A stretch of DNA of 64,000 nt from Podarcis cretensis (Eukaryota): the NCBI GenBank assembly GCA_951804945.1, contig OX638149.1, positions 93,496,001 through 93,560,000 of the forward strand, given 5' to 3'. Position numbers and translations under genes: made by a program. How positions within the stretch are numbered: position 1 is the stretch's first letter; each line of letters begins with the position of its first letter. Below the pieces are notes generated by a model. That model had not been told where the DNA came from and made no database searches. It worked only from the letters and a program-made list of their open reading frames with translations. This document shows, in pieces, positions 1 through 64,000 of the stretch.

Positions 1-199
1 GGGCAGGGATGGGTGACCCCTGGGAGAGGGTGCCATATTGTCCTTCACCTCAGGTAGCAAAATGTATGGGGCTGACCATGCCACTTAGCATGCAATCACC
101 AACACATTTCTGCCATGCCTTCCTGACAACTTCCTAGGAATACCTTCCTAGGAACACCCTAGAACATATTATAAGAGTCAGTAAGTAAGTATCTGGATA

Positions 200-1215
200 A
201 TGTTTAGTAGAAGTCTAGTAGAAGAATGTTTAGTAGAAGTCAACATGGATTTGTCAATAATTTTGCTAGATTAATAATATTCCTTTTTGTGATTGGGTTA
301 CCAGTTTAGTGGATTGTGGGGATGCTGCAGATGTACTTTGCCATTTCACAAAAGTCCCCTGTTATACAGTTTTTGGCTAGCAAAGTGGTGAAAAGCAGGC
401 ATGATAATAAATGAGTCAGGTGGATTAGGAGTTGGTTGGAAAACCATAGTCACAGAGTGTTCATCAATGGTTTCTAATTAAAGTGGAGGGAAATTTTGAG
501 TGGGATGCTGCAGGTGCTGTTCAATACCCATTAACCTTTTTGATCAATTACTTAGACGAGGGGTTGAAGGCAATCTATAGTTGACAGGGATAGTAACAAT
601 GAAGTGAGGAATAAAACTCAAAATGACCATGTAATTCTGGTCTCAATACACACACAAAAAGGAAATTCAACAGAGACAAATGCAAGGTTCTGCATGACAA
701 AGTAAAATATAAATGCACGTGTGTATTGTAGGGAATACCTAGTTTGGCAGCAGTACATGTGACAAGGATCTTAGGATTGCTGTTGATCATAAGCTGAAGA
801 ACAAGATGTGATACAGCGGCAAAAAAGGCTGGTGTGATTTTGGACTGCATGAATAAAGCCGTTGTTACCATAGCCTGAAAAAGAGACAATGGGGACTGTG
901 GTCAAAATAATCTTCAAATACCTGAGAAACTGTCACACATAACAAGGCAAATACTTGTTCTCTGCTACTCTCAGGGGCAGGGAAATATAGAATGTTCTTA
1001 GGTTACAGGAGGGTAGATGTTGGTTGAAACTTATTAGAGGTAAGAGCAGCTGGGCAATGAGATTCATTACCTAAGTATGTTGGGGGGGGGGTGATGGGAT
1101 CCCAGACAGAGATTGTACAGCCATTTCTTGCAGATGTTCTAGCTCTGGATTTCCTGTGAACAGGGTGTTGGACTAGATGCCCTACAAAGTCCCCTTCATT
1201 TCTTTACTTCTATAA
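200..1215 (+). mobile_element. Old, degraded CR1 LINE 3' fragment (RT region to 3' tail)
   Basis: CR1-typical segments agtcaacatggatttgtcaa, aaattcaacagagacaaatgcaaggttctgca, gatcttaggattgctgttgatcataagctg and tail gttggactagatg...ttctata. No intact ORF; boundaries approximate. Confidence 0.75.
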
Positions 1216-2133
1216 CCAGGGCACATCTGGACCGGGACTTTGGAGGGGTAGACAACTTCCCTTCCCAACTGTCAGCGCTGGGCTGCATTTTGTTTGCCTT
1301 CTGCTCTAATCAGCCAAGCAAAATATGAGTGATTTGTTGAGGGATCATGTATTGACAAGGGTGTGCTTCCTCATTTCGGCAAATGAGATGTTTATAGAAT
1401 GTTTCTAACCAGATTGTTCTCAATTTAGAGAGTACCATCTGGACAGGATGTCATAAACCTTCTGGGAATTTTTTTTTAAAAAACACCCCAAAATTTGAAT
1501 ATTTTGTTTTTTCTACAAAGGCTTTGTTGAACTCTTTGAATTTCTCTATCCCCTGAGTGCTGGCTTTTCTCCTTTGACTCACTTGCTGGTGATGATGAAA
1601 CACCAACTCACAGGTGAATACTGAACTCCCCGAGAGTGAAACTTGTTAACTTTTTAATAAGGCTTTCGGTCTATTTATAGGGTTGAGGAGCTGAGCAAGG
1701 CACAAAAATAATTGTCACACCACACCGGAGTCTTTCAGCTTGACTATAAGAGCTTTAGATACCCAAGGAGCTGACATGCTTCCCTCTCAAAACATAGCAC
1801 TCAAAGAATAGCGTGTAATGGATATACAATGGGTGAGTCAGTAACTGTCTGTATAGAGGCAGCCATTTTACTTCATGTCCATGGTCTTTGTGAGCAAACT
1901 GAACCAAAATATATCATGCAACTTGGTGTGAGGAGCTGCTTCTGAATCTGGGACTTGGAGAATTGCTGGGCAGAGATTTGGCCTACGTGCTGTCAACAAG
2001 CTTTGGCAGAAGTACAGCACAGTATGCAGATAACTTATTTGGACAATAATGGATGAAGGCAGGTCCTGTGGTAAATCATGAGCCCCGCCCCTAAAGTTAT
2101 TTTAAAGCTTTCTAAACCACCCTTCATCCAACT

Positions 2134-2532
2134 TAGGATGGGTGAATCTGTCAATTTTGGTTTTTCTCAGTTTCTCATGGTTTCAGTGTTATGTTCAGTT
2201 CTCCACATTTCATTTCATTTCAGTTTGATTTTTTTTTAAAGGTAATGAAAATTCACCAGCATTTTAGTGCCATTTCTGTATGCTATTTTGCAAAACAATT
2301 TCCTCCAACAGAATGCATTTTTGCATGTTCTTTTCACTGATATATACATTTTTATACACACTTTACCTCAGTATTTGTATTTTTGTACATAATACTTTGC
2401 AGGAGAACTGCATTGCAAGATTTGGAGAATTTTGAAGGAAGGCCATGTTTCAGCTCGTATTTGTTTCGGAAAGTGTGAATTAGGAAGGTTTCCCTTTAAA
2501 TATGAACTGAATCAAATTTCACCCCATCCCTA
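2134..2532 (+). mobile_element. Non-autonomous hAT-like element, TAGGGATG-terminus family
   Basis: Ends taggatgggtgaa / ccccatcccta; internal sequence shared with other copies in the window (7735-7924, 32502-33191, 38704-39083, 62963-63224). Confidence 0.65.
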
Positions 2533-2600
2533 TGAGACCAAAGTACAGTATACTATAAAATATGATATAATAAAACAGCTGTTGCTGAAAAGATCTAGGT

Positions 2601-2851
2601 CAGAGGTCAGCAAACTTTTTCAGCAGGGGGCCGGGCCACTGACCCTCAGACCTTGTGGGGGGCCGGAGTATATTCTGGAGGAAAAAAATGAACAAATTCC
2701 TATACCCCACAAATAACCCAGAGATGCATTTTAAATAAAAGGACACATTCTACTCATGTAAAAACATGCTGATTCCCGGACCATCCATGGGCTGGATTGA
2801 GAATGCGAATGGGCCGGATCTGGCCCCCCGGCCTTAGTTTGCCTACCCATG
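2601..2851. mobile_element. hAT/Charlie-type MITE
   Basis: Imperfect TIRs cagaggtcagcaaact / agtttgcctacccatg; exact 8-bp TSD atctaggt at 2593-2600 and 2852-2859. Confidence 0.85.
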
Positions 2852-4152
2852 ATCTAGGTGTTACTATAAAAGCTTCCTGTTCAGCCTTGATCTCTGCCCA
2901 GTGGCAGCTGTTCTATTAGGGCAAATGGTGTGCTGCCCTGACAGCCTCAACCTGCCCTCACCTGCCTGCCTTCATACATTCAACCAGTCCAGTAAGTGCC
3001 ACTGCCTGTTAGCTTTCTCCTCCTTAGTGTTGCCCTTGTACAATTCAGCAGGAAGGATGATGCGGACAAAATTAGAATTATTTGCTTGTGCCTATCATTG
3101 GCTCTGGCACCATCTACTGCCTTCCACCCTACTACTCCAAATGTGCACCAGCAAACCACTGCCTCTGCCTGAGCAGAAGGGGGCTGTGCTAATGTTTCCT
3201 ATCTCTTGAGGTTGGCCTAGTTCATGCCACCTGGCCTTGCCACCTGACTTGGCAGGAGCTGGGTTTGATGACTGGCCAGCCAGGCCTAGTGAGCAGAAGC
3301 TTGTGAAACAAGTCCTCCTTGTTTCTTAAGGGGACACCCAAACAGATCGCCTTGCGGTAGTGTTGGTGGAATAGCTACATGGCGTTGGCTTTTGGTTTGG
3401 GCCTCTGCAGTGGTTAGAAAGCAAAAGGGGCTGCCTGCATGGGGATTCTAAATCTACTTCAAATGTAGCAGGCCAAGAATTAAATTAAGGGCCTGTTCAC
3501 ATAGCTGTATAAGCTGGCAATACTGACTTCATAGCCATGTTAACTGCCATTTAGCTTTTTGGCAGCCCACCACAAGCACTCAAGAAGCACAGGGTTTCTG
3601 GTGGTGTGCCCAAAGCCAACATGGTCTGACTTCAGTCTGAGCCAGTGAAATGAGCACATCCACCTCACCACAGGCTGACGTGGTTGGCAGTCAGTGTGGC
3701 TTGAGTTGACTGACTGAAAACCACAGCACATAAAAGGATGGTACAAAGTAGGCATTCGTTTTGCTACCTGGCTTTCAAGGGAGGAAGGTATCTATCTGAA
3801 ATATAATCTGGTGTGAAGTGAATGAATGTGTGACACCAAGAAATCGTATGCCACAACAAAAGACGTAAGTCTGTAATTAAACCTGTGTGTTTGCCACTAG
3901 TTCAAGAAATGTGGGATACGGCTATACAGCTGCAAATAAAACGTTTTAAGTGTGTTTTAAGTGCAATAAACAATGTGACACTAGATGACGATGGTGAGCC
4001 TAATGGAAAATTCAATGTATTTTTTAAAACACGTTTTTTTAAAAAAGCATTTTCAGAATGTTTTTTATATGTGTGTAGATTCCACCGTGGTCTCATACTA
4101 ACACCAGCAAAATCTTGCTCCTCTCTCACATAACATTCTTTAGGCTCCCCCA

Positions 4153-4192
4153 GCACGCACGCGCGCGCGCGCGCGCACACACACACACACAC
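4153..4192. repeat. (CG)n-(CA)n alternating purine-pyrimidine microsatellite
   Basis: gcacgcacgcgcgcgcgcgcgcacacacacacacacac read directly. Confidence 0.95.
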
Positions 4193-4621
4193 TCTGTATT
4201 GCTTGGGAAATGAATACTTGAATACCTCTTTCCTCATAATGACAGGCTTGGCTTCAACATCTCATAGGTGTTCTCTGCATGAACACTGAAAGCATTTTAG
4301 GAGTGACATGATAATATCTCCCCCTGCCCCTCCACTGACAAAGGTACACTATCTAATTTCCATCTATTAAATGGAGACGGGAATAGCCTTGTGGAGAGAG
4401 CTTTAATCCCTTAAATGATCCCTGAGAAACATTAGCTGCTTATTTCTTTAATTAGACATTTGCTTCCTTATGCTTCCAGTTGTTTAAGCAGCCACTTAAC
4501 ATAAGACAATCTGTCCTGTTATCATTTATACAGAAGGTGAACAGTCTGCAGGCTGTTTGCTGCAGTACAGTATATAAACATTTACCCCTGACCTATGCAT
4601 TGTATACTTAGCTTAGAATAC

Positions 4622-4759
4622 AGCCATCAGTTGGTAGGGCATGAGGCTCTTCATCTCAGGGTCGTGGGTTTCAGCCCCACATTGGGAAAAAGATTCCTTC
4701 ATTGCAGGGGTTGGACTAGGTGACCCTCATGGTCCTTTCCAGCTCTACTATTCTATGAG
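4622..4759 (+). mobile_element. tRNA-Lys(CTT)-derived SINE with CR1 3' tail
   Basis: Head tcagttggtagggcatgaggctcttcatctcagggtcgtgggtttcagccccacattggg resembles tRNA-Lys-CTT; tail cattgcagggggttggactaggtgaccc...ttctatga is CR1-like. Confidence 0.8.
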
Positions 4760-5038
4760 TCTAATTTCCAAACTCTACACACCAAAACATTGAAAATAAT
4801 AAAATGGTGCCACCTGCTGGATGTCTCTGCACAGCTTAATCTGCTGAATTCCTTACACTTCTCTAGAGAGGTGTCTTTAATACACCACCTATTTGCAAAT
4901 AAGCCTTGGTTATTGGAAAATAATGGAGAGGACGCCTCAGATGACTCTGCTAGAATACAAGGCTACTGCATATGATATGAAATATGAATCAAAGACATTA
5001 ATATAACCCACAAAAGCTCTTTCCGCATGCAGATATCT

Positions 5039-5042
5039 AAAA

Positions 5043-5077
<35 letters not shown>

Positions 5078-5078
5078 A
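5039..5078. repeat. (TAAA)n microsatellite
   Basis: Direct tandem repeat. Confidence 0.95.
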
Positions 5079-6599
5079 ACATCATTTTGTATTGCATATG
5101 CGGAAGCCACACTGAGTACAGATATAGAACATTATGCAATAATTGCCTAGTAAAGATCTGAAGAATCCATGCACATTGTGCATGAAATGCAGGATGCTTG
5201 TAGGACTGAATCATTGCATTTCGGCTTCTTCCTTAAACACCCAATAGTTCTCATGAATTCTAATCTGTCTCAGGTGCTACTGCTGAAAATGCTTGGTATG
5301 AATTCTGTACTGGGTCACACTGGCACAGATACTGACCGTAGCCTGTTCTGATGTGATGCCTTATCCATAAGAGGTTTTTTAAAATATGTATATAATGAAT
5401 CAAAGCATAGGACATACGTGTCCACATATTTGTCCATACACATCACATTGTACATGAAACTCTCAAGGGCAGTTTACATAGGGTTGTCATACGTCCAGAA
5501 TTGTCAGGATTCGGCCATTGGGTGGAAATTGCTTAAATGTCTGGAAAACTAACTTTGCCTAGAAAGCTCAACAAGTTTTGTTTTCACTTTTTGAAATATG
5601 GCAACCCAACAATCATGACAGCTTGTCTGTGTGCCTCTCCAATCGGATCCTTTTAAATTTGTAAAGCTTTTAAAATTTCCATCATGACCTTCCCTTGTAA
5701 GGGTTAAGATCAAACAAGGTGCACTTGTGAGTTTGATGTACACACATACTGATGTTCATGAGCCCTGTGCCCTTGCCCTTTGTTTTGTGACTGGAGTAAC
5801 TGTTTCATTCATCACAACTGTGTCATAAAAGTTTTGGCATCCTGCTGTCACTATAGCCCTCCCACCCCAGTTCCCATGTATAAGAAACCTTGCTGGGGAG
5901 AGAAACAGTTGGGAACTGAAGTGGCTTGTTGAGGATTATTTAAATTTTGGCAGAGAGGTGCGCACCAGCACTGAAACACCGGAGCAATAACTTGGCAAGC
6001 GGTGGGAGCAGAATGTACATGCATTCTGTAAAGGAAATGTTTGGCCTGATGGCAAAAGGCCCAAAGGTATTGCTCTATTTTCCAGCAGGGACTGAAAACA
6101 GAATATTCCATTTTCTGGAATATTCTGCAGTAAAAGAACGTATCTGGAGTAATACAAATTTTGTACTGACATTGCTAAATGGTTCAATAGGATCAGCTGA
6201 TCACCAGTTGGAGAAACTTTGGCTAGCTTTTTCTTTTTTCTTTGAATGTGCAGCATGATCCTTCTAAACAGATTTGAATTCCATGATGTTTATTTAGGGA
6301 TTTATTCCCTGGTAATGGTGCTTACTACTGAGGCCTGAGGGGGGCTCATGGAGACAAAGAACTGCAGCTGTATAAGAAAGAGCAATGCAACATTTGCTGA
6401 ACCACAGATATGGCTGGTAATGAAGTTACAAACACAAGTGATGCATTAAATAGAATTCTATCTGACACCTTATCTGTCTATTGTAATATCCAGATTTCAT
6501 TTTATTGGAGATCACTTCAGCTTGTTCCACGGTGGTTGGGAAGCTGATATGTTTTAATGGAATCCAAACCCTCAACCCTATAAAACCTTTGAGCTTACA

Positions 6600-7332
6600 A
6601 AGCCTTAAACGGCTTGGGAGCACAATACCTCACAGACCATCTCTCATCTGAGGCCCTTCTTCATGTCCCTCTTCTGCAAGACATTTAGAGGGCAGTTACA
6701 CAAGAACATATCTTTTCTGCAGTGGCTCTGCATTTGTGGAATGCTCTCCCCAGGAAGGATGCGGGTGGTGCTGTGGGTTAAACCACAGAGCCTAGGACTT
6801 GCCGATCAGAAGGTTGGCGGTTCAAATCCCCATGACGGGGTGAGCTCCCGTTGCTCAGTCCCTGCTCCTGTCAACCTAGTAGTTTGAAAGAACGTAAAAA
6901 TGCAAGTAGATAAATAGGTACCGCTCTGGCAGGAAGGTAAACGGCGTTTCTGTGCGCTGCTCTGGTTCGCCAGAAGCGGCTTAGTCATGCTGGCCACATG
7001 ACCTGGAAGCTGTATGCCAGCTCCCTCGGCCAATAAAGCGAGATGAGTGCGCAACCCCAGAGTCGGCCACGACTGGACCTAATGGTCAGGGGTCCCTTTA
7101 CCTTTACCTTTTACTCCCCAGGAAGGCTCACCTGACACCTGTTTAGGTGCCAGGCAAAACATTCCTCTTCTCCCAGACCTTTGGCTAATTAAATACTCTA
7201 CGGCCTTTCAAACTGTGTACAAGGAGGTTGTTGTTTTGTTTGCTATTATTTTATGTATTTTTGTGTTTTTATACTGTAAAGTGCCCTGTGATCCTCAGAT
7301 GAAGGGCAGTGTATAAATTAAATAAATAATAA
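6600..7332 (+). mobile_element. L2-type LINE 3' fragment interrupted by a Sauria SINE
   Basis: tttgtggaatgctctcccc...aaaacattcctcttctcccagacctttg...gccctgtgatcctcagatgaagggcagtgtataaatta, then an AAT tail; a related fragment lies at ~38185-38370. Confidence 0.6.
6757..7113 (+). mobile_element. Sauria SINE (full length)
   Basis: Head ggatgcgggtggtgctgtgggttaaaccacagagcc, core gtagataaataggtaccgc, BovB-like agagtcggccacgactgg, (ACCTTT)n tail; TSD ctccccaggaa at 6746-6756 and 7114-7124. Confidence 0.92.
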
Positions 7333-10300
7333 CAGCAACCCACTTTTCGCTATATCTGCCAAGGACCCTGAGCCGCTCCATATGTCTTTTTTATTGTGCA
7401 TTCTTGATTATTTGTGCTCATCATGGTGTCGGGGCAGTTATATGTGATCCCACTTTCAATATCGTTCATATTTCCTGCAGTTTTGGGGTGAAAATACTGC
7501 TACATTGCCAGTCATTGCATGCCCCATAATGTCCTGCTGAAATCTTGTAAGTTTTCGTGTCACAAATGTTCCAGGGGTTTTTGTGTATGTGTGTCCCCCT
7601 TTTATTGTGCTATAGCATTAGAGTGTCCTTCACTGTCAATAGTTAGAAGATCTTGAAGGTGGCAGTAGCAACCCATTATTAAAGCGCACATTGAAAGATG
7701 AACCTACCTAATTCACACTGAGGGAAACAATAAGCAACCTGGAAAACTGCCAACCTTCAACATTCACATTTCCAATTTTTGCAAAGCCGTTCTGCAGTCA
7801 AGCAATGCATCTATAGGGTAATGTGTGCGTTAAGATGCATTTACTAGCAAAAAACAATACAGAAACGCATTGAGTTAGGGGAAATTCCTTTGTCAACTGA
7901 AATTGACAAGTTCACCCATCCCTACCTGAAAGTACTTCCCAGTTTGTCACATCTGTATTGTTATGAGTTTGGGAGTGCTAACCTCCCTAAATTCCTGGAT
8001 CCAGTCAGTGTTAGAATTTAATCACTGTTTGGGATGTTAAGCTGGATGCTAGGCACTACTAATCTCTTGATTCAGCAAGTGCTAAAAGCTAATCAAGCCT
8101 GGCTACCCTCCTGGGTGATGGACCAATAACAAAGGATCAAAGGGATTGTGCTATATACCAGATGGGTGGGGACCCCCCCCCATCAGATAAAGCAGCAAGC
8201 TGGAGAGGGAGAGAAATATTCGATTTCTGTTTGAATCCATCATAGGCTCAGGTTGTATATATGTGTAAATAAACCATATATCATAAAGACACCACAGTCC
8301 CCACTGTGCCTCATTCGAAAAGGAAGTACGAACCATGGGTAAATGCTGGAACCCCTGGAATCTTGCACTGCTTGGAGAGTGGGGTGGTATGCAACACTGG
8401 TTCCTGAAGGAAATTGGGACAGTGTGCAACGGAATTTTATAACGCCAACTGAATGGCCACAACTTAGCAGCCAGGGTTTTACAGCTATGCAAAGCATGTG
8501 CTCAGGTATAACTGAGGCATTACCTACAAAAGGCATAGGAGCTAAGCCACACTAAAGCGGCAGACAATCCATGTGTTGTAATAACTCATACTCATGTTAG
8601 TTTTCCTTATGTATGATACTCCCTAGGGACACTTTTAATTGCCACCTGTTAGATTTAGAATGAGGTTGGGCTGTATCACATATCTTCAGGGCTGGATCTG
8701 GTTTGCAGAGTGCCAGTTGGCTACTCCAGTCTAGGGTTCTTCCAGACAGGTGTTTATTGTGGGCTTGTTGCTGCTCATTGATGAAATAAATAAATAATTT
8801 AAAACCCTTTTGCAGCATCCACATCCGTAGGATTGAAAATACCATCCTATATTTCCCCATTTAATCAGGATTTATGCTTTCGGTGGAAAATCCGATAAGT
8901 TTTAAAAAAACAACCTGTTGCCAACAATCTGTTTGTGACATCAAAACAACCCATTTGCAGTATTAAGCCTTCATGTGGAAGTCACCCAAGAATGTTTCTC
9001 TCTGTTTTCCTTGAAATATCTGTGACCAGTGCTTATACTCATAGGGTGGCTAGAAAAGTACTCAAACATCAAATTACTCAGGGGTTGTTGCTTCTTGTTG
9101 TTGTCCTACACTTCAGCTGAGGGTCACTGAATGCAACAGTGATAGATCACGTCTGGTAGGGGCTGAGAAGCCTTCTGCATGTTGATTACACAACAATTTT
9201 GGGAACTGCACTTCAGGGCGATCATTACTCATCCAGGAAGCAACTTAGCCCAAATGTCCTTGAAATGTTTCCAAATTTTATTCTGGATACTTTACAATGT
9301 CTGCCAGTGTGTGTGTGTGTGTGTTTGTATTTGATTGTGATTTGGAAAAACAAAACAAAAAGAGGATTTGGGATTTGGCTCAGCCTATCTGGTAAAATCT
9401 AAAACGTACATTTGTGACTTGCTGTGCTTGTTCCATAAGGTGGCGTTCATGTTTAGTGCAGGATTTTAAAAACAAGGGCTTTGAAAAGACTGGTTGATGC
9501 ACTCTGCTATGCAGAATCATTCACTAGGAATGGAATCAATGCAGACCAGCTGATATAGCTGAATGTTTGGTTCTTGATTTAAACTGATCCTCAGAAGAAA
9601 ATTTACAGTATTACTTTGAAGATTTATACATTCCATGTTGCTCTTTTTTCCCCCTCTTCAGAAATGGCAAATGCTGTTGTTTCAATATTTCCCAGTTATG
9701 TGACAAATTAAGGCAAAGTCATTGGATCATAAAAGGCTGGTAATAATCACCTATAATTGCTTTCATGTGTTACCTATGCATGAGAAAAATATTTTACTTT
9801 TTTTTATAAAGGAGGAAATACTATTATTCTCACAAGTCCCAATCCACCCCCTCCCATCTGTGTTAAAAATACATGGTCTCTCCTTAGTTAATCAGCAAAT
9901 TTATTAAGACCTGCATTTTGCCATTTGGTAAATGTACGATAGCTCATTTTTGTCCCAGTCAGCTCTCCCAATGCTCGGGGTTGAAGTTGAGAAACTTCAA
10001 AGTTCCTGCTGTCCTTATTATGGTTCCATATCTTTAAACTGGACTCTGACAGCCCTTTAAACAAAGGACTGGATTCTGTCAAGTAGTACAGATGGCCACC
10101 TTAGGCCATCTAATCTCTATTTTTGACCTACCATTCAGGGATGGCGTGAAGATAAAATCAGATATATACCTATGTCTAATGCCCTGAACTCCTTGAACAA
10201 AGGGCTGAATGCAACTAGGGCTACAATCCTAGGTCACAAAGAACCCAGGGAACAGCTGTTTGTTAAGGGGGCTGGGAATTGTAGCTCTCTGAGGGGTTAA

Positions 10301-10599
10301 CTACCATTCCCATGATTCTCTGGGGGGAAGTGATGTACTTTAAATGTGTGTTAAAAGTGTATTAAATGTATGGTGTAGATGTGATCCTATTCTCATTCAT
10401 TGGGCAGTAAGTTCCTTTGAACTCATTGTGGACATGTAATGGATTACGCTGTAAAAAGGATTAATAAATGGTGATTCTCATACACCTATGTTTTCTGGGT
10501 GTCCTATTGTTTTGGGAACCCAAGGCCATTTCAGTATCTTCCTTCCTTCCTTCCTTCCTTCCTTCTAATTATATCCCTCCCCCCTTTCTGCAAGGAGCT

Positions 10600-10771
10600 C
10601 AAGAGCACTCCACATCCCCATTTAATCCCCACAACAAACCTGTGTGGTAGATTAGGCTGAGAGGCAGAGACTGGCCCAATATCACTCAGTCATTTCATAA
10701 TTGAGTGGGGGATTCAAACTCTGGTCTCCCAGGTCCTAGTCCAGCTCTCTATCCACTACACCACACTGGCT
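10600..10771 (-). mobile_element. MIR/L2-related tRNA SINE remnant
   Basis: Minus strand reads gccagtgtggtgtagtggatagag...ggactaggacctgggagaccagagtttgaatcccc; similar remnants at ~20510-20645 and ~30990-31125. Confidence 0.65.
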
Positions 10772-11506
10772 ATAGGCCTTGTTCTTTTCCATTTCCTTTT
10801 CACCACAAAACTGAAACTGAAAGTCATTTATTACTACCAAACAAGCCAATACGTTCTCAGATGAGAAAGAGATTGCCGCTAGAGGGGAGGATTTACAATT
10901 ATAACCTCATCTTCCAAGTGACTGATCATGTTGCCATGGGATGGACATCCTGTCAAACAGATCTACAGTTAACAAGGAGACTCTTTCATTATGGTTGGCA
11001 CTGTGACTTTAGCTTTGCTTTTAATGCCACTGCAGAGGTGTTTTCCATATCGCCCAGTCAGCGCTTTTGCATACGCCCTGTCTCTTTCAACCACTCAGAA
11101 GCAAAACGATATCAAAGGGACATGAGCAAAACACCACCATCAACCCACATCAGTGCTGATTCTGTTCAGAGGGCTCAAAACAGCAGTTCTTACATTGCTG
11201 ACAAATAAGCTCTCAAGCAAGGGAACAGAATAGGGTGGTTCTACATTTTTTCAGGTAAAATCCTGCTCCCCGATCTGTCAGTTAAATGATAACTAGACTC
11301 TTAAGAGCCTAGGCTAGTGAGGTTTGGTTGCTCCTTTGAAATAGTAATTCCTTTATCTTTCAGTGATGTTTCAAAAAGATGCAGCATCAGGCTAAATCAG
11401 ACAGTAAACATGTCATTGTGTTTCATGTTTAAGAACAAATAGACAGGGGTGAAGAACATGCCCCCCCCCAGATGTTGTTGGACTTTAACTCCTGCTAACC
11501 ACAGCC

Positions 11507-14500
11507 TTCATGGATCACTGCCTTGCCGTGGCGAAGGGGCTTGAAGAACTCAGAGAAGCTATGAACTATGCTGAGCAGGGCACCCAAGATGAACAGGTCA
11601 TAGTGGAGAGTTTTGACCAAACGTGATCCACCTGGAGGAGGAACCGGCAAGCCACTCCAGTATCCCTGCCAAGAAAACTCCATGGACAAAGACAACAGGC
11701 ATATAAAAGTTATGACGCTGGAAGATGAGCCCCTCAGGTCGGAAGGCGTCCAACATGCTACTGGGGAAGAGCGGAGGGCAAGTACAAGTAGATCCAGAGC
11801 TGATGAAGCGGCTGGGCCAAAGCCGAAAGGACGCTCAGTTGCGGATATGCCTGGAAGCGAAAGGAAAGTCCAATGCTGTAAAGAAAAATATTGCATAGGA
11901 ACCTGGAATGTAAGAACCATGAACATGGGTAAGTTGGAGGTGGTCAATGAGATGGCAAGAATAAATATTGACATCCTGGGCATCAGTGAACTAAAATGGA
12001 CGGGAATGGGTGAATTCAGTTCGGATGACCATCATATCTACTACTGTGGGCAAGAAACCCGTAAAAGAAATGGAGTGGCCCTCATAGTCAACAAAAGAGT
12101 GGCAAAAGCTGTACTAGGATGCAATCTCAAAAATGATAGAATGATCTCGATACGAATCCAAGGCAGACCTTTTAACATCACAGTAATCCAAGTTTATGCA
12201 CCAACTACTGGTGCTGAAGAAACTGAAATTGACCAATTCTATGAAGACTTACAACACCTTATAGAAGTGACACCAAAGAAGGATGTTCTTCTCATTATAG
12301 GGGATTGGAATGCTAAAGTAGGGAGTCAAGAGATAAAAGGAACAACTGGCAAGTTTGGCCTTGGAGATCAAAACGAAGCAGGGCAAAGGCTAATAGAGTT
12401 CTGTCAAGAGAACAAGCTGGTCATCACAAACACGCTTTTCCAACAACACAAGAGACGACTCTACACATGGACATCACCAGATGGGCAGCATCGAAATCAG
12501 ATTGATTATATTCTCTGCAGCCAAAGATGGAGAAGCTCTATACAGTCAGCAAAAACAAGACCTGGAGCTGACTGTGGCTCAGATCATCAGCTTCTTATAG
12601 CAAAATTCAAGCTTAAACTGAAGAAAGTAGGAAAAACCACTGGGCCGGTAAGATACAATCTAAGTCAAATCCCTTATGAATACACAGTGGAAGTGAGGAA
12701 CAGGTTTAAGGATTTAGATTTGGTGGACAGAGTGTCTGAAGAACTATGGATGGAGGCTCGTAACATTATACAGGAGGCAGCAACAAAAACCATCCCAATG
12801 AAAAGGAAATGCAAGAAAGCAAAGTGGCTGTCCAATGAGGCCTTACAAATAGCGGGGGAGAGAAGGCAAGCAAAATGCAAGGGAGATCGTAAAACATACA
12901 GGAAATTGAATGCAGATTTCCAAAGAATAGCAAGGAGAGACAAGAAGACCTTCTTAAACAAGCAATGCAAAGAAATAGAGGAAAGCAATAGAATGGGAAG
13001 AACCAGAGATCTGTTCAAGAAAATTGGAGATATGAAAGGAACATTTCGTACAAAGATTTCCATAATAAAGGACAAAAGTGGAAAGGACCTAACAGAAGCA
13101 GAAGACATCAAGAAGAGGTGGCAAGAATACACAGAGGAATTATACCAGAAAGAAACGGATGTCTCATATACCCCAGGTAGTGTGGTTGCTGACCTTGAGC
13201 CAGACATCCTGGAGAGTGAAGTCAAATGGGCCTTAGAAAGCACTGCAAATAACAAGGCCAGTGGAAGTGATGGTATTCCAGCTGAACTATTTAAAATTTT
13301 AAAAGATGATGCTGTTAAGGTGCTACACTCAATATGCCAGCAAGTTTGGAAAACTCAGCAGTGGCCAGAAGATTGGAGAAGATCAGTCTACATCCCAATC
13401 CCAAAGAAGGGCAGTGCCAAAGAATGCTCCAACTATCGCACAATTGCACTAATTTCTCACGCTAGCAAGGTTATGCTTAAAATTCTACAAGGAAGGCTCA
13501 AGCAGTATGTGGACCGAGAACTCCCAGAAGTGCAAGCTGGATTTAGAAGAGGCAGAGGAACCAGAGACCAAATTGCAAACATGCGCTGGATTATGGAGAA
13601 AGCTAGAGAGTTCCAGAAAGACATTTACTTCTGCTTCATTGACTATGCAAAAGCCTTTGACTGTGTCGACCATGGCAAACTATGGCAAGTTCTTAAAGAA
13701 ATGGGAGTGCCTGATCACCTCATCTGTCTCCTGAGAAATCTCTATGTGGGACAAGAAGCTACAGTTAGAACTGGATATGGAACAACTGACTGGTTCAAAA
13801 TTGGGAAAGGAGTACGACAAGGCTGCATTTTGTCTCCCTGCTTATTTAACTTATATGCAGAATTCATCATGCGAAAGGCTGGGCTGGATGAATCCCTAGC
13901 CGGAATTAAGATTGCTGGAAGAAATATCAACAACCTCAGATATGCAGATGACACAACCTTGATGGCAGAAAGTGAGGAGGAATTAAAGAACCTTTTATTG
14001 AGGGTGAAAGAGGAGAGTGCAAAATATGGTCTGAAGCTCAACATCAAAAAAACGAAGATCATGGCACTGGTCCCATCACCTCCTGGCAAATAGAAGGGGA
14101 AGAAATGGAGGCAGTGAGAGATTTTACTTTCTTGGGCTCCATGATCACTGCAGATGGTGACAGCAGCCACGAAATTAAAAGACGCCTGCTTCTTGGGAGA
14201 AGGGCAATGACAGGCCTAGACAGCATCTTGAGAAGTAGAGACATCACCTTGCCAACAAAGGTCCGTATAGTTAAAGCTATGGTTTTCCCAGTAGTGATGT
14301 ATGGAAGTGAGAGCTGGACCATAAAGAAGGCTGATCGCCGAAGAATTGATGCTTTTGAATTATGGTGCTGGAGGAGACTCTTGAGAGTCCCATGGACTGC
14401 AAGAAGATCAAACCTCTCCATTCTGAAGGAAATCAGCCCTGAGTGCTCACTGGAAGGACAGATTGTGAAGCTGAGGCTCCAGTACTTTGGCCACCTCATG

Positions 14501-14730
14501 AGAAGAGAAGACTCCCTGGAGAAGACCCTGATGTTGGGAAAGATGGAGGGCACAAGGAGAAGGGGGCGACAGAGGACGAGATGGTTGGATAGTGTTTTCG
14601 AGGTTACCAGCATGAGTCTGACCAAGCTGCGGGGGGCAGTGGAGGACAGGAGTGCCTGGCGTTCTCTGGTCCATGGGGTCACGAAGAGTCGGACACGACT
14701 AAACGACTAAACAACAACAACAACAACAAC
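11507..14730 (+). mobile_element. Full-length BovB (RTE-clade) LINE, ~3.2 kb
   Basis: 5' UTR tcatggatcactgccttg, EN-RT coding region, 3' end gaagagtcggacacgactaaacgactaa(ACA)n; 10-bp TSD aaccacagcc at 11497-11506 and 14731-14740; inserted into an older hAT-like MITE. Confidence 0.97.
11682..14710 (+). pseudogene. BovB APE-endonuclease/reverse transcriptase ORF with a single 1-bp frameshift at ~14065
   Basis: EN motifs GTWNVRT, LGISELKW, QVYAPT, GDWNAKVG, QIDYIL, GSDH; RT motifs NYRTIALISH, QAGFR, FIDYAKAFD, GVRQGCILSP, YADD (13941-13952). ORFs 11613-14093 and 14105-14710 join (IMATGPITSWQIEGEEMEAV) if one base is restored. Confidence 0.93.
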
Positions 14731-16799
14731 AACCACAGCCAGTTTAGTCAGTGGTTGGAGAGAAGGGTAGTTAGAGTCCAATGGCATAGAGTGGGCTGCT
14801 GATTCCCCCTCCCTATTATAAAATAGCACCAGAGGGGTGATCTGGATCAGGATCATGGAGGGAGGAAGCCTTAATGCCCTCCCTAACTGATTTCCTGCCA
14901 AACCCCTACCCTGAAGATGTCGTTGCAGCCAAAGCCTCAGAGCCTTGCAAATTTTCTACCCACATATTCTGAGCCCAAGTCAAAGTGCTGGTTTTAACCT
15001 GTTAAGCCTTAAGAGGCTTGGGTGTCAACTATTTGAAAGACTGAATCCATACCAACCTGCTTGCATATTAAGATCAACAATGAATGTCCTCCTCATTTGC
15101 CTGCTATTTAGGTCAGTGAAGTTGGCAGGCTTGAGATGGTGGCCCAGCAGCACTGGAACTCGTTACCTGTTGGAATATGGTCATTTGTCCATAATATCAT
15201 GGGCAAAAGTTTATTATTGCAAGGATGATTTCATAGCAGAAAGCATTGCTTGGAGCATGATCAACGCGTGGACAGCTCATGCCATCCGATGATTGGTTCA
15301 CGTAGCATAGCATGATCAACTGCGTGGTCTGGTGTGAGAACATGAGACTAATGTATTGTATTGTCTTTTATCTGCTGACTGAGGCAAAGTTTTCTCCTTG
15401 AATTTGTATCTTTTTGTGGACACACAATAAAAGGTTGGGCTACAGCAGCTTCTAGAGAGAGCTGCGGCCAGATTTCTGCAACCCATCTTGGTGTGAGACT
15501 GATTATTTACGGATGGCGAGCGGGTTCTCGTCAGTTACCATCAGACACCTGGAAAGCTATTGCTTTCCAGTACTTTTGCTTTGGTTTTTTAAATTTTTTA
15601 TATAAATTATAATATTTACAAATTATTCAAGAAAAAACAATATATTTATTCATCAACTTCCCTTCCATGGTTCTTTCTAATTATCTTCTACTGCCGCATA
15701 TTCTAATTGCTCCATTTTAATGAAAGCTTTCCATTAATTTTGCAAGACCTACCTGTTCCAGGTGTCCTTCATCTGACTGATACAGGGCTGAAATGTGTGT
15801 CTTTTCATTGCTCTGCTGTGAAATTATGTCTTATAACTTGGACTGGCTATTTTTATTTTCACTACTGCTGGCTTAGTAACTTCAGAGGTGTTGTAGAATT
15901 TGAGGGTGAAATCCAGTTCTTCTCATGCAATAGGACCTCAAAGAGTTTCTTTCAAATTTAAAAAATACTATCTTCTTGAACCTATAGTATATACCGGTAT
16001 ATTATTTCTCCACTTTTAATAGATAGAATTAAATTTCTATAAATTATATAATTTCTCCACATTTCTGAATGCGAGCGAAGGAAGTTTGTGGGAGATGGGT
16101 GGGCACACAATTGGCAGCTTTCCACGGACACAAAACTTGCTAGTTGCAGCCCTGCTTGGGGCAGAGCAGTGGCTGCTGTCAGCCTGAGGGATCTGCTGGT
16201 GGCTGAATGTTGTACATGGCCTTGGGAGGATAGACCAGCATTTGATTAATGTGTTGAATATTATTACTGAGATATTCACGCTCTATAAATCCCTCAGAAT
16301 ATATTATTATTAAAATGAGCTTCACCTTCAACTTGATTTCTTTATTTTTAAAAAGAGGCTCATTATGTCCTTACTGGAATATCAACATTCATGTCAGTGT
16401 AACATCTAAAGGAAATAGGGCCATACATTGTTGTAGCGTCGCTCAGCCCATGAGCCAGTCTCCTTGGGGTGCTCCAAGCACTTTCAAAGGCACCTCCTGG
16501 GTTGTTTACAGTGTCTCTTTCATGTGCTTTATCTTCCAGCAAATTGCATCTCTTCATAATGTACAGACTAGATTGGTGTAAGTGGACATTTGCGACTTAT
16601 CAGGTCAGAGGGTTTCATGTCCAATGCCAGATCAAAGTCGGCAAATGGTAGAGGAGTTTGTTCTTTCTGCCATTTTGCTTCCCTGTTCTTTCAAAGCATA
16701 TTTCCACAGTGGGATGCTACCCTTTTCCTAAGATGCAGGTGAGGATTTCATAAAGCCACAGGTTCCAGAAAGACCTCTGAATTGTCTCTTCCTGGTGTT

Positions 16800-17020
16800 C
16801 AGTGCCAGATTACCAAATAGGCAGAGTGGGCACCAGCTTATGAGCCCCATGCCTTTTAGGGACCCCGTGACAACGGATCAAAATAATATTGATCTGATCT
16901 TGAAATAAACTTACAATCAAGCTTTCTTAGTTCAATGTTATTCCACTAGAGAGCACGCATGAGGGGAGTCCCCCAGATTTTGACTGCCTTGGGTCCTCCA
17001 CAGGGTTTAAACCGGCAGTG
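16800..17020. mobile_element. hAT-like MITE
   Basis: Imperfect TIRs cagtgccagatt / aaaccggcagtg; 8-bp TSD ctggtgtt/ctggtgct. Confidence 0.65.
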
Positions 17021-17438
17021 CTGGTGCTAGATTTAGGCATGATTCTGAATAACAAGATCAGAGATGGGGAACCTGCAGCCCTCCAGATGTCATCAGATTC
17101 CAACTCGGATCAGCTCCCACCAGGATGGCCAGTGATCAGGGATGCTAGGAGTTGCAGTCCAACAATATCACAGCTTTCCCATTCCTGTCTTAGATACTGA
17201 GCAGTGGAATAAAAATGTGGGAAACTGCTTCAATTTCTATTTATTGAGAATTTTAAGTCAATAAGGGGGGGGGTTCCATATTATTTGTTTGTGTGTGCGT
17301 TCAAATGAATAAATGTGCAGTCATCACTCATTTGTTTTCTTGGATCCAGACCTCTTTTGTCAAGATGGTGCTTCTGTTGTTGGGACGTTGCATTTTCCCA
17401 GTGGTACTCAGACCACAGCTCTCTTGGGGGCACAAGGC

Positions 17439-17583
17439 CCTCCTGTGGTGCAATGGGTACCTGGCTGTTAACCAGAAGGTTGGTGGTTTGAGCCCATCCA
17501 GGGCTGGCTATGAGTGGGATTCCTGCATTGTAGAGGGTTGGAGTAGATGACCCTTAGGGCCCCTTCCAACTCTGCAATTCATG
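17439..17583 (+). mobile_element. tRNA-Asn(GTT)-derived SINE with CR1 3' tail
   Basis: ctgtggtgcaatgg...ggctgttaaccagaaggttggtggtttgagcccatccaggg resembles tRNA-Asn; followed by attcctgcattgtagagggttggagtagatgaccc...ttccaactct. Confidence 0.75.
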
Positions 17584-17886
17584 ATAGCTCAGTTGATGAG
17601 AGCAGGGTACTAATAACACCAAGGTTGCAGGTCCGATCCCTATATGAGGCAGTTGCATATGTCTGCATTGCAAGAGGTTGGACTAGATCTGGCTTCCTCA
17701 ACCTCGGCCCTCCAGATGTTTTTGGCCTACAACTCCCATGATCCCTAGCTAGCAGGACTAGTGGTCAGGGGTGATGGGAATTGTAGTCTCAAAACATCTG
17801 GAGGGCTAAGGTTGAGGAAGCCTGGACTAGATGATCCTCAGAGTCCCTTCCAGTTCTATGATTCTATGAATTCCGTGATTCCATGA
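17584..17886 (+). mobile_element. tRNA-Ile(AAT)-derived SINE with CR1 3' tail (interrupted by a hAT MITE)
   Basis: atagctcagttgatgagagcagggtactaataacaccaaggttgcaggtccgatccc resembles tRNA-Ile-AAT; tail ends ttctatgattctatga. Confidence 0.78.
17689..17824. mobile_element. hAT/Charlie-type palindromic MITE
   Basis: TIRs ggcttcctcaacct / aggttgaggaagcc; exact 8-bp TSD gactagat at 17681-17688 and 17825-17832. Confidence 0.9.
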
Positions 17887-19138
17887 GAGCTTTGTGGAAT
17901 GTGGTTGCACTAACATCACACTGGGGTATGAAATGAATGGCCCTGCCTGTGTGAAGCTTCCTGCTGCTCCTTCATCAAGTTAGGATTGACAAGAAAGTCA
18001 GCTGGCACCATTGACCCTTTGCACTCAGCCAACCTCTCTCTAGCAGCTATCCCGAGTATTCATTGTCAAAGTAGCTGCTGCTATCTCTGTATTAAGAAAA
18101 ACAACCTTGTGGACATCGTAACTGTCCTATCCAATTAGTTTTCCTTTATGTCAGGCACAGTGTGGCGACACTTGCAAGCTTGGCTATCAAAAGAAAACCA
18201 CCGTCCATCTGGGTTTTGTGGTATGTGCCAGCCATATCTATTTATAAAAACCCTGGGGCCACTTAGTGACAGCAACCTTCATTCTAAAATTCAATTTATC
18301 ATTTCCTAATAAACAAACAGTTATAGTTTCAGTGACATGATACCCATGTTATCTCCTTGCTCAAAAATTATAGAGCAGGCACCCTATTTTTCCCCCTTTG
18401 TCAATTGTTAACATGGAACTTCTTCCACTAGTGTTTTTAGCTGACAGATCAGCTGCAATCCTTCTTGGAAAGTGATGACTGTCTTCTAGTAATGATGAAA
18501 TTTGGCGTTACACGGGCCTGGCTTTGAAAAGTGTGTGGAAGTGACAACAGGGTACAAAAAGAGGTGGCCATGCTGATAACTGTGGCTGGCTGCAAAAAAC
18601 AAATACAACACTGGTGTTAGAAATCTTCACTGGCATAAGTAACAAGAAGAAAACACCAAGCCACTTCTTCGAGAGAAAAGAATGATAAAAAGAGAGGACC
18701 AAATGTTAGGTATCTTTCTGAATATTGTTCTTGCTATGTATTTTTCCTTTGGCTTTTGAACTATCTGCACTCAGACATCACATCAAACCATAGTTTATCA
18801 TGAGGGCAACAACCCTAGGCTTCTCCTGGGCTCATGTGCTCTCTCACTCCTCTGGGCATGACCACAAAAAGGGATTCAGAAGGTTTTGCGTCTTCTTCTT
18901 TATCAAGCACAGCTTCTTGTCCAAACCCAATAGACCAATTTATCGTAGTAATGGTTTGTTTGAAAGGAACCACATTCAAACCCTGGTTTATGAAGCTTCT
19001 TCTTTCAGCAAACCATAGTTAAGATTAACCTTGGTTTAAGATTCAGAAGGAATGTTAAACCATGCTTAATTGAAATCTTAAAACAAACCTTCCAATTTCC
19101 TCTTAGTGGGTGTGCTGTGTGGAAAGTGTGGGGTGGTT

Positions 19139-19826
19139 GTTGTTTAGTCGTTTAGTCGTGTCCGACTCTTCGTGACCCCATGGACCAGAGAACGCCAGGC
19201 ACTCCTGTCCTCCACTGCCCCTCGCAGCTTGGTCAGACTCATGCTGGTAACCTCGAAAACACTATCCAACCATCTCGTCCTCTGTCGCCCCCTTCTCCTT
19301 GTGCCCTCCATCTTTCCCAACATCAGGGTCTTCTCCAGGGAGTCTTCTCTTCTCATGAGGTGGCCAAAGTACTGGAGCCTCAGCTTCACAATCTGTCCTT
19401 CCAGTGAGCACTCAGGGCTGATTTCCTTCAGAATGGAGAGGTTTGATCTTCTTGCAGTCCATGGGACTCTCAAGAGTCTCCTCCAGCACCATAATTCAAA
19501 AGCATCAATTCTTCGGCGATCAGCCTTCTTTATGGTCCAGCTCTCACTTCCATACATCACTACTGGGAAAACCATAGCTTTAACTATACGGACCTTTGTT
19601 GGCAAGGTGATGTCTCTACTTCTCAAGATGCTGTCTAGGCCTGTCATTGCCCTTCTCCCAAGAAGCAGGCGTCTTTTAATTTCGTGGCTGCTGTCACCAT
19701 CTGCAGTGATCATGGAGCCCAAGAAAGTAAAATCTCTCACTGCCTCCATTTCTGATTTTACTTTCTTGGGCTCCATGATCACTGCAGATGGTGACAGCAG
19801 CCACGAAATTAAAAGACGCCTGCTTC
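19139..19826 (-). mobile_element. 5'-truncated BovB with inverted (fold-back) 5' segment
   Basis: Near-identical to the 3' 600 bp of the full-length copy; 11-bp TSD gtggggtggtt at 19128-19138 and 19827-19837; 19754-19826 is the reverse complement of 19662-19734. Confidence 0.96.
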
Positions 19827-21203
19827 GTGGGGTGGTTATTTGTGCCCAAAGGAATGCTAGGTTTTGTTCATTCCCATCACAACAAAATGTGGATTGTCAC
19901 AATGTACAAATGTAGCCCATTTCAGTACCTGGATCTTGATCTTGCTTCTTCAGCAATGGAGTCTGAAGTGCTTCTCTTTGATTACAGAGCCCAGGTATAA
20001 ATTATCTCTGGTGAAAGCTGGTGCTAAATAACAGGCTGTATTACTAATTAGGGTAAATGTCATAGCAAGAGCATGCTGACATTGTTACGATTAATGGCCC
20101 AGTGCATTACTATTTAAAACACCTTTGGAAGTTAATGGAATTGTATTAATTGTGCTGTTGAAGGGACTGAGGCAAGTGGAGTCCATCATTCCTGGGCTTT
20201 CTGGAGCAGCACCTCTTGTCATTATGTTAGAACTGGATGCCATGCAAGTTCTTTATGCTTTAAAGATGTTCTCCTCTGCAATCATTTCTCAAATTAATAT
20301 AGCAGCTGTGCTCTGCTCCCTAGTGGAAAGGGAAGGAATCCAGCTGGATTCTTCCAGTAGCACAAATCCTTCTTAGTGGACAGATTACGTGCACATTCTC
20401 CATGAGGTCTAGTGAAAGTACACAATTGCCAGCTGTTGTGCACATTAACTGATCAGTTTACATTACACATACCTTCTAAGAAGGTTGGGTAGGATACATG
20501 GAGTTTGTCACATTTTATCCTAACAATGACCTTGCATGGTAGGTTTAGACTACCATGAAGGGCATCCACTGAGCTTCATAGCTGAATAAGGATTTGAACT
20601 CGGGCCTCCTCTGTCCATCACTTTATGTACTTTATCACACTGGCCCTGACAAAGATGGTAGCTGTAGATGAAAATGAAGCTTTTCATTTCCCCAGTGGGT
20701 GAGAGGGTGGTGGTAACCAAGCAGGCCTCAAGAGGCTACAATTCATCTGCCCAGATTTATGTTAAATGCACCAGCAAAAGACCAGTAAATGTTTTTCAGA
20801 TGACAAAAGATAAAAGCATGATAATATCAAATAGAAATTAAAAGTATGAATCATGAGGAATGAGAAATCCAAGAAATAATGATGTGGTTATTACATGGAG
20901 GGATTATGACATGCAAGATTAAAATCAAATACTGAATTCTGTATTGTCTGACCTAAACTTTACCAGATTTCTAGTTAAAGCTTACTACATAACCTTAATT
21001 TTTCTGGCTGCATGGCCTTTTAGAGAACATCATAGCTAACAAAGTGAGATCACAGCAAATAGGCTCCCGTGGACTCAAATGCATGTTGCTAGAGATCAGT
21101 CTGGTGTCCAGAGTAGAGGATCCAGGAAAATCCAAAGAGAAAATAAGTTCAGTTAAAAATTAAAGAAAAAATGTTTCAAAATAAAAGAAAGAAATATGAA
21201 CCT

Positions 21204-21348
21204 TAGAATCCCGGAGCTGGAAGGGATCCTGAGGATCATCTAGTCCAACCCTCTACAATAGCAGGAATATGCAGCTGTCCCACATGGGGATCAAACCTGC
21301 AACCTTGGTGTTACCAGCACCACTCACTAACCGACTGAGCTATCCAGC
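21204..21348 (-). mobile_element. tRNA-Ile(AAT)-derived SINE with CR1 3' tail
   Basis: Minus strand gctggatagctcagtcggttagtgagtggtgctggtaacaccaaggttgcaggtttgatcccc, then CR1 tail gggttggactagatgatcctcagg. Confidence 0.8.
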
Positions 21349-22846
21349 ACCCTTATCTGACAAAAAAACACTAAATTTAGTCAAAGCTGTCTATAGGCTG
21401 AAGCTCAGAACAATTATCATAAGGAATAGCTATGGCAGGGGCAAAGTAAAATCTCCCCAAAACTCGGAGCAAAGATTAGTCAGAGTTGTACACAAAAGAT
21501 GTGGAAAATTCACCACAGAAAAACCTAAGCCAGTGTAAAATTATTATCAAGAGTAAGAATGGAATCTAAAAACACATCTTTCTACTTTTTGTGTGTTTGA
21601 GAAAAGAGATAAGTTACAGCACAAAAAAGCCATCAGAAAGGATTGTTTGTGTGAAATAGAGATGAAGCCAAGATAGAGTCCAGAGAAGAAAATGAAACTT
21701 CTCTCTGTTCTTCAGCATGCTCAAAACTCCCCCCTTCTTGTTGACTGATTCCTTTAATTCCCCTTTTGCTCATCACTAAAATTTGTTCTGTATCAGAACA
21801 CCTGCAGAAACAGTTTTCTATTTTTTTTAGAGGCTGACATTATTGGGGTACAGGGAAAGCCTAAGAAAAACACAACCGTCTCCCTTCGCTGTGATCAATC
21901 TGATGCACGGGCAAAAAGAGGAAGCCCTAGCGTTTTACTATTTCTGGCTGTCAATCAAGAAATGGCAACATTAACTTCTTCCCAACAACAAGGGAAGCCC
22001 CAATCGCATCAGTGGCCAACGATCAATTAGCCCGCCCCCCAACTTTGGAGTGTCCTGGCGGCCCCCACCGCAACACATGCTCTCCATGAAGGAGAACACG
22101 CTTTGCACTGAAATGAATGGGGTAGAAAAACATAAAGACAATGTAATTAGGTAAATTATATAATGTCAAAGCAGCAGACAGCAAGATGAGTAATGTAGTT
22201 TTGGTGGAAGATGAACTGCAGTAGAATAGAAACAGTGCTGTATGCGACAAATACAGGAGGAAATGGAAACAGTGCCTTCTTGCATCCCTACTCATGACAA
22301 ACATTCAGGCCTGCTTCAGTCATGAGCCAGAGCTTCTTCCATTCTACTCCACAGGTTCTGGGGTGATCACCTTCACCAAGCACACAGATTTACCCTAAAA
22401 ATCAAGCTTAGTAAACATAGATGTTTGCAGCTTGTTGTTAGCCTGGCATCTTTTCCCCCCTTATGTGTCAGTTGCCATATCTAAGCTTTGCACATAGTAG
22501 TCATCTCTGGTTTTCTCCATTCTGCAAATGTTCCCACATGGCCAAAAATATTTCTTCAGGGACCAGCTTGCCAAGTCTCTGTAAATGAAATTTTCTTAAG
22601 CTGGTTAATAGTGTTCTGTAATGGAAGGTTGGCGTGTTCTCTATAAAATTTGATTGTGTGAACTCAGCAACAGACATAGATGGCTACATCACAAAGCCAA
22701 TTTCTGTGATCACTGAGTGTGGAATGCTTTTAAGAATACATTGGTTTGAGGTTCTCCCCACAAAGCCTCACTGTGTGCAGCCTCTCTGAGAACAACAATT
22801 TCACTTCCATGAAAATTTGCACTGTTGTGTGCAAGAGTGGAAAGTA

Positions 22847-23088
22847 CAGTGGTACCTCGGGTTAAGTACTTAATTCGTTCTGGAGGTCCGTACTTAACCT
22901 GAAACTGTTCTTAACCTGAAGCACCACTTTAGCTAATGGGGCCTCCTGCTGCCGCCGCACTGCCGGAGCATGATTTCTGTTCTCATCCTGAAGCAAAGTT
23001 CTTAACCTGAAGCACTATTTCTGGGTTAGCGGAGTATGTAACCTGAAGTGTATGTAACCTGAAGCGTATGTAACCCAAGGTACCACTG
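22847..23088. mobile_element. Tigger/pogo-type (TcMar) MITE
   Basis: TIRs cagtggtacctcgggtta / taacccaaggtaccactg, flanked by TA on both sides. Confidence 0.9.
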
Positions 23089-23397
23089 TAGAGTATATTT
23101 TGCCTGTGTGAACGTTTTCACATTCCCTAAAATGGTTCCCCAGTGAATATCAAATCACACAAAAATGCAGTGCAGCACCAAGCACAAGACATATATATTA
23201 CGGTACAAAAACAATAGTGGATCATTTCAGCACATTTTCTGGCTGCTTCCTAACATATTTGCAAAACAGACATGAGGAAATGAAGCACTCCTCAGAAAAT
23301 ACAGGACTAAGCTTTCTCCCCAATACTCCTTTGATACTTGCCAGACATCCTTGCCCAGCAGGCATCCTTCCTTCCTTTTGCTGGAAGGAATAGCATA

Positions 23398-23593
23398 CAG
23401 TGGTACCTTGGGTTAAGAACTTAATTCGTTCTAAAACTGTTCTTAACTTGAGGTACCACTTTAGCTAATGGGGCCTCCCGCTGCCGCTGTGTGATTTCTG
23501 TTCTCATCCTGAAGCAAAGTTCTTAACCCGAGGTACTATTTCTGGGTTAGCAGAGTCTGTAACCTGAAGCGTCTGTAACCCAAGGTACCACTG
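23398..23593. mobile_element. Tigger/pogo-type MITE (same family as 22847-23088)
   Basis: TIRs cagtggtaccttgggtta / taacccaaggtaccactg; shared internal sequence. Confidence 0.88.
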
Positions 23594-25376
23594 TTGTTGT
23601 CTTCTTGCTGCTAGATCACAGATCTCAGCAGCCAGACTACCTCACTTGCCCTTTAAAACACACACACACACGCACACACACATCCCTTCCAACTCTACAA
23701 TTCTAAGAGACTATGGGCATTATTTGATTTTAGGGTGCCACTGTATCCCTGGAAGTATTTTATCAGTAGCTGAAAATTCAACAGGTGCAGTTTCCCCCAC
23801 TGCTGCCTCTACAATAAGCCACACTTGTTGAATTTCTAGCAACCCTATTAGTTTCGCTTCCTAGATAGGCTTCTTATTTCCTTCCCTTTCATCTTTCAAA
23901 GGAACTGCAGGACTCTTTTTTTATTCATTAAATGCATTCATGTTACAAAATGATGAATGATTAATTTGCCCCCAAACCCTTCCCATTTCCACCTCTTCCC
24001 ATTATCTGTCTATTCTCATCCTATATAGCTTTGTACAGCCTTGGCTATCTAAGAGATCCTCCTGCATCCAAATCGCCTTTTTCTTTTCCCCTGTCCCATT
24101 ACTTCATACATTCTGCTATTTCATCAAATGCTGCTGATGTTTCTCTTTCATTTTAATGCCACATTTTTTATTTGCACTCTTGTCTATTGAGAACCACATT
24201 GCGGAGAGCTGTTTTCGAAAAACTAAAAGTCCTTCCTAAAACCTAATACTCAATATTTTTTTCTGCCCATTTAATAATATTTCTAATTCACTTTCTCTTG
24301 GTTTTATGGATCTCTAAAGCTGCTCTCTGGATGGTTTATATTTTTAATGCAATTCCTTTTATTGCTCATATTCCTCCTTACCTTTTGGCTTAAGCACCTC
24401 AGCTTTGAATGTTTTTGAGTCCCAGGCTGGTGAGTCTCATATAATGGAAGAATGTGCTCCAGGCAGCATACACGGCAGATGAACAAATGACAATTCTGAG
24501 GTGTACATTAGGGAATCTAACATACCAGCATCCAAGATTTTTTCCACTCCTCAAACCCAAGTCTCCTAGGAGCCTGAGAGAGAAGCGAGTCTTGTCTCTT
24601 TTGAATTACTAGTACAATCCACAACCTGAACTACACAATGTATTCCTGTAAACAAAATCTATGACTATGCAAAATGGCCCACTCTCTATGACATGGTTTT
24701 ATATAGCCTGTCACTTGCTGGTGAACAGTAAGGTTCTGATTAACGACATTTAATGGCTGGTAGTGGCTGTTTAAACCTACCGACATTTTTGACACCTCCA
24801 TCTGCCTGGTGATTGAGGACCAAACTTACACAGGAGATCTGTGGCCACTGGGTGATATCTACCATTCATCATATCCAGAAGACACCCACAAAAACCAAGT
24901 CCCTAGATTTCAATAGCCTAAGTATGACAAATGTTGGATATGACGCTATAGCTCTCAAAATTTCTTTTTAGATCTAAAAGCTTTTTTAAAAAACAAAGAA
25001 ACAAATGTCAAGAAATCTGATTATGTGTTTCCTGCACCACATGTCATTTGGCCTATGAGCAATTTTTCGAACTTGAATGTGAGCAAGTATGGTGCTTGGT
25101 GAAAAAGGCTACTAAGAGACTTCTGACTGGAGAAAGCAGCTTCTTAGGTGTTGTGATGCTTGCTGAGTAGCATCTCTAGTGGATATGCTTGCTACCCATC
25201 TGCTCAACCTGTACTTTTCTCTGTAAAAAAAAAAAAAAGATACTGAACAAGTGTTCGCTTCTCACAAGGAAACTGTTCCTGAAGCAAGCTTCCCTTTAGT
25301 TTGTACCAGTCAGGGAACTGGGTAGTATAAAATCGCATTAACAAATGGTGCCAGTGCTTTCTAATACCATGTTTAC

Positions 25377-25693
25377 AGTGGCGGAGCCTCATGCTCCGGC
25401 ACCAGGGGCAGAGAGCAGATGGTGGCTTGGCAGGCGCATGTCCTGGGGGGGTGGGGGCATGTCCCGGGGGCATGGTGCATTGCCCGCAGGGGCGTGGCGT
25501 GTGTCCCAGGGGCATGTCACGTCACCTGTAGGGGTGAGGCACGTGTTCTGGGGGCATGATGCGCATCCTGGGGGTGTGGCACGCATCCTGGGGGTGTGGC
25601 GCCCAGCGTGGAAGGGCAGCCATGATGGCACCCCACCGGGATCATAGTGCCAGGGGCGGTGCGCTCCCCCCCGCACCCCTCTTCCTCCACCAG
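25377..25693. repeat. GC-rich MITE-like element containing a degenerate ~20-bp G-rich minisatellite
   Basis: Starts cagtggcggagc, ends cttcctccaccag; internal units like gggggtgtggcacgcatcctg. Confidence 0.55.
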
Positions 25694-25864
25694 TGCTTGT
25701 TTACTTGTGGAAGACAGGGAGGGAAGACCCAGCCAGAAGAAGTTACTGTTCAACTGCCTGTGCTAATCTATATAAATTCTGCATAATCCCTTAAATTAAC
25801 ACAGGGCTAATTGTTGTGCAATAGCAGCCTAGTCCTATGGAAATAGAATAGAGATGAATAGGTG

Positions 25865-26050
25865 ACACTGTCTTTTCCTGAGTCAGACCATTGGCCTATT
25901 TAGGTCAGTATTGTCTACACACACTCACAGCAGCGCTCTCAAGATTTTTGGACCAGAGATCTTTCCCAGCGTTGCTTGGAGATGCTGGAGATTAAACCTG
26001 AGATCTTCTGCACTGAAAGCATGTCCTCTACCATTGAGCCCCTGCCTCTC
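25865..26050 (-). mobile_element. tRNA-derived squamate SINE (family also at 36510-36690 and 57915-58100)
   Basis: Minus strand gggctcaatggtagaggacatgctttcagtgcagaagatctcaggtttaatctccagcatctcc...gccaatggtctgactcagg. Confidence 0.7.
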
Positions 26051-26751
26051 CTCCAGTGCGGTATCCATAGCCACTTCGGAGAGGAGCTCAGAAAAACGAT
26101 GAATTATTATTTTTTTGTTCAAGGTGCACAGCTTCTACAACAGTGAGCCTGCATTCTCATCTTTACCTGCCCCCCCACCATCCGGCATGTTCCTTGCCGT
26201 GCTGCATAATGCAATTAAATTCGGCACTAGCCGAGGGGGGTTGCTGCACAACCGGATCATCTAACAGCCTTAAAGATGAAAACTCAGTACTCCATCTTGC
26301 TCATGCTTATGAAGTAAAAGCAAACTTTAGAGCAGGATGTTTGAACTGTAATCCAATTTCATTTCTTGTAGCTTCATTAGTCCTGGTGATAAAAGTTACA
26401 AGTCGGTCTGATTAAATTTTCTCCGAAGACTACAGAGGTACTGAGATGGCTAAGGTAGGTATAATATGGATCTGAAAAATCTGAACTCCTGGGGAAGTGA
26501 CCCTGCCTCTATTTCTTTATTTATATCTGGGCTCCATATAAATCCCCAGGGATGACAAATAGGGATGCATCCGTAATCCATTTGCTTTGCAGTACTAGAA
26601 AGATACAGATGTCCTAGAAAGTGTTGTTTTGATTGGTGCATGGAAAACTACTGTGCTTTGTTGCTGTACTTTGAAAAGCCAAGAACCAAAGATGGCTTTG
26701 ATGCTTTGTTACATCATGGAAAAAGTTGCAGAAATATCAGGGAAGTTTTTA

Positions 26752-26842
26752 ATATGTAATGCTGTACTGTTTTTAACACTGATTGGGAGCCGCCCAGAGT
26801 GGCTGGGGAAACTCAGCCAGATGGGCGGGGTATAAATAATAA

Positions 26843-26886
<44 letters not shown>
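26752..26886 (+). mobile_element. L2-type 3' end with (TTA)n tail
   Basis: gggagccgcccagagtggctggggaaactcagccagatgggcggggtataaataataaa(tta)n; same family at ~45850-46115. Confidence 0.7.
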
Positions 26887-29800
26887 CACTCTCTGCTCTT
26901 TGGATTGGTACCTTCCATTTATTAACACTAAGGATTGGGTGTTTTATTAACACTAAGAATTTATTAACACTAACAATTTAACACCATCTCTCTAATCATG
27001 TGGTCTATCATTGGCTGAGCTTGGCTTTGGCTGGGGAGGGCGGGATATAAATAAAAGTTTATTATTATTACTACTACTACTATGTGGTTCATCTGGAAAA
27101 TGTTGGCTCATCTAGGAAGCACTGCCCCCACTCTCAGTTTTCTGATTTGACCTCATTGAGCCAAATCTGATTGGCTACTTGCTTCATGATGTCATCCTAT
27201 CCATTATATAAGTCACCAGTATGACTGATCCAGGAAGGAGGGGCAAAGCAACTGCTGATCTGGGGATGGTACCTAAACAGCAGCAACTAGATGAAACTAT
27301 GGGTCTGATGTGGGTCAAAAGAGTGAATATTCATGCAAAGGTTTTTGGGGGGATAAATATTTCTACCCTACCAAAATCGGTCTTTCCAACCTACTGGAGA
27401 CTATTCAGCATAGCTCTGAAAAAGACACATAATATTCCACACAAGAGTCAGCTTCTGAAATACATTAGAACATGAATTTAAGCCAATATATAAGCTGAAG
27501 TGTATCCCCCCCCACAAAAAATGCACTTGTACCACACCTGCATGCATTTTCTGACACGTATGAATGCTATCAACATGGGACAGCGACCAGAAATAAGACT
27601 GAATGCACATTGCCATCCATGTCGGTTTTGCATTCGTGTCAGGAGTTCATTCGTGTCAGGAGCTGATTCAACAGAAAGCTGATTTAAGCTTCAAAGCTCC
27701 TTTGGGCTGATAATGACAAAACCTTTATTGTTCTCCATCCTCTATATAGTACGCACACTGGAATAGCCTTTTAAGGCGCAGATTGCATGTAAAACCTGCA
27801 CAGCAATCCACTTTACAAGCCACATTTTTACAAGTCATAGCTCATTATCCACACAACAGCCCTATGAGGAAGGTGATTATTTCTCCCGTGTTACCTACAG
27901 GGAATTCTAGAATTTTGAATTTGAATATGATGCTAAATCCAAGTCTCTAGTATTTAATCTCAGCAGGCTAGCTGTGGGATTTGAAGGGGGGGGAGAGGAC
28001 CCTGACTACGCTAAGTTTGAAAATAAATATATCTAGCTGAAGACTAGACAGACAACTATTATCCAAAAAGTATAATGCCATTAGAATCCATAGTGCCGAG
28101 CACTGCAGCTAAAGTGGCGAAGCTACATTAATAAATAATAACTCATAAACGCTGTGGTGTAATGTTCTCTCTATTTAATAAGGTTCTACATTGATCTACA
28201 GCTGCAAATTATACTTTTTTGATTGTTTAAGTAATACCGTGCTTTCACTCGGCTTCCATTTTATGAGGTAATTTAAACTTCCACAGTCTCGCTAATGCTG
28301 ACTGAACAGAAGCGGCCCAAAGTTATAGCTATTTTACATATCAGATGGGAACAAGTTCTTCCTTCCCTGTTCTCTCCCTGGTGTGCCTTCTCCCTTTTGT
28401 TTCACACAGCACCATCAACCAGTGTGCAAACACAGATCTTGATTCACAAACCCAAAATTATTATTTTAAATTAATGCTCAGCTAACCTGGATCCATTATT
28501 TGCTCAATCTGATGAGGACCAAAAAAAGGGGCGGAGGGGAGAAATGAGAGGAAAAGAAGGTACTTTCTAAAAGCTGATTGCTCTAATTGCTCATTGTTTT
28601 TGATCCACCGCCTAGAACAACTTTCCAAAAGTTTCATTAATGAATGTAAATGTATGGTTGACTTTTTGATTCACACAGATATGAACTCCAGACAACAGTG
28701 ATAGGGTGGGAATCAAATAATGAGTCCCACCAGTGGAAATCGGGACATCCCATTTTTTTCACACAAGAGCACGACACCCAAAGCCACACATTCTTGGGTG
28801 CTGTGAAGGCACAACCCCCAAAAGATGCTTTTTTTCATGGCCATGATCTTGTATGCATCATGTGACTCGCATGAGAGTGTAGCCCCATAGGACGCACATC
28901 CTGGTTTTTACTTCGAAATGTTGGAGGGTATAGGTAATTAGGCTTAGGACTGCAGCTTTAGTTAGTGTCTTTCCCCATATAAGCCCACATAGCCATTAAG
29001 GTCTGGGGGACGGGGCCTTTTCCATGGTGGCCCTGAAGCTTTGGAATTCCTGCCCATATTATAAGATACTATGCTTCAAGGTCTCCAAAAGGCCTTAAAG
29101 AAACATCTGATCCAACTGGCTTTCCAGAGCTGATGTCTTTATTGCCTGGACTGTGGTTATTACATAGTTTTGCTGTGGGTTTTTTCCTGTTTGATGTGAT
29201 TGAATATGTTTTATTGGTCTTGTTCTTTCAGAAGATTTGAAGGATTTCTAATTTTTGTATTATTGATCTTCCACGTTGTATTTTGTTGTTGTTGTGAGCA
29301 AATAAATACTTCAGATTCCTTCTACTATGAGTATTAAATTTACTGGATCACCCTGCTCAGAAAGGTTTACTTCAGTCTAAGTCTCCATGTTTTCTGAAAG
29401 AAAAGTAAAACTTCTGGTAGGTAGGTGTTTAACTTATGTTAATGGCTCTATTTATTGAATATAAGTTTTTCTTTTGGACAATCTTTAGTAATATTTGTTT
29501 CAATACAGTGTCATTTTGTAGTTTGGGAACTTGTTTTAGCCACCTTGAGGAGATTGCCAGTTCTTGGGCAGCTGGGGTATAAATTAAATTAATAAGATTG
29601 TCATAGTTTTTAAAACATCTGGTTTTCCAAAACATTTCTTTAACGGTGCAAGATTCCAATCCTCATTTGCACAATATTTGTAATTAAACTACAATATCCT
29701 CTAGATGGCAGCACCTTTATATGAATTTCGAATCTTACAGAATAAAGGAAAACAAAGCTGCTTCATGAAGCCGTTCTGCGGAGATTTGATCATGTTTTGT

Positions 29801-30690
29801 TTTGAATGGAGGGGTGCCTGCTTTTGCTCTTTGATGATCCCTAGAGCAGGATAGGAAATGACTAAGGAAGAGAAGCAGTGCCAACTTTGAGGCAGATGTC
29901 CAGGGACCCCAAAAGCACCTGTGAAGCAGTGGCAAGTTTCGGTGAGATCTCGTAAAGCATACAAGACCTCTCAAGATCTCATAAGATCTTGCTGGAAGCT
30001 CCTGCCATTGCTCCTCCACCACTAGCAGGGGCAGCAGGCAAGGTGTCAGTGGGGGCCCACCTCTTAGGTTTCTGCCACCTGAGGCAGCTGCCTCAGCCCA
30101 CCTCATGGGTAGGCCAACCCTGCTTTGTCTTGGGTGCCATCTTAGGACCCTGTTTACTTATTTTTTAAAATGTCTATTAATTAGGTATAGCCTGGGGGGA
30201 TGCAGGGGGACGCATACTCCTAAACATTTTGTGAATCTTGGTACCTTTGTCCATTTACTGTATTTATTTTCCCGGATTTGAACTAGAAAATGGTGATTTT
30301 CTTGAGTCAAATTGAGAGTACCCCTAAACATTTTTATTTTATTTTTAGGAAAAAAGCAGCGGGTATAGCAGTATACCTAATTAATATTTATATCTATCTG
30401 TCTTCTTTATTTTTCACCTGTCTTCTAATATAGGTATAGCACCACAATGCTATACTGCTATCACATTCTGCATATGTTTCCTCCAGGTGAGCTGCCTCTC
30501 AAAAGACTAGGCAAGAAAATGGTAAGGTGAACTGGCTCTTTTTCTCACTTCTCAGCAGCTACAGTCTGTTGAACTTGATGTTGGAATATCCAGATGTATT
30601 TATACCTTCCTCCTCTCCAGCACTTTCCCCTCCTTATTGGGATGAAAATGGTTGTGATGAGACCTCCGGGTACAGGGTGGTATATAATTC

Positions 30691-30730
<40 letters not shown>
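30691..30730. repeat. (TAA)n microsatellite
   Basis: Direct tandem repeat. Confidence 0.95.
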
Positions 30731-30731
<1 letters not shown>

Positions 30732-33700
30732 CATTTTAGAGCTGAACAGCCACAGCAATGTTGTAACCTCCATGATCTGCACCAAATGAATTGGCATTCT
30801 ACTTGCGTTTAAAAACTTTTTGTGCAGAACAGTCTAATTTTGTCTTATCAGCACTTTGTTTTTTTGTCACTTCAGTTAGTACTTAATTCAATAGGCCACT
30901 TGTAGTCTAATGCTTCAGGCTGCATAGAATGGATTTAAGGGCTTAAGAATGTATTTATCACATTTGTACACCAAGGATGTCAGAGGTTATCCCCATTCTG
31001 TCTTCAGATCAATGTGGTGTGGTAGGTTGGGCTGGTAGAGAGATGTTTTTTCAAGGAGTTTCATTGGCTAGATGAGGATTTGAATTCAGGTCTCCCTGGT
31101 CCAAGACCAATGTCTTGCCCACTACTGGTGTTGCTGAATCTGTGAGAAGGCTGGTGCTGATCAGTGATCATATTTGGCCCTTCTTGCATGCACTAAATCT
31201 CTTCAGAAGGAAGAAAAGACAGAAACTTCTCTTAGTCTTATTGACTGTTTATTCACTTCTTCAAAAGCAATTAGGAATTTAATCACAGTTTCTATGGATT
31301 TCTGGGGAAAATCTGTAATTAAATCTGCACAGTGCCCTTGCATGATAGGTTTAACTTTTCCACAGCAGTGCGGGAATACTTTTAGTATTCTCGTATCTCT
31401 GCATTAAAATTGGCCAGGCGTGCCACAAACCCAGGACCCCACATTGCTTTCCTACATAGCTGAAAATCCATTCTAACAAGCCAGAATTGGAGGTTAGCCC
31501 TCTTGATCTAATCAAAGTTGTTCTCATAATGGACAGAGATGTTCCTTTCCATCATTATTTTACAGCACAGAGAGAAAAGGAAGAAAGCTCTCTCCCTCCT
31601 TGTGTGGGAAATGAGGCTGGCCTCCCTCCCAATAAAGCTGGCTTAAATCTGCCATTAATTGAAAGCTTATCTTCTCTCTGAAAAAGGGAATGATGTTCAT
31701 ATAAAAACGCAATGTAATAACTTAATAGCTCTGCTGGAGGTGACTTGTACGTGTGTGGGACAGATCGAGAAGGTTAAGAATTGTGGATGCTTAATTCCTG
31801 TTCGTTCAAATGTACGTCTAGGAACGAGAAGCGAAGAAAGAATATGGTCTTGCTGTCTTATTCCTGCTTGCATGGATGAGAAGAACTGTCACAATTGATC
31901 CAATGTCACTGACCCTCTCTTGGCTGTTACCGTATCAGCAGTCAAATGATGCATGAGGCAGGCATTCTCTGCTGGGCAGTTGAAGGAGGCTGGGTGCAAA
32001 CGAGGCACGTTGCAAAATGAGAACACGGCTTCTGTGAGACTGCCAAATACCCCTTTTCAAGACAAGTCCTCTTCAAAATGGCACATTATTATGTCACAGA
32101 CCACCTGCATTTTCTGTCCCCAGGAGTTTTTCCTCGTGACCCTTTCGCATGTGGCTGAGGAACAGGAGGAAGTATAGCTAGAACGACCCCAAAGAATTTA
32201 AGGAGCAACATTTTCCTTGCATAGAACTTACACTGAAGTAACTCCTGCCTTTTAAGCCCAGTCTCCTTCCAAATCTGATGCACCCAAAGAAAAGAGATAC
32301 ATTGTTCCTGCCTCATGAATTGGATTGATACTTCCTTATCATGCCATTGGGCTGTAAAATGTAAAACCTGGATCCATTCCAAAGTTCTTTCTCTTTGCTT
32401 TAGCATTTTAGGGAGCCTGAAGACAGATGGACTTGTTCATCCTACTTCTAATTCAGCAATGAAGCTGAATTCTGCATGAGAAACAGTGCTTCTTCTGCAG
32501 GTAGGGATGGTGGTTGGGGGGGAATTAAATTCAGTTTGCATTTAAAGGTGAACTGACTTAATTTCTGAAACAATGCATGAACTGGAACACAGCTATCCTT
32601 CGACATTCACACGTCTCCAAATTTTGCGATGCTGTTCTCCAGCCAAGTAATGTGTACAAAAATGCACGTATATTTCTAGTAATTGTATCAATGTAGCAAT
32701 TCTAGATGAGGCCCATGAGATGAGATGAGACAGGGAATGGGGCAGATAAGCACATTCTGGTCCGTTTAGGATGCTGTGTCATGCTGAGGATTGCAGCCCC
32801 ATGACATCCAAGAATGAACCTCTCCAATCAAGACAGCACATGCTCTGCGGGTCAGGATGGGTGAACCTGTCAATGTCAGTTTCAGTTTTAGTGTGCATTT
32901 CTCATTTTATACACACGTTTGTATGCAATTTTCCACAATATACACATCTTTGCAAAGCAATTTCCCCCAATATAATGCATTTCTGTATGTTACTTGCATA
33001 GATATATGAATTTTTAATGTATGTTTTACTGCAGTATGTGCATTTTTGTACACAATATTTGACTGGAGAACTGAATTGCCAAATTTTGAAAAGCGGGGAT
33101 TTCAATGGGTGGCTGTGTGTTGTTTCAGAAAGTGCAAATCAGGGAGGTTTGCCTTTAAATGCCAGTTGAACAAAATTCTCTCCCATCCTTATTCACACCT
33201 AGCTTCTGTTGCAAGCGCACAAAGCCAGTTTCCCCTGCGCTTGGTCTGGGAAAGGTTATGCATCTGCACAGAAAGTGGGGACTGCAAAATGAGCTCACCA
33301 TTCAGCTTAAGTACCTCTGTATACCTTATAGTGAGAAAGAGCCTTAAGACTGACATTTCTGAGGCAAACTCATTTCCACAACACAGCCGATTAGAATGGC
33401 AGTGAATCATGCTAGCCGATAGGGCAGCCTGACAGAGCTGTTATGATTTCAAATCCAGGACTGTGAATCTTTATTTTTTCATTCTGCCCTTTACATTTTG
33501 TTTACACTCCTTCACTTTGCAAGATAATTCTGTTCCCTCCTTGGGTATTTATATCTCAGCACTGTGTGGGCTGCTATCTTCTCCCAATCTAATAATCTCC
33601 CTGATGAGCTCTACAGCAATATTTATCTCTCCTGATCTTCTCATCATAAATCAGTTGCACTTGCCTTTTTAAATCTTTTCGGTGTATGGTGCTCCATTTG

Positions 33701-33840
33701 TTAGCTTCCACCAGCCTTTGATTGCGGAAGCACACCTATGAAATTGCAGATCCACAGATCTCACCAATACCCCTCCTTAGCTGTTTGGCACTTCCGCTGG
33801 CAGGTTGTTTACCTCACTGCTGCCTGGCCTTGTGATAAGG

Positions 33841-34228
33841 ATGGGAACACAGGTGGTGCTGTGGTCTAAACAACTGAGCCTCTTGGGCTTGCCGATCAGA
33901 AGGTCGGCAGTTTGAATCCCCACAACAAGGTGAGCTCCTGTTGCTCTCTCCCAACTCCTGACAACCTAGCAGTTTGAAAGCATGCCAGTGCAAGTAGATA
34001 AATAGGTACCACTGCAGCAGGAAGGTAAATGGTGTTTCCGCGCACTCTGGCTTCCGTCACGGTGTCCCATTGTGCCAGAAGCAGTTTAGTCATGCTGGCC
34101 ACATGACCTGGAAAGCTGTCTGTGGACAAACGCCGGCTCCCTCGGCCTGAAGCGAGATGAACACTGCAACCCCATAGTTGCCTTTGACTGGACTTAACCA
34201 TTCAGGGGCCCTTTACCTTTTTTACCTA
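33841..34228 (+). mobile_element. Sauria SINE (older subfamily)
   Basis: Head caggtggtgctgtggtctaaa, core gtgcaagtagataaataggtacc, ACCTTT tail; TSD gtgataagg at 33832-33840 and 34229-34237. Confidence 0.9.
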
Positions 34229-36317
34229 GTGATAAGGCAAACTGGATAATCCCATGCTGTCAAGGCAGCAAGGATCAAGCTAGCTGGGCAAGTGCTGGGC
34301 TAGCTTTAAAAAAAAGAGCAAGGAGGGTACCATGAAGGGGCAAGGGGTTGTTTAACCCCCCCCCATTTCTCTTCCAGCTTCCTCCAGCTGTTGCCCCCTA
34401 GATGGGATGCACTGATGTGTGTTTGCAACAAGCAACAGGCTGCAGGGGAAAACTGCCGCTTGACCATTGTCTCTTGCAAGTTACTCTACCCCCCATGTTG
34501 CTTAGTAGTGAGCAGTTTCCAGGCCTGCATCTTCCCTGAATACCTGGATTTGCACATTAGAGATTAGGTTGAGAAGGTGGGTCTACCTTTTGTCGCTCTT
34601 AGAACACTGCCTGCAAGGGATTGGTTTGAAGGAGTGTGGTTCCATTGCCTGTGTGTGACATCACTTCTCTTGTTCTTCAGGTGGAATTCTGAACTACCTT
34701 AGCAGAAGCTTTCGTTCCACGGACTGTTGGAGAACAATAACCTCCACTGCCTCCAACTTCTGTGCCCTCCTCTGACACCCAGCAAGCTAATATACCTTTA
34801 AAAAACATTGGTTTGGTTTTGGAGAAAGAGATTCCCACCCCTGCCCCTCGCATCTCTCAGCAGAACAATTTGGCTTAATAATTAATAGATTGATCACTCT
34901 TGGCAGCAAAGGTAACGACCATGGTCAGACTATATGGATAATGGTACCCATGTAATAAAAACGTATTGTTGTTGTTGTTATTCAATGGTATTCGGCTTTA
35001 ACAAGAAACTGAACAGACTACTCTGTTGATGCCGAGACAAATCCCTTAAACAGTGACGCAGCATGATGGAGCTAGTTAATGTTATAGCACATGATTGTCT
35101 TTACTTTCTGCAATCAGCGTTTTATTCACAATTTTACAATAGGTGTAAATTTTTATCACTCGTTAGGCAAGCAGAAGAATGAACTGAACCTCAAGAAAAA
35201 TCACTTAAGAATTGGCTACAGTGATATAACAGAGCAATAACTGATCCAAGACCAACCATCTAGTGGGAGAAGAAAAAGTAAGTGACATATAAAATGCTAA
35301 AAGGTCAGATTTCTTCTTCTTTTTTTTAAAAAAAGAAAGGAATCCACAAACAGGAACATATTGTACCATGTCAACAGAATGGCTGTGAGCTGAGCTGAGC
35401 TTTAGAAAAATGAAGGTTCATTATAAAAGCTTTAGAAGTGAAAAATAAAATGTTACATTCTGGATCTTCTTTGTAGGCTGTGAGGGGGGTGGGAAGAAGC
35501 CCATGACAGGAGCAACAGGAAATAAGAAGTCTAATTAAGCATCATTCTTGCTATGTTAATGATAGAAGCAGAGGGAATTAGGCCTGGAATTTTGCTATGA
35601 TGGACAGATTATGTGACCAGGAAAATGAAATAGTAAACATATTGAATCAACTGGACAGATTATAATAAATTTAAGCATGCTTTACTTAAGAATTAGTACT
35701 ATTAAGCTCAGCTGGAATTACATTCACCTAAACCTAATATGCAGGCGATAGTTGCAGATTAGCTGACATTTCTTTTCTTAATTAAACATGATTGATTACC
35801 TGCAGGATATGGCATTGTTTTTGTGGGGATTTGAGGCTGTAGCAGGAGTTTCATTGTGGAGTGGGAACCCCCACTCACAATGTTTCAGATAAAATGTGAT
35901 TACGTCTTAGGAGCACCTATATTTACAGCTCCTACTCAATGCACTGAAAGACAGATGGACATATGCATTCAAAGCAAAACACATCAACACGGTTACTTTT
36001 TTAAAAAAGGGAGAGGGAGCTGCTCTCTGATTGGGGGCTGCATAATGACGCCATGTTGTGCAGTGGTGTGGAGTCACAATTCATGAAGGATGGGGAAGCG
36101 CAACTGGGAGAGCTGGTGGAACTGGGAGTCGTGGCATCAACACCAAATTGGAATGTGAGATCTTCAGCCCCTGAACACATTCTGCCTCTGCTTACCTCAA
36201 GGCAACCCAAGGCTTCTGTACTCCCATTGTATTTTCAGAAAGAGAAATCACCCTCACATCTGGCTGCTTTTCTTCCTCAGCTTCCCAGCTGGCCTTTGCA
36301 TTGGATGGATGGACATC

Positions 36318-36382
36318 ATGGTGGATTACTACAAAATCCTGGATGTTCCCCAAAGTGCCTCTATGAGTGATATTAAAAGAGC
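36318..36382 (+). CDS. DNAJB2-like coding exon 1 ([22 protein letters not shown])
   Basis: 65 coding nt, the size conserved in DNAJB2/DNAJB6; strong Kozak atcATGg; donor gc|gtaaga. Confidence 0.93.
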
Positions 36383-39300
36383 GTAAGAGAAATCTTTCCT
36401 TGGAGTGCCCCTTTTCCTACAACCCTGTAATCTTAACCTTTCCTCATGTTGCTTCTCTGTCAGCATTTACCAGCAGGGCTTGATATTAGTAAGTGACTTA
36501 ATATCAGGAAAAGTGCCATAGTTCAGAAGTAGAGTACCTGCCTTGCATTTAGAAGGCCCCATGTTTAATTCCTGGCATCTCCAGGTAGGACTGGGCAAGA
36601 ACTTGGTCTGAAACCCTCAAGAGTTTCTGGAGATAAATACTGAGCCAGATGGACCAATGATCTGACTCAGTATAAGGCAGGTTCCTATGTTGTTAACTTG
36701 GCTTCCTCCGTGGACAACTGAGGCAGAAATCCAGTTGCAAGCTATTGCCTCATCATCACCATGATAAGTCATGGTCTGAGAAACTGTCCAGAATAATGGT
36801 ACTGGAAGATGGTCACTAGCCTATTTGGGTGGTTCTCACCATTATCATGGTGGAGAGCATAGGTGGATAGTTCTAGGATGGATAGCCACTAATGTTTGTT
36901 GCATCTTGTGAACTGTTCAGGTACAGGAGTAAAGTGCTCAGATGGCACCCAGATAAAAATCCAGATAACAGGGCAGAAGCTGAACAGAAGTTCAAGGAGG
37001 TTGTGGAAGCCTACAAAGTCCTTTCAGACAGTAAGGCACCCAGTTTCTCTTCAGTGCTCCTTTTCTTCCTCTCTCCAATAGAACATTCACAGTCACAACA
37101 GCTAATTTATTTTTGACTGATTAATCCCAAATAAAAACATAATGAACATGGATTAAACTTTGTCAACTGCTCTAGAATGCAAATAAATGAACAAATAAAA
37201 ATAGTAACACTCCATTCTTTAGGCAGCGACACAAGGTTGCATAAGTAATTCCAAACTTCATTCATCTTTTTGTTTGCACAGTCGGAATTGTTAACATATT
37301 TTTTCCCAATCCTTCAATGCACATACGAGACCATTCCTACATTTGACCTTTGTTTTCTTCCACTCCAGTTTAAGCTGATTAATCTAATCTCCATTTACAA
37401 TTATCTTTGGAAGGATGGAAGTTCAACCTTCTACCTTGCTGACAGAATGATATTTTTTTCTTTACAAAGGCTTGAATATGGAGCTAAACTAACTATGATT
37501 GGAGCTAAACTTTACAAGAAATATGGATTTGCCACCACTCTGTCCTTTATCTCCAATTTCTAGTAAAATATAGCACAGTTTGGACTGTGGGTCAAATTAG
37601 ACTCAGCAGGAGTCTCACTTTGGCTGCAAGGTTGTTTACCCCAAACAATACCCACCTGCTCTGCACCCGACATCATTTGGAACATAAGGTGTGGGGCACG
37701 TAAATACGTGGTTGCAAAGAAACAATAAGGAGTTTTAAGCACACTCTTGATTGTTCCTTTGCAAGCAGAGCTCACTAACAGCAAGGCCTTTGGAAGCTGG
37801 TGTGGTTAGGAGTCAAACTGCACTTGTAACTGGACATTTTTATTTTGTAGACCAGCTTTGCAAAGAGCTGCAGAGAAACAATATCCTTTTGCAGGCATGG
37901 TTTGCATCCAAACCATGCCTACAAAAGGCCAAAGCGGGGCTCACTGTCAATATAAATCAGTTGATCAGCACTAACAGCAGGCCCCTCTGAAGTTGTCGCC
38001 TGACATCATAAGACAATTAACAATTGGGCGGCTCTGCCCACCTGTCAAAGTGGCCTGGAGGTGGCAGTGGAAGTCATGTTCTGGCCCAGCAGTTGGAAAA
38101 GATACCACACCCCATCATGCGCTGTGCATCTCCCCACTGTCAAACTGATATTACATTCTTCACATCCACTTCCCAGCCATGCTTCCCCCAGGGAGGTTCA
38201 CCTGGCGCCTTCATCGTATCTTTTGGCAACAGGCAAAAACATTCCTCTTCTCTCAGGTCTTTGTTTAATTAGCCAGTTATGGCCTTTTAAACTGTTTTTG
38301 TTTCTTACTGTGTTATGTATTTTTGTGTTTTTATAATGTAAACTGCCCTGTGAGCCTCGGAAGAAGGGTGGCATAGGAATGGAGAGAACTGAGGTCCAGA
38401 GACAGCGGCTTGTCTAATAGTCACTGAGTTGGATTTATGGATGTGGTGTGGTTTGAATCAGGGGCTTCTTGGTTTCTTTAACATGATGCAGAACAGCAGC
38501 AATAAAACTGGAAAACTCAAAGCTAGAGATGAAGAGGCAGCTTGAAATTTCCTTCCACTTTTACCACTTTTTCCAGGAAGCACACGTAACCAGTATGATG
38601 GGAGCAGCACAGAGACATTCAAAGAAACAAGTGAGTAGTCTAGAGAAGAGGCCAAGGGCCTCGTCCCAACCTCTGATTAAGCCTAGTAACATCTCTAAGG
38701 CTTAGTGGGACTTACCAACCTGTCCGCTTCAGTTCCTCTTGCATTCATATTTTTCCAGCCTTTCACCACATTTCCACATCAGTTTGCATTTTTTTCTTGA
38801 AGCCCACATATTTTTGCGTTCATTTTTCCTAAAGTGCATGATTTTTGCATGTGACATTGCATCCACTCTATCCAGTTTTTCAAGCAATTTCCTCTAGTAT
38901 GATGCATTTTGGAACATGATTTTCATGAATATATGTACACTTTTTTGTACACAAATGTTGTTGCAAAATTCCGAGAGGTCTGACTTTTGAAAGATAGCTG
39001 TGTTTTGCTTTGTGTATTGGATATGCGAATCGGGTAGGTTTGCATTAAAATGCTAGGCAAACAAATTTCTCCCTCCGTTCCTAACAGGACATTAATGGTT
39101 CTGTTTAGCACTGGGCTCAGGAAAGCAACTGAACACTCTTTGCAGCTCTTTCACCCACTTTTTAAAAGGATTGCTCCAGCAATCTTTAAAAGGGTGGGAG
39201 AAACTGCTGCAAAGAGCATTCAGCCCTATCCTGTGCTTAGACAGGATTGTGGGGACCACAAAGGATTTCAGTGGGTGTGTGGATCAACCCACCTGTCAAA

Positions 39301-42300
39301 CATGTGATGCCATAGTGGTGTTGTGACTGCCAGATGGATCATCTCACCACCTGCAGAGCCCAAAATGTTCCCCACCCCTATTGTACACATACCTCAAGAG
39401 CTATGAATGGTTTTCAAAAGTCTTCTTCACCCGTATGTGTTTAAAGAGATCCAGAATCTAATTCTATTTCCTTACGCACAAAGAAGCATGCCGCCCATTG
39501 AAAATAGCTACTATAATACATGTAGGTTGACTGTGTCTAGGGGTTTCATGACTGCTGCAGCCTGGTAGATTGGAAAGCAACTTGGAGCAAATAGCTAGTT
39601 CTGCCTCCAAGAAGAGATTATTTTGCCTCCTTTCCTTAATCCTCCTATACATCCTGTAGGAGAAGATGCAACAACTTTGGTGATGTTGTAACAGCTCATT
39701 TTTATTTTTCAAAACCATGCTATTTACATATCCCTTTCAAACAGCACAGCATTTGGAATTGTTTCCCTTTCTCTCTCCTTAGAGAGATCTGAGGATGAGA
39801 AGCACCTGTCTGTGTTTGATCACGATGGCATCAAAATATTCTTCACAAAACAACGTTCTTCTTCAGGTAATCTTTACATCCTTTCTGGAAAACTGCTCTG
39901 CTGTGAAGCCTGTTGGTTGCCACAGCTGTTAGCTTAGGACTGCTAATTCAAGTACCCAGGGCTTTTTTTCCAGCCAGAACTTACCGGAACTCGCTGGAAC
40001 TCAGTTCCGGCACATCTCAGGTGGGCTCCATTACCATGATAAGAGAACAAGGGAGGCGATCATGGTGAGTTCCGGCACCTCTTTTTCTTGAGAAATAGCA
40101 CTGCAGGTACCTATATTACATACCTGTGGTGAGGCTTCTGTTTGTGGCACAGTATTCTGATACTGTGAGAGAGAAAGTAATAGCCAGGTTTTAAGGATTT
40201 AACCAAACTGAGAATACATACAGGCCAGGCATAAACTATGCTGTGGAAAGAGAGCAGAAGAGCAATGCCCATATGTATCCTAAGGAAAAGATTATTTGGA
40301 AGGGTGTGTTGATCATCATCATCTCTATCTCTTTCTCTCTGTCCCTCGGCCTATTTCTGGTTTCAATATTTCAGTCCCACTTGTCCTTCTGGTGCTTTGT
40401 GCCAAAGTGGTGACTAAACAGCAGCATAAGACTTCTGCTGTTGTTACCAGCAACCCTTCCTCCCATTGCCAGTGTTATCAGAAAAATCACTAAAGCTGAT
40501 GTAAAAATCTGCTGGGGCGGAAGCTGCTGTGGAGGTGATTTGATCCTTAGGGAGCAAGTTCAATAGCTCCAGAGGTCCGTTTCAGTCTTATAACTAGTAT
40601 CGCTGAGGTAACTGACGAGACAAGTGTAGCCAATATTATGACCTCCTGATGTTTTGGGAATCAAACCTGCATCACACCCAGGCAGCAACTTCTGGAGGGC
40701 ACTGAGTTAGCTACCCCTGACCAGAGCATCTTACAAGAGAGGATGAAAGATGAATGACAGTGTGCTTGTTTTGTGTGTGCTTGTGTAATTTGTGGCCTGG
40801 ATGCACTTCATAATGAGTATGTGGCAACCTGTGTGTTTCAGATTTTTCTGTATCCTTCTTCAGTGCTCCTAAAAGGTTCCATCACTTTTCCATCATGACT
40901 GCCTTCATGAATGGCAAAAAAATCACAACCAAAAGGTAAGGTGCGGGGGACATCTTTGTAGGAATCTTCTCCTTAAGTCTTGATTCTCCTGGCTGCATAA
41001 CTCTGTGTGTTTGCAATGTGCAAGCATGTCCAAAAGCAAAATGTCTCTGAAATACCAGTTGCTGGGAATTACAGGTGTGCACTCATGTCCAGCTTGCAGG
41101 CTTCCCATGTCACATGGACATTTGTTTGACCACTGTGAGAACAGGATGCTGGACAAGATGGGCGATTGGCCTGATCCAGCAGGCTTGTTTTATGTTCCTA
41201 ACTCCTGGGTCCAGGATAATGTAAAGTATCTGTGTTTATACTTTGTATGTTGCTTGGAGTCCGGAGGGTAGCAAGCAAGTAATGTGTCTAACTCTCTCAG
41301 GTGTACAGGATGTGAGAGGGTATCTGTACGTCTTTAGAGGAAAGAGGTACGTGAGTGAGTTTAACAGTCATATGTCTGCCTTACAGAATTTGTGAGGAAA
41401 CTTTTATTAGATGAATATTTGAGACAACAGTGACTTGATGGGCAGATTCCTACACACATATACAGTGGTACCTCAGGTTACATACGCTTCAGGTTACATA
41501 CGCTTCAGGTTACATACGCTTCAGGTTACAAACTCCGCTAGCCCAGAAATATTACCTTGGGTTAAGAACTTTGCTTCAGGATGAGAACAGAAATCGTGCA
41601 GCGGCGGCACAGTGGCAGCAGGAGGCCCCATTAGCTAAAGTGGTGCTTCAGGTTAAGAACAGTTTCAGGTTAAGAACAGACCTCCAGAACGAATTAAGTT
41701 CTTAACCCAAGGTACCATTGTAGGAGCAAATAAAGTTCTCACATGCACATAGGGATCTATCCAAATGAGTGTTTGAACAAGGAGGCTATAATATGGAGGC
41801 TTCTCTTGTTCCTAAAGCATCTGTCCCTTGTTTGGTCAGGTAACTATGTGAAATCTTCTCTTTCAGACATCTCGAGAATGAAAGCAAGTACTTGGAAGTA
41901 GAAGAGGACGGGAAGACGGTATCTATCCATGTTAATGGTAAATTTGAGTGGGCTGTATTATGCCTTGTGACAGGTGTTAAATGCTTACCTCAGTGTGTAT
42001 AGGGCACCTCCGAGGAGCCTGATTTTCAGAAAGCATGCTTTCTCTCTTGAAAATTGAGACACCCAGAAAATTCTGACTCAGAGGGTTTTTTGTTTCCTTT
42101 TGCTTGAAAACCACCTTATTCTCTCACAGCTCATTAGGCAAGCAAAAAACAAAACAACAACCCAATAAGAAAACATGTTCTTTGCCCTGTAAATTGTAGG
42201 TAAGGATGATTAGCTTTGCAAGCAAACAAATGACTGAACAAATGAATGAATGAATAAAGGTTCAGGATATATGCCAAATACACTCAAATCTGGAATAAAG

Positions 42301-45300
42301 AATGGAAAAGACAGAACAATTTCATTGATTAGCATATGTTGTATTGGTGTAATCTAGGGAATCTACAATATTCACAATATATTAAGGCCTGGAATGGCAG
42401 GCAGGGGGAAGAGGGTAACATCCAGCTATTGCCAACGAAGTTCTACGTAGAGTAGACCTATTGAAATTAATGAGCCTAAGTTATGCATTTTCAATAATTT
42501 CAATGTGTCTACTCTGAGTATGACTGACACTGAATAAAACCCATTAGGTCATGATGATGATGACAGCAGCATTTATATGTTGCCCATCTGACCAAGTCCT
42601 CTGGGCACTTTACAAAGACAATAAAATACAAAAACAGAACAAAACAAAACAAAACAAAACACCTAAACCTAAAAACCAAAAAATAAAAGCCCAGCAATGC
42701 CATCCCCAAAGCAGCACAAGACACAGCTGATAAAAGAATTATAATCAGCACAACCAGCATAAACCAGGGGATGCTGGTTGCAAAAAATGAACCTTCTCTG
42801 GTTTATTCTAGTATTGTTCTCATTTACTTGGCAAAATTATGCACCTTAGTCAATCCAGGCACTGTTCTCCATTACCTGTCTTACATCTCCTTCAATGTCT
42901 GCTTCTCTCTCCCCTGTTGAATGTGTGTGGTGCATTATTATCCTAACTTCCATGGGACATGATAATGAGTGGCATGCAGTGCCTCTGTTTCATTCACATA
43001 ACATGCTTCTGCTTGGCACAAAGGAACTTCCTCCCCTGTATAGCTTTTACACACCCTTACAATTTGCCCCAGGGAATCTCTGGAAAGTCCTGTTGCATGA
43101 ATGGAATTTTGCTTACACAGCATTGAATACAACCCAAGCTGTTTACTCTTTTTCTTGGGTGTTTCCTTTGTGTGAGTATGATTAGCGTTCTTACTAAAGC
43201 CACCAAATGCAGACCACTGACCAAATTCTGGTGGGCCATCTGGTGGATGGTGGGATACTCAAGATCCCTTGCTGTTGCCTCAGACAACATAGGGACTTAG
43301 AGATCATATGGGGACCATAGGGTCTGAGAGAGAACATGTGTGGCTGAATTCAGCATACCCTTAGTGCAAATAGGATATAAGGGTGACAAAAAGGATTGGA
43401 TCTAGACTTAGTTATGCTTAGAGCAGACCCACAGAAATCTTGTTGATTGTGACTATCTTAAGTTGCATTGATTTCTGTGGGTCTACTCTAAGCATGACTA
43501 AGTCTGAATGCAACAGAATAGTTAACATTATTGTCAGCGAGTCATAAGAATTCTGGATGTTTACATGCTCTACAAATTTCATTCTATGGGAGAAACATAA
43601 ACCATGTCCTGAAATTGTGTGATAATTTTTAATCATGCTGGACATGGAAAGAGTGTGTAAATGCAGATCCTAGGCTTATTTCTGTAGCTCCATCACTGGA
43701 ACAGACCTCCAGTTGACCAATATATTCTGGCTCTTGCAGGCATACCTGTTTACGATAGAGAAATTAACGCAAACAACTGGGATTACAGGTTGGACAGGGG
43801 CTACTATTATCCAGAAAAGAATCGGTTTTGGACATGTGAAAGGCGTCGGTGGGCAGAAGACTGGCGGCGCTGGGCAAGCCAATGGCGAGACTGGGCAGAA
43901 GAGTGTCGAGACTGGGCTGAAGGAAAGCAACATGAGAAAGACAAGTGCTTTTCTGGGGCTAATGCTGGTCATCACTGGGCAAAAGCAACACAGGGTCCAA
44001 AGGCTAGTGAGGAACATCTCAGGTCAGACAGGGGTTGTCCTAGGCCAGGGGAAGGGAAATGTGATCTGAAAGAAGGACATAAGACTAATAAGGGACTATC
44101 TCGCCCAGAAGTGGAACACTCCAAGTCAGATAAAGGGTATTTTGTGTTTCCCAAGCCAGGTGAGAATTCTGGACCAGACGAAGGGCATCTCAAGGCAAAC
44201 AAGAGGCAACAAAGAGTGGACGAGGGGCATTCCCCATCAGATAAGAACAACTCAGGAGTTGTTAGGCTGGGGGGGGGACATACAGATCAGGACAAGGGGC
44301 ATGCCACAAGGAAAAAAGAGCAGCCTAGGCAGGATGAGGGGCAGCCCAGGCTAGATAAGGGGTCCCTCAGTTACAAGAAACCAGACCCTGTGTGTAATGA
44401 ATCAGCTATGAAGCCCAAGGTGGTTTCTGAACACAACCATCAGGCTTGGAATAGGGAGCCTCATGCTGGGAAACAGAAGCAACCGGCAGAAAGAAGCAAC
44501 CCACGTGCTGTGAAAAGCGAAAAACTGCTCAGAAAGAATGAGCCGAAGGATGACAAGCCGGAGTCCAAAGGTGAGAAGAACAGGCTTACTTTAGAGTCTG
44601 AACCTGGGAAGGGAACAGAATTCAATGGTATGAAGGGAAAGGCTTGCGTTGATACTAAAGTGGCTCCTCAAACACATCTGACTTCCTCTGGTGGCAAAGT
44701 GCTGCCACTGAAAAGGAAAGAGCCCCAGATTCGGGTAAGAAAGCTGTATGGCAAGAGGAGCAAGTCTCAAGCTGGAAGGAGGTCGTCGCACGGTGGTAGG
44801 AGCAAGTCCCGGGCAGGGAAGAATAGGGTGCCTGATGGGCAAAGTAAGACAGAGCCTGCGGGGAGCAGCTCATCTAAAGGACTCGATGAAGAACAGCCTG
44901 AGGGGAATGACTTAGCTAAAGACCCCGGTGAAGGAAAGCCTGAGAGGAACGACTCAGTTGAAGGACGCAGTTTAGGAGAGCCTGAGGGGAATGGCTCAGC
45001 TAATGGAAGCAGGGAGGTGCCACCTGAGGGGAAGCAGACACAGGCAGATTCTAAGGGTGCACTGCAAGGTCGGAAAAAGGGACCTCTATCAGCTCTCCTG
45101 GGGGGTGACATTTCTCTCCCAACAAAACACAGACTGCTCAGAAGAACAACACAATCTCGCCTCTTATCTGAAGTCCAGGGTGAAAAACATCAGTACGTAT
45201 CTGAAACGAGCCAGTTCATCAGCATGAATGACCAACGGAGAAGGAGACTGACCAAACTCCCTCAGTCTGGTACACAGCTTCCAAGTATTGAAGGCCAGAA

Positions 45301-45337
45301 ACTTGGAGCGAATCAGTTCCCAAATGTGACTCATTGA
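36318..45337 (+). CDS. DnaJ (Hsp40) subfamily B protein, divergent DNAJB2-like paralog; spliced CDS join(36318-36382,36921-37030,38577-38630,39783-39866,40842-40935,41867-41937,43740-45337), 691 aa
   Basis: All introns are GT-AG with compatible phases; 2076 nt = 692 codons with no internal stop; J-domain with HPD; NGKKITTKR and EVEEDG motifs of the DNAJB2/6/8 C-terminal domain. Confidence 0.85.
36510..36690 (+). mobile_element. tRNA-derived squamate SINE in DNAJB intron
   Basis: gccatagttcagaagtagagtacctgccttgcatttagaaggccccatgtttaattcctggcatctccagg...gatggaccaatgatctgactcagtataaggcaggttcctatgt. Confidence 0.75.
36921..37030 (+). CDS. DNAJB2-like coding exon 2 ([36 protein letters not shown])
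   Basis: 110 nt, ttcag| ... |gtaagg; HPD at 36946-36954. Confidence 0.95.
38577..38630 (+). CDS. DNAJB2-like coding exon 3 ([18 protein letters not shown])
   Basis: 54 nt, phase 1-1, ttttccag| ... |gtgagt; R..YD of J-domain helix IV; ends at c.229 as recalled for DNAJB2. Confidence 0.88.
39783..39866 (+). CDS. DNAJB2-like coding exon 4 ([28 protein letters not shown])
   Basis: 84 nt, phase 1-1, long polypyrimidine tract + ag, donor cag|gtaatc, open frame; little recognisable homology. Confidence 0.72.
39957..40103. mobile_element. hAT-like MITE
   Basis: Ends cagggctttttt / aaatagcactg; 8-bp TSD caagtacc/caggtacc. Confidence 0.75.
40842..40935 (+). CDS. DNAJB2-like coding exon 5 ([32 protein letters not shown])
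   Basis: 94 nt, tttcag| ... ag|gtaagg; NGKKITTKR motif of the DNAJB2/6/8 CTD. Confidence 0.9.
41463..41720. mobile_element. Tigger/pogo-type MITE (opposite orientation to the 22847 copy)
   Basis: TA-cagtggtacctc ... ggtaccattg-TA; internal 17-bp tandem ggttacatacgcttca x3. Confidence 0.9.
41867..41937 (+). CDS. DNAJB2-like coding exon 6 ([24 protein letters not shown])
   Basis: 71 nt, the size conserved in DNAJB2/6; EVEEDG motif; tttcag| ... g|gtaaat. Confidence 0.92.
43740..45337 (+). CDS. DNAJB2-like terminal coding exon (~532 aa Trp-heptad plus charged low-complexity tail)
   Basis: Acceptor ctcttgcag|gc is in phase with exon 6 (GIPVYDRE...) and continuous with the 515-aa ORF 43790-45337; AATAAA downstream. 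Confidence 0.85.
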
Positions 45338-45513
45338 CCAGGGGTATGTTCAAGCTAGCTGGCTCACATTTAAGCTCACCGTCTTGCTCAGTGATTTGTG
45401 ATCACCTCTGACTTCTGTGTTCACACCAGGCAGTGCAGGACCCCACATTTGCTGGGCTGCAATAGGAAGGAGAGTTTCCAGAGATTGTGGTCGGCAAGGG
45501 AGGTGTGTTTTTC

Positions 45514-45519
45514 AATAAA
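45514..45519 (+). terminator. Polyadenylation signal of the DNAJB-like gene
   Basis: AATAAA ~177 nt after the stop, followed by T/GT-rich sequence. Confidence 0.65.
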
Positions 45520-48026
45520 GGCAGTAATGTAACTCTCACAATTTATTGGTATGTGCTTATTAATCGGTAAGAAACAGGACATATATACAGGAGATGGTGA
45601 GCTAGCTCTCGCTTTCTACATTCCACATGAACCTGATTTTCCCCATAATCAGGATAGATTTGGGTTTGCTGAGCATCTGCTCACTTTTAATTCACCAGTG
45701 TGTTTCCATCTATGTTTGTAGATTACAGGATAGGCAAGTACACACAGAAGGGCCTTGCAAGTTGCAATATGGGACCTGATATTGCCTAGGCTTTCTTAAC
45801 CATGGAGGAAACACACAGCATTTCCAGCCCTAACCCATAAAGTAGGGTTGAGGCTGAGGTCCAGCTACAAGGGCCTTCTAGTGGATCCCTCACTGAGAAG
45901 GCACAGGGCCTTCTCAGTAGCGGTGTCCGCCCTCTCACCAGATGTCAAAAAGATAAATAACTATATGACATTTAGAATACGTCCGAAGGCAGTCCTCTAT
46001 GGGGAAGTTTTTTTAATGTTTGATGTTTTATTGTGTTTTTATATTTTGCTAGAAGCCGCCCAGAGTGGCTGGGGCAACCCAGTTAGATGGCCAGCATATA
46101 AGTACTACTACTAGTAGTGCTATTAATTATTTTGAGGGCCGTGTTCCCTCAGGTATAATCCATTGGAGGCCACATGCAGCCAGTGGGCTGGACCATTGTC
46201 AAAGGGAGCCATTGTAACAATTTATCTGCTACATTTGTATTAGGCAGAGCCCAAAGTGTGCATGTATGCTGCCTAGGTTGGGTTCCATGAAAGAAGAAGG
46301 GTGGTGGAGGAAGAAAAAGAAACAAAATGAAGAAAGTGGGCAAAGGAAGAACCAAATCTCTCTCTCTCTCCATTAACAGGCCAGAACGGATTGCTTGTAA
46401 ATGGTTTCTTCCCTTCCATTGCTTCATCCCTTTTGACTCTCTGTAATTTTCTTCTCCCTTCTCCCTGCCCTTCTTTGCTTTCTCTGGGCCCCACAATGCT
46501 CCATGGCTTTCAGCAACACATGAGACAGCAGTGCTAGCATTATAACCAGTAAAACTAACACAATAAACCCCACATCTCAGTACAGCCATAGATGCTGCCT
46601 TTACCTGATGGAATATTAGCATCTCAGGGGAAATATACAAAGGTAGCCATTGTAACAATTTCCCTGTGACATTTGTGTTAGGCAAATGTGAATGTGATTC
46701 CTCTGGTGTTGTTGTTCCCATGTCATGTTATATTAAATTTGACATGGCACAGATCCTTAAAACATTAATTCCCATCTTCCGGTGATAAGATACACCGTAG
46801 CAATCCTATCATGTTCTATAATTTATTTTGAGGCAGTTCACAAGCATCTTTTAATGATTTGTTTATCTCCTCTGAAATGATTAACACATCACTCTTCAAA
46901 GGTCCTTATTAGATAAGTAACATGCCACCAACTGAGCTATTGGGCATGAAATTAGGAGATGGACAAAACTCAGGTTCTGGATGAAGCTGAAAATGTATTT
47001 TTACGCTGTCAATTATGAAGTGATTCTGGGCTTCAGCATCTGCAGCATCACTTTGAACAGTAACTGGGCTATTGTTGCGGGGAATCTAAATATCATCCCT
47101 CAAGAGCACTTACACTGTGGATACATTTTCATTCCACAGCACCAAAATTACAATATTTTGTCTCTGCAAACATGGTAATTTCTCCTGTGGGTAGTACCCT
47201 TACCACGATAGTTTGCATAGTCTGGACTAGTTGTACAAATGTCAAGACAAAGGATAGGCTTGACTTCATGACTATTATAGTACTGTGACAAACAGTATAA
47301 CTTCCTTTCTATGTGCAGTGACTGCACCATTTTGTAACTTTAAAATGTGTGCACATGCATGCATGGATCAAACAACTGATCTAGTTTATTCAGAAGGGAG
47401 CCTCATTTTGTTCAGTAGGACTTTCTTCCCAGTGTGTTGTGGAGTGCAGTCTTTCATTGCAATCCCATACAGTACATGTCTTTTACTTCAATAGGGCAGA
47501 TAAGTGTGCATATTATTGCAGCCTTTGTTCATACTGTAACCTCTTAAAAATTGCAGTTCTCATTTTTTTTAATGGATGGTGAAATTCTTCATGAATAGTG
47601 TTATTGACCTTCCTTGGAAATGTAAATCATCATGGTGCAGTTGTTTATTGATTGTACCAAGGTGTGGTTTTATTTTAAAATGCCTTGCACTCCAAAATGG
47701 TTTAAAATGTGTGCAGTATTACTAAATCAAAGAGCAGATAAAAGGGAAAACAAATTGAGAAGATGGAAACATGTGCTGTTCTAATACGTGAACTTTCAAG
47801 AAATATTCAAAGGACAATAGTTTGAGCACTCCAAATTGATTTTGTGTTTTAAGGTCAGAAGCAGGCCTGACTGTTTTGTAAATCACATGGCTTGTGGGGG
47901 AGTCTTTTTGAACTTACAGTTTTATTGATTTTTTCCCCCGGGGGTGGGGAGCATGTTTACCAATAGGAAAGGAATGTTATGACCATAATAATGATAATGG
48001 ATTGTATCCAGCTAAGTCAGACTCAG

Positions 48027-48388
48027 GGGACGCAGGTGGCGCTGTGGGTTAAAGCCTCAGTGCCTAGGACTTGCCGATCGAAAGGTCGGCGGTTCGAATC
48101 CCTGCAGCGGGGTGCGCTCCCGCTGCTCGGTCCCAGCGCCTGCCAACCTAGCAGTTCGAAAGCACCTCCGGGTGCAAGTAGATAAATAGGGACCGCTTAC
48201 CAGCGGGAAGGTAAACGGCGTTTCCGTGTGCGGCTCTGGCTCGCCAGAGCAGTGATGTCACACTGGCCACGTGACCCGGAAGTGTCTCCGGACAGCGCTG
48301 GCCCCTGGCCTCTTAAGTGAGATGGGCGCACAACCCCAGAGTCTGTCAAGACTGGCCCGTACGGGCAGGGGTACCTTTACCTTTACCT
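48027..48388 (+). mobile_element. Sauria SINE (young, CpG-rich)
   Basis: gggacgcaggtggcgctgtgggtt ... (ACCTTT)n; 14-bp TSD taagtcagactcag at 48013-48026 and 48389-48402. Confidence 0.93.
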
Positions 48389-49057
48389 TAAGTCAGACTC
48401 AGTGGAAACGCACTGGCATGTCCTACTTAATTGCATTGATTTCAATGGGTCTGCTCTATAACTTAGCTGAATACAAACCCCAGTGCAGTTAAAGGTTTAG
48501 TATCTTCTGTCTATGATTATTACAGACCCTTAGTTTAACATCTGAAACCCTAACCTTCATGCTTTATGCGGTGTTATTAGTTGATGCTGTCAAGATTTGT
48601 CTGTGTGGGCATGTGACAGGGAGCTACAGCGATGGTGCTTCAGTGTTGCTGGTTCTGGGTAGGGGAAAGTAGAGCATGAGTGAAAGGGCTAGCAATAATT
48701 TGGGCCAGAGGCCTAGATGTGTGGTCCCATCCCCTAACTGTAGGGGAACATGGCGGGCTCCCCCCCCCCCGCAAAAAAGGAGTGGCGGCAAAACTAGGCC
48801 TTCTGGAGTTGGGGCCCTGATGGAATTGTTATGGGAGAGTGGTTCCTGTATGCAATAAATTGGTCACTTGCATGCCTTGGATGGAGATATACTCTCTGAA
48901 GGAGCAGATTCACATTTTGGGCATGCTTTGGGATCCAGCTTTGTCACCAGAGGCTCAGATGGCCTCAGTGGCTAGGACCACCTTTTATCATTCTTGGCTT
49001 TTGTGCTAGCTGCAACTGTTCTGGGACCAGGATAGCTTGACTGCAATACTCCAGGTA

Positions 49058-49395
49058 CAGTGGTGCCCCGCAAGACAAATGCCTCGCAAGACGGAAAACT
49101 CGCTAGACGAAATAGTTTTCCGTTTTGGAGGTGCTTCGCAAAACGAATTTCCTATGGGCTTGCTTCGCAAGACGAAAATGTCTTGCGAGTTCCTGCGGGG
49201 TTTTTTTCCCTCCCCCCCCTTTTTCTAAGCCGCTAAGCCGCTTATCCGATAAGCCGCTAAAAGCCGCTAAAAGCCGCTAAACCGCTAATAGCGCTAATCC
49301 GCTAAGCCGTCAATGGGCTTGCTTCGCAAGACGACAAAACCGCTAGATGAAGAGAATCGCGGAACAGATTCTTTTCGTCTTGCGAGGCACCACTG
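49058..49395. mobile_element. Tigger/pogo-type MITE with internal (AAGCCGCT) repeats
   Basis: TA-cagtggtgccccgcaagac ... gtcttgcgaggcaccactg-TA. Confidence 0.9.
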
Positions 49396-49850
49396 TACTG
49401 ACAACTTCAAAACTGGGTTACTTCAATGCACTCTATGTAGTTACTATGATGCACTGCTTGTGATTGGTCTGGAAAATACAGTGCAGAGCAATGCAGCATG
49501 AATGTTCACAGAAGTGAGACTCTGTCCATACATATATCACAACCCTGCTCAAGAGATCTGCACAGGCTGCCAATTTGTTACCAGGCCAGATTCAAGATAT
49601 TTGTATGTAAGGCTCTCAATACCTTAAGGACCACTCTGCTGCTAGACTATTGAACAGAATAGTAACCACAAAAAGTGGCCTTTTCCTGACAGAAATGATT
49701 GTGTGTATCCACCCAAATAGTGGAAAACCCATTACAGAATTAGAGTGATTGACCTTGGCAATTATTAAAGAAGTTGTAAGAAGCTGGTATTTTCCCTGTA
49801 GATGCATTAAATTAAAATTAGATCTCAATGGCTTGTGAGCAAATAATCTT

Positions 49851-51269
49851 TTTGCGTGGCAAGTTTCCTCCCCCAGTTGAAATGAAGACACGGACACGTT
49901 GCTTTAAGGTTAATGGGCGTGAAAGGCCACAACTTTATTGATTACGGAATTGAAGGTATTGGCCTTAGGCATTGGCTTCTATCGACTACCCGGCATGGTG
50001 ACCGGGAAGGGTTGAACACACCGCAGGAGTCCTGTTGAAGTACGCCAACTAGGGTCCCACGGGTGTCACCGCTCGGGGGCGTGCCGGAGGCCCTACCTCT
50101 CCAGGCTTCGGACAAGGCCACGCCCCCCCCTGGGAGTCCTCTACCGGACTACCCCTTCTCATTGGGGGAAGGTGATGGCGCTCCCTTCCCCCCTCCTTTT
50201 TCCTATAATTTGCCCCATGCCAATGCCTAACCGCCAACACCGTGAAAGTTGTGACGATTGCTACGAGGTAGGCGAAAAAACCAACTGGCAGGAAGTGCGC
50301 CAATTTGGAAAAATTCCTACCAGGCCCCTTGCGGCGACCAACCGAAGTCCATAGCAAGGCCAATTCTAGCTAAGCCTAAGGGTGGGTGGGATGGGAAAAC
50401 CGCTCAGCTGTTGGGGCGAGGGGAAAAGAGGGCGGTCCCTGGGCGTGCCTGGCCTTAAGTAGCCCAGGCCGCGCCTCCCCTCGCCCACCGATTGGCGGGC
50501 TGGGTTGCAGGCACGCCCAGGGATTCCCCAACTCTCGCGGGGGCAAGGGAAGCCCCCGCGAATGTGGGAGGGTCCTGCTCGCAACGTCCTCTCCTCTCCA
50601 TGCTCGGAAAGGGCTTTGCGTGGCAAGTTTCCTCCCCCAGTTGAAATGAAGACACGGACACGTTGCTTTAAGGTTAATGGGCGTGAAAGGCCACAACTTT
50701 ATTGATTACGGAATTGAAGGTATTGGCCTTAGGCATTGGCTTCTATCGACTACCCGGCATGGTGACCGGGAAGGGTTGAACACACCGCAGGAGTCCTGTT
50801 GAAGTACGCCAACTAGGGTCCCACGGGTGTCACCGCTCGGGGGCGTGCCGGAGGCCCTACCTCTCCAGGCTTCGGACAAGGCCACGCCCCCCCTGGGAGT
50901 CCTCTACCGGACTACCCCTTCTCATTGGGGGAAGGTGATGGCGCTCCCTTCCCCCCTCCTTTTTCCTATAATTTGCCCCATGCCAATGCCTAACCGCCAC
51001 AAGAGCAAGGCTCGCCGCCAATACCTTCAGGCCCGTAACCAACCCCTAATCCCGCTCAGCTGTTGGGGCGAGGGGAAAAGAGGGCGGTCCCTGGGCGTGC
51101 CTGGCCTTAAGTAGCCCAGGCCGCGCCTCCCCTCGCCCACCGATTGGCGGGCTGGGTTGCAGGCACGCCCAGGGATTCCCCAACTCTCGCGGGGGCAAGG
51201 GAAGCCCCCGCGAATGTGGGAGGGTCCTGCTCGCAACGTCCTCTCCTCTCCATGCTCGGAAAGGGCTTT
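49851..51269 (-). mobile_element. Non-autonomous split-direct-repeat (Ngaro/PAT-like, DIRS order) retroelement
   Basis: Minus-strand order: A1 (51269-51052), 52 bp, B1 (50999-50615), A2 (50617-50400), 163 bp, B2 (50236-49851). Repeats essentially identical; TTT shared at both ends and at the B1/A2 junction; AATAAA in B. Confidence 0.75.
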
Positions 51270-53423
51270 CCAAAACATCTGGTTTAAAGGTTGTAATCAC
51301 CATTTAACCCTGTGAATTATGGGAAGTTTTAGCCACTTGCCACATCAGCAAGACAGGTTCTCTACCTCCTGCCCTTGCCTGGAGATTTCCTGGCATTTAC
51401 TGTAGTATAGATAGCACTGGGTTCGATGGACCAAGAGTCTTCCTCAGCATAAGAAAGCATCATAGAGGTATTGATTCAAATTTCATTTCCCTCACCCCAA
51501 ACCTCAAAAAAGGGCCTTAGACCAACTGCAGTCTCTCAGCCATCCGGCATATGGGCTCAAAACACGCCGCTTATATTATGAAACATGTTTTCTACTTGCT
51601 ATGGACAAAGGTCCTGAAATATGAATAGTCTACAACAATTATGAACAATGGCAAGCCTATCTAGGGTGCAGAAACAGGAATAAAAGCCAGCCTGTTTAGA
51701 CTGAAAGAAGCTTGTCTCTTCTTCTGAAGTTAAGAACTTCACATGGAGCCATTAAGTGTTTTGAATCTAAGCTGGTGTAAAATGGCATAACCCTGTCCAA
51801 GCCAAGGAGACTGTGTCAATTTATGCCAGGCAGTGAGTTGGGCCTAATGCATCTGGAGCGAGCATCCTGTTTCCACAATAACATACATACACAAAAAACC
51901 CCTTTAAAAACCACTACTGCTGTAACAAATGGCGATTTCTGAAATGCAACCCTCAAAAGTATGTCAAGCCGCTTTTTAAATCAATGGGCTACATTTACAC
52001 ACAAATGCGGACTGTCTATGCAAGCTTTTTAATTTGGCCAGACTGGGAATAAGTAACTTTAAGTTAACAAGTTAATCTTGTTGACCAAAAAAACAGTTTA
52101 GCTGCGGGGAGGAAGTTTGCTTGTATTTTAGAGGTGGCTAAGGGAGCTAAGACAGTAAAGTGAAATATTAACAAGACTTGGCACAGAGTCGCTCAGGACG
52201 TCTTAGAGAAAGTCTTCCTCTGCCAGCGCACAGCTGGATTTGCAGAGTGCAGAGGAAAAGGCAGAAATGGCTGAGGAGGAAAGCGGCGCAAAAGGAGGAA
52301 AAGAGAAGCAAAGAGGTCAGTGGCTATTTGATGCTTCCCCACCCCTAGTCCTTCTAAAGGAAAGTGACTCTGCCCATCATCCAGAGCTTCTTGTACACTT
52401 TGGGGGGTACAGATGGTGCTTCAGTGCAAAGAAGCTTGCTCACAGACTCTGAAAGACTGAGCAGTTACACAGCTGCTGAAATGCCCTTTTCTGCACCGCT
52501 ACTAAAGGCACGGGAGCTCTGTCCTCTTTTGCTACCCTAGTAGAGTTGTCCTCTTCTACTCTAAGCCATCTCTAGGAGAGCTGCCCTTTTCCACTAGAAC
52601 TTCTCTGTCTGCAAAGGATCAGAGCTCTTACAGATACAATGAAGTACATATGTGGAGAATCTTGGTGGAATGAAGGAGGGCCAGTAACTTCACTGGGATT
52701 TCCATATTGGTCATTTACCACGTAACCTGCTGGCCAGGGATGGTGTCTAGTGCTCAGTGTTCCTCAGGTCTTTTCTTGACTCTGCCGCTTGTCTGATAAT
52801 TGTCCTTTGGCAGGGCCCTTATCAAAGGTTTGGTGGTGGAGGATCCTAAGGGATCAGGAAGAGCAAAGCTGAAAGAAACCTAAATTTATTTTAAGTTAGT
52901 AGATGCATGGAGTGATGTTAATAAATTTCTGTTCTATTCATTGAAAATATTTTCATTATGTTGCTGTTCAGTAAAACCCTCCAGGGCAGCTCACAGCAGA
53001 GTAATGAAATGAAACAGAAAGATGAAAAAAATAAATTGAAGGAACTCAATTGAATAGATAGAACAGTAAAAAAATTGAATTAATATAATATGCAAAACAT
53101 ATGGCACTCCCAGTCTCCTTTCCGAGTTCTCCAACACTTACTAACAACAGCCAGTGATGTGGGGCAAAGAATGCATCCCATGATAACGCCATGACAAGGG
53201 TAAGTTAGTTTAAAAATTTATCAGCAGAGCTTGACCACAATAGTTCAGGCATTGGTAACATCAGAATTGTCTTCCCTTGTCCTTGACCTGGAAACAGTAG
53301 TTACTGCAGGATGCTAAAACACAATTGCTAACAGGAGTGAGACCCTGTCAGCATATAACACCTGAGCTCAGAGGTTAGCAGTGGCTGCCTGCTTGGTATA
53401 GGACCAAGTTCAAGGTGTTACTA

Positions 53424-53650
53424 CAGTGGTACCTTGGTTGTCGAACGGCTTGGCTCCTGAACAAAATGGCTCCTGGAAGTGAGTATTCCGGTTTGCAAAC
53501 ATTTTTCAAAAGCTGAACATCTGATGTGGCTTCCGACTGAGAGCAGGAAGCTCCTGCAGCCAATCGGAAGCCATGCCTTCGTTTTCAAACCTTTTCGGGA
53601 GTTGAATAGACTCCCAGAATGGATGAAATTCAAGAACCAAGGTACCACTG
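53424..53650. mobile_element. Tigger/pogo-type MITE
   Basis: TA-cagtggtaccttggtt ... aaccaaggtaccactg-TA. Confidence 0.85.
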
Positions 53651-53697
53651 TATTCATATATAAAGCCCTTCACAGTTTGGGATTACCATACCCAATA

Positions 53698-53927
53698 CAA
53701 TCGCACCTTGGATCCCGAATGCCTTGTGAGTTGAACATTTTGGCTCCGCAAATCCAAAAGTGAGTGATCCTTTTTTTGAACCTGAACATCCGCCACGGCT
53801 TCCGCGGCTTCCAATTGGCTGCAGGAGCTTCCTGCAGCCAATTGGAAGCCACACCTTGGTTTCTGAACATTTTGGAAGTCGAATGGACTTCTGGAACGGA
53901 TTCCGTTCGACTTCCGAGGTACCACTG
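53698..53927. mobile_element. Tigger/pogo-type MITE (degenerate left TIR)
   Basis: Right end ccgaggtaccactg-TA; shares ctgcagccaat(t/c)ggaagcca with the neighbouring copy. Confidence 0.7.
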
Positions 53928-54013
53928 TATATTCTCACTCCAGTGGTTCAATTTGTGGCAGTGGCACAGTTATGGGTGCCATACAATGCCCAGTTTGAAC
54001 TTGTTTTTAAATG

Positions 54014-54850
54014 CAGTGGTGCCCCACAAGACGAACGCCTCGCAAGACGGAAAACCCGCTAGACGAAAGGGTTTTCTGTTTTGAAGGCGCTTCGCAAAAC
54101 GAATTTCCCTATGGGCTTGCTTCACAAGATGAAAATGTCTTGCGAGTTCCTGCGGGTTTTTTCTTTCTTTTTCTTTTTTTTTAATAATTTTTATTCATTT
54201 TTCAAACACATAATAAAAACAAAGCACAAAACAGAAAGTCAAAACACAAAACAAAAACATACAAAACATTTAAACAAATATAACTTCAAAATTGTATTTT
54301 CATACACCTTCTTTCCTTCGACTTCCCCATACCTCCCCATCCCTGCATCCTTGTTTTATGATTCTTTAGCAACCCTTTGGTCAATTTATCCTGATTCCCT
54401 TTCATTAAATTTCCTTTAGTTTTTTAGTTACAGCTGTAATTCTCTGTTTCTTACCCCTTGACATCTTAGCATTCCTCAATTTTACAACAGTTTTTAAGGT
54501 ATATTTTAAATTTCTTCCAGTCCTCTTCCACTGTCTCCTTCTCCTGGTCACGGATTCTGCCCGTCATCTCAGCCAGTCCCATAAAGTCCATCACCTTTGT
54601 TTGCCATTCTTCCAGAGTAGTTTTCTACTTCCTGCGGGTTTTTTCCCCTTTGCCCCCCTTTTCCTAAGCCGCTAAGCCGCTTATCAGCTGATCCGCTGAT
54701 AAGCCGCTTAACAGCTGATCGCTAAAAGCCACTAAACTGCTAATAGCGCTAATCCGCTAAGCTGTCAATGGGCTTGCTTCGCAAGACGAAAAAACCGCTA
54801 TACGAAGAGCCTCACGGAACGGATTAATTTCGTCTTGCGAGGCACCACTG
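54014..54850. mobile_element. Tigger/pogo-type MITE (family of 49058-49395) interrupted by L1
   Basis: TIRs cagtggtgccccacaagac / gtcttgcgaggcaccactg; colinear with the 49058 copy apart from the insert. Confidence 0.88.
54164..54628 (-). mobile_element. 5'-truncated L1 LINE 3' end
   Basis: Minus strand encodes TLEEWQTKVMDFMGLAEMTGRIRDQEKETVEEDWKKFKIYLKNCCKIEEC*, then a T-rich UTR, AATAAA and poly(A); 17-bp TSD ttcctgcgggttttttc (54147-54163, 54629-54645). Confidence 0.85.
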
Positions 54851-55993
54851 TGTTTTAAATCCACAATTTTTATTTTTTATTTCATTTTGTGATACGCTAG
54901 TTAGAGGGAGTTTTGTTTTTTTGTTTTTTACAGTCAAGGGGCATATAAACATCGCTCATGAAATAAATAAATGAAAGTTACAGGAGACGCCAAGGAGAAC
55001 TCGGGAACAGCATGTGTCTTTGTTGCAGAATTGTGTTGAGGATAAGTATAGTTCCAACCTGTGAAAGGTTCAGCTGTTCTTTTTCGGTTTTAAACTAATT
55101 GTGAATTGTGTTTTCAAAACTTTGAAGACTGCTGCTTTCACTGTAAAATATGAATCAGCCGGTGGAGATATTGTGGGAGGGCCTTTCCCCTCAGGCAACT
55201 GATGGAGCCCTTTCACATCCTTCTCCTCTGACACTCATGAAGGTGCACTGCAAAGCATCCTTGCCATTACGGAAAATGCAAGGCCATTTTAGAAGTTACA
55301 ATGGTTTGGGATGTTCCAGCACCCCAAAGTCCACTCCAGAACTGAACCCCCCCCCCCCAATTCATGTGTTCTGTAAATTTTCGTGGTGCATTGCTGCGTG
55401 CTTTCTGGCACAGCCAAAAAAAGGGATTTTTATTCATCATATGATGCCATAGCGTACATTATTATGCTGACATTACTGCTCCCACATGACATCTCTGACC
55501 ATTAACTACTATGGCAACAAATTACCTATACTTGGCCTGCTCTTTAGTTTTGCAAAGGCTCATTCTCCTAACAAACAGGAATGTGCCAGGCTATCTGTTT
55601 AGCAAAAGAAACTGGATGCTGGATGTTAAGTCCTCATGCAACAAAATAAAAATCAATATGGGGGAAAAACAGCTGTGCAGGAAAAAAGGGGGGATAGAAA
55701 ATCCTCCTTTCTCATGTGGGACAGGACAAAAGAGAACAGTCTGAACCACATGTGGAATAGGAATCAGGGATTTGCCAAGTATAATGCAGCAATGAAGGAT
55801 AAGAATAAAAACATCAGTGTGGAAAGGGTGGGCAATCAAAAAGAAAAATATATACATTGTATGTTAAGTAAATGTGTTATTATTTTTTTAAAAAACCTAA
55901 TAAAAATTAATAATGAAAAAAAGGAAGCATCCCTAATGCAGTGGCCCTTCCTTTCCTGGGCTCCAGGTGAGCAAATAATATATCTTGCATACT

Positions 55994-56290
55994 GCAGTGT
56001 GGTGTAGTGGTTAAGAGTGGTAGACTTGTAATCCAGGGAACCGGGTTCGCGTCTCCGCTCCTCCACATGCAGCTGCTGGGTGACCTTGGGCTAGTCACAC
56101 TTCTCTGAAGTCTCTCAGCCTCACTCACCTCACAGAGTGTTTGTTGTGGGGGAGGAAGGGAAAGGAGATTGTTAACCACTTTGAGACTCCTTTGGGTAGT
56201 GATAAAGCGGAATATCAAATCCAAACTCTTCTTCTTCTTCTTCTTCTTCTTCTTCTTCTTCTTCTTCTTCTTCTTCTTCTTCTTCTTCTT
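55994..56290 (+). mobile_element. tRNA-derived SINE with (TTC)n tail (Squam3-like)
   Basis: cagtgtggtgtagtggttaagagtggtagacttgtaatccagggaaccgggttcg (A/B boxes), ctgctgggtgaccttgggctagtcac core, ~21 TTC units. Confidence 0.85.
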
Positions 56291-57119
56291 GGGCCTAGCA
56301 AGGAACAGGCCACTATATATTAAGGAGATGTGTGCATAGCCCTCACGTTCTTGGTAATGATGAAATACCTTGCAATGCATGCAGCAGTAGTTGAAGGCTG
56401 GTGGGAGAGACAGAAAGGACTCAGTATTCCTTGTGGGGAAGCACTTCCACAAGTGCAGATTTATGAGTGTGGAGCAATGCATGAGGAAGCAATAGATCTT
56501 GCCCATTATTCAAACATTATATTGTGCAGTCCTACACATAATCTGCACAGAAGTAAGCCCCAGGGAGTTCAGAGGGAATTTCTCCTAGGTAAATATGTAC
56601 AGGATTGCACCAGACTTCATTTCTTAAAGAATTTCAATAAAATGTAATGTGAATAAGATATGAACAGAATTCAATACATTCCTAACCATGTCTACACAGA
56701 AACACCTCCTACTGAATTCAGCGGGGTTATTCCCACGTAATGGGGTTAGTATTGCAGTGTTAACATATTAAGCACTCTTCCTAGGGTTTTATTACCCCCC
56801 TAGCACAAAATAAATGGGTTTTTACCATCTACATTCTGTCCCTCTGGTTCTTGCTAAGCATTAAGATCACTTCTCAGGGACTCCGTAAAAACAACACGAA
56901 AATCAGCACAGTAGGTTTAATCTGACAGACAGCCTTGGAAAGAGTTTCAGAAAAAGAATAAATTGGTGAGGCTTTTGCGGTGTAGAAAGATGACGGCCTA
57001 AAGGTAAAGCAGGGTGGGGCATCAGATTGGTGCTGCTGAGGTCATTTGTTAATTAATGGTGCCTCACTTCAGATCTTACTCATAGCTAGCTAATGAGAGA
57101 AGTGAACACCAATGCATAT

Positions 57120-57390
57120 GTTGTTGTTGTTGTTTAGTCGTTTAGTCGTGTCCGACTCTTCGTGACCCCATGGACCAGAGAACGCCAGGCACTCCTGTCC
57201 TCCACTGCCCCCCGCAGCTTGGTCAGACTCATGCTGGTAACCTCGAAAACACTATCCAACCATCTCGTCCTCTGTCGTCCCCTTCTCCTTGTGCCCTCCA
57301 TCTTTCCCAACATCAGGGTCTTCTCCAGGGAGTCTTCTCTTCTCATGAGGTGGCCAAAGTACTGGAGCCTCAACTTCACAATTTGTCCTT
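57120..57390 (-). mobile_element. 5'-truncated BovB 3' end
   Basis: About 3 differences from the full-length copy; (CAA)n tail; 13-bp TSD caccaatgcatat at 57107-57119 and 57391-57403. Confidence 0.96.
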
Positions 57391-57914
57391 CACCAATGCA
57401 TATACTTAAGCAATAATCCACAAAACCCCATCCTTGCACTTTCTCTAAATGGGAGCAACACTATATGTTATGCTGAACACACAGGGCTGCCTCTAAAAAT
57501 GTTGCCCAATGTTGAGTTATTCCATCTCAACGCCATGCTCATTTAGGCACGTCTTCTCCTGTTGTGTGGTATCATCACAGGGGTGCCAACTTGAATAAAA
57601 TATTGGGAGGGGCCCAGGTAAGCCCCACACTGCTTAACTGATCACAAGATGTGGCATGCAGACACCTTTTGAATACCAATGCTCATCATCTTTGGCGGGA
57701 GGCCGAAGGAGTAGGCTCCTATATATGATAACATTTGGTGTTTCCCCACTGCTGCCATCAGGAGCCAAATATGGAGTGATGGCAGAAAAGTTCACATCCC
57801 AACCACCTTGCAATGCATGTTGCAAGTATGGCTAAAAACTACATGGGAGAAGAGGGAGAACTAGACAAGCAGCTGCCATTTTTAGCAGAAGCCTTGCGTC
57901 AGATATGAACAGAA

Positions 57915-58100
57915 GAAGCTGCCTTATACTGATTCAGACCACTGGTCCACCAAGCTCAGTATTGTCCTCACAGACTAGTAGCAGCTCTCTAGAGTTTCAG
58001 ACTGGGGACATCCCCAGCTCTGCTTGCAGATGATGAGGATTGAATCTCTGTTCTTCTGCATGCAGAGCAGATGCTCTACCACTGAGCTACAGCTGTCCCC
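57915..58100 (-). mobile_element. tRNA-derived squamate SINE
   Basis: Minus strand ggggacagctgtagctcagtggtagagcatctgctctgcatgcagaag...ctgaatcagtataaggcagcttc. Confidence 0.8.
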
Positions 58101-59069
58101 CCAATGCATTGCTCTGTCCAGAGACAGGGGCAGTGTGAATTGCCTTTTTAGTACGAATGATGTTGCTTTTTATTGTTGGACGTAAAACAGCCGGTGAAGA
58201 ATTTGCAGGAGGGCCAGGAATGGCACGGGGGTAAGGCCTTTGCCCTTCCAGGTCATCTTGTGGCTATAGACATGCCCTTTAGCAAGTCGCTCAGCACTTG
58301 TATGACAGACAGCAGCAGCAACAAAAATGACAGAGATTTTTGCCAAGACTTGAACAGCGGAAAAAATAATAGGTGTGTGCGTTCCTATAATGTCGTTCAC
58401 CTTAAAATGCGAAGCAACGAACAGCAGCAAGGAAAGAAGGGTCCTACATTACAATAACAAAGCCAGGAGCAGATATAACATAGGAGCCCTGGCCGTGGTT
58501 GTCCCTGAAGGGAGCGATGCAGTGGAAATAATGTTTGCTGTTTCTGTATTGATTGCAGAGGTAGCATGCAATTTGATCTTGGGCCTGATAAGAAATGAGA
58601 GACTGTGAACTTCAGGTTGTAATTTGGTTCTGGCATGGTTTGTGCTTGTAATACATTTGTCTAGAACAGGGGAGGGGGAACTTTTGGCCCTCCAGATGTT
58701 GCTACACTACAACTCCCATCATTCCTGACCAGTGGTTCTGCTGGCTTGGGTTGATGGAAGTGGGAGTCCAGCAGCTAGGGGCATTTGGGGGCCAAGGGCC
58801 TTCCAATTTTTCAAGGAATGGGGGCCTGGCCCCCTCAAAATCCCATGGTGGCCATGCTTGTACACCGTGAGGTATGTTGACATCACTCTCACAAGCCGTG
58901 CAGCGTGCGTATGACACATCAGCACACTACCCAGCATGCGCGAGTGACATCAGTATGTTGCACGGCCAAGGCCCTCTCAGTCATGGGGGCAAGCTGGCAC
59001 ACTTGCCAGCAACATCTGGAGAGTCACAACTTAGCCTAAGTAGGACAACTGGAAAGATAGATTTATATC

Positions 59070-59160
59070 CTAGTCCTCCTTTGCCCAGGCAGTAGAATCT
59101 CCTGCACACATGCAGCCGCAGAAACTTTGATCACAGTCAGGATAGACCCTCGTGCGCAGC
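59070..59160 (-). CDS. Candidate terminal exon of an unidentified minus-strand gene
   Basis: Acceptor cttctttctag|g; in phase with the 29-nt exon it gives ...WLRTRVYPDCDQSFCGCMCAGDSTAWAKED*; minus-strand AATAAA near 58168-58173. No homology recognised. Confidence 0.35.
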
Positions 59161-60582
59161 CTAGAAAGAAGTGATCCTGCTTCAGGCAGCACCATGAGCA
59201 GAGGTGGTTTTAAGGTAGCACAACTGGTGCAGCTGCCACAACAGTGCTGTAGCATGGAGCCCAAGAGGCGGTGTGGGGCCAAATGTTGCTGTTGCACAGG
59301 GCACTGCTGAAACTTGAGAGCCCAAAGTCTGCCACTGCGATAAAAAGAGGAACTGATGCCTGAATGGTACAGCAAGATTTTTAAAAGCCCTCGGGGTAGG
59401 GAACCTTATTCAGCCCAAGAGCCACATTTCCTCATGGATGATCTTTCAAGGGTTACTTACCAGTGGTAGGCAGAGCCCAAGGCAAAAGTGAGTGGAGCAA
59501 TGGCTGTGACTCTTTTCCTTTTGTCCTGCATGTTCTCACAGTGGGAGATGAGGAGATATAAATTGATGGGTTTTTATTTTTACAATATGAGCAAAAACTG
59601 GGCAGAGGCCAATATGGTCAAATAAATCTGGAGGGAGTGGATTTTGAGGGGCTGGGCATCTTACACACTTTTAATTATACACAGTAGTTCTAAGCTTCCT
59701 GTTCTCTCCCACCTCTTTGTTCAAAAATGGTAAGTCCTTTGTGAGGTACTAGGGTTGCTAGCTAATCTCCTCCCTTGGAGCAGGGTAAGCTATAAACAAC
59801 CCTGGAGGAAGCATCTCACAAAACACAAAAACAGTTACATACAAGCCCTGCCCTTATCTCTGCAGAGGGGTGCATGAGGAATCCATTTATTACCTACGGT
59901 GGCTGCACAGATAAGAGACTATTAAAAAGAGGGTCAATCAAAAGAAATGTGAGGAGCTCTTCACAGTTATTTATTTTATGTATGCATTTATTTATTGCTC
60001 TTATATCTTGCTCTTCCTGCGGCAAGCTTATTGGGGAGCATTTTATTAGTGAGATATCAGAGTCTTTTAAAGCCAAGCAGTGCCTAAATAGCAAATGAGC
60101 AGCAGAAATCTAAGTGTAAGCCACACAGAGCTCATTTGCTCTGAGCTCTCAATGCATCATTTTGCTTCAGCCAGCTAGTTTCAAATAGGCGGGGATGCCT
60201 GTGGTTCCTGCAGAATAAGCCTGCTATTATAGCAGAGATGGCCCAAAGCCACAAACCTTGCCACTAATTATGAGTTTCAACATTTGGAATAGGGATTATC
60301 ATTCAGTATGCATTTCGCTTGACTCAACACAAGGGTTACTCAGAGTACCTGAAGTGTGCTCAGAGCAAACGGCACACAGCCCTGCCTGCAGGTGCTGAGG
60401 ACAGCCCTGTCACCGTTGTGATTTAGTGACAGTTTCACCAGCCCAGATTAACTTTGCTCGTCTCCTTCCTCGTGAAGCTCTCCTCCTGCCTCAGCCTGGC
60501 AGAGAGAAAAATGTGCACAATCAGGGTTAACTTAAATCTGAACTAAACTCCACTCATTTGGAAGTCTTCCCAACCAACTCAC

Positions 60583-60611
60583 CACGACAGCAGAGAGTTG
60601 TGTGAGGCAAA
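60583..60611 (-). CDS. Candidate 29-nt exon of an unidentified minus-strand gene
   Basis: Strong acceptor cttttcctttttccctccccag| and donor |gtgagt. Confidence 0.4.
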
Positions 60612-61913
60612 CTGGGGAGGGAAAAAGGAAAAGCATAGGATGGACCTCTCAGGGAGAAAAGAATCTAAGGAGACTCTGTTCACTTTTATTTCTGCAGGAG
60701 ATAATCCTTCAGAAGGAGTTTGCCCTCCTGAGAGAAAGTCCCCGGTAAGTATTTGATCTGACTTGGTTGGGGTGTGGTGGAAGGGTTGTCGTGGAGGGTT
60801 GTTTTTATTTTGGGGCGAGTTTATTTTGCTGTTTCTTTCAACTTCCCTGGAACAATTCTCGAGAGCTTGCTGCTCTTGCCTTAGCCTGTTGTGCTTTGGC
60901 CTCAGACAGACAAGCACCATTTCTTGCCTAGGGTTGGTATTAGCATTAGAGATTCGAAACGAAATTCTTTCTTGCTAACCTGATTAATGTACTAGAAAGG
61001 CAGCTCAGACAACAGAGGAACAAACCCGAGCCAATGGCTTCTTTGGGAATTACCACTTCTTGGAATGCATTTCCCAGGCAAAAACAACACTCTTTTGAAG
61101 GAAGCAAGAATGATATACATAGAGGGGGAGGTGAGCCTGCAGCTTTGCTTGCTGGATTTCAAAAGTGGAGGCAGCTTCCAATTCAGCGGCAATATTTTGA
61201 TATGGGTTAGTTCTATTGTCAGAATTTCCACTAGATTTTTTCTTCTTTCTCCTCTCTGAGGATAAGTGCTCCTGAGCCTTTCTAGCTTATTTAAAAGCAC
61301 ACATTTTATTCTCCAGACTGTATTTGTAGAGAGCTAGTTTAAAGATTGCTGCAAAAGGAATAGATATGTAATGGTGAATTAAGGAAGAAATTAAGGTACC
61401 GTAGATATGCAGTCAAAAACTGGAGTAGGAAGTACATAACCATCAAAGAACAAGATTGTGCTATGTATATTTGTAAAAGTCAAAAGGCTAATGAAGAGGA
61501 ACATACATGATGATACAGGTGGAGAGGGGAAACCTTGCTGGTTTTTAGTAAAACAAGGGGTGGCTTGGTGAGTGCTCATGTGTTGGAATGTCCTCTCAAT
61601 CAATTAAAAAAATTAATAGTGTTAATAAAAACGAGTAGTCATGGGGACAGGGTCTAATTGGGTCACTCAGCAGCATGACTAGTGATAATCTGGAAAAGTG
61701 TTCTGATTGAGGTTTTGATCAGATGAATTTATTTCACTATATACAGTTTTGCCATTTGTACAGATTCAAGGATGGATACAGGAATGCATTAGCATTGACA
61801 CCTGTGCAGATTCATAAGTTAATGCTGTAATTACCTTAAGGAATGAGCCAACACAATTTTGTGTTGTTCCCCTTAATGTCAATATCCACTGGAAGAAACT
61901 ATGGGCTAAAAAC

Positions 61914-62143
61914 AAGTCAAAGTGCAAGTAGATAAATAGGTACCACTCCGGTGGGAAGGTAAACGGCATTTCCGTGTACTGCTCTGATTTGCCAAAAGCG
62001 GCTTAGTCATACTGGCCACATGACCCGGAAGCTGTCTGCGGACAAACACCGGCTCCCTCAGCCTATAGAGCGAGATGAGCGCGCAAGCCCAGAGTCGTCC
62101 GTGACTGGACCTTCTGGTCAGGGGTACCTTTACCTTTACCTTT
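61914..62143 (+). mobile_element. 5'-truncated Sauria SINE
   Basis: gtgcaagtagataaataggtacc ... agagtcgtccgtgactggacc ... (ACCTTT)n. Confidence 0.88.
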
Positions 62144-62962
62144 AATGGTTTAAATTTTTTTATTAAGCCCTGCAAAACTGGTGTTTGGACCTAGATTATG
62201 TGATCATACTCACCCCCCCCTTTAAGTATTATAGGGAAGCAAGCTCACAACATTCCACCATGCCCATCAGGCATACCTGTTACAGTGAATATAGTGTCTG
62301 AAAAGGTCACATCTGTACAAAATGCAATGTGTGTAGGCCTGAAAAACAGTCAAGTTCCCTCATTCATTCTGGGAATTGACCAAATTGCTTGTTCTCACAC
62401 ATACAAGTTGGTTTATGTTTATTTGTGTGTACTCTATTCAAACATTATGTCACACTCGGATGCCTGACAGTACAGGTTTCCCAAATAGACAAGGTGGGAA
62501 GGAGTGATATGCAGGATTGAAAGCAGTGGTGGAAGAAGTTTAGCAAGGCCACATAAATCTCCTCAGAACTTGGGAGGTAATTGTTGCAGATTAATAAACA
62601 GAGAAAATCAAAGGTTCCAGAATAAAGTGTTCTGGGTTAATAAAAGTTATTTTCAGATATTAGAACCAGGGCTTCCAGACCTTTGTTTCATCTAGTAACA
62701 CAAATGAACCTGAGCTGCTAGTAGAAGGAAACTTCAAGGGGGAAAGTGATGGGCAAGGGAAGGTTTAAGCATTCTCTTTCTGCCTATCACTTATCTGCTG
62801 CAAGTTGCACCCGCCCAGAACTTCTTTGCAAGAAGCGATCGTGTCTAGGTTTGGAGGCACTGGAGCTGGAATAGGTAGTTCTGCCCTCGGCTGAAATGTA
62901 AACACACACTTGGTTAGGAGCAACTTACTTAGATTTTCAGTTCTATTCTCATTAATGAGATG

Positions 62963-63224
62963 CAGGGATGAGAGAGAAATTTGATTCAGTTCACATTTAA
63001 AGGTGAGCTTGCCTAATCCATACTTTCTGAAACCATGCACAATACCAAAATGCAGCCATCTTGCAAAATTCGTCTTTCTCTGAATTCTGCAGTGCAGTTA
63101 TCCCAGTAAGGACTGTTATTATTGTTATTTTTTAAAAAAATAAATAACTAACTAACTGATATGGAAAGCTGAATTTAAGATTGGAAAACTGGGAAACTGA
63201 AGTGGACAGATTCACCCATCCCTA
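62963..63224 (-). mobile_element. Non-autonomous hAT-like element, TAGGGATG-terminus family
   Basis: Ends cagggatg / catcccta; 8-bp TSD atgagatg (62955-62962) / acgagatg (63225-63232). Confidence 0.75.
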
Positions 63225-64000
63225 ACGAGATGTGTCTCAATCCTCTTTAAATTCCACAGTGATCCTGATATATGTGCTTTCTGGTTCACATCATACATTA
63301 ACTTAGAAGGAGAAGGGTTTCCCTCTTCTTCTGGCATTGATGTGTGTTGCTCTGCTAAGATGCATGAAATGATGCTAGGTAGATGCTATTTTTACTTTGA
63401 AAGAAAATAATTGCTCATTGGATAATGACAGATGTTTGAATGAATTCAAACAGAGTACAAAATAGGGGTTAGTGCTCAGGAGCATCCTTGGCATGCCTAA
63501 TGTACTAATCCTCATTTTGAATTCATCCAGGTTTTTGACAGCATGATGACACTTACCTGATTAGTGAACACTCCTGATAGGAGAGCAAAAATTCCCCTTA
63601 ACAGAAGTTCCAGTGAACATGTGCTGGATGGAGCAGGATTGCTGCTGCAGACTCAGCATTTTATGAGCATGTATAGATAATCCCTCCATGTAGAACTGTA
63701 CGTGTGGAGAGCTTTTTCTATGTGTTCAGCAGCTTCTGATTTCCAAGGAGTTCATGCAGGAGCTCACTGCGCATATTCACATGAATGCTTGTTGGTTGGG
63801 ATAGAGCCTGCTGAGGAAGTGCAAGTTTAATTGTTTTATTCATATCTGCGGTGCCTAAATATAAATTTCAAATTTCTAGATTTGGGCCTTCAAATTCACC
63901 TAACCAGCTAGTTGCTGTCAGAACCATGTCACCAGCACTGGATAGGCTGTTTATTTCCCCCACTATCAGATGGGTTTATGTTTCTCCATAGGCTATGCTG

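Follow-up and report, generated by a model that had tools for sequence, protein, structure and literature searches.

The 64,000-nucleotide stretch of the Podarcis cretensis genome analysed here (the window) holds an element at positions 49851-51269 of the minus strand that poses a question of origin. How did a retrotransposon copy come to keep all of its cis repeats and its B-A junction when its coding capacity is gone, in a genome that also carries an autonomous partner? The element as a whole is assigned as a Ngaro retrotransposon copy; compared with L031, a full-length natural copy, it lacks a single internal stretch of 6,840 bp (L031 sense positions 219-7058). Its longest stop-to-stop frame has 112 codons, and no second match to it was present elsewhere in the 64-kb window.

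In the sense direction, the element opens with the A1 repeat (51052-51269), in which 218 of 223 nt are present, the last 5 nt having been lost at the deletion. A1 bears a CCAAT box (51143-51147), a TATA-like TACTTAA (51107-51113), and a 16-bp inverted repeat, all on the minus strand and with a putative promoter role. It is followed by a 52-bp remnant of the internal region (51000-51051) and by the B1 repeat (50615-50999, 385 nt), whose AATAAA lies at 50698-50703. The A2 repeat adjoins B1 via a common AAA, forming the internal B-A junction. The A2-B2 spacer (50237-50394) is conserved in full-length and solo copies. The B2 repeat (49851-50236, 386 nt) has its AATAAA at 49934-49939. On the plus strand, the TTT core common to the target site occupies 49851-49853 and is repeated at 51267-51269; the triplet shared by B1 and A2 (TTT, sense AAA) is also found at both outer ends. 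The four-repeat layout given in the preliminary description (X1 at 49851-50236, Y1 at 50400-50617, X2 at 50615-50999, and Y2 at 51052-51269) was present as described. Y1 and Y2 were identical, and X1 and X2 differed by one 1-nt gap. Its coordinates hold for the repeats, but its lengths needed correction: the true A repeat has 223 nt (A2 being 50395-50617), and the A2-B2 spacer has 158 nt, not 163. The intact CpGs that it mentioned were also confirmed, with an observed/expected CpG ratio of 0.67 in the element vs 0.28 in the window.

The parent family was sought in the same genome (1.5 Gb) with X1-spacer-Y1 as the query, and 40 candidates were scored. Dispersed copies were found at 100% down to 84% identity, so A and B do occur across the genome, as had been anticipated. 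Two full-length copies, L031 and L032, measure 8.26 kb each and are 99.77% identical. The minus-strand order of L031 is A1 (223 nt), a 5′ region of 2.1 kb, four frames (gag-like, RT/RNase H, recombinase and SGNH hydrolase, with 538, 621, 335 and 207 codons, respectively), B1, A2, the 158-bp spacer, and B2. Its split direct repeats are both 100% identical (A, 1-223 = 7493-7715; B, 7111-7494 = 7874-8257). The only match above the Pfam cut-off in L031 was RVT_1 (E 1e-12). Below the cut-off, the 335-codon recombinase frame matched Phage_int_SAM_4 (E 0.003) and Phage_integrase (E 0.011), and the 207-codon frame that follows it matched Lipase_GDSL_2 (GDSL/SGNH; E 8e-4). The recombinase frame contains all of the residues R, K, HxxR, W and Y, which we take to be the catalytic set of tyrosine recombinases. 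The first frame (538 codons) had no Pfam match and is gag-like by its position and Cys/His motifs. No Dam-type methyltransferase match was found in the L031 frames at E up to 0.1. Lacertid lizards (69-74% across the full query), other squamates and amphibians supply the closest relatives of the RT/RH; Xenopus proteins are 49-51% identical, and the homologue list gives no class names. An AA(A) core of 2-3 nt is common to the ends of the copies listed.

Judged by these sequence features, the parent is a Ngaro tyrosine-recombinase retrotransposon. The repeat order of L031 and L032, the RVT_1 match, and the recombinase residues bear out the Ngaro class and the minus-strand sense proposed earlier. 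The autonomous partner with RT/RNase H and recombinase frames expected there is represented by the same two copies, and the lacertid relatives of the RT bear out a lizard-type host. The PAT grouping also offered did not hold, as a methyltransferase was not found and an SGNH frame follows the recombinase. A PAT-like or DIRS1-like identity was likewise rejected because the repeats are direct, rather than inverted termini with an ICR. An LTR retrotransposon or endogenous retrovirus was rejected on the split repeats, the AAA core, the recombinase frame, and the lack of a DDE-integrase match. The genome also carries at least two sister Ngaro families (L094, L125, L141, L142, L170, L172), about 68-73% alike, with repeat pairs 98-100% identical in most copies. 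Common to these families are the motif that precedes B1 and, next to AATAAA, its complement. We also observed that L031, L034, L035, L082 and, in another comparison, L170 vs L172 have a near-identical A repeat and unrelated 5′ UTRs that switch exactly at the A tail.

The window copy corresponds to L031 1-218 joined to 7057-end, at 99-99.8% identity. The 52-bp spacer thus represents the 3′-terminal 25 nt of the SGNH-hydrolase frame, stop codon included (51027-51051), followed by the 3′ UTR. It had been described as the collapsed gag/RT/YR core; instead, it is the unaltered 3′ end of the internal region. The deletion junction (51050-51053) has 2 nt of microhomology and had a single match in the 1.5-Gb genome at up to 2 mismatches in one assembly. 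The A-spacer-B unit of the window copy was free of substitutions relative to three solo copies and had one relative to another internally deleted, short copy (mini). Five copies lie within one substitution, three solos and two minis, with no full-length copy among them. Both intact copies, L031 and L032, carry two A variants that are missing from the window copy, so neither is its direct source, and no direct source was present among the 23 loci compared.

The insertion is very recent and polymorphic. The empty site was found in contigs of all four public runs examined (three samples under one species label and one under another), with 49850 joined to 51267 and 3 letters in common. This, together with the unit having 0 substitutions against three solos, supports the recent and possibly polymorphic insertion that had been suspected. 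Integration thus used a short common core of 3 letters, with no integrase-type 4-6 bp duplication. The window has other features. At a distance of 450 bp from the insertion is a 344-bp element with 25-nt terminal inverted repeats (49055-49398), probably a non-autonomous DNA transposon, to which pieces at 54014-54851 are related. A young LINE, presumably RTE/BovB-like (11604-14721), has endonuclease and RT-like frames (829 and 244 codons) and is accompanied by two truncated copies, 98-99.7% identical (19133-19831 and 57119-57391). A 549-codon open frame rich in charged residues (43688-45337, plus strand) is possibly a large host exon.

The B-A junction pattern occurred at 15 places in the genome at up to 1 mismatch: seven full or nearly full-length copies, seven internally deleted ones (the window copy and six others in the same family), and one 5′-truncated copy without A1. 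At the same tolerance, there were 248 matches to B ends and 135 to the A-spacer junction. The commonest form among the 40 best loci was the solo A-spacer-B unit of about 765 bp (e.g. L002-L004, L007, L008), seen at 31 of them. A 20-nt motif next to B1 was discarded as a family-specific counter, as many of its 85 exact matches belong to sister Ngaro families; for this reason, its 527 matches are not a copy number of the window's family.

The motif just upstream of B1 was used to collect breakpoints. From its 85 exact matches, 72 loci were taken and mapped with 8 one-mismatch loci and 20 loci of the window's family, giving 100 loci that pool several sister families. The table was curated by hand; the breakpoints of L143, L159, L079 and L084 are approximate, L106 was excluded for want of a matching reference, and L120 and L146 were both counted. 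The mapped loci comprised 23 full or nearly full copies, 22 without A1, 54 with A1 and an internal deletion, and the one excluded. As the loci were picked by the motif beside B1, deletions that remove it are under-counted. The left break fell within A nt 190-228, the last ~40 nt of A, in 37 of the 54 deleted copies; were left breaks uniform, 0.56 would be expected there (P about 3e-63). The remainder lay upstream in A (6/54) or beyond A (11/54), the latter meaning that other routes to deletion exist, and none fell in nt 229-550, where 4.6 were expected. Right breaks span the internal region and lean towards its 3′ end, with 22 of 43 A-capped copies keeping ≤ 1 kb before B1. Out of 41 junctions tried, 40 were resolved: 22 clean, 9 of them with 2-4 nt of microhomology (16% at random), and 18 with inserted or mismatching letters, some of which are mere differences from the reference used. 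These clustered breaks likely mark a step of the little-tested copying mechanism of this class.

The window holds a single, very recent Ngaro insertion lacking 6.84 kb of its middle, and we consider it probable that this copy was shortened during reverse transcription and not broken afterwards. The CCAAT and TATA-like motifs suggest a transcript start near A nt 190, so that nt 190-228 would be common to the RNA 5′ end and A2. A search for RNA records that contain the stretch found none listed. The full-length element would be transcribed from this putative start, which lies past the TATA-like box and close to the A1 end, up to the poly(A) signal of B2. The signal of B1 would be masked by a stem with the sequence just upstream of B1, allowing the transcript to pass. 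First-strand cDNA, begun in B2, would then cross the spacer, A2 and B1 and enter the internal region. In the DIRS-1 model, missing ends are restored from an internal template, and the circle is integrated by the recombinase at a trinucleotide core (PMC7192593). With direct repeats, a model of this type needs a strand transfer at the common A tail; in the normal step, the cDNA end would attach to the A tail (nt 190-228), with B1-A2 as the template for its completion. In the window copy, the cDNA would have stopped 52 nt past B1, and its short end would have been linked to nt 218 of A by a 2-nt microhomology. The restored B-A junction would then have been the substrate for integration by the family's recombinase at a genomic TTT/AAA, leaving exact ends. 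Early-ended cDNA joined at the A tail would explain the fixed left break, the variable, 3′-leaning right break, and the exact outer ends. The spread of right breaks fits a polymerase that falls off early rather than small local deletions, and the 5′ UTR switch of full-length relatives exactly at the A tail also counts for joining there. We must also note that the 18 of 40 non-clean junctions fit end-joining repair as well, which speaks against a copy born short.

The stem required for passing B1 is a predicted one. When B1 was folded with its upstream sequence, the retained 52 nt formed a 24-pair stem (z -2.9) in which an arm within the 52-bp remnant (about 51017-51043, minus strand) pairs with B1 and covers the AAT of its AATAAA. 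In B2 folded with its own upstream spacer, the masking stem was absent and AATAAA was unpaired. The distal arm and B's own closing stem were paired in 99% of cells across 19 copies from several families, compared with 21-45% when slid. The stem showed only one two-sided change; 205 of 500 shuffles do at least as well, and copies so closely related are not independent. A conserved stem formed by the 52 bp with B1 is predicted to cover the poly(A) signal of B1.

Promoter-proximal breakage occurs in other settings, and a full-length insertion could have lost its middle later by double-strand-break repair, with breaks favoured just downstream of an active A1 promoter. We regard this as unlikely. 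It stays the main rival because 11 of 54 breaks start beyond A and because junctions with 0-4 nt of microhomology or short inserts fit end-joining. Nevertheless, the left breaks end sharply at the A end, as the empty interval at nt 229-550 indicates, and the right breaks favour very long deletions. Moreover, the nearest copies (≤ 1 substitution) are solos or minis and none is full length, which leaves little time for a second event, and all four runs show the empty allele.

A self-standing miniature family amplified in trans is improbable. Such a family would agree with the intact repeats and B-A junction and with the recurrence of minis of similar size (L005, L074, L093, L120), and precedents exist in DIRS-1, for which RT activity in trans is the subject of a section of PMC7192593, and in TOC1, a non-autonomous DIRS element (PMC9940879). 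Yet the junction between A1 and the 52 bp is single-copy, so no amplified mini-family is seen in the assembly, and the propagating cis-only family proposed in the preliminary description is not borne out, since each of the other short copies has its own breakpoints. The sole pair with nearly the same junction, L120 and L146 of a sister family, shows a 1-nt difference there and three further differences in A, of which two match different subfamily variants and one is a C-run length. Given the different A variants, the two look independent, and we rejected them as mother and daughter with a common junction. The window copy retains the cis parts required by the model, and its mobilisation in trans is possible in principle; no daughter copy was found in the genome assembly.

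An assembly artefact or a tandem duplication of a solo unit has very little to recommend it. The deletion junction was bridged by 0 of the 23 contig pieces listed from the four other runs, but such an absence from contigs carries no weight. The order A1-internal end-B1A2-spacer-B2 is collinear with full-length copies at 99.8%, the ends fit the empty site exactly, and six further internally deleted copies with the B-A junction exist in the same family. Least probable of all is retrotransposition of a spliced RNA, since the clustering of left breaks near the suggested transcript start is offset by their spread over about 40 nt rather than at one donor, and a canonical spliceosomal origin is contradicted by the absence of GT-AG in any register of the window junction and at all 22 clean junctions.

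Within the proposed replication scheme, a cDNA capped already at A2 would yield a solo A-spacer-B unit directly, which fits solos with no divergence; the solos may therefore be the extreme case of prematurely ended, A-capped cDNA. By exact-pattern rows, solos outnumber B-only copies at about 81 vs 18, counts from patterns that differ in sensitivity and with the solos mostly uninspected. Because the B repeats are longer and closer, such a ratio would favour direct solo formation, and we take it as a hint only. Of 20 tested 5′-truncated Ngaro copies that lack A1, 8 (L087, L104, L116, L133, L134, L137, L161, L165) combine a precise B end with a host duplication of 44-399 bp adjoining the truncated end, compared with 1 of 56 A-capped or full copies. 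These duplications may reflect one-ended recombinase integration of uncapped cDNA. L033, a 5′-truncated copy with no A1 in 20 kb, showed no host duplication. One truncated copy, with an identical 5′ junction, is present at both L132 and L133 (C8:13.8 and 14.4 Mb), and five B ends are found in a span of 0.7 Mb; the region is likely a segmental duplication array.

With clearly less assurance, and as hardly an even bet, we propose a general scheme in which split-repeat recombinase retrotransposons would cap their cDNA at the repeat-A tail in a retrovirus-like strand transfer, and most new copies would be born defective. A-capped short cDNA would give minis, A2-capped cDNA solos, and uncapped cDNA B-end integrations with 44-399 bp host duplications, and a conserved RNA stem would hide the first poly(A) signal and let the transcript extend to B2. 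In a search to which the subscription literature was largely external, we found no published Ngaro account of A-tail breakpoint clustering, of long host duplications at uncapped ends, or of the masking stem.

Several parts of this picture have known counterparts. The TOC1 element has a split-repeat structure; it is non-coding and belongs to the same order of elements as the window copy, but TOC1 is an amplified and mobile family, whereas the window copy is single-copy. In Chlamydomonas, TOC1 is described as a non-autonomous DIRS retrotransposon (PMC9940879). The Xenopus tropicalis DIRS-53_XT has the order A1-ORFs-B1A2B2 with identical repeats (A 236 bp, B 152 bp) and gag-like, RT/RH, YR and SGNH hydrolase frames, with no methyltransferase (PMC9210276). 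Its four-frame layout resembles that of L031, to which the lizard family adds the conserved 158-bp A2-B2 spacer and the 2.1-kb 5′ region; the window copy, in contrast, lost all frames. Many amphibian Ngaro copies with lost repeats are reported in the same source, whose relevant part contains no breakpoint mapping (PMC9210276), whereas breakpoints were mapped here for the lizard family. In Cafeteria burkhardae, solo AB repeats and a 5′-deleted type 2b Ngaro (~2-kb deletion over ORF1) occur beside full-length copies, the solos being ascribed to recombination between 5′ and 3′ repeats (PMC8547959). The lizard breakpoint pattern instead suggests formation during replication, with deletions of up to 6.9 kb. 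SIRE of Trypanosoma cruzi is an A2-B2 derivative of VIPER, and the pertinent part of PMC6681497 leaves open whether it is mobile or a remnant. Like the lizard solo class, it is a short A-spacer-B unit from a split-repeat recombinase element; unlike the window copy, it lacks both repeat pairs and the B-A junction, and it belongs to a different superfamily. In defective HIV-1 proviruses, the starts of deletions are concentrated at a strand-transfer landmark and have been interpreted as reverse-transcription errors (PMC12657518). The classes are unrelated, as HIV-1 relies on LTRs, tRNA priming and an integrase, and the lizard element on split repeats and a tyrosine recombinase.

The window locus itself is ordinary debris, one dead-end copy, and its insertion is usable as a polymorphic marker. 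The replication model of recombinase retrotransposons has been tested for DIRS-1, an inverted-repeat element (PMC7192593). With dozens of its failed copies mapped, this recently active family yields sharp predictions on the transcript start, the strand-transfer site, and the origin of solos, the last being the question left open for SIRE in the part of PMC6681497 concerned. The Ngaro class, solos, and deleted copies are already known; this lizard family offers testable evidence on how split-repeat retrotransposons replicate.
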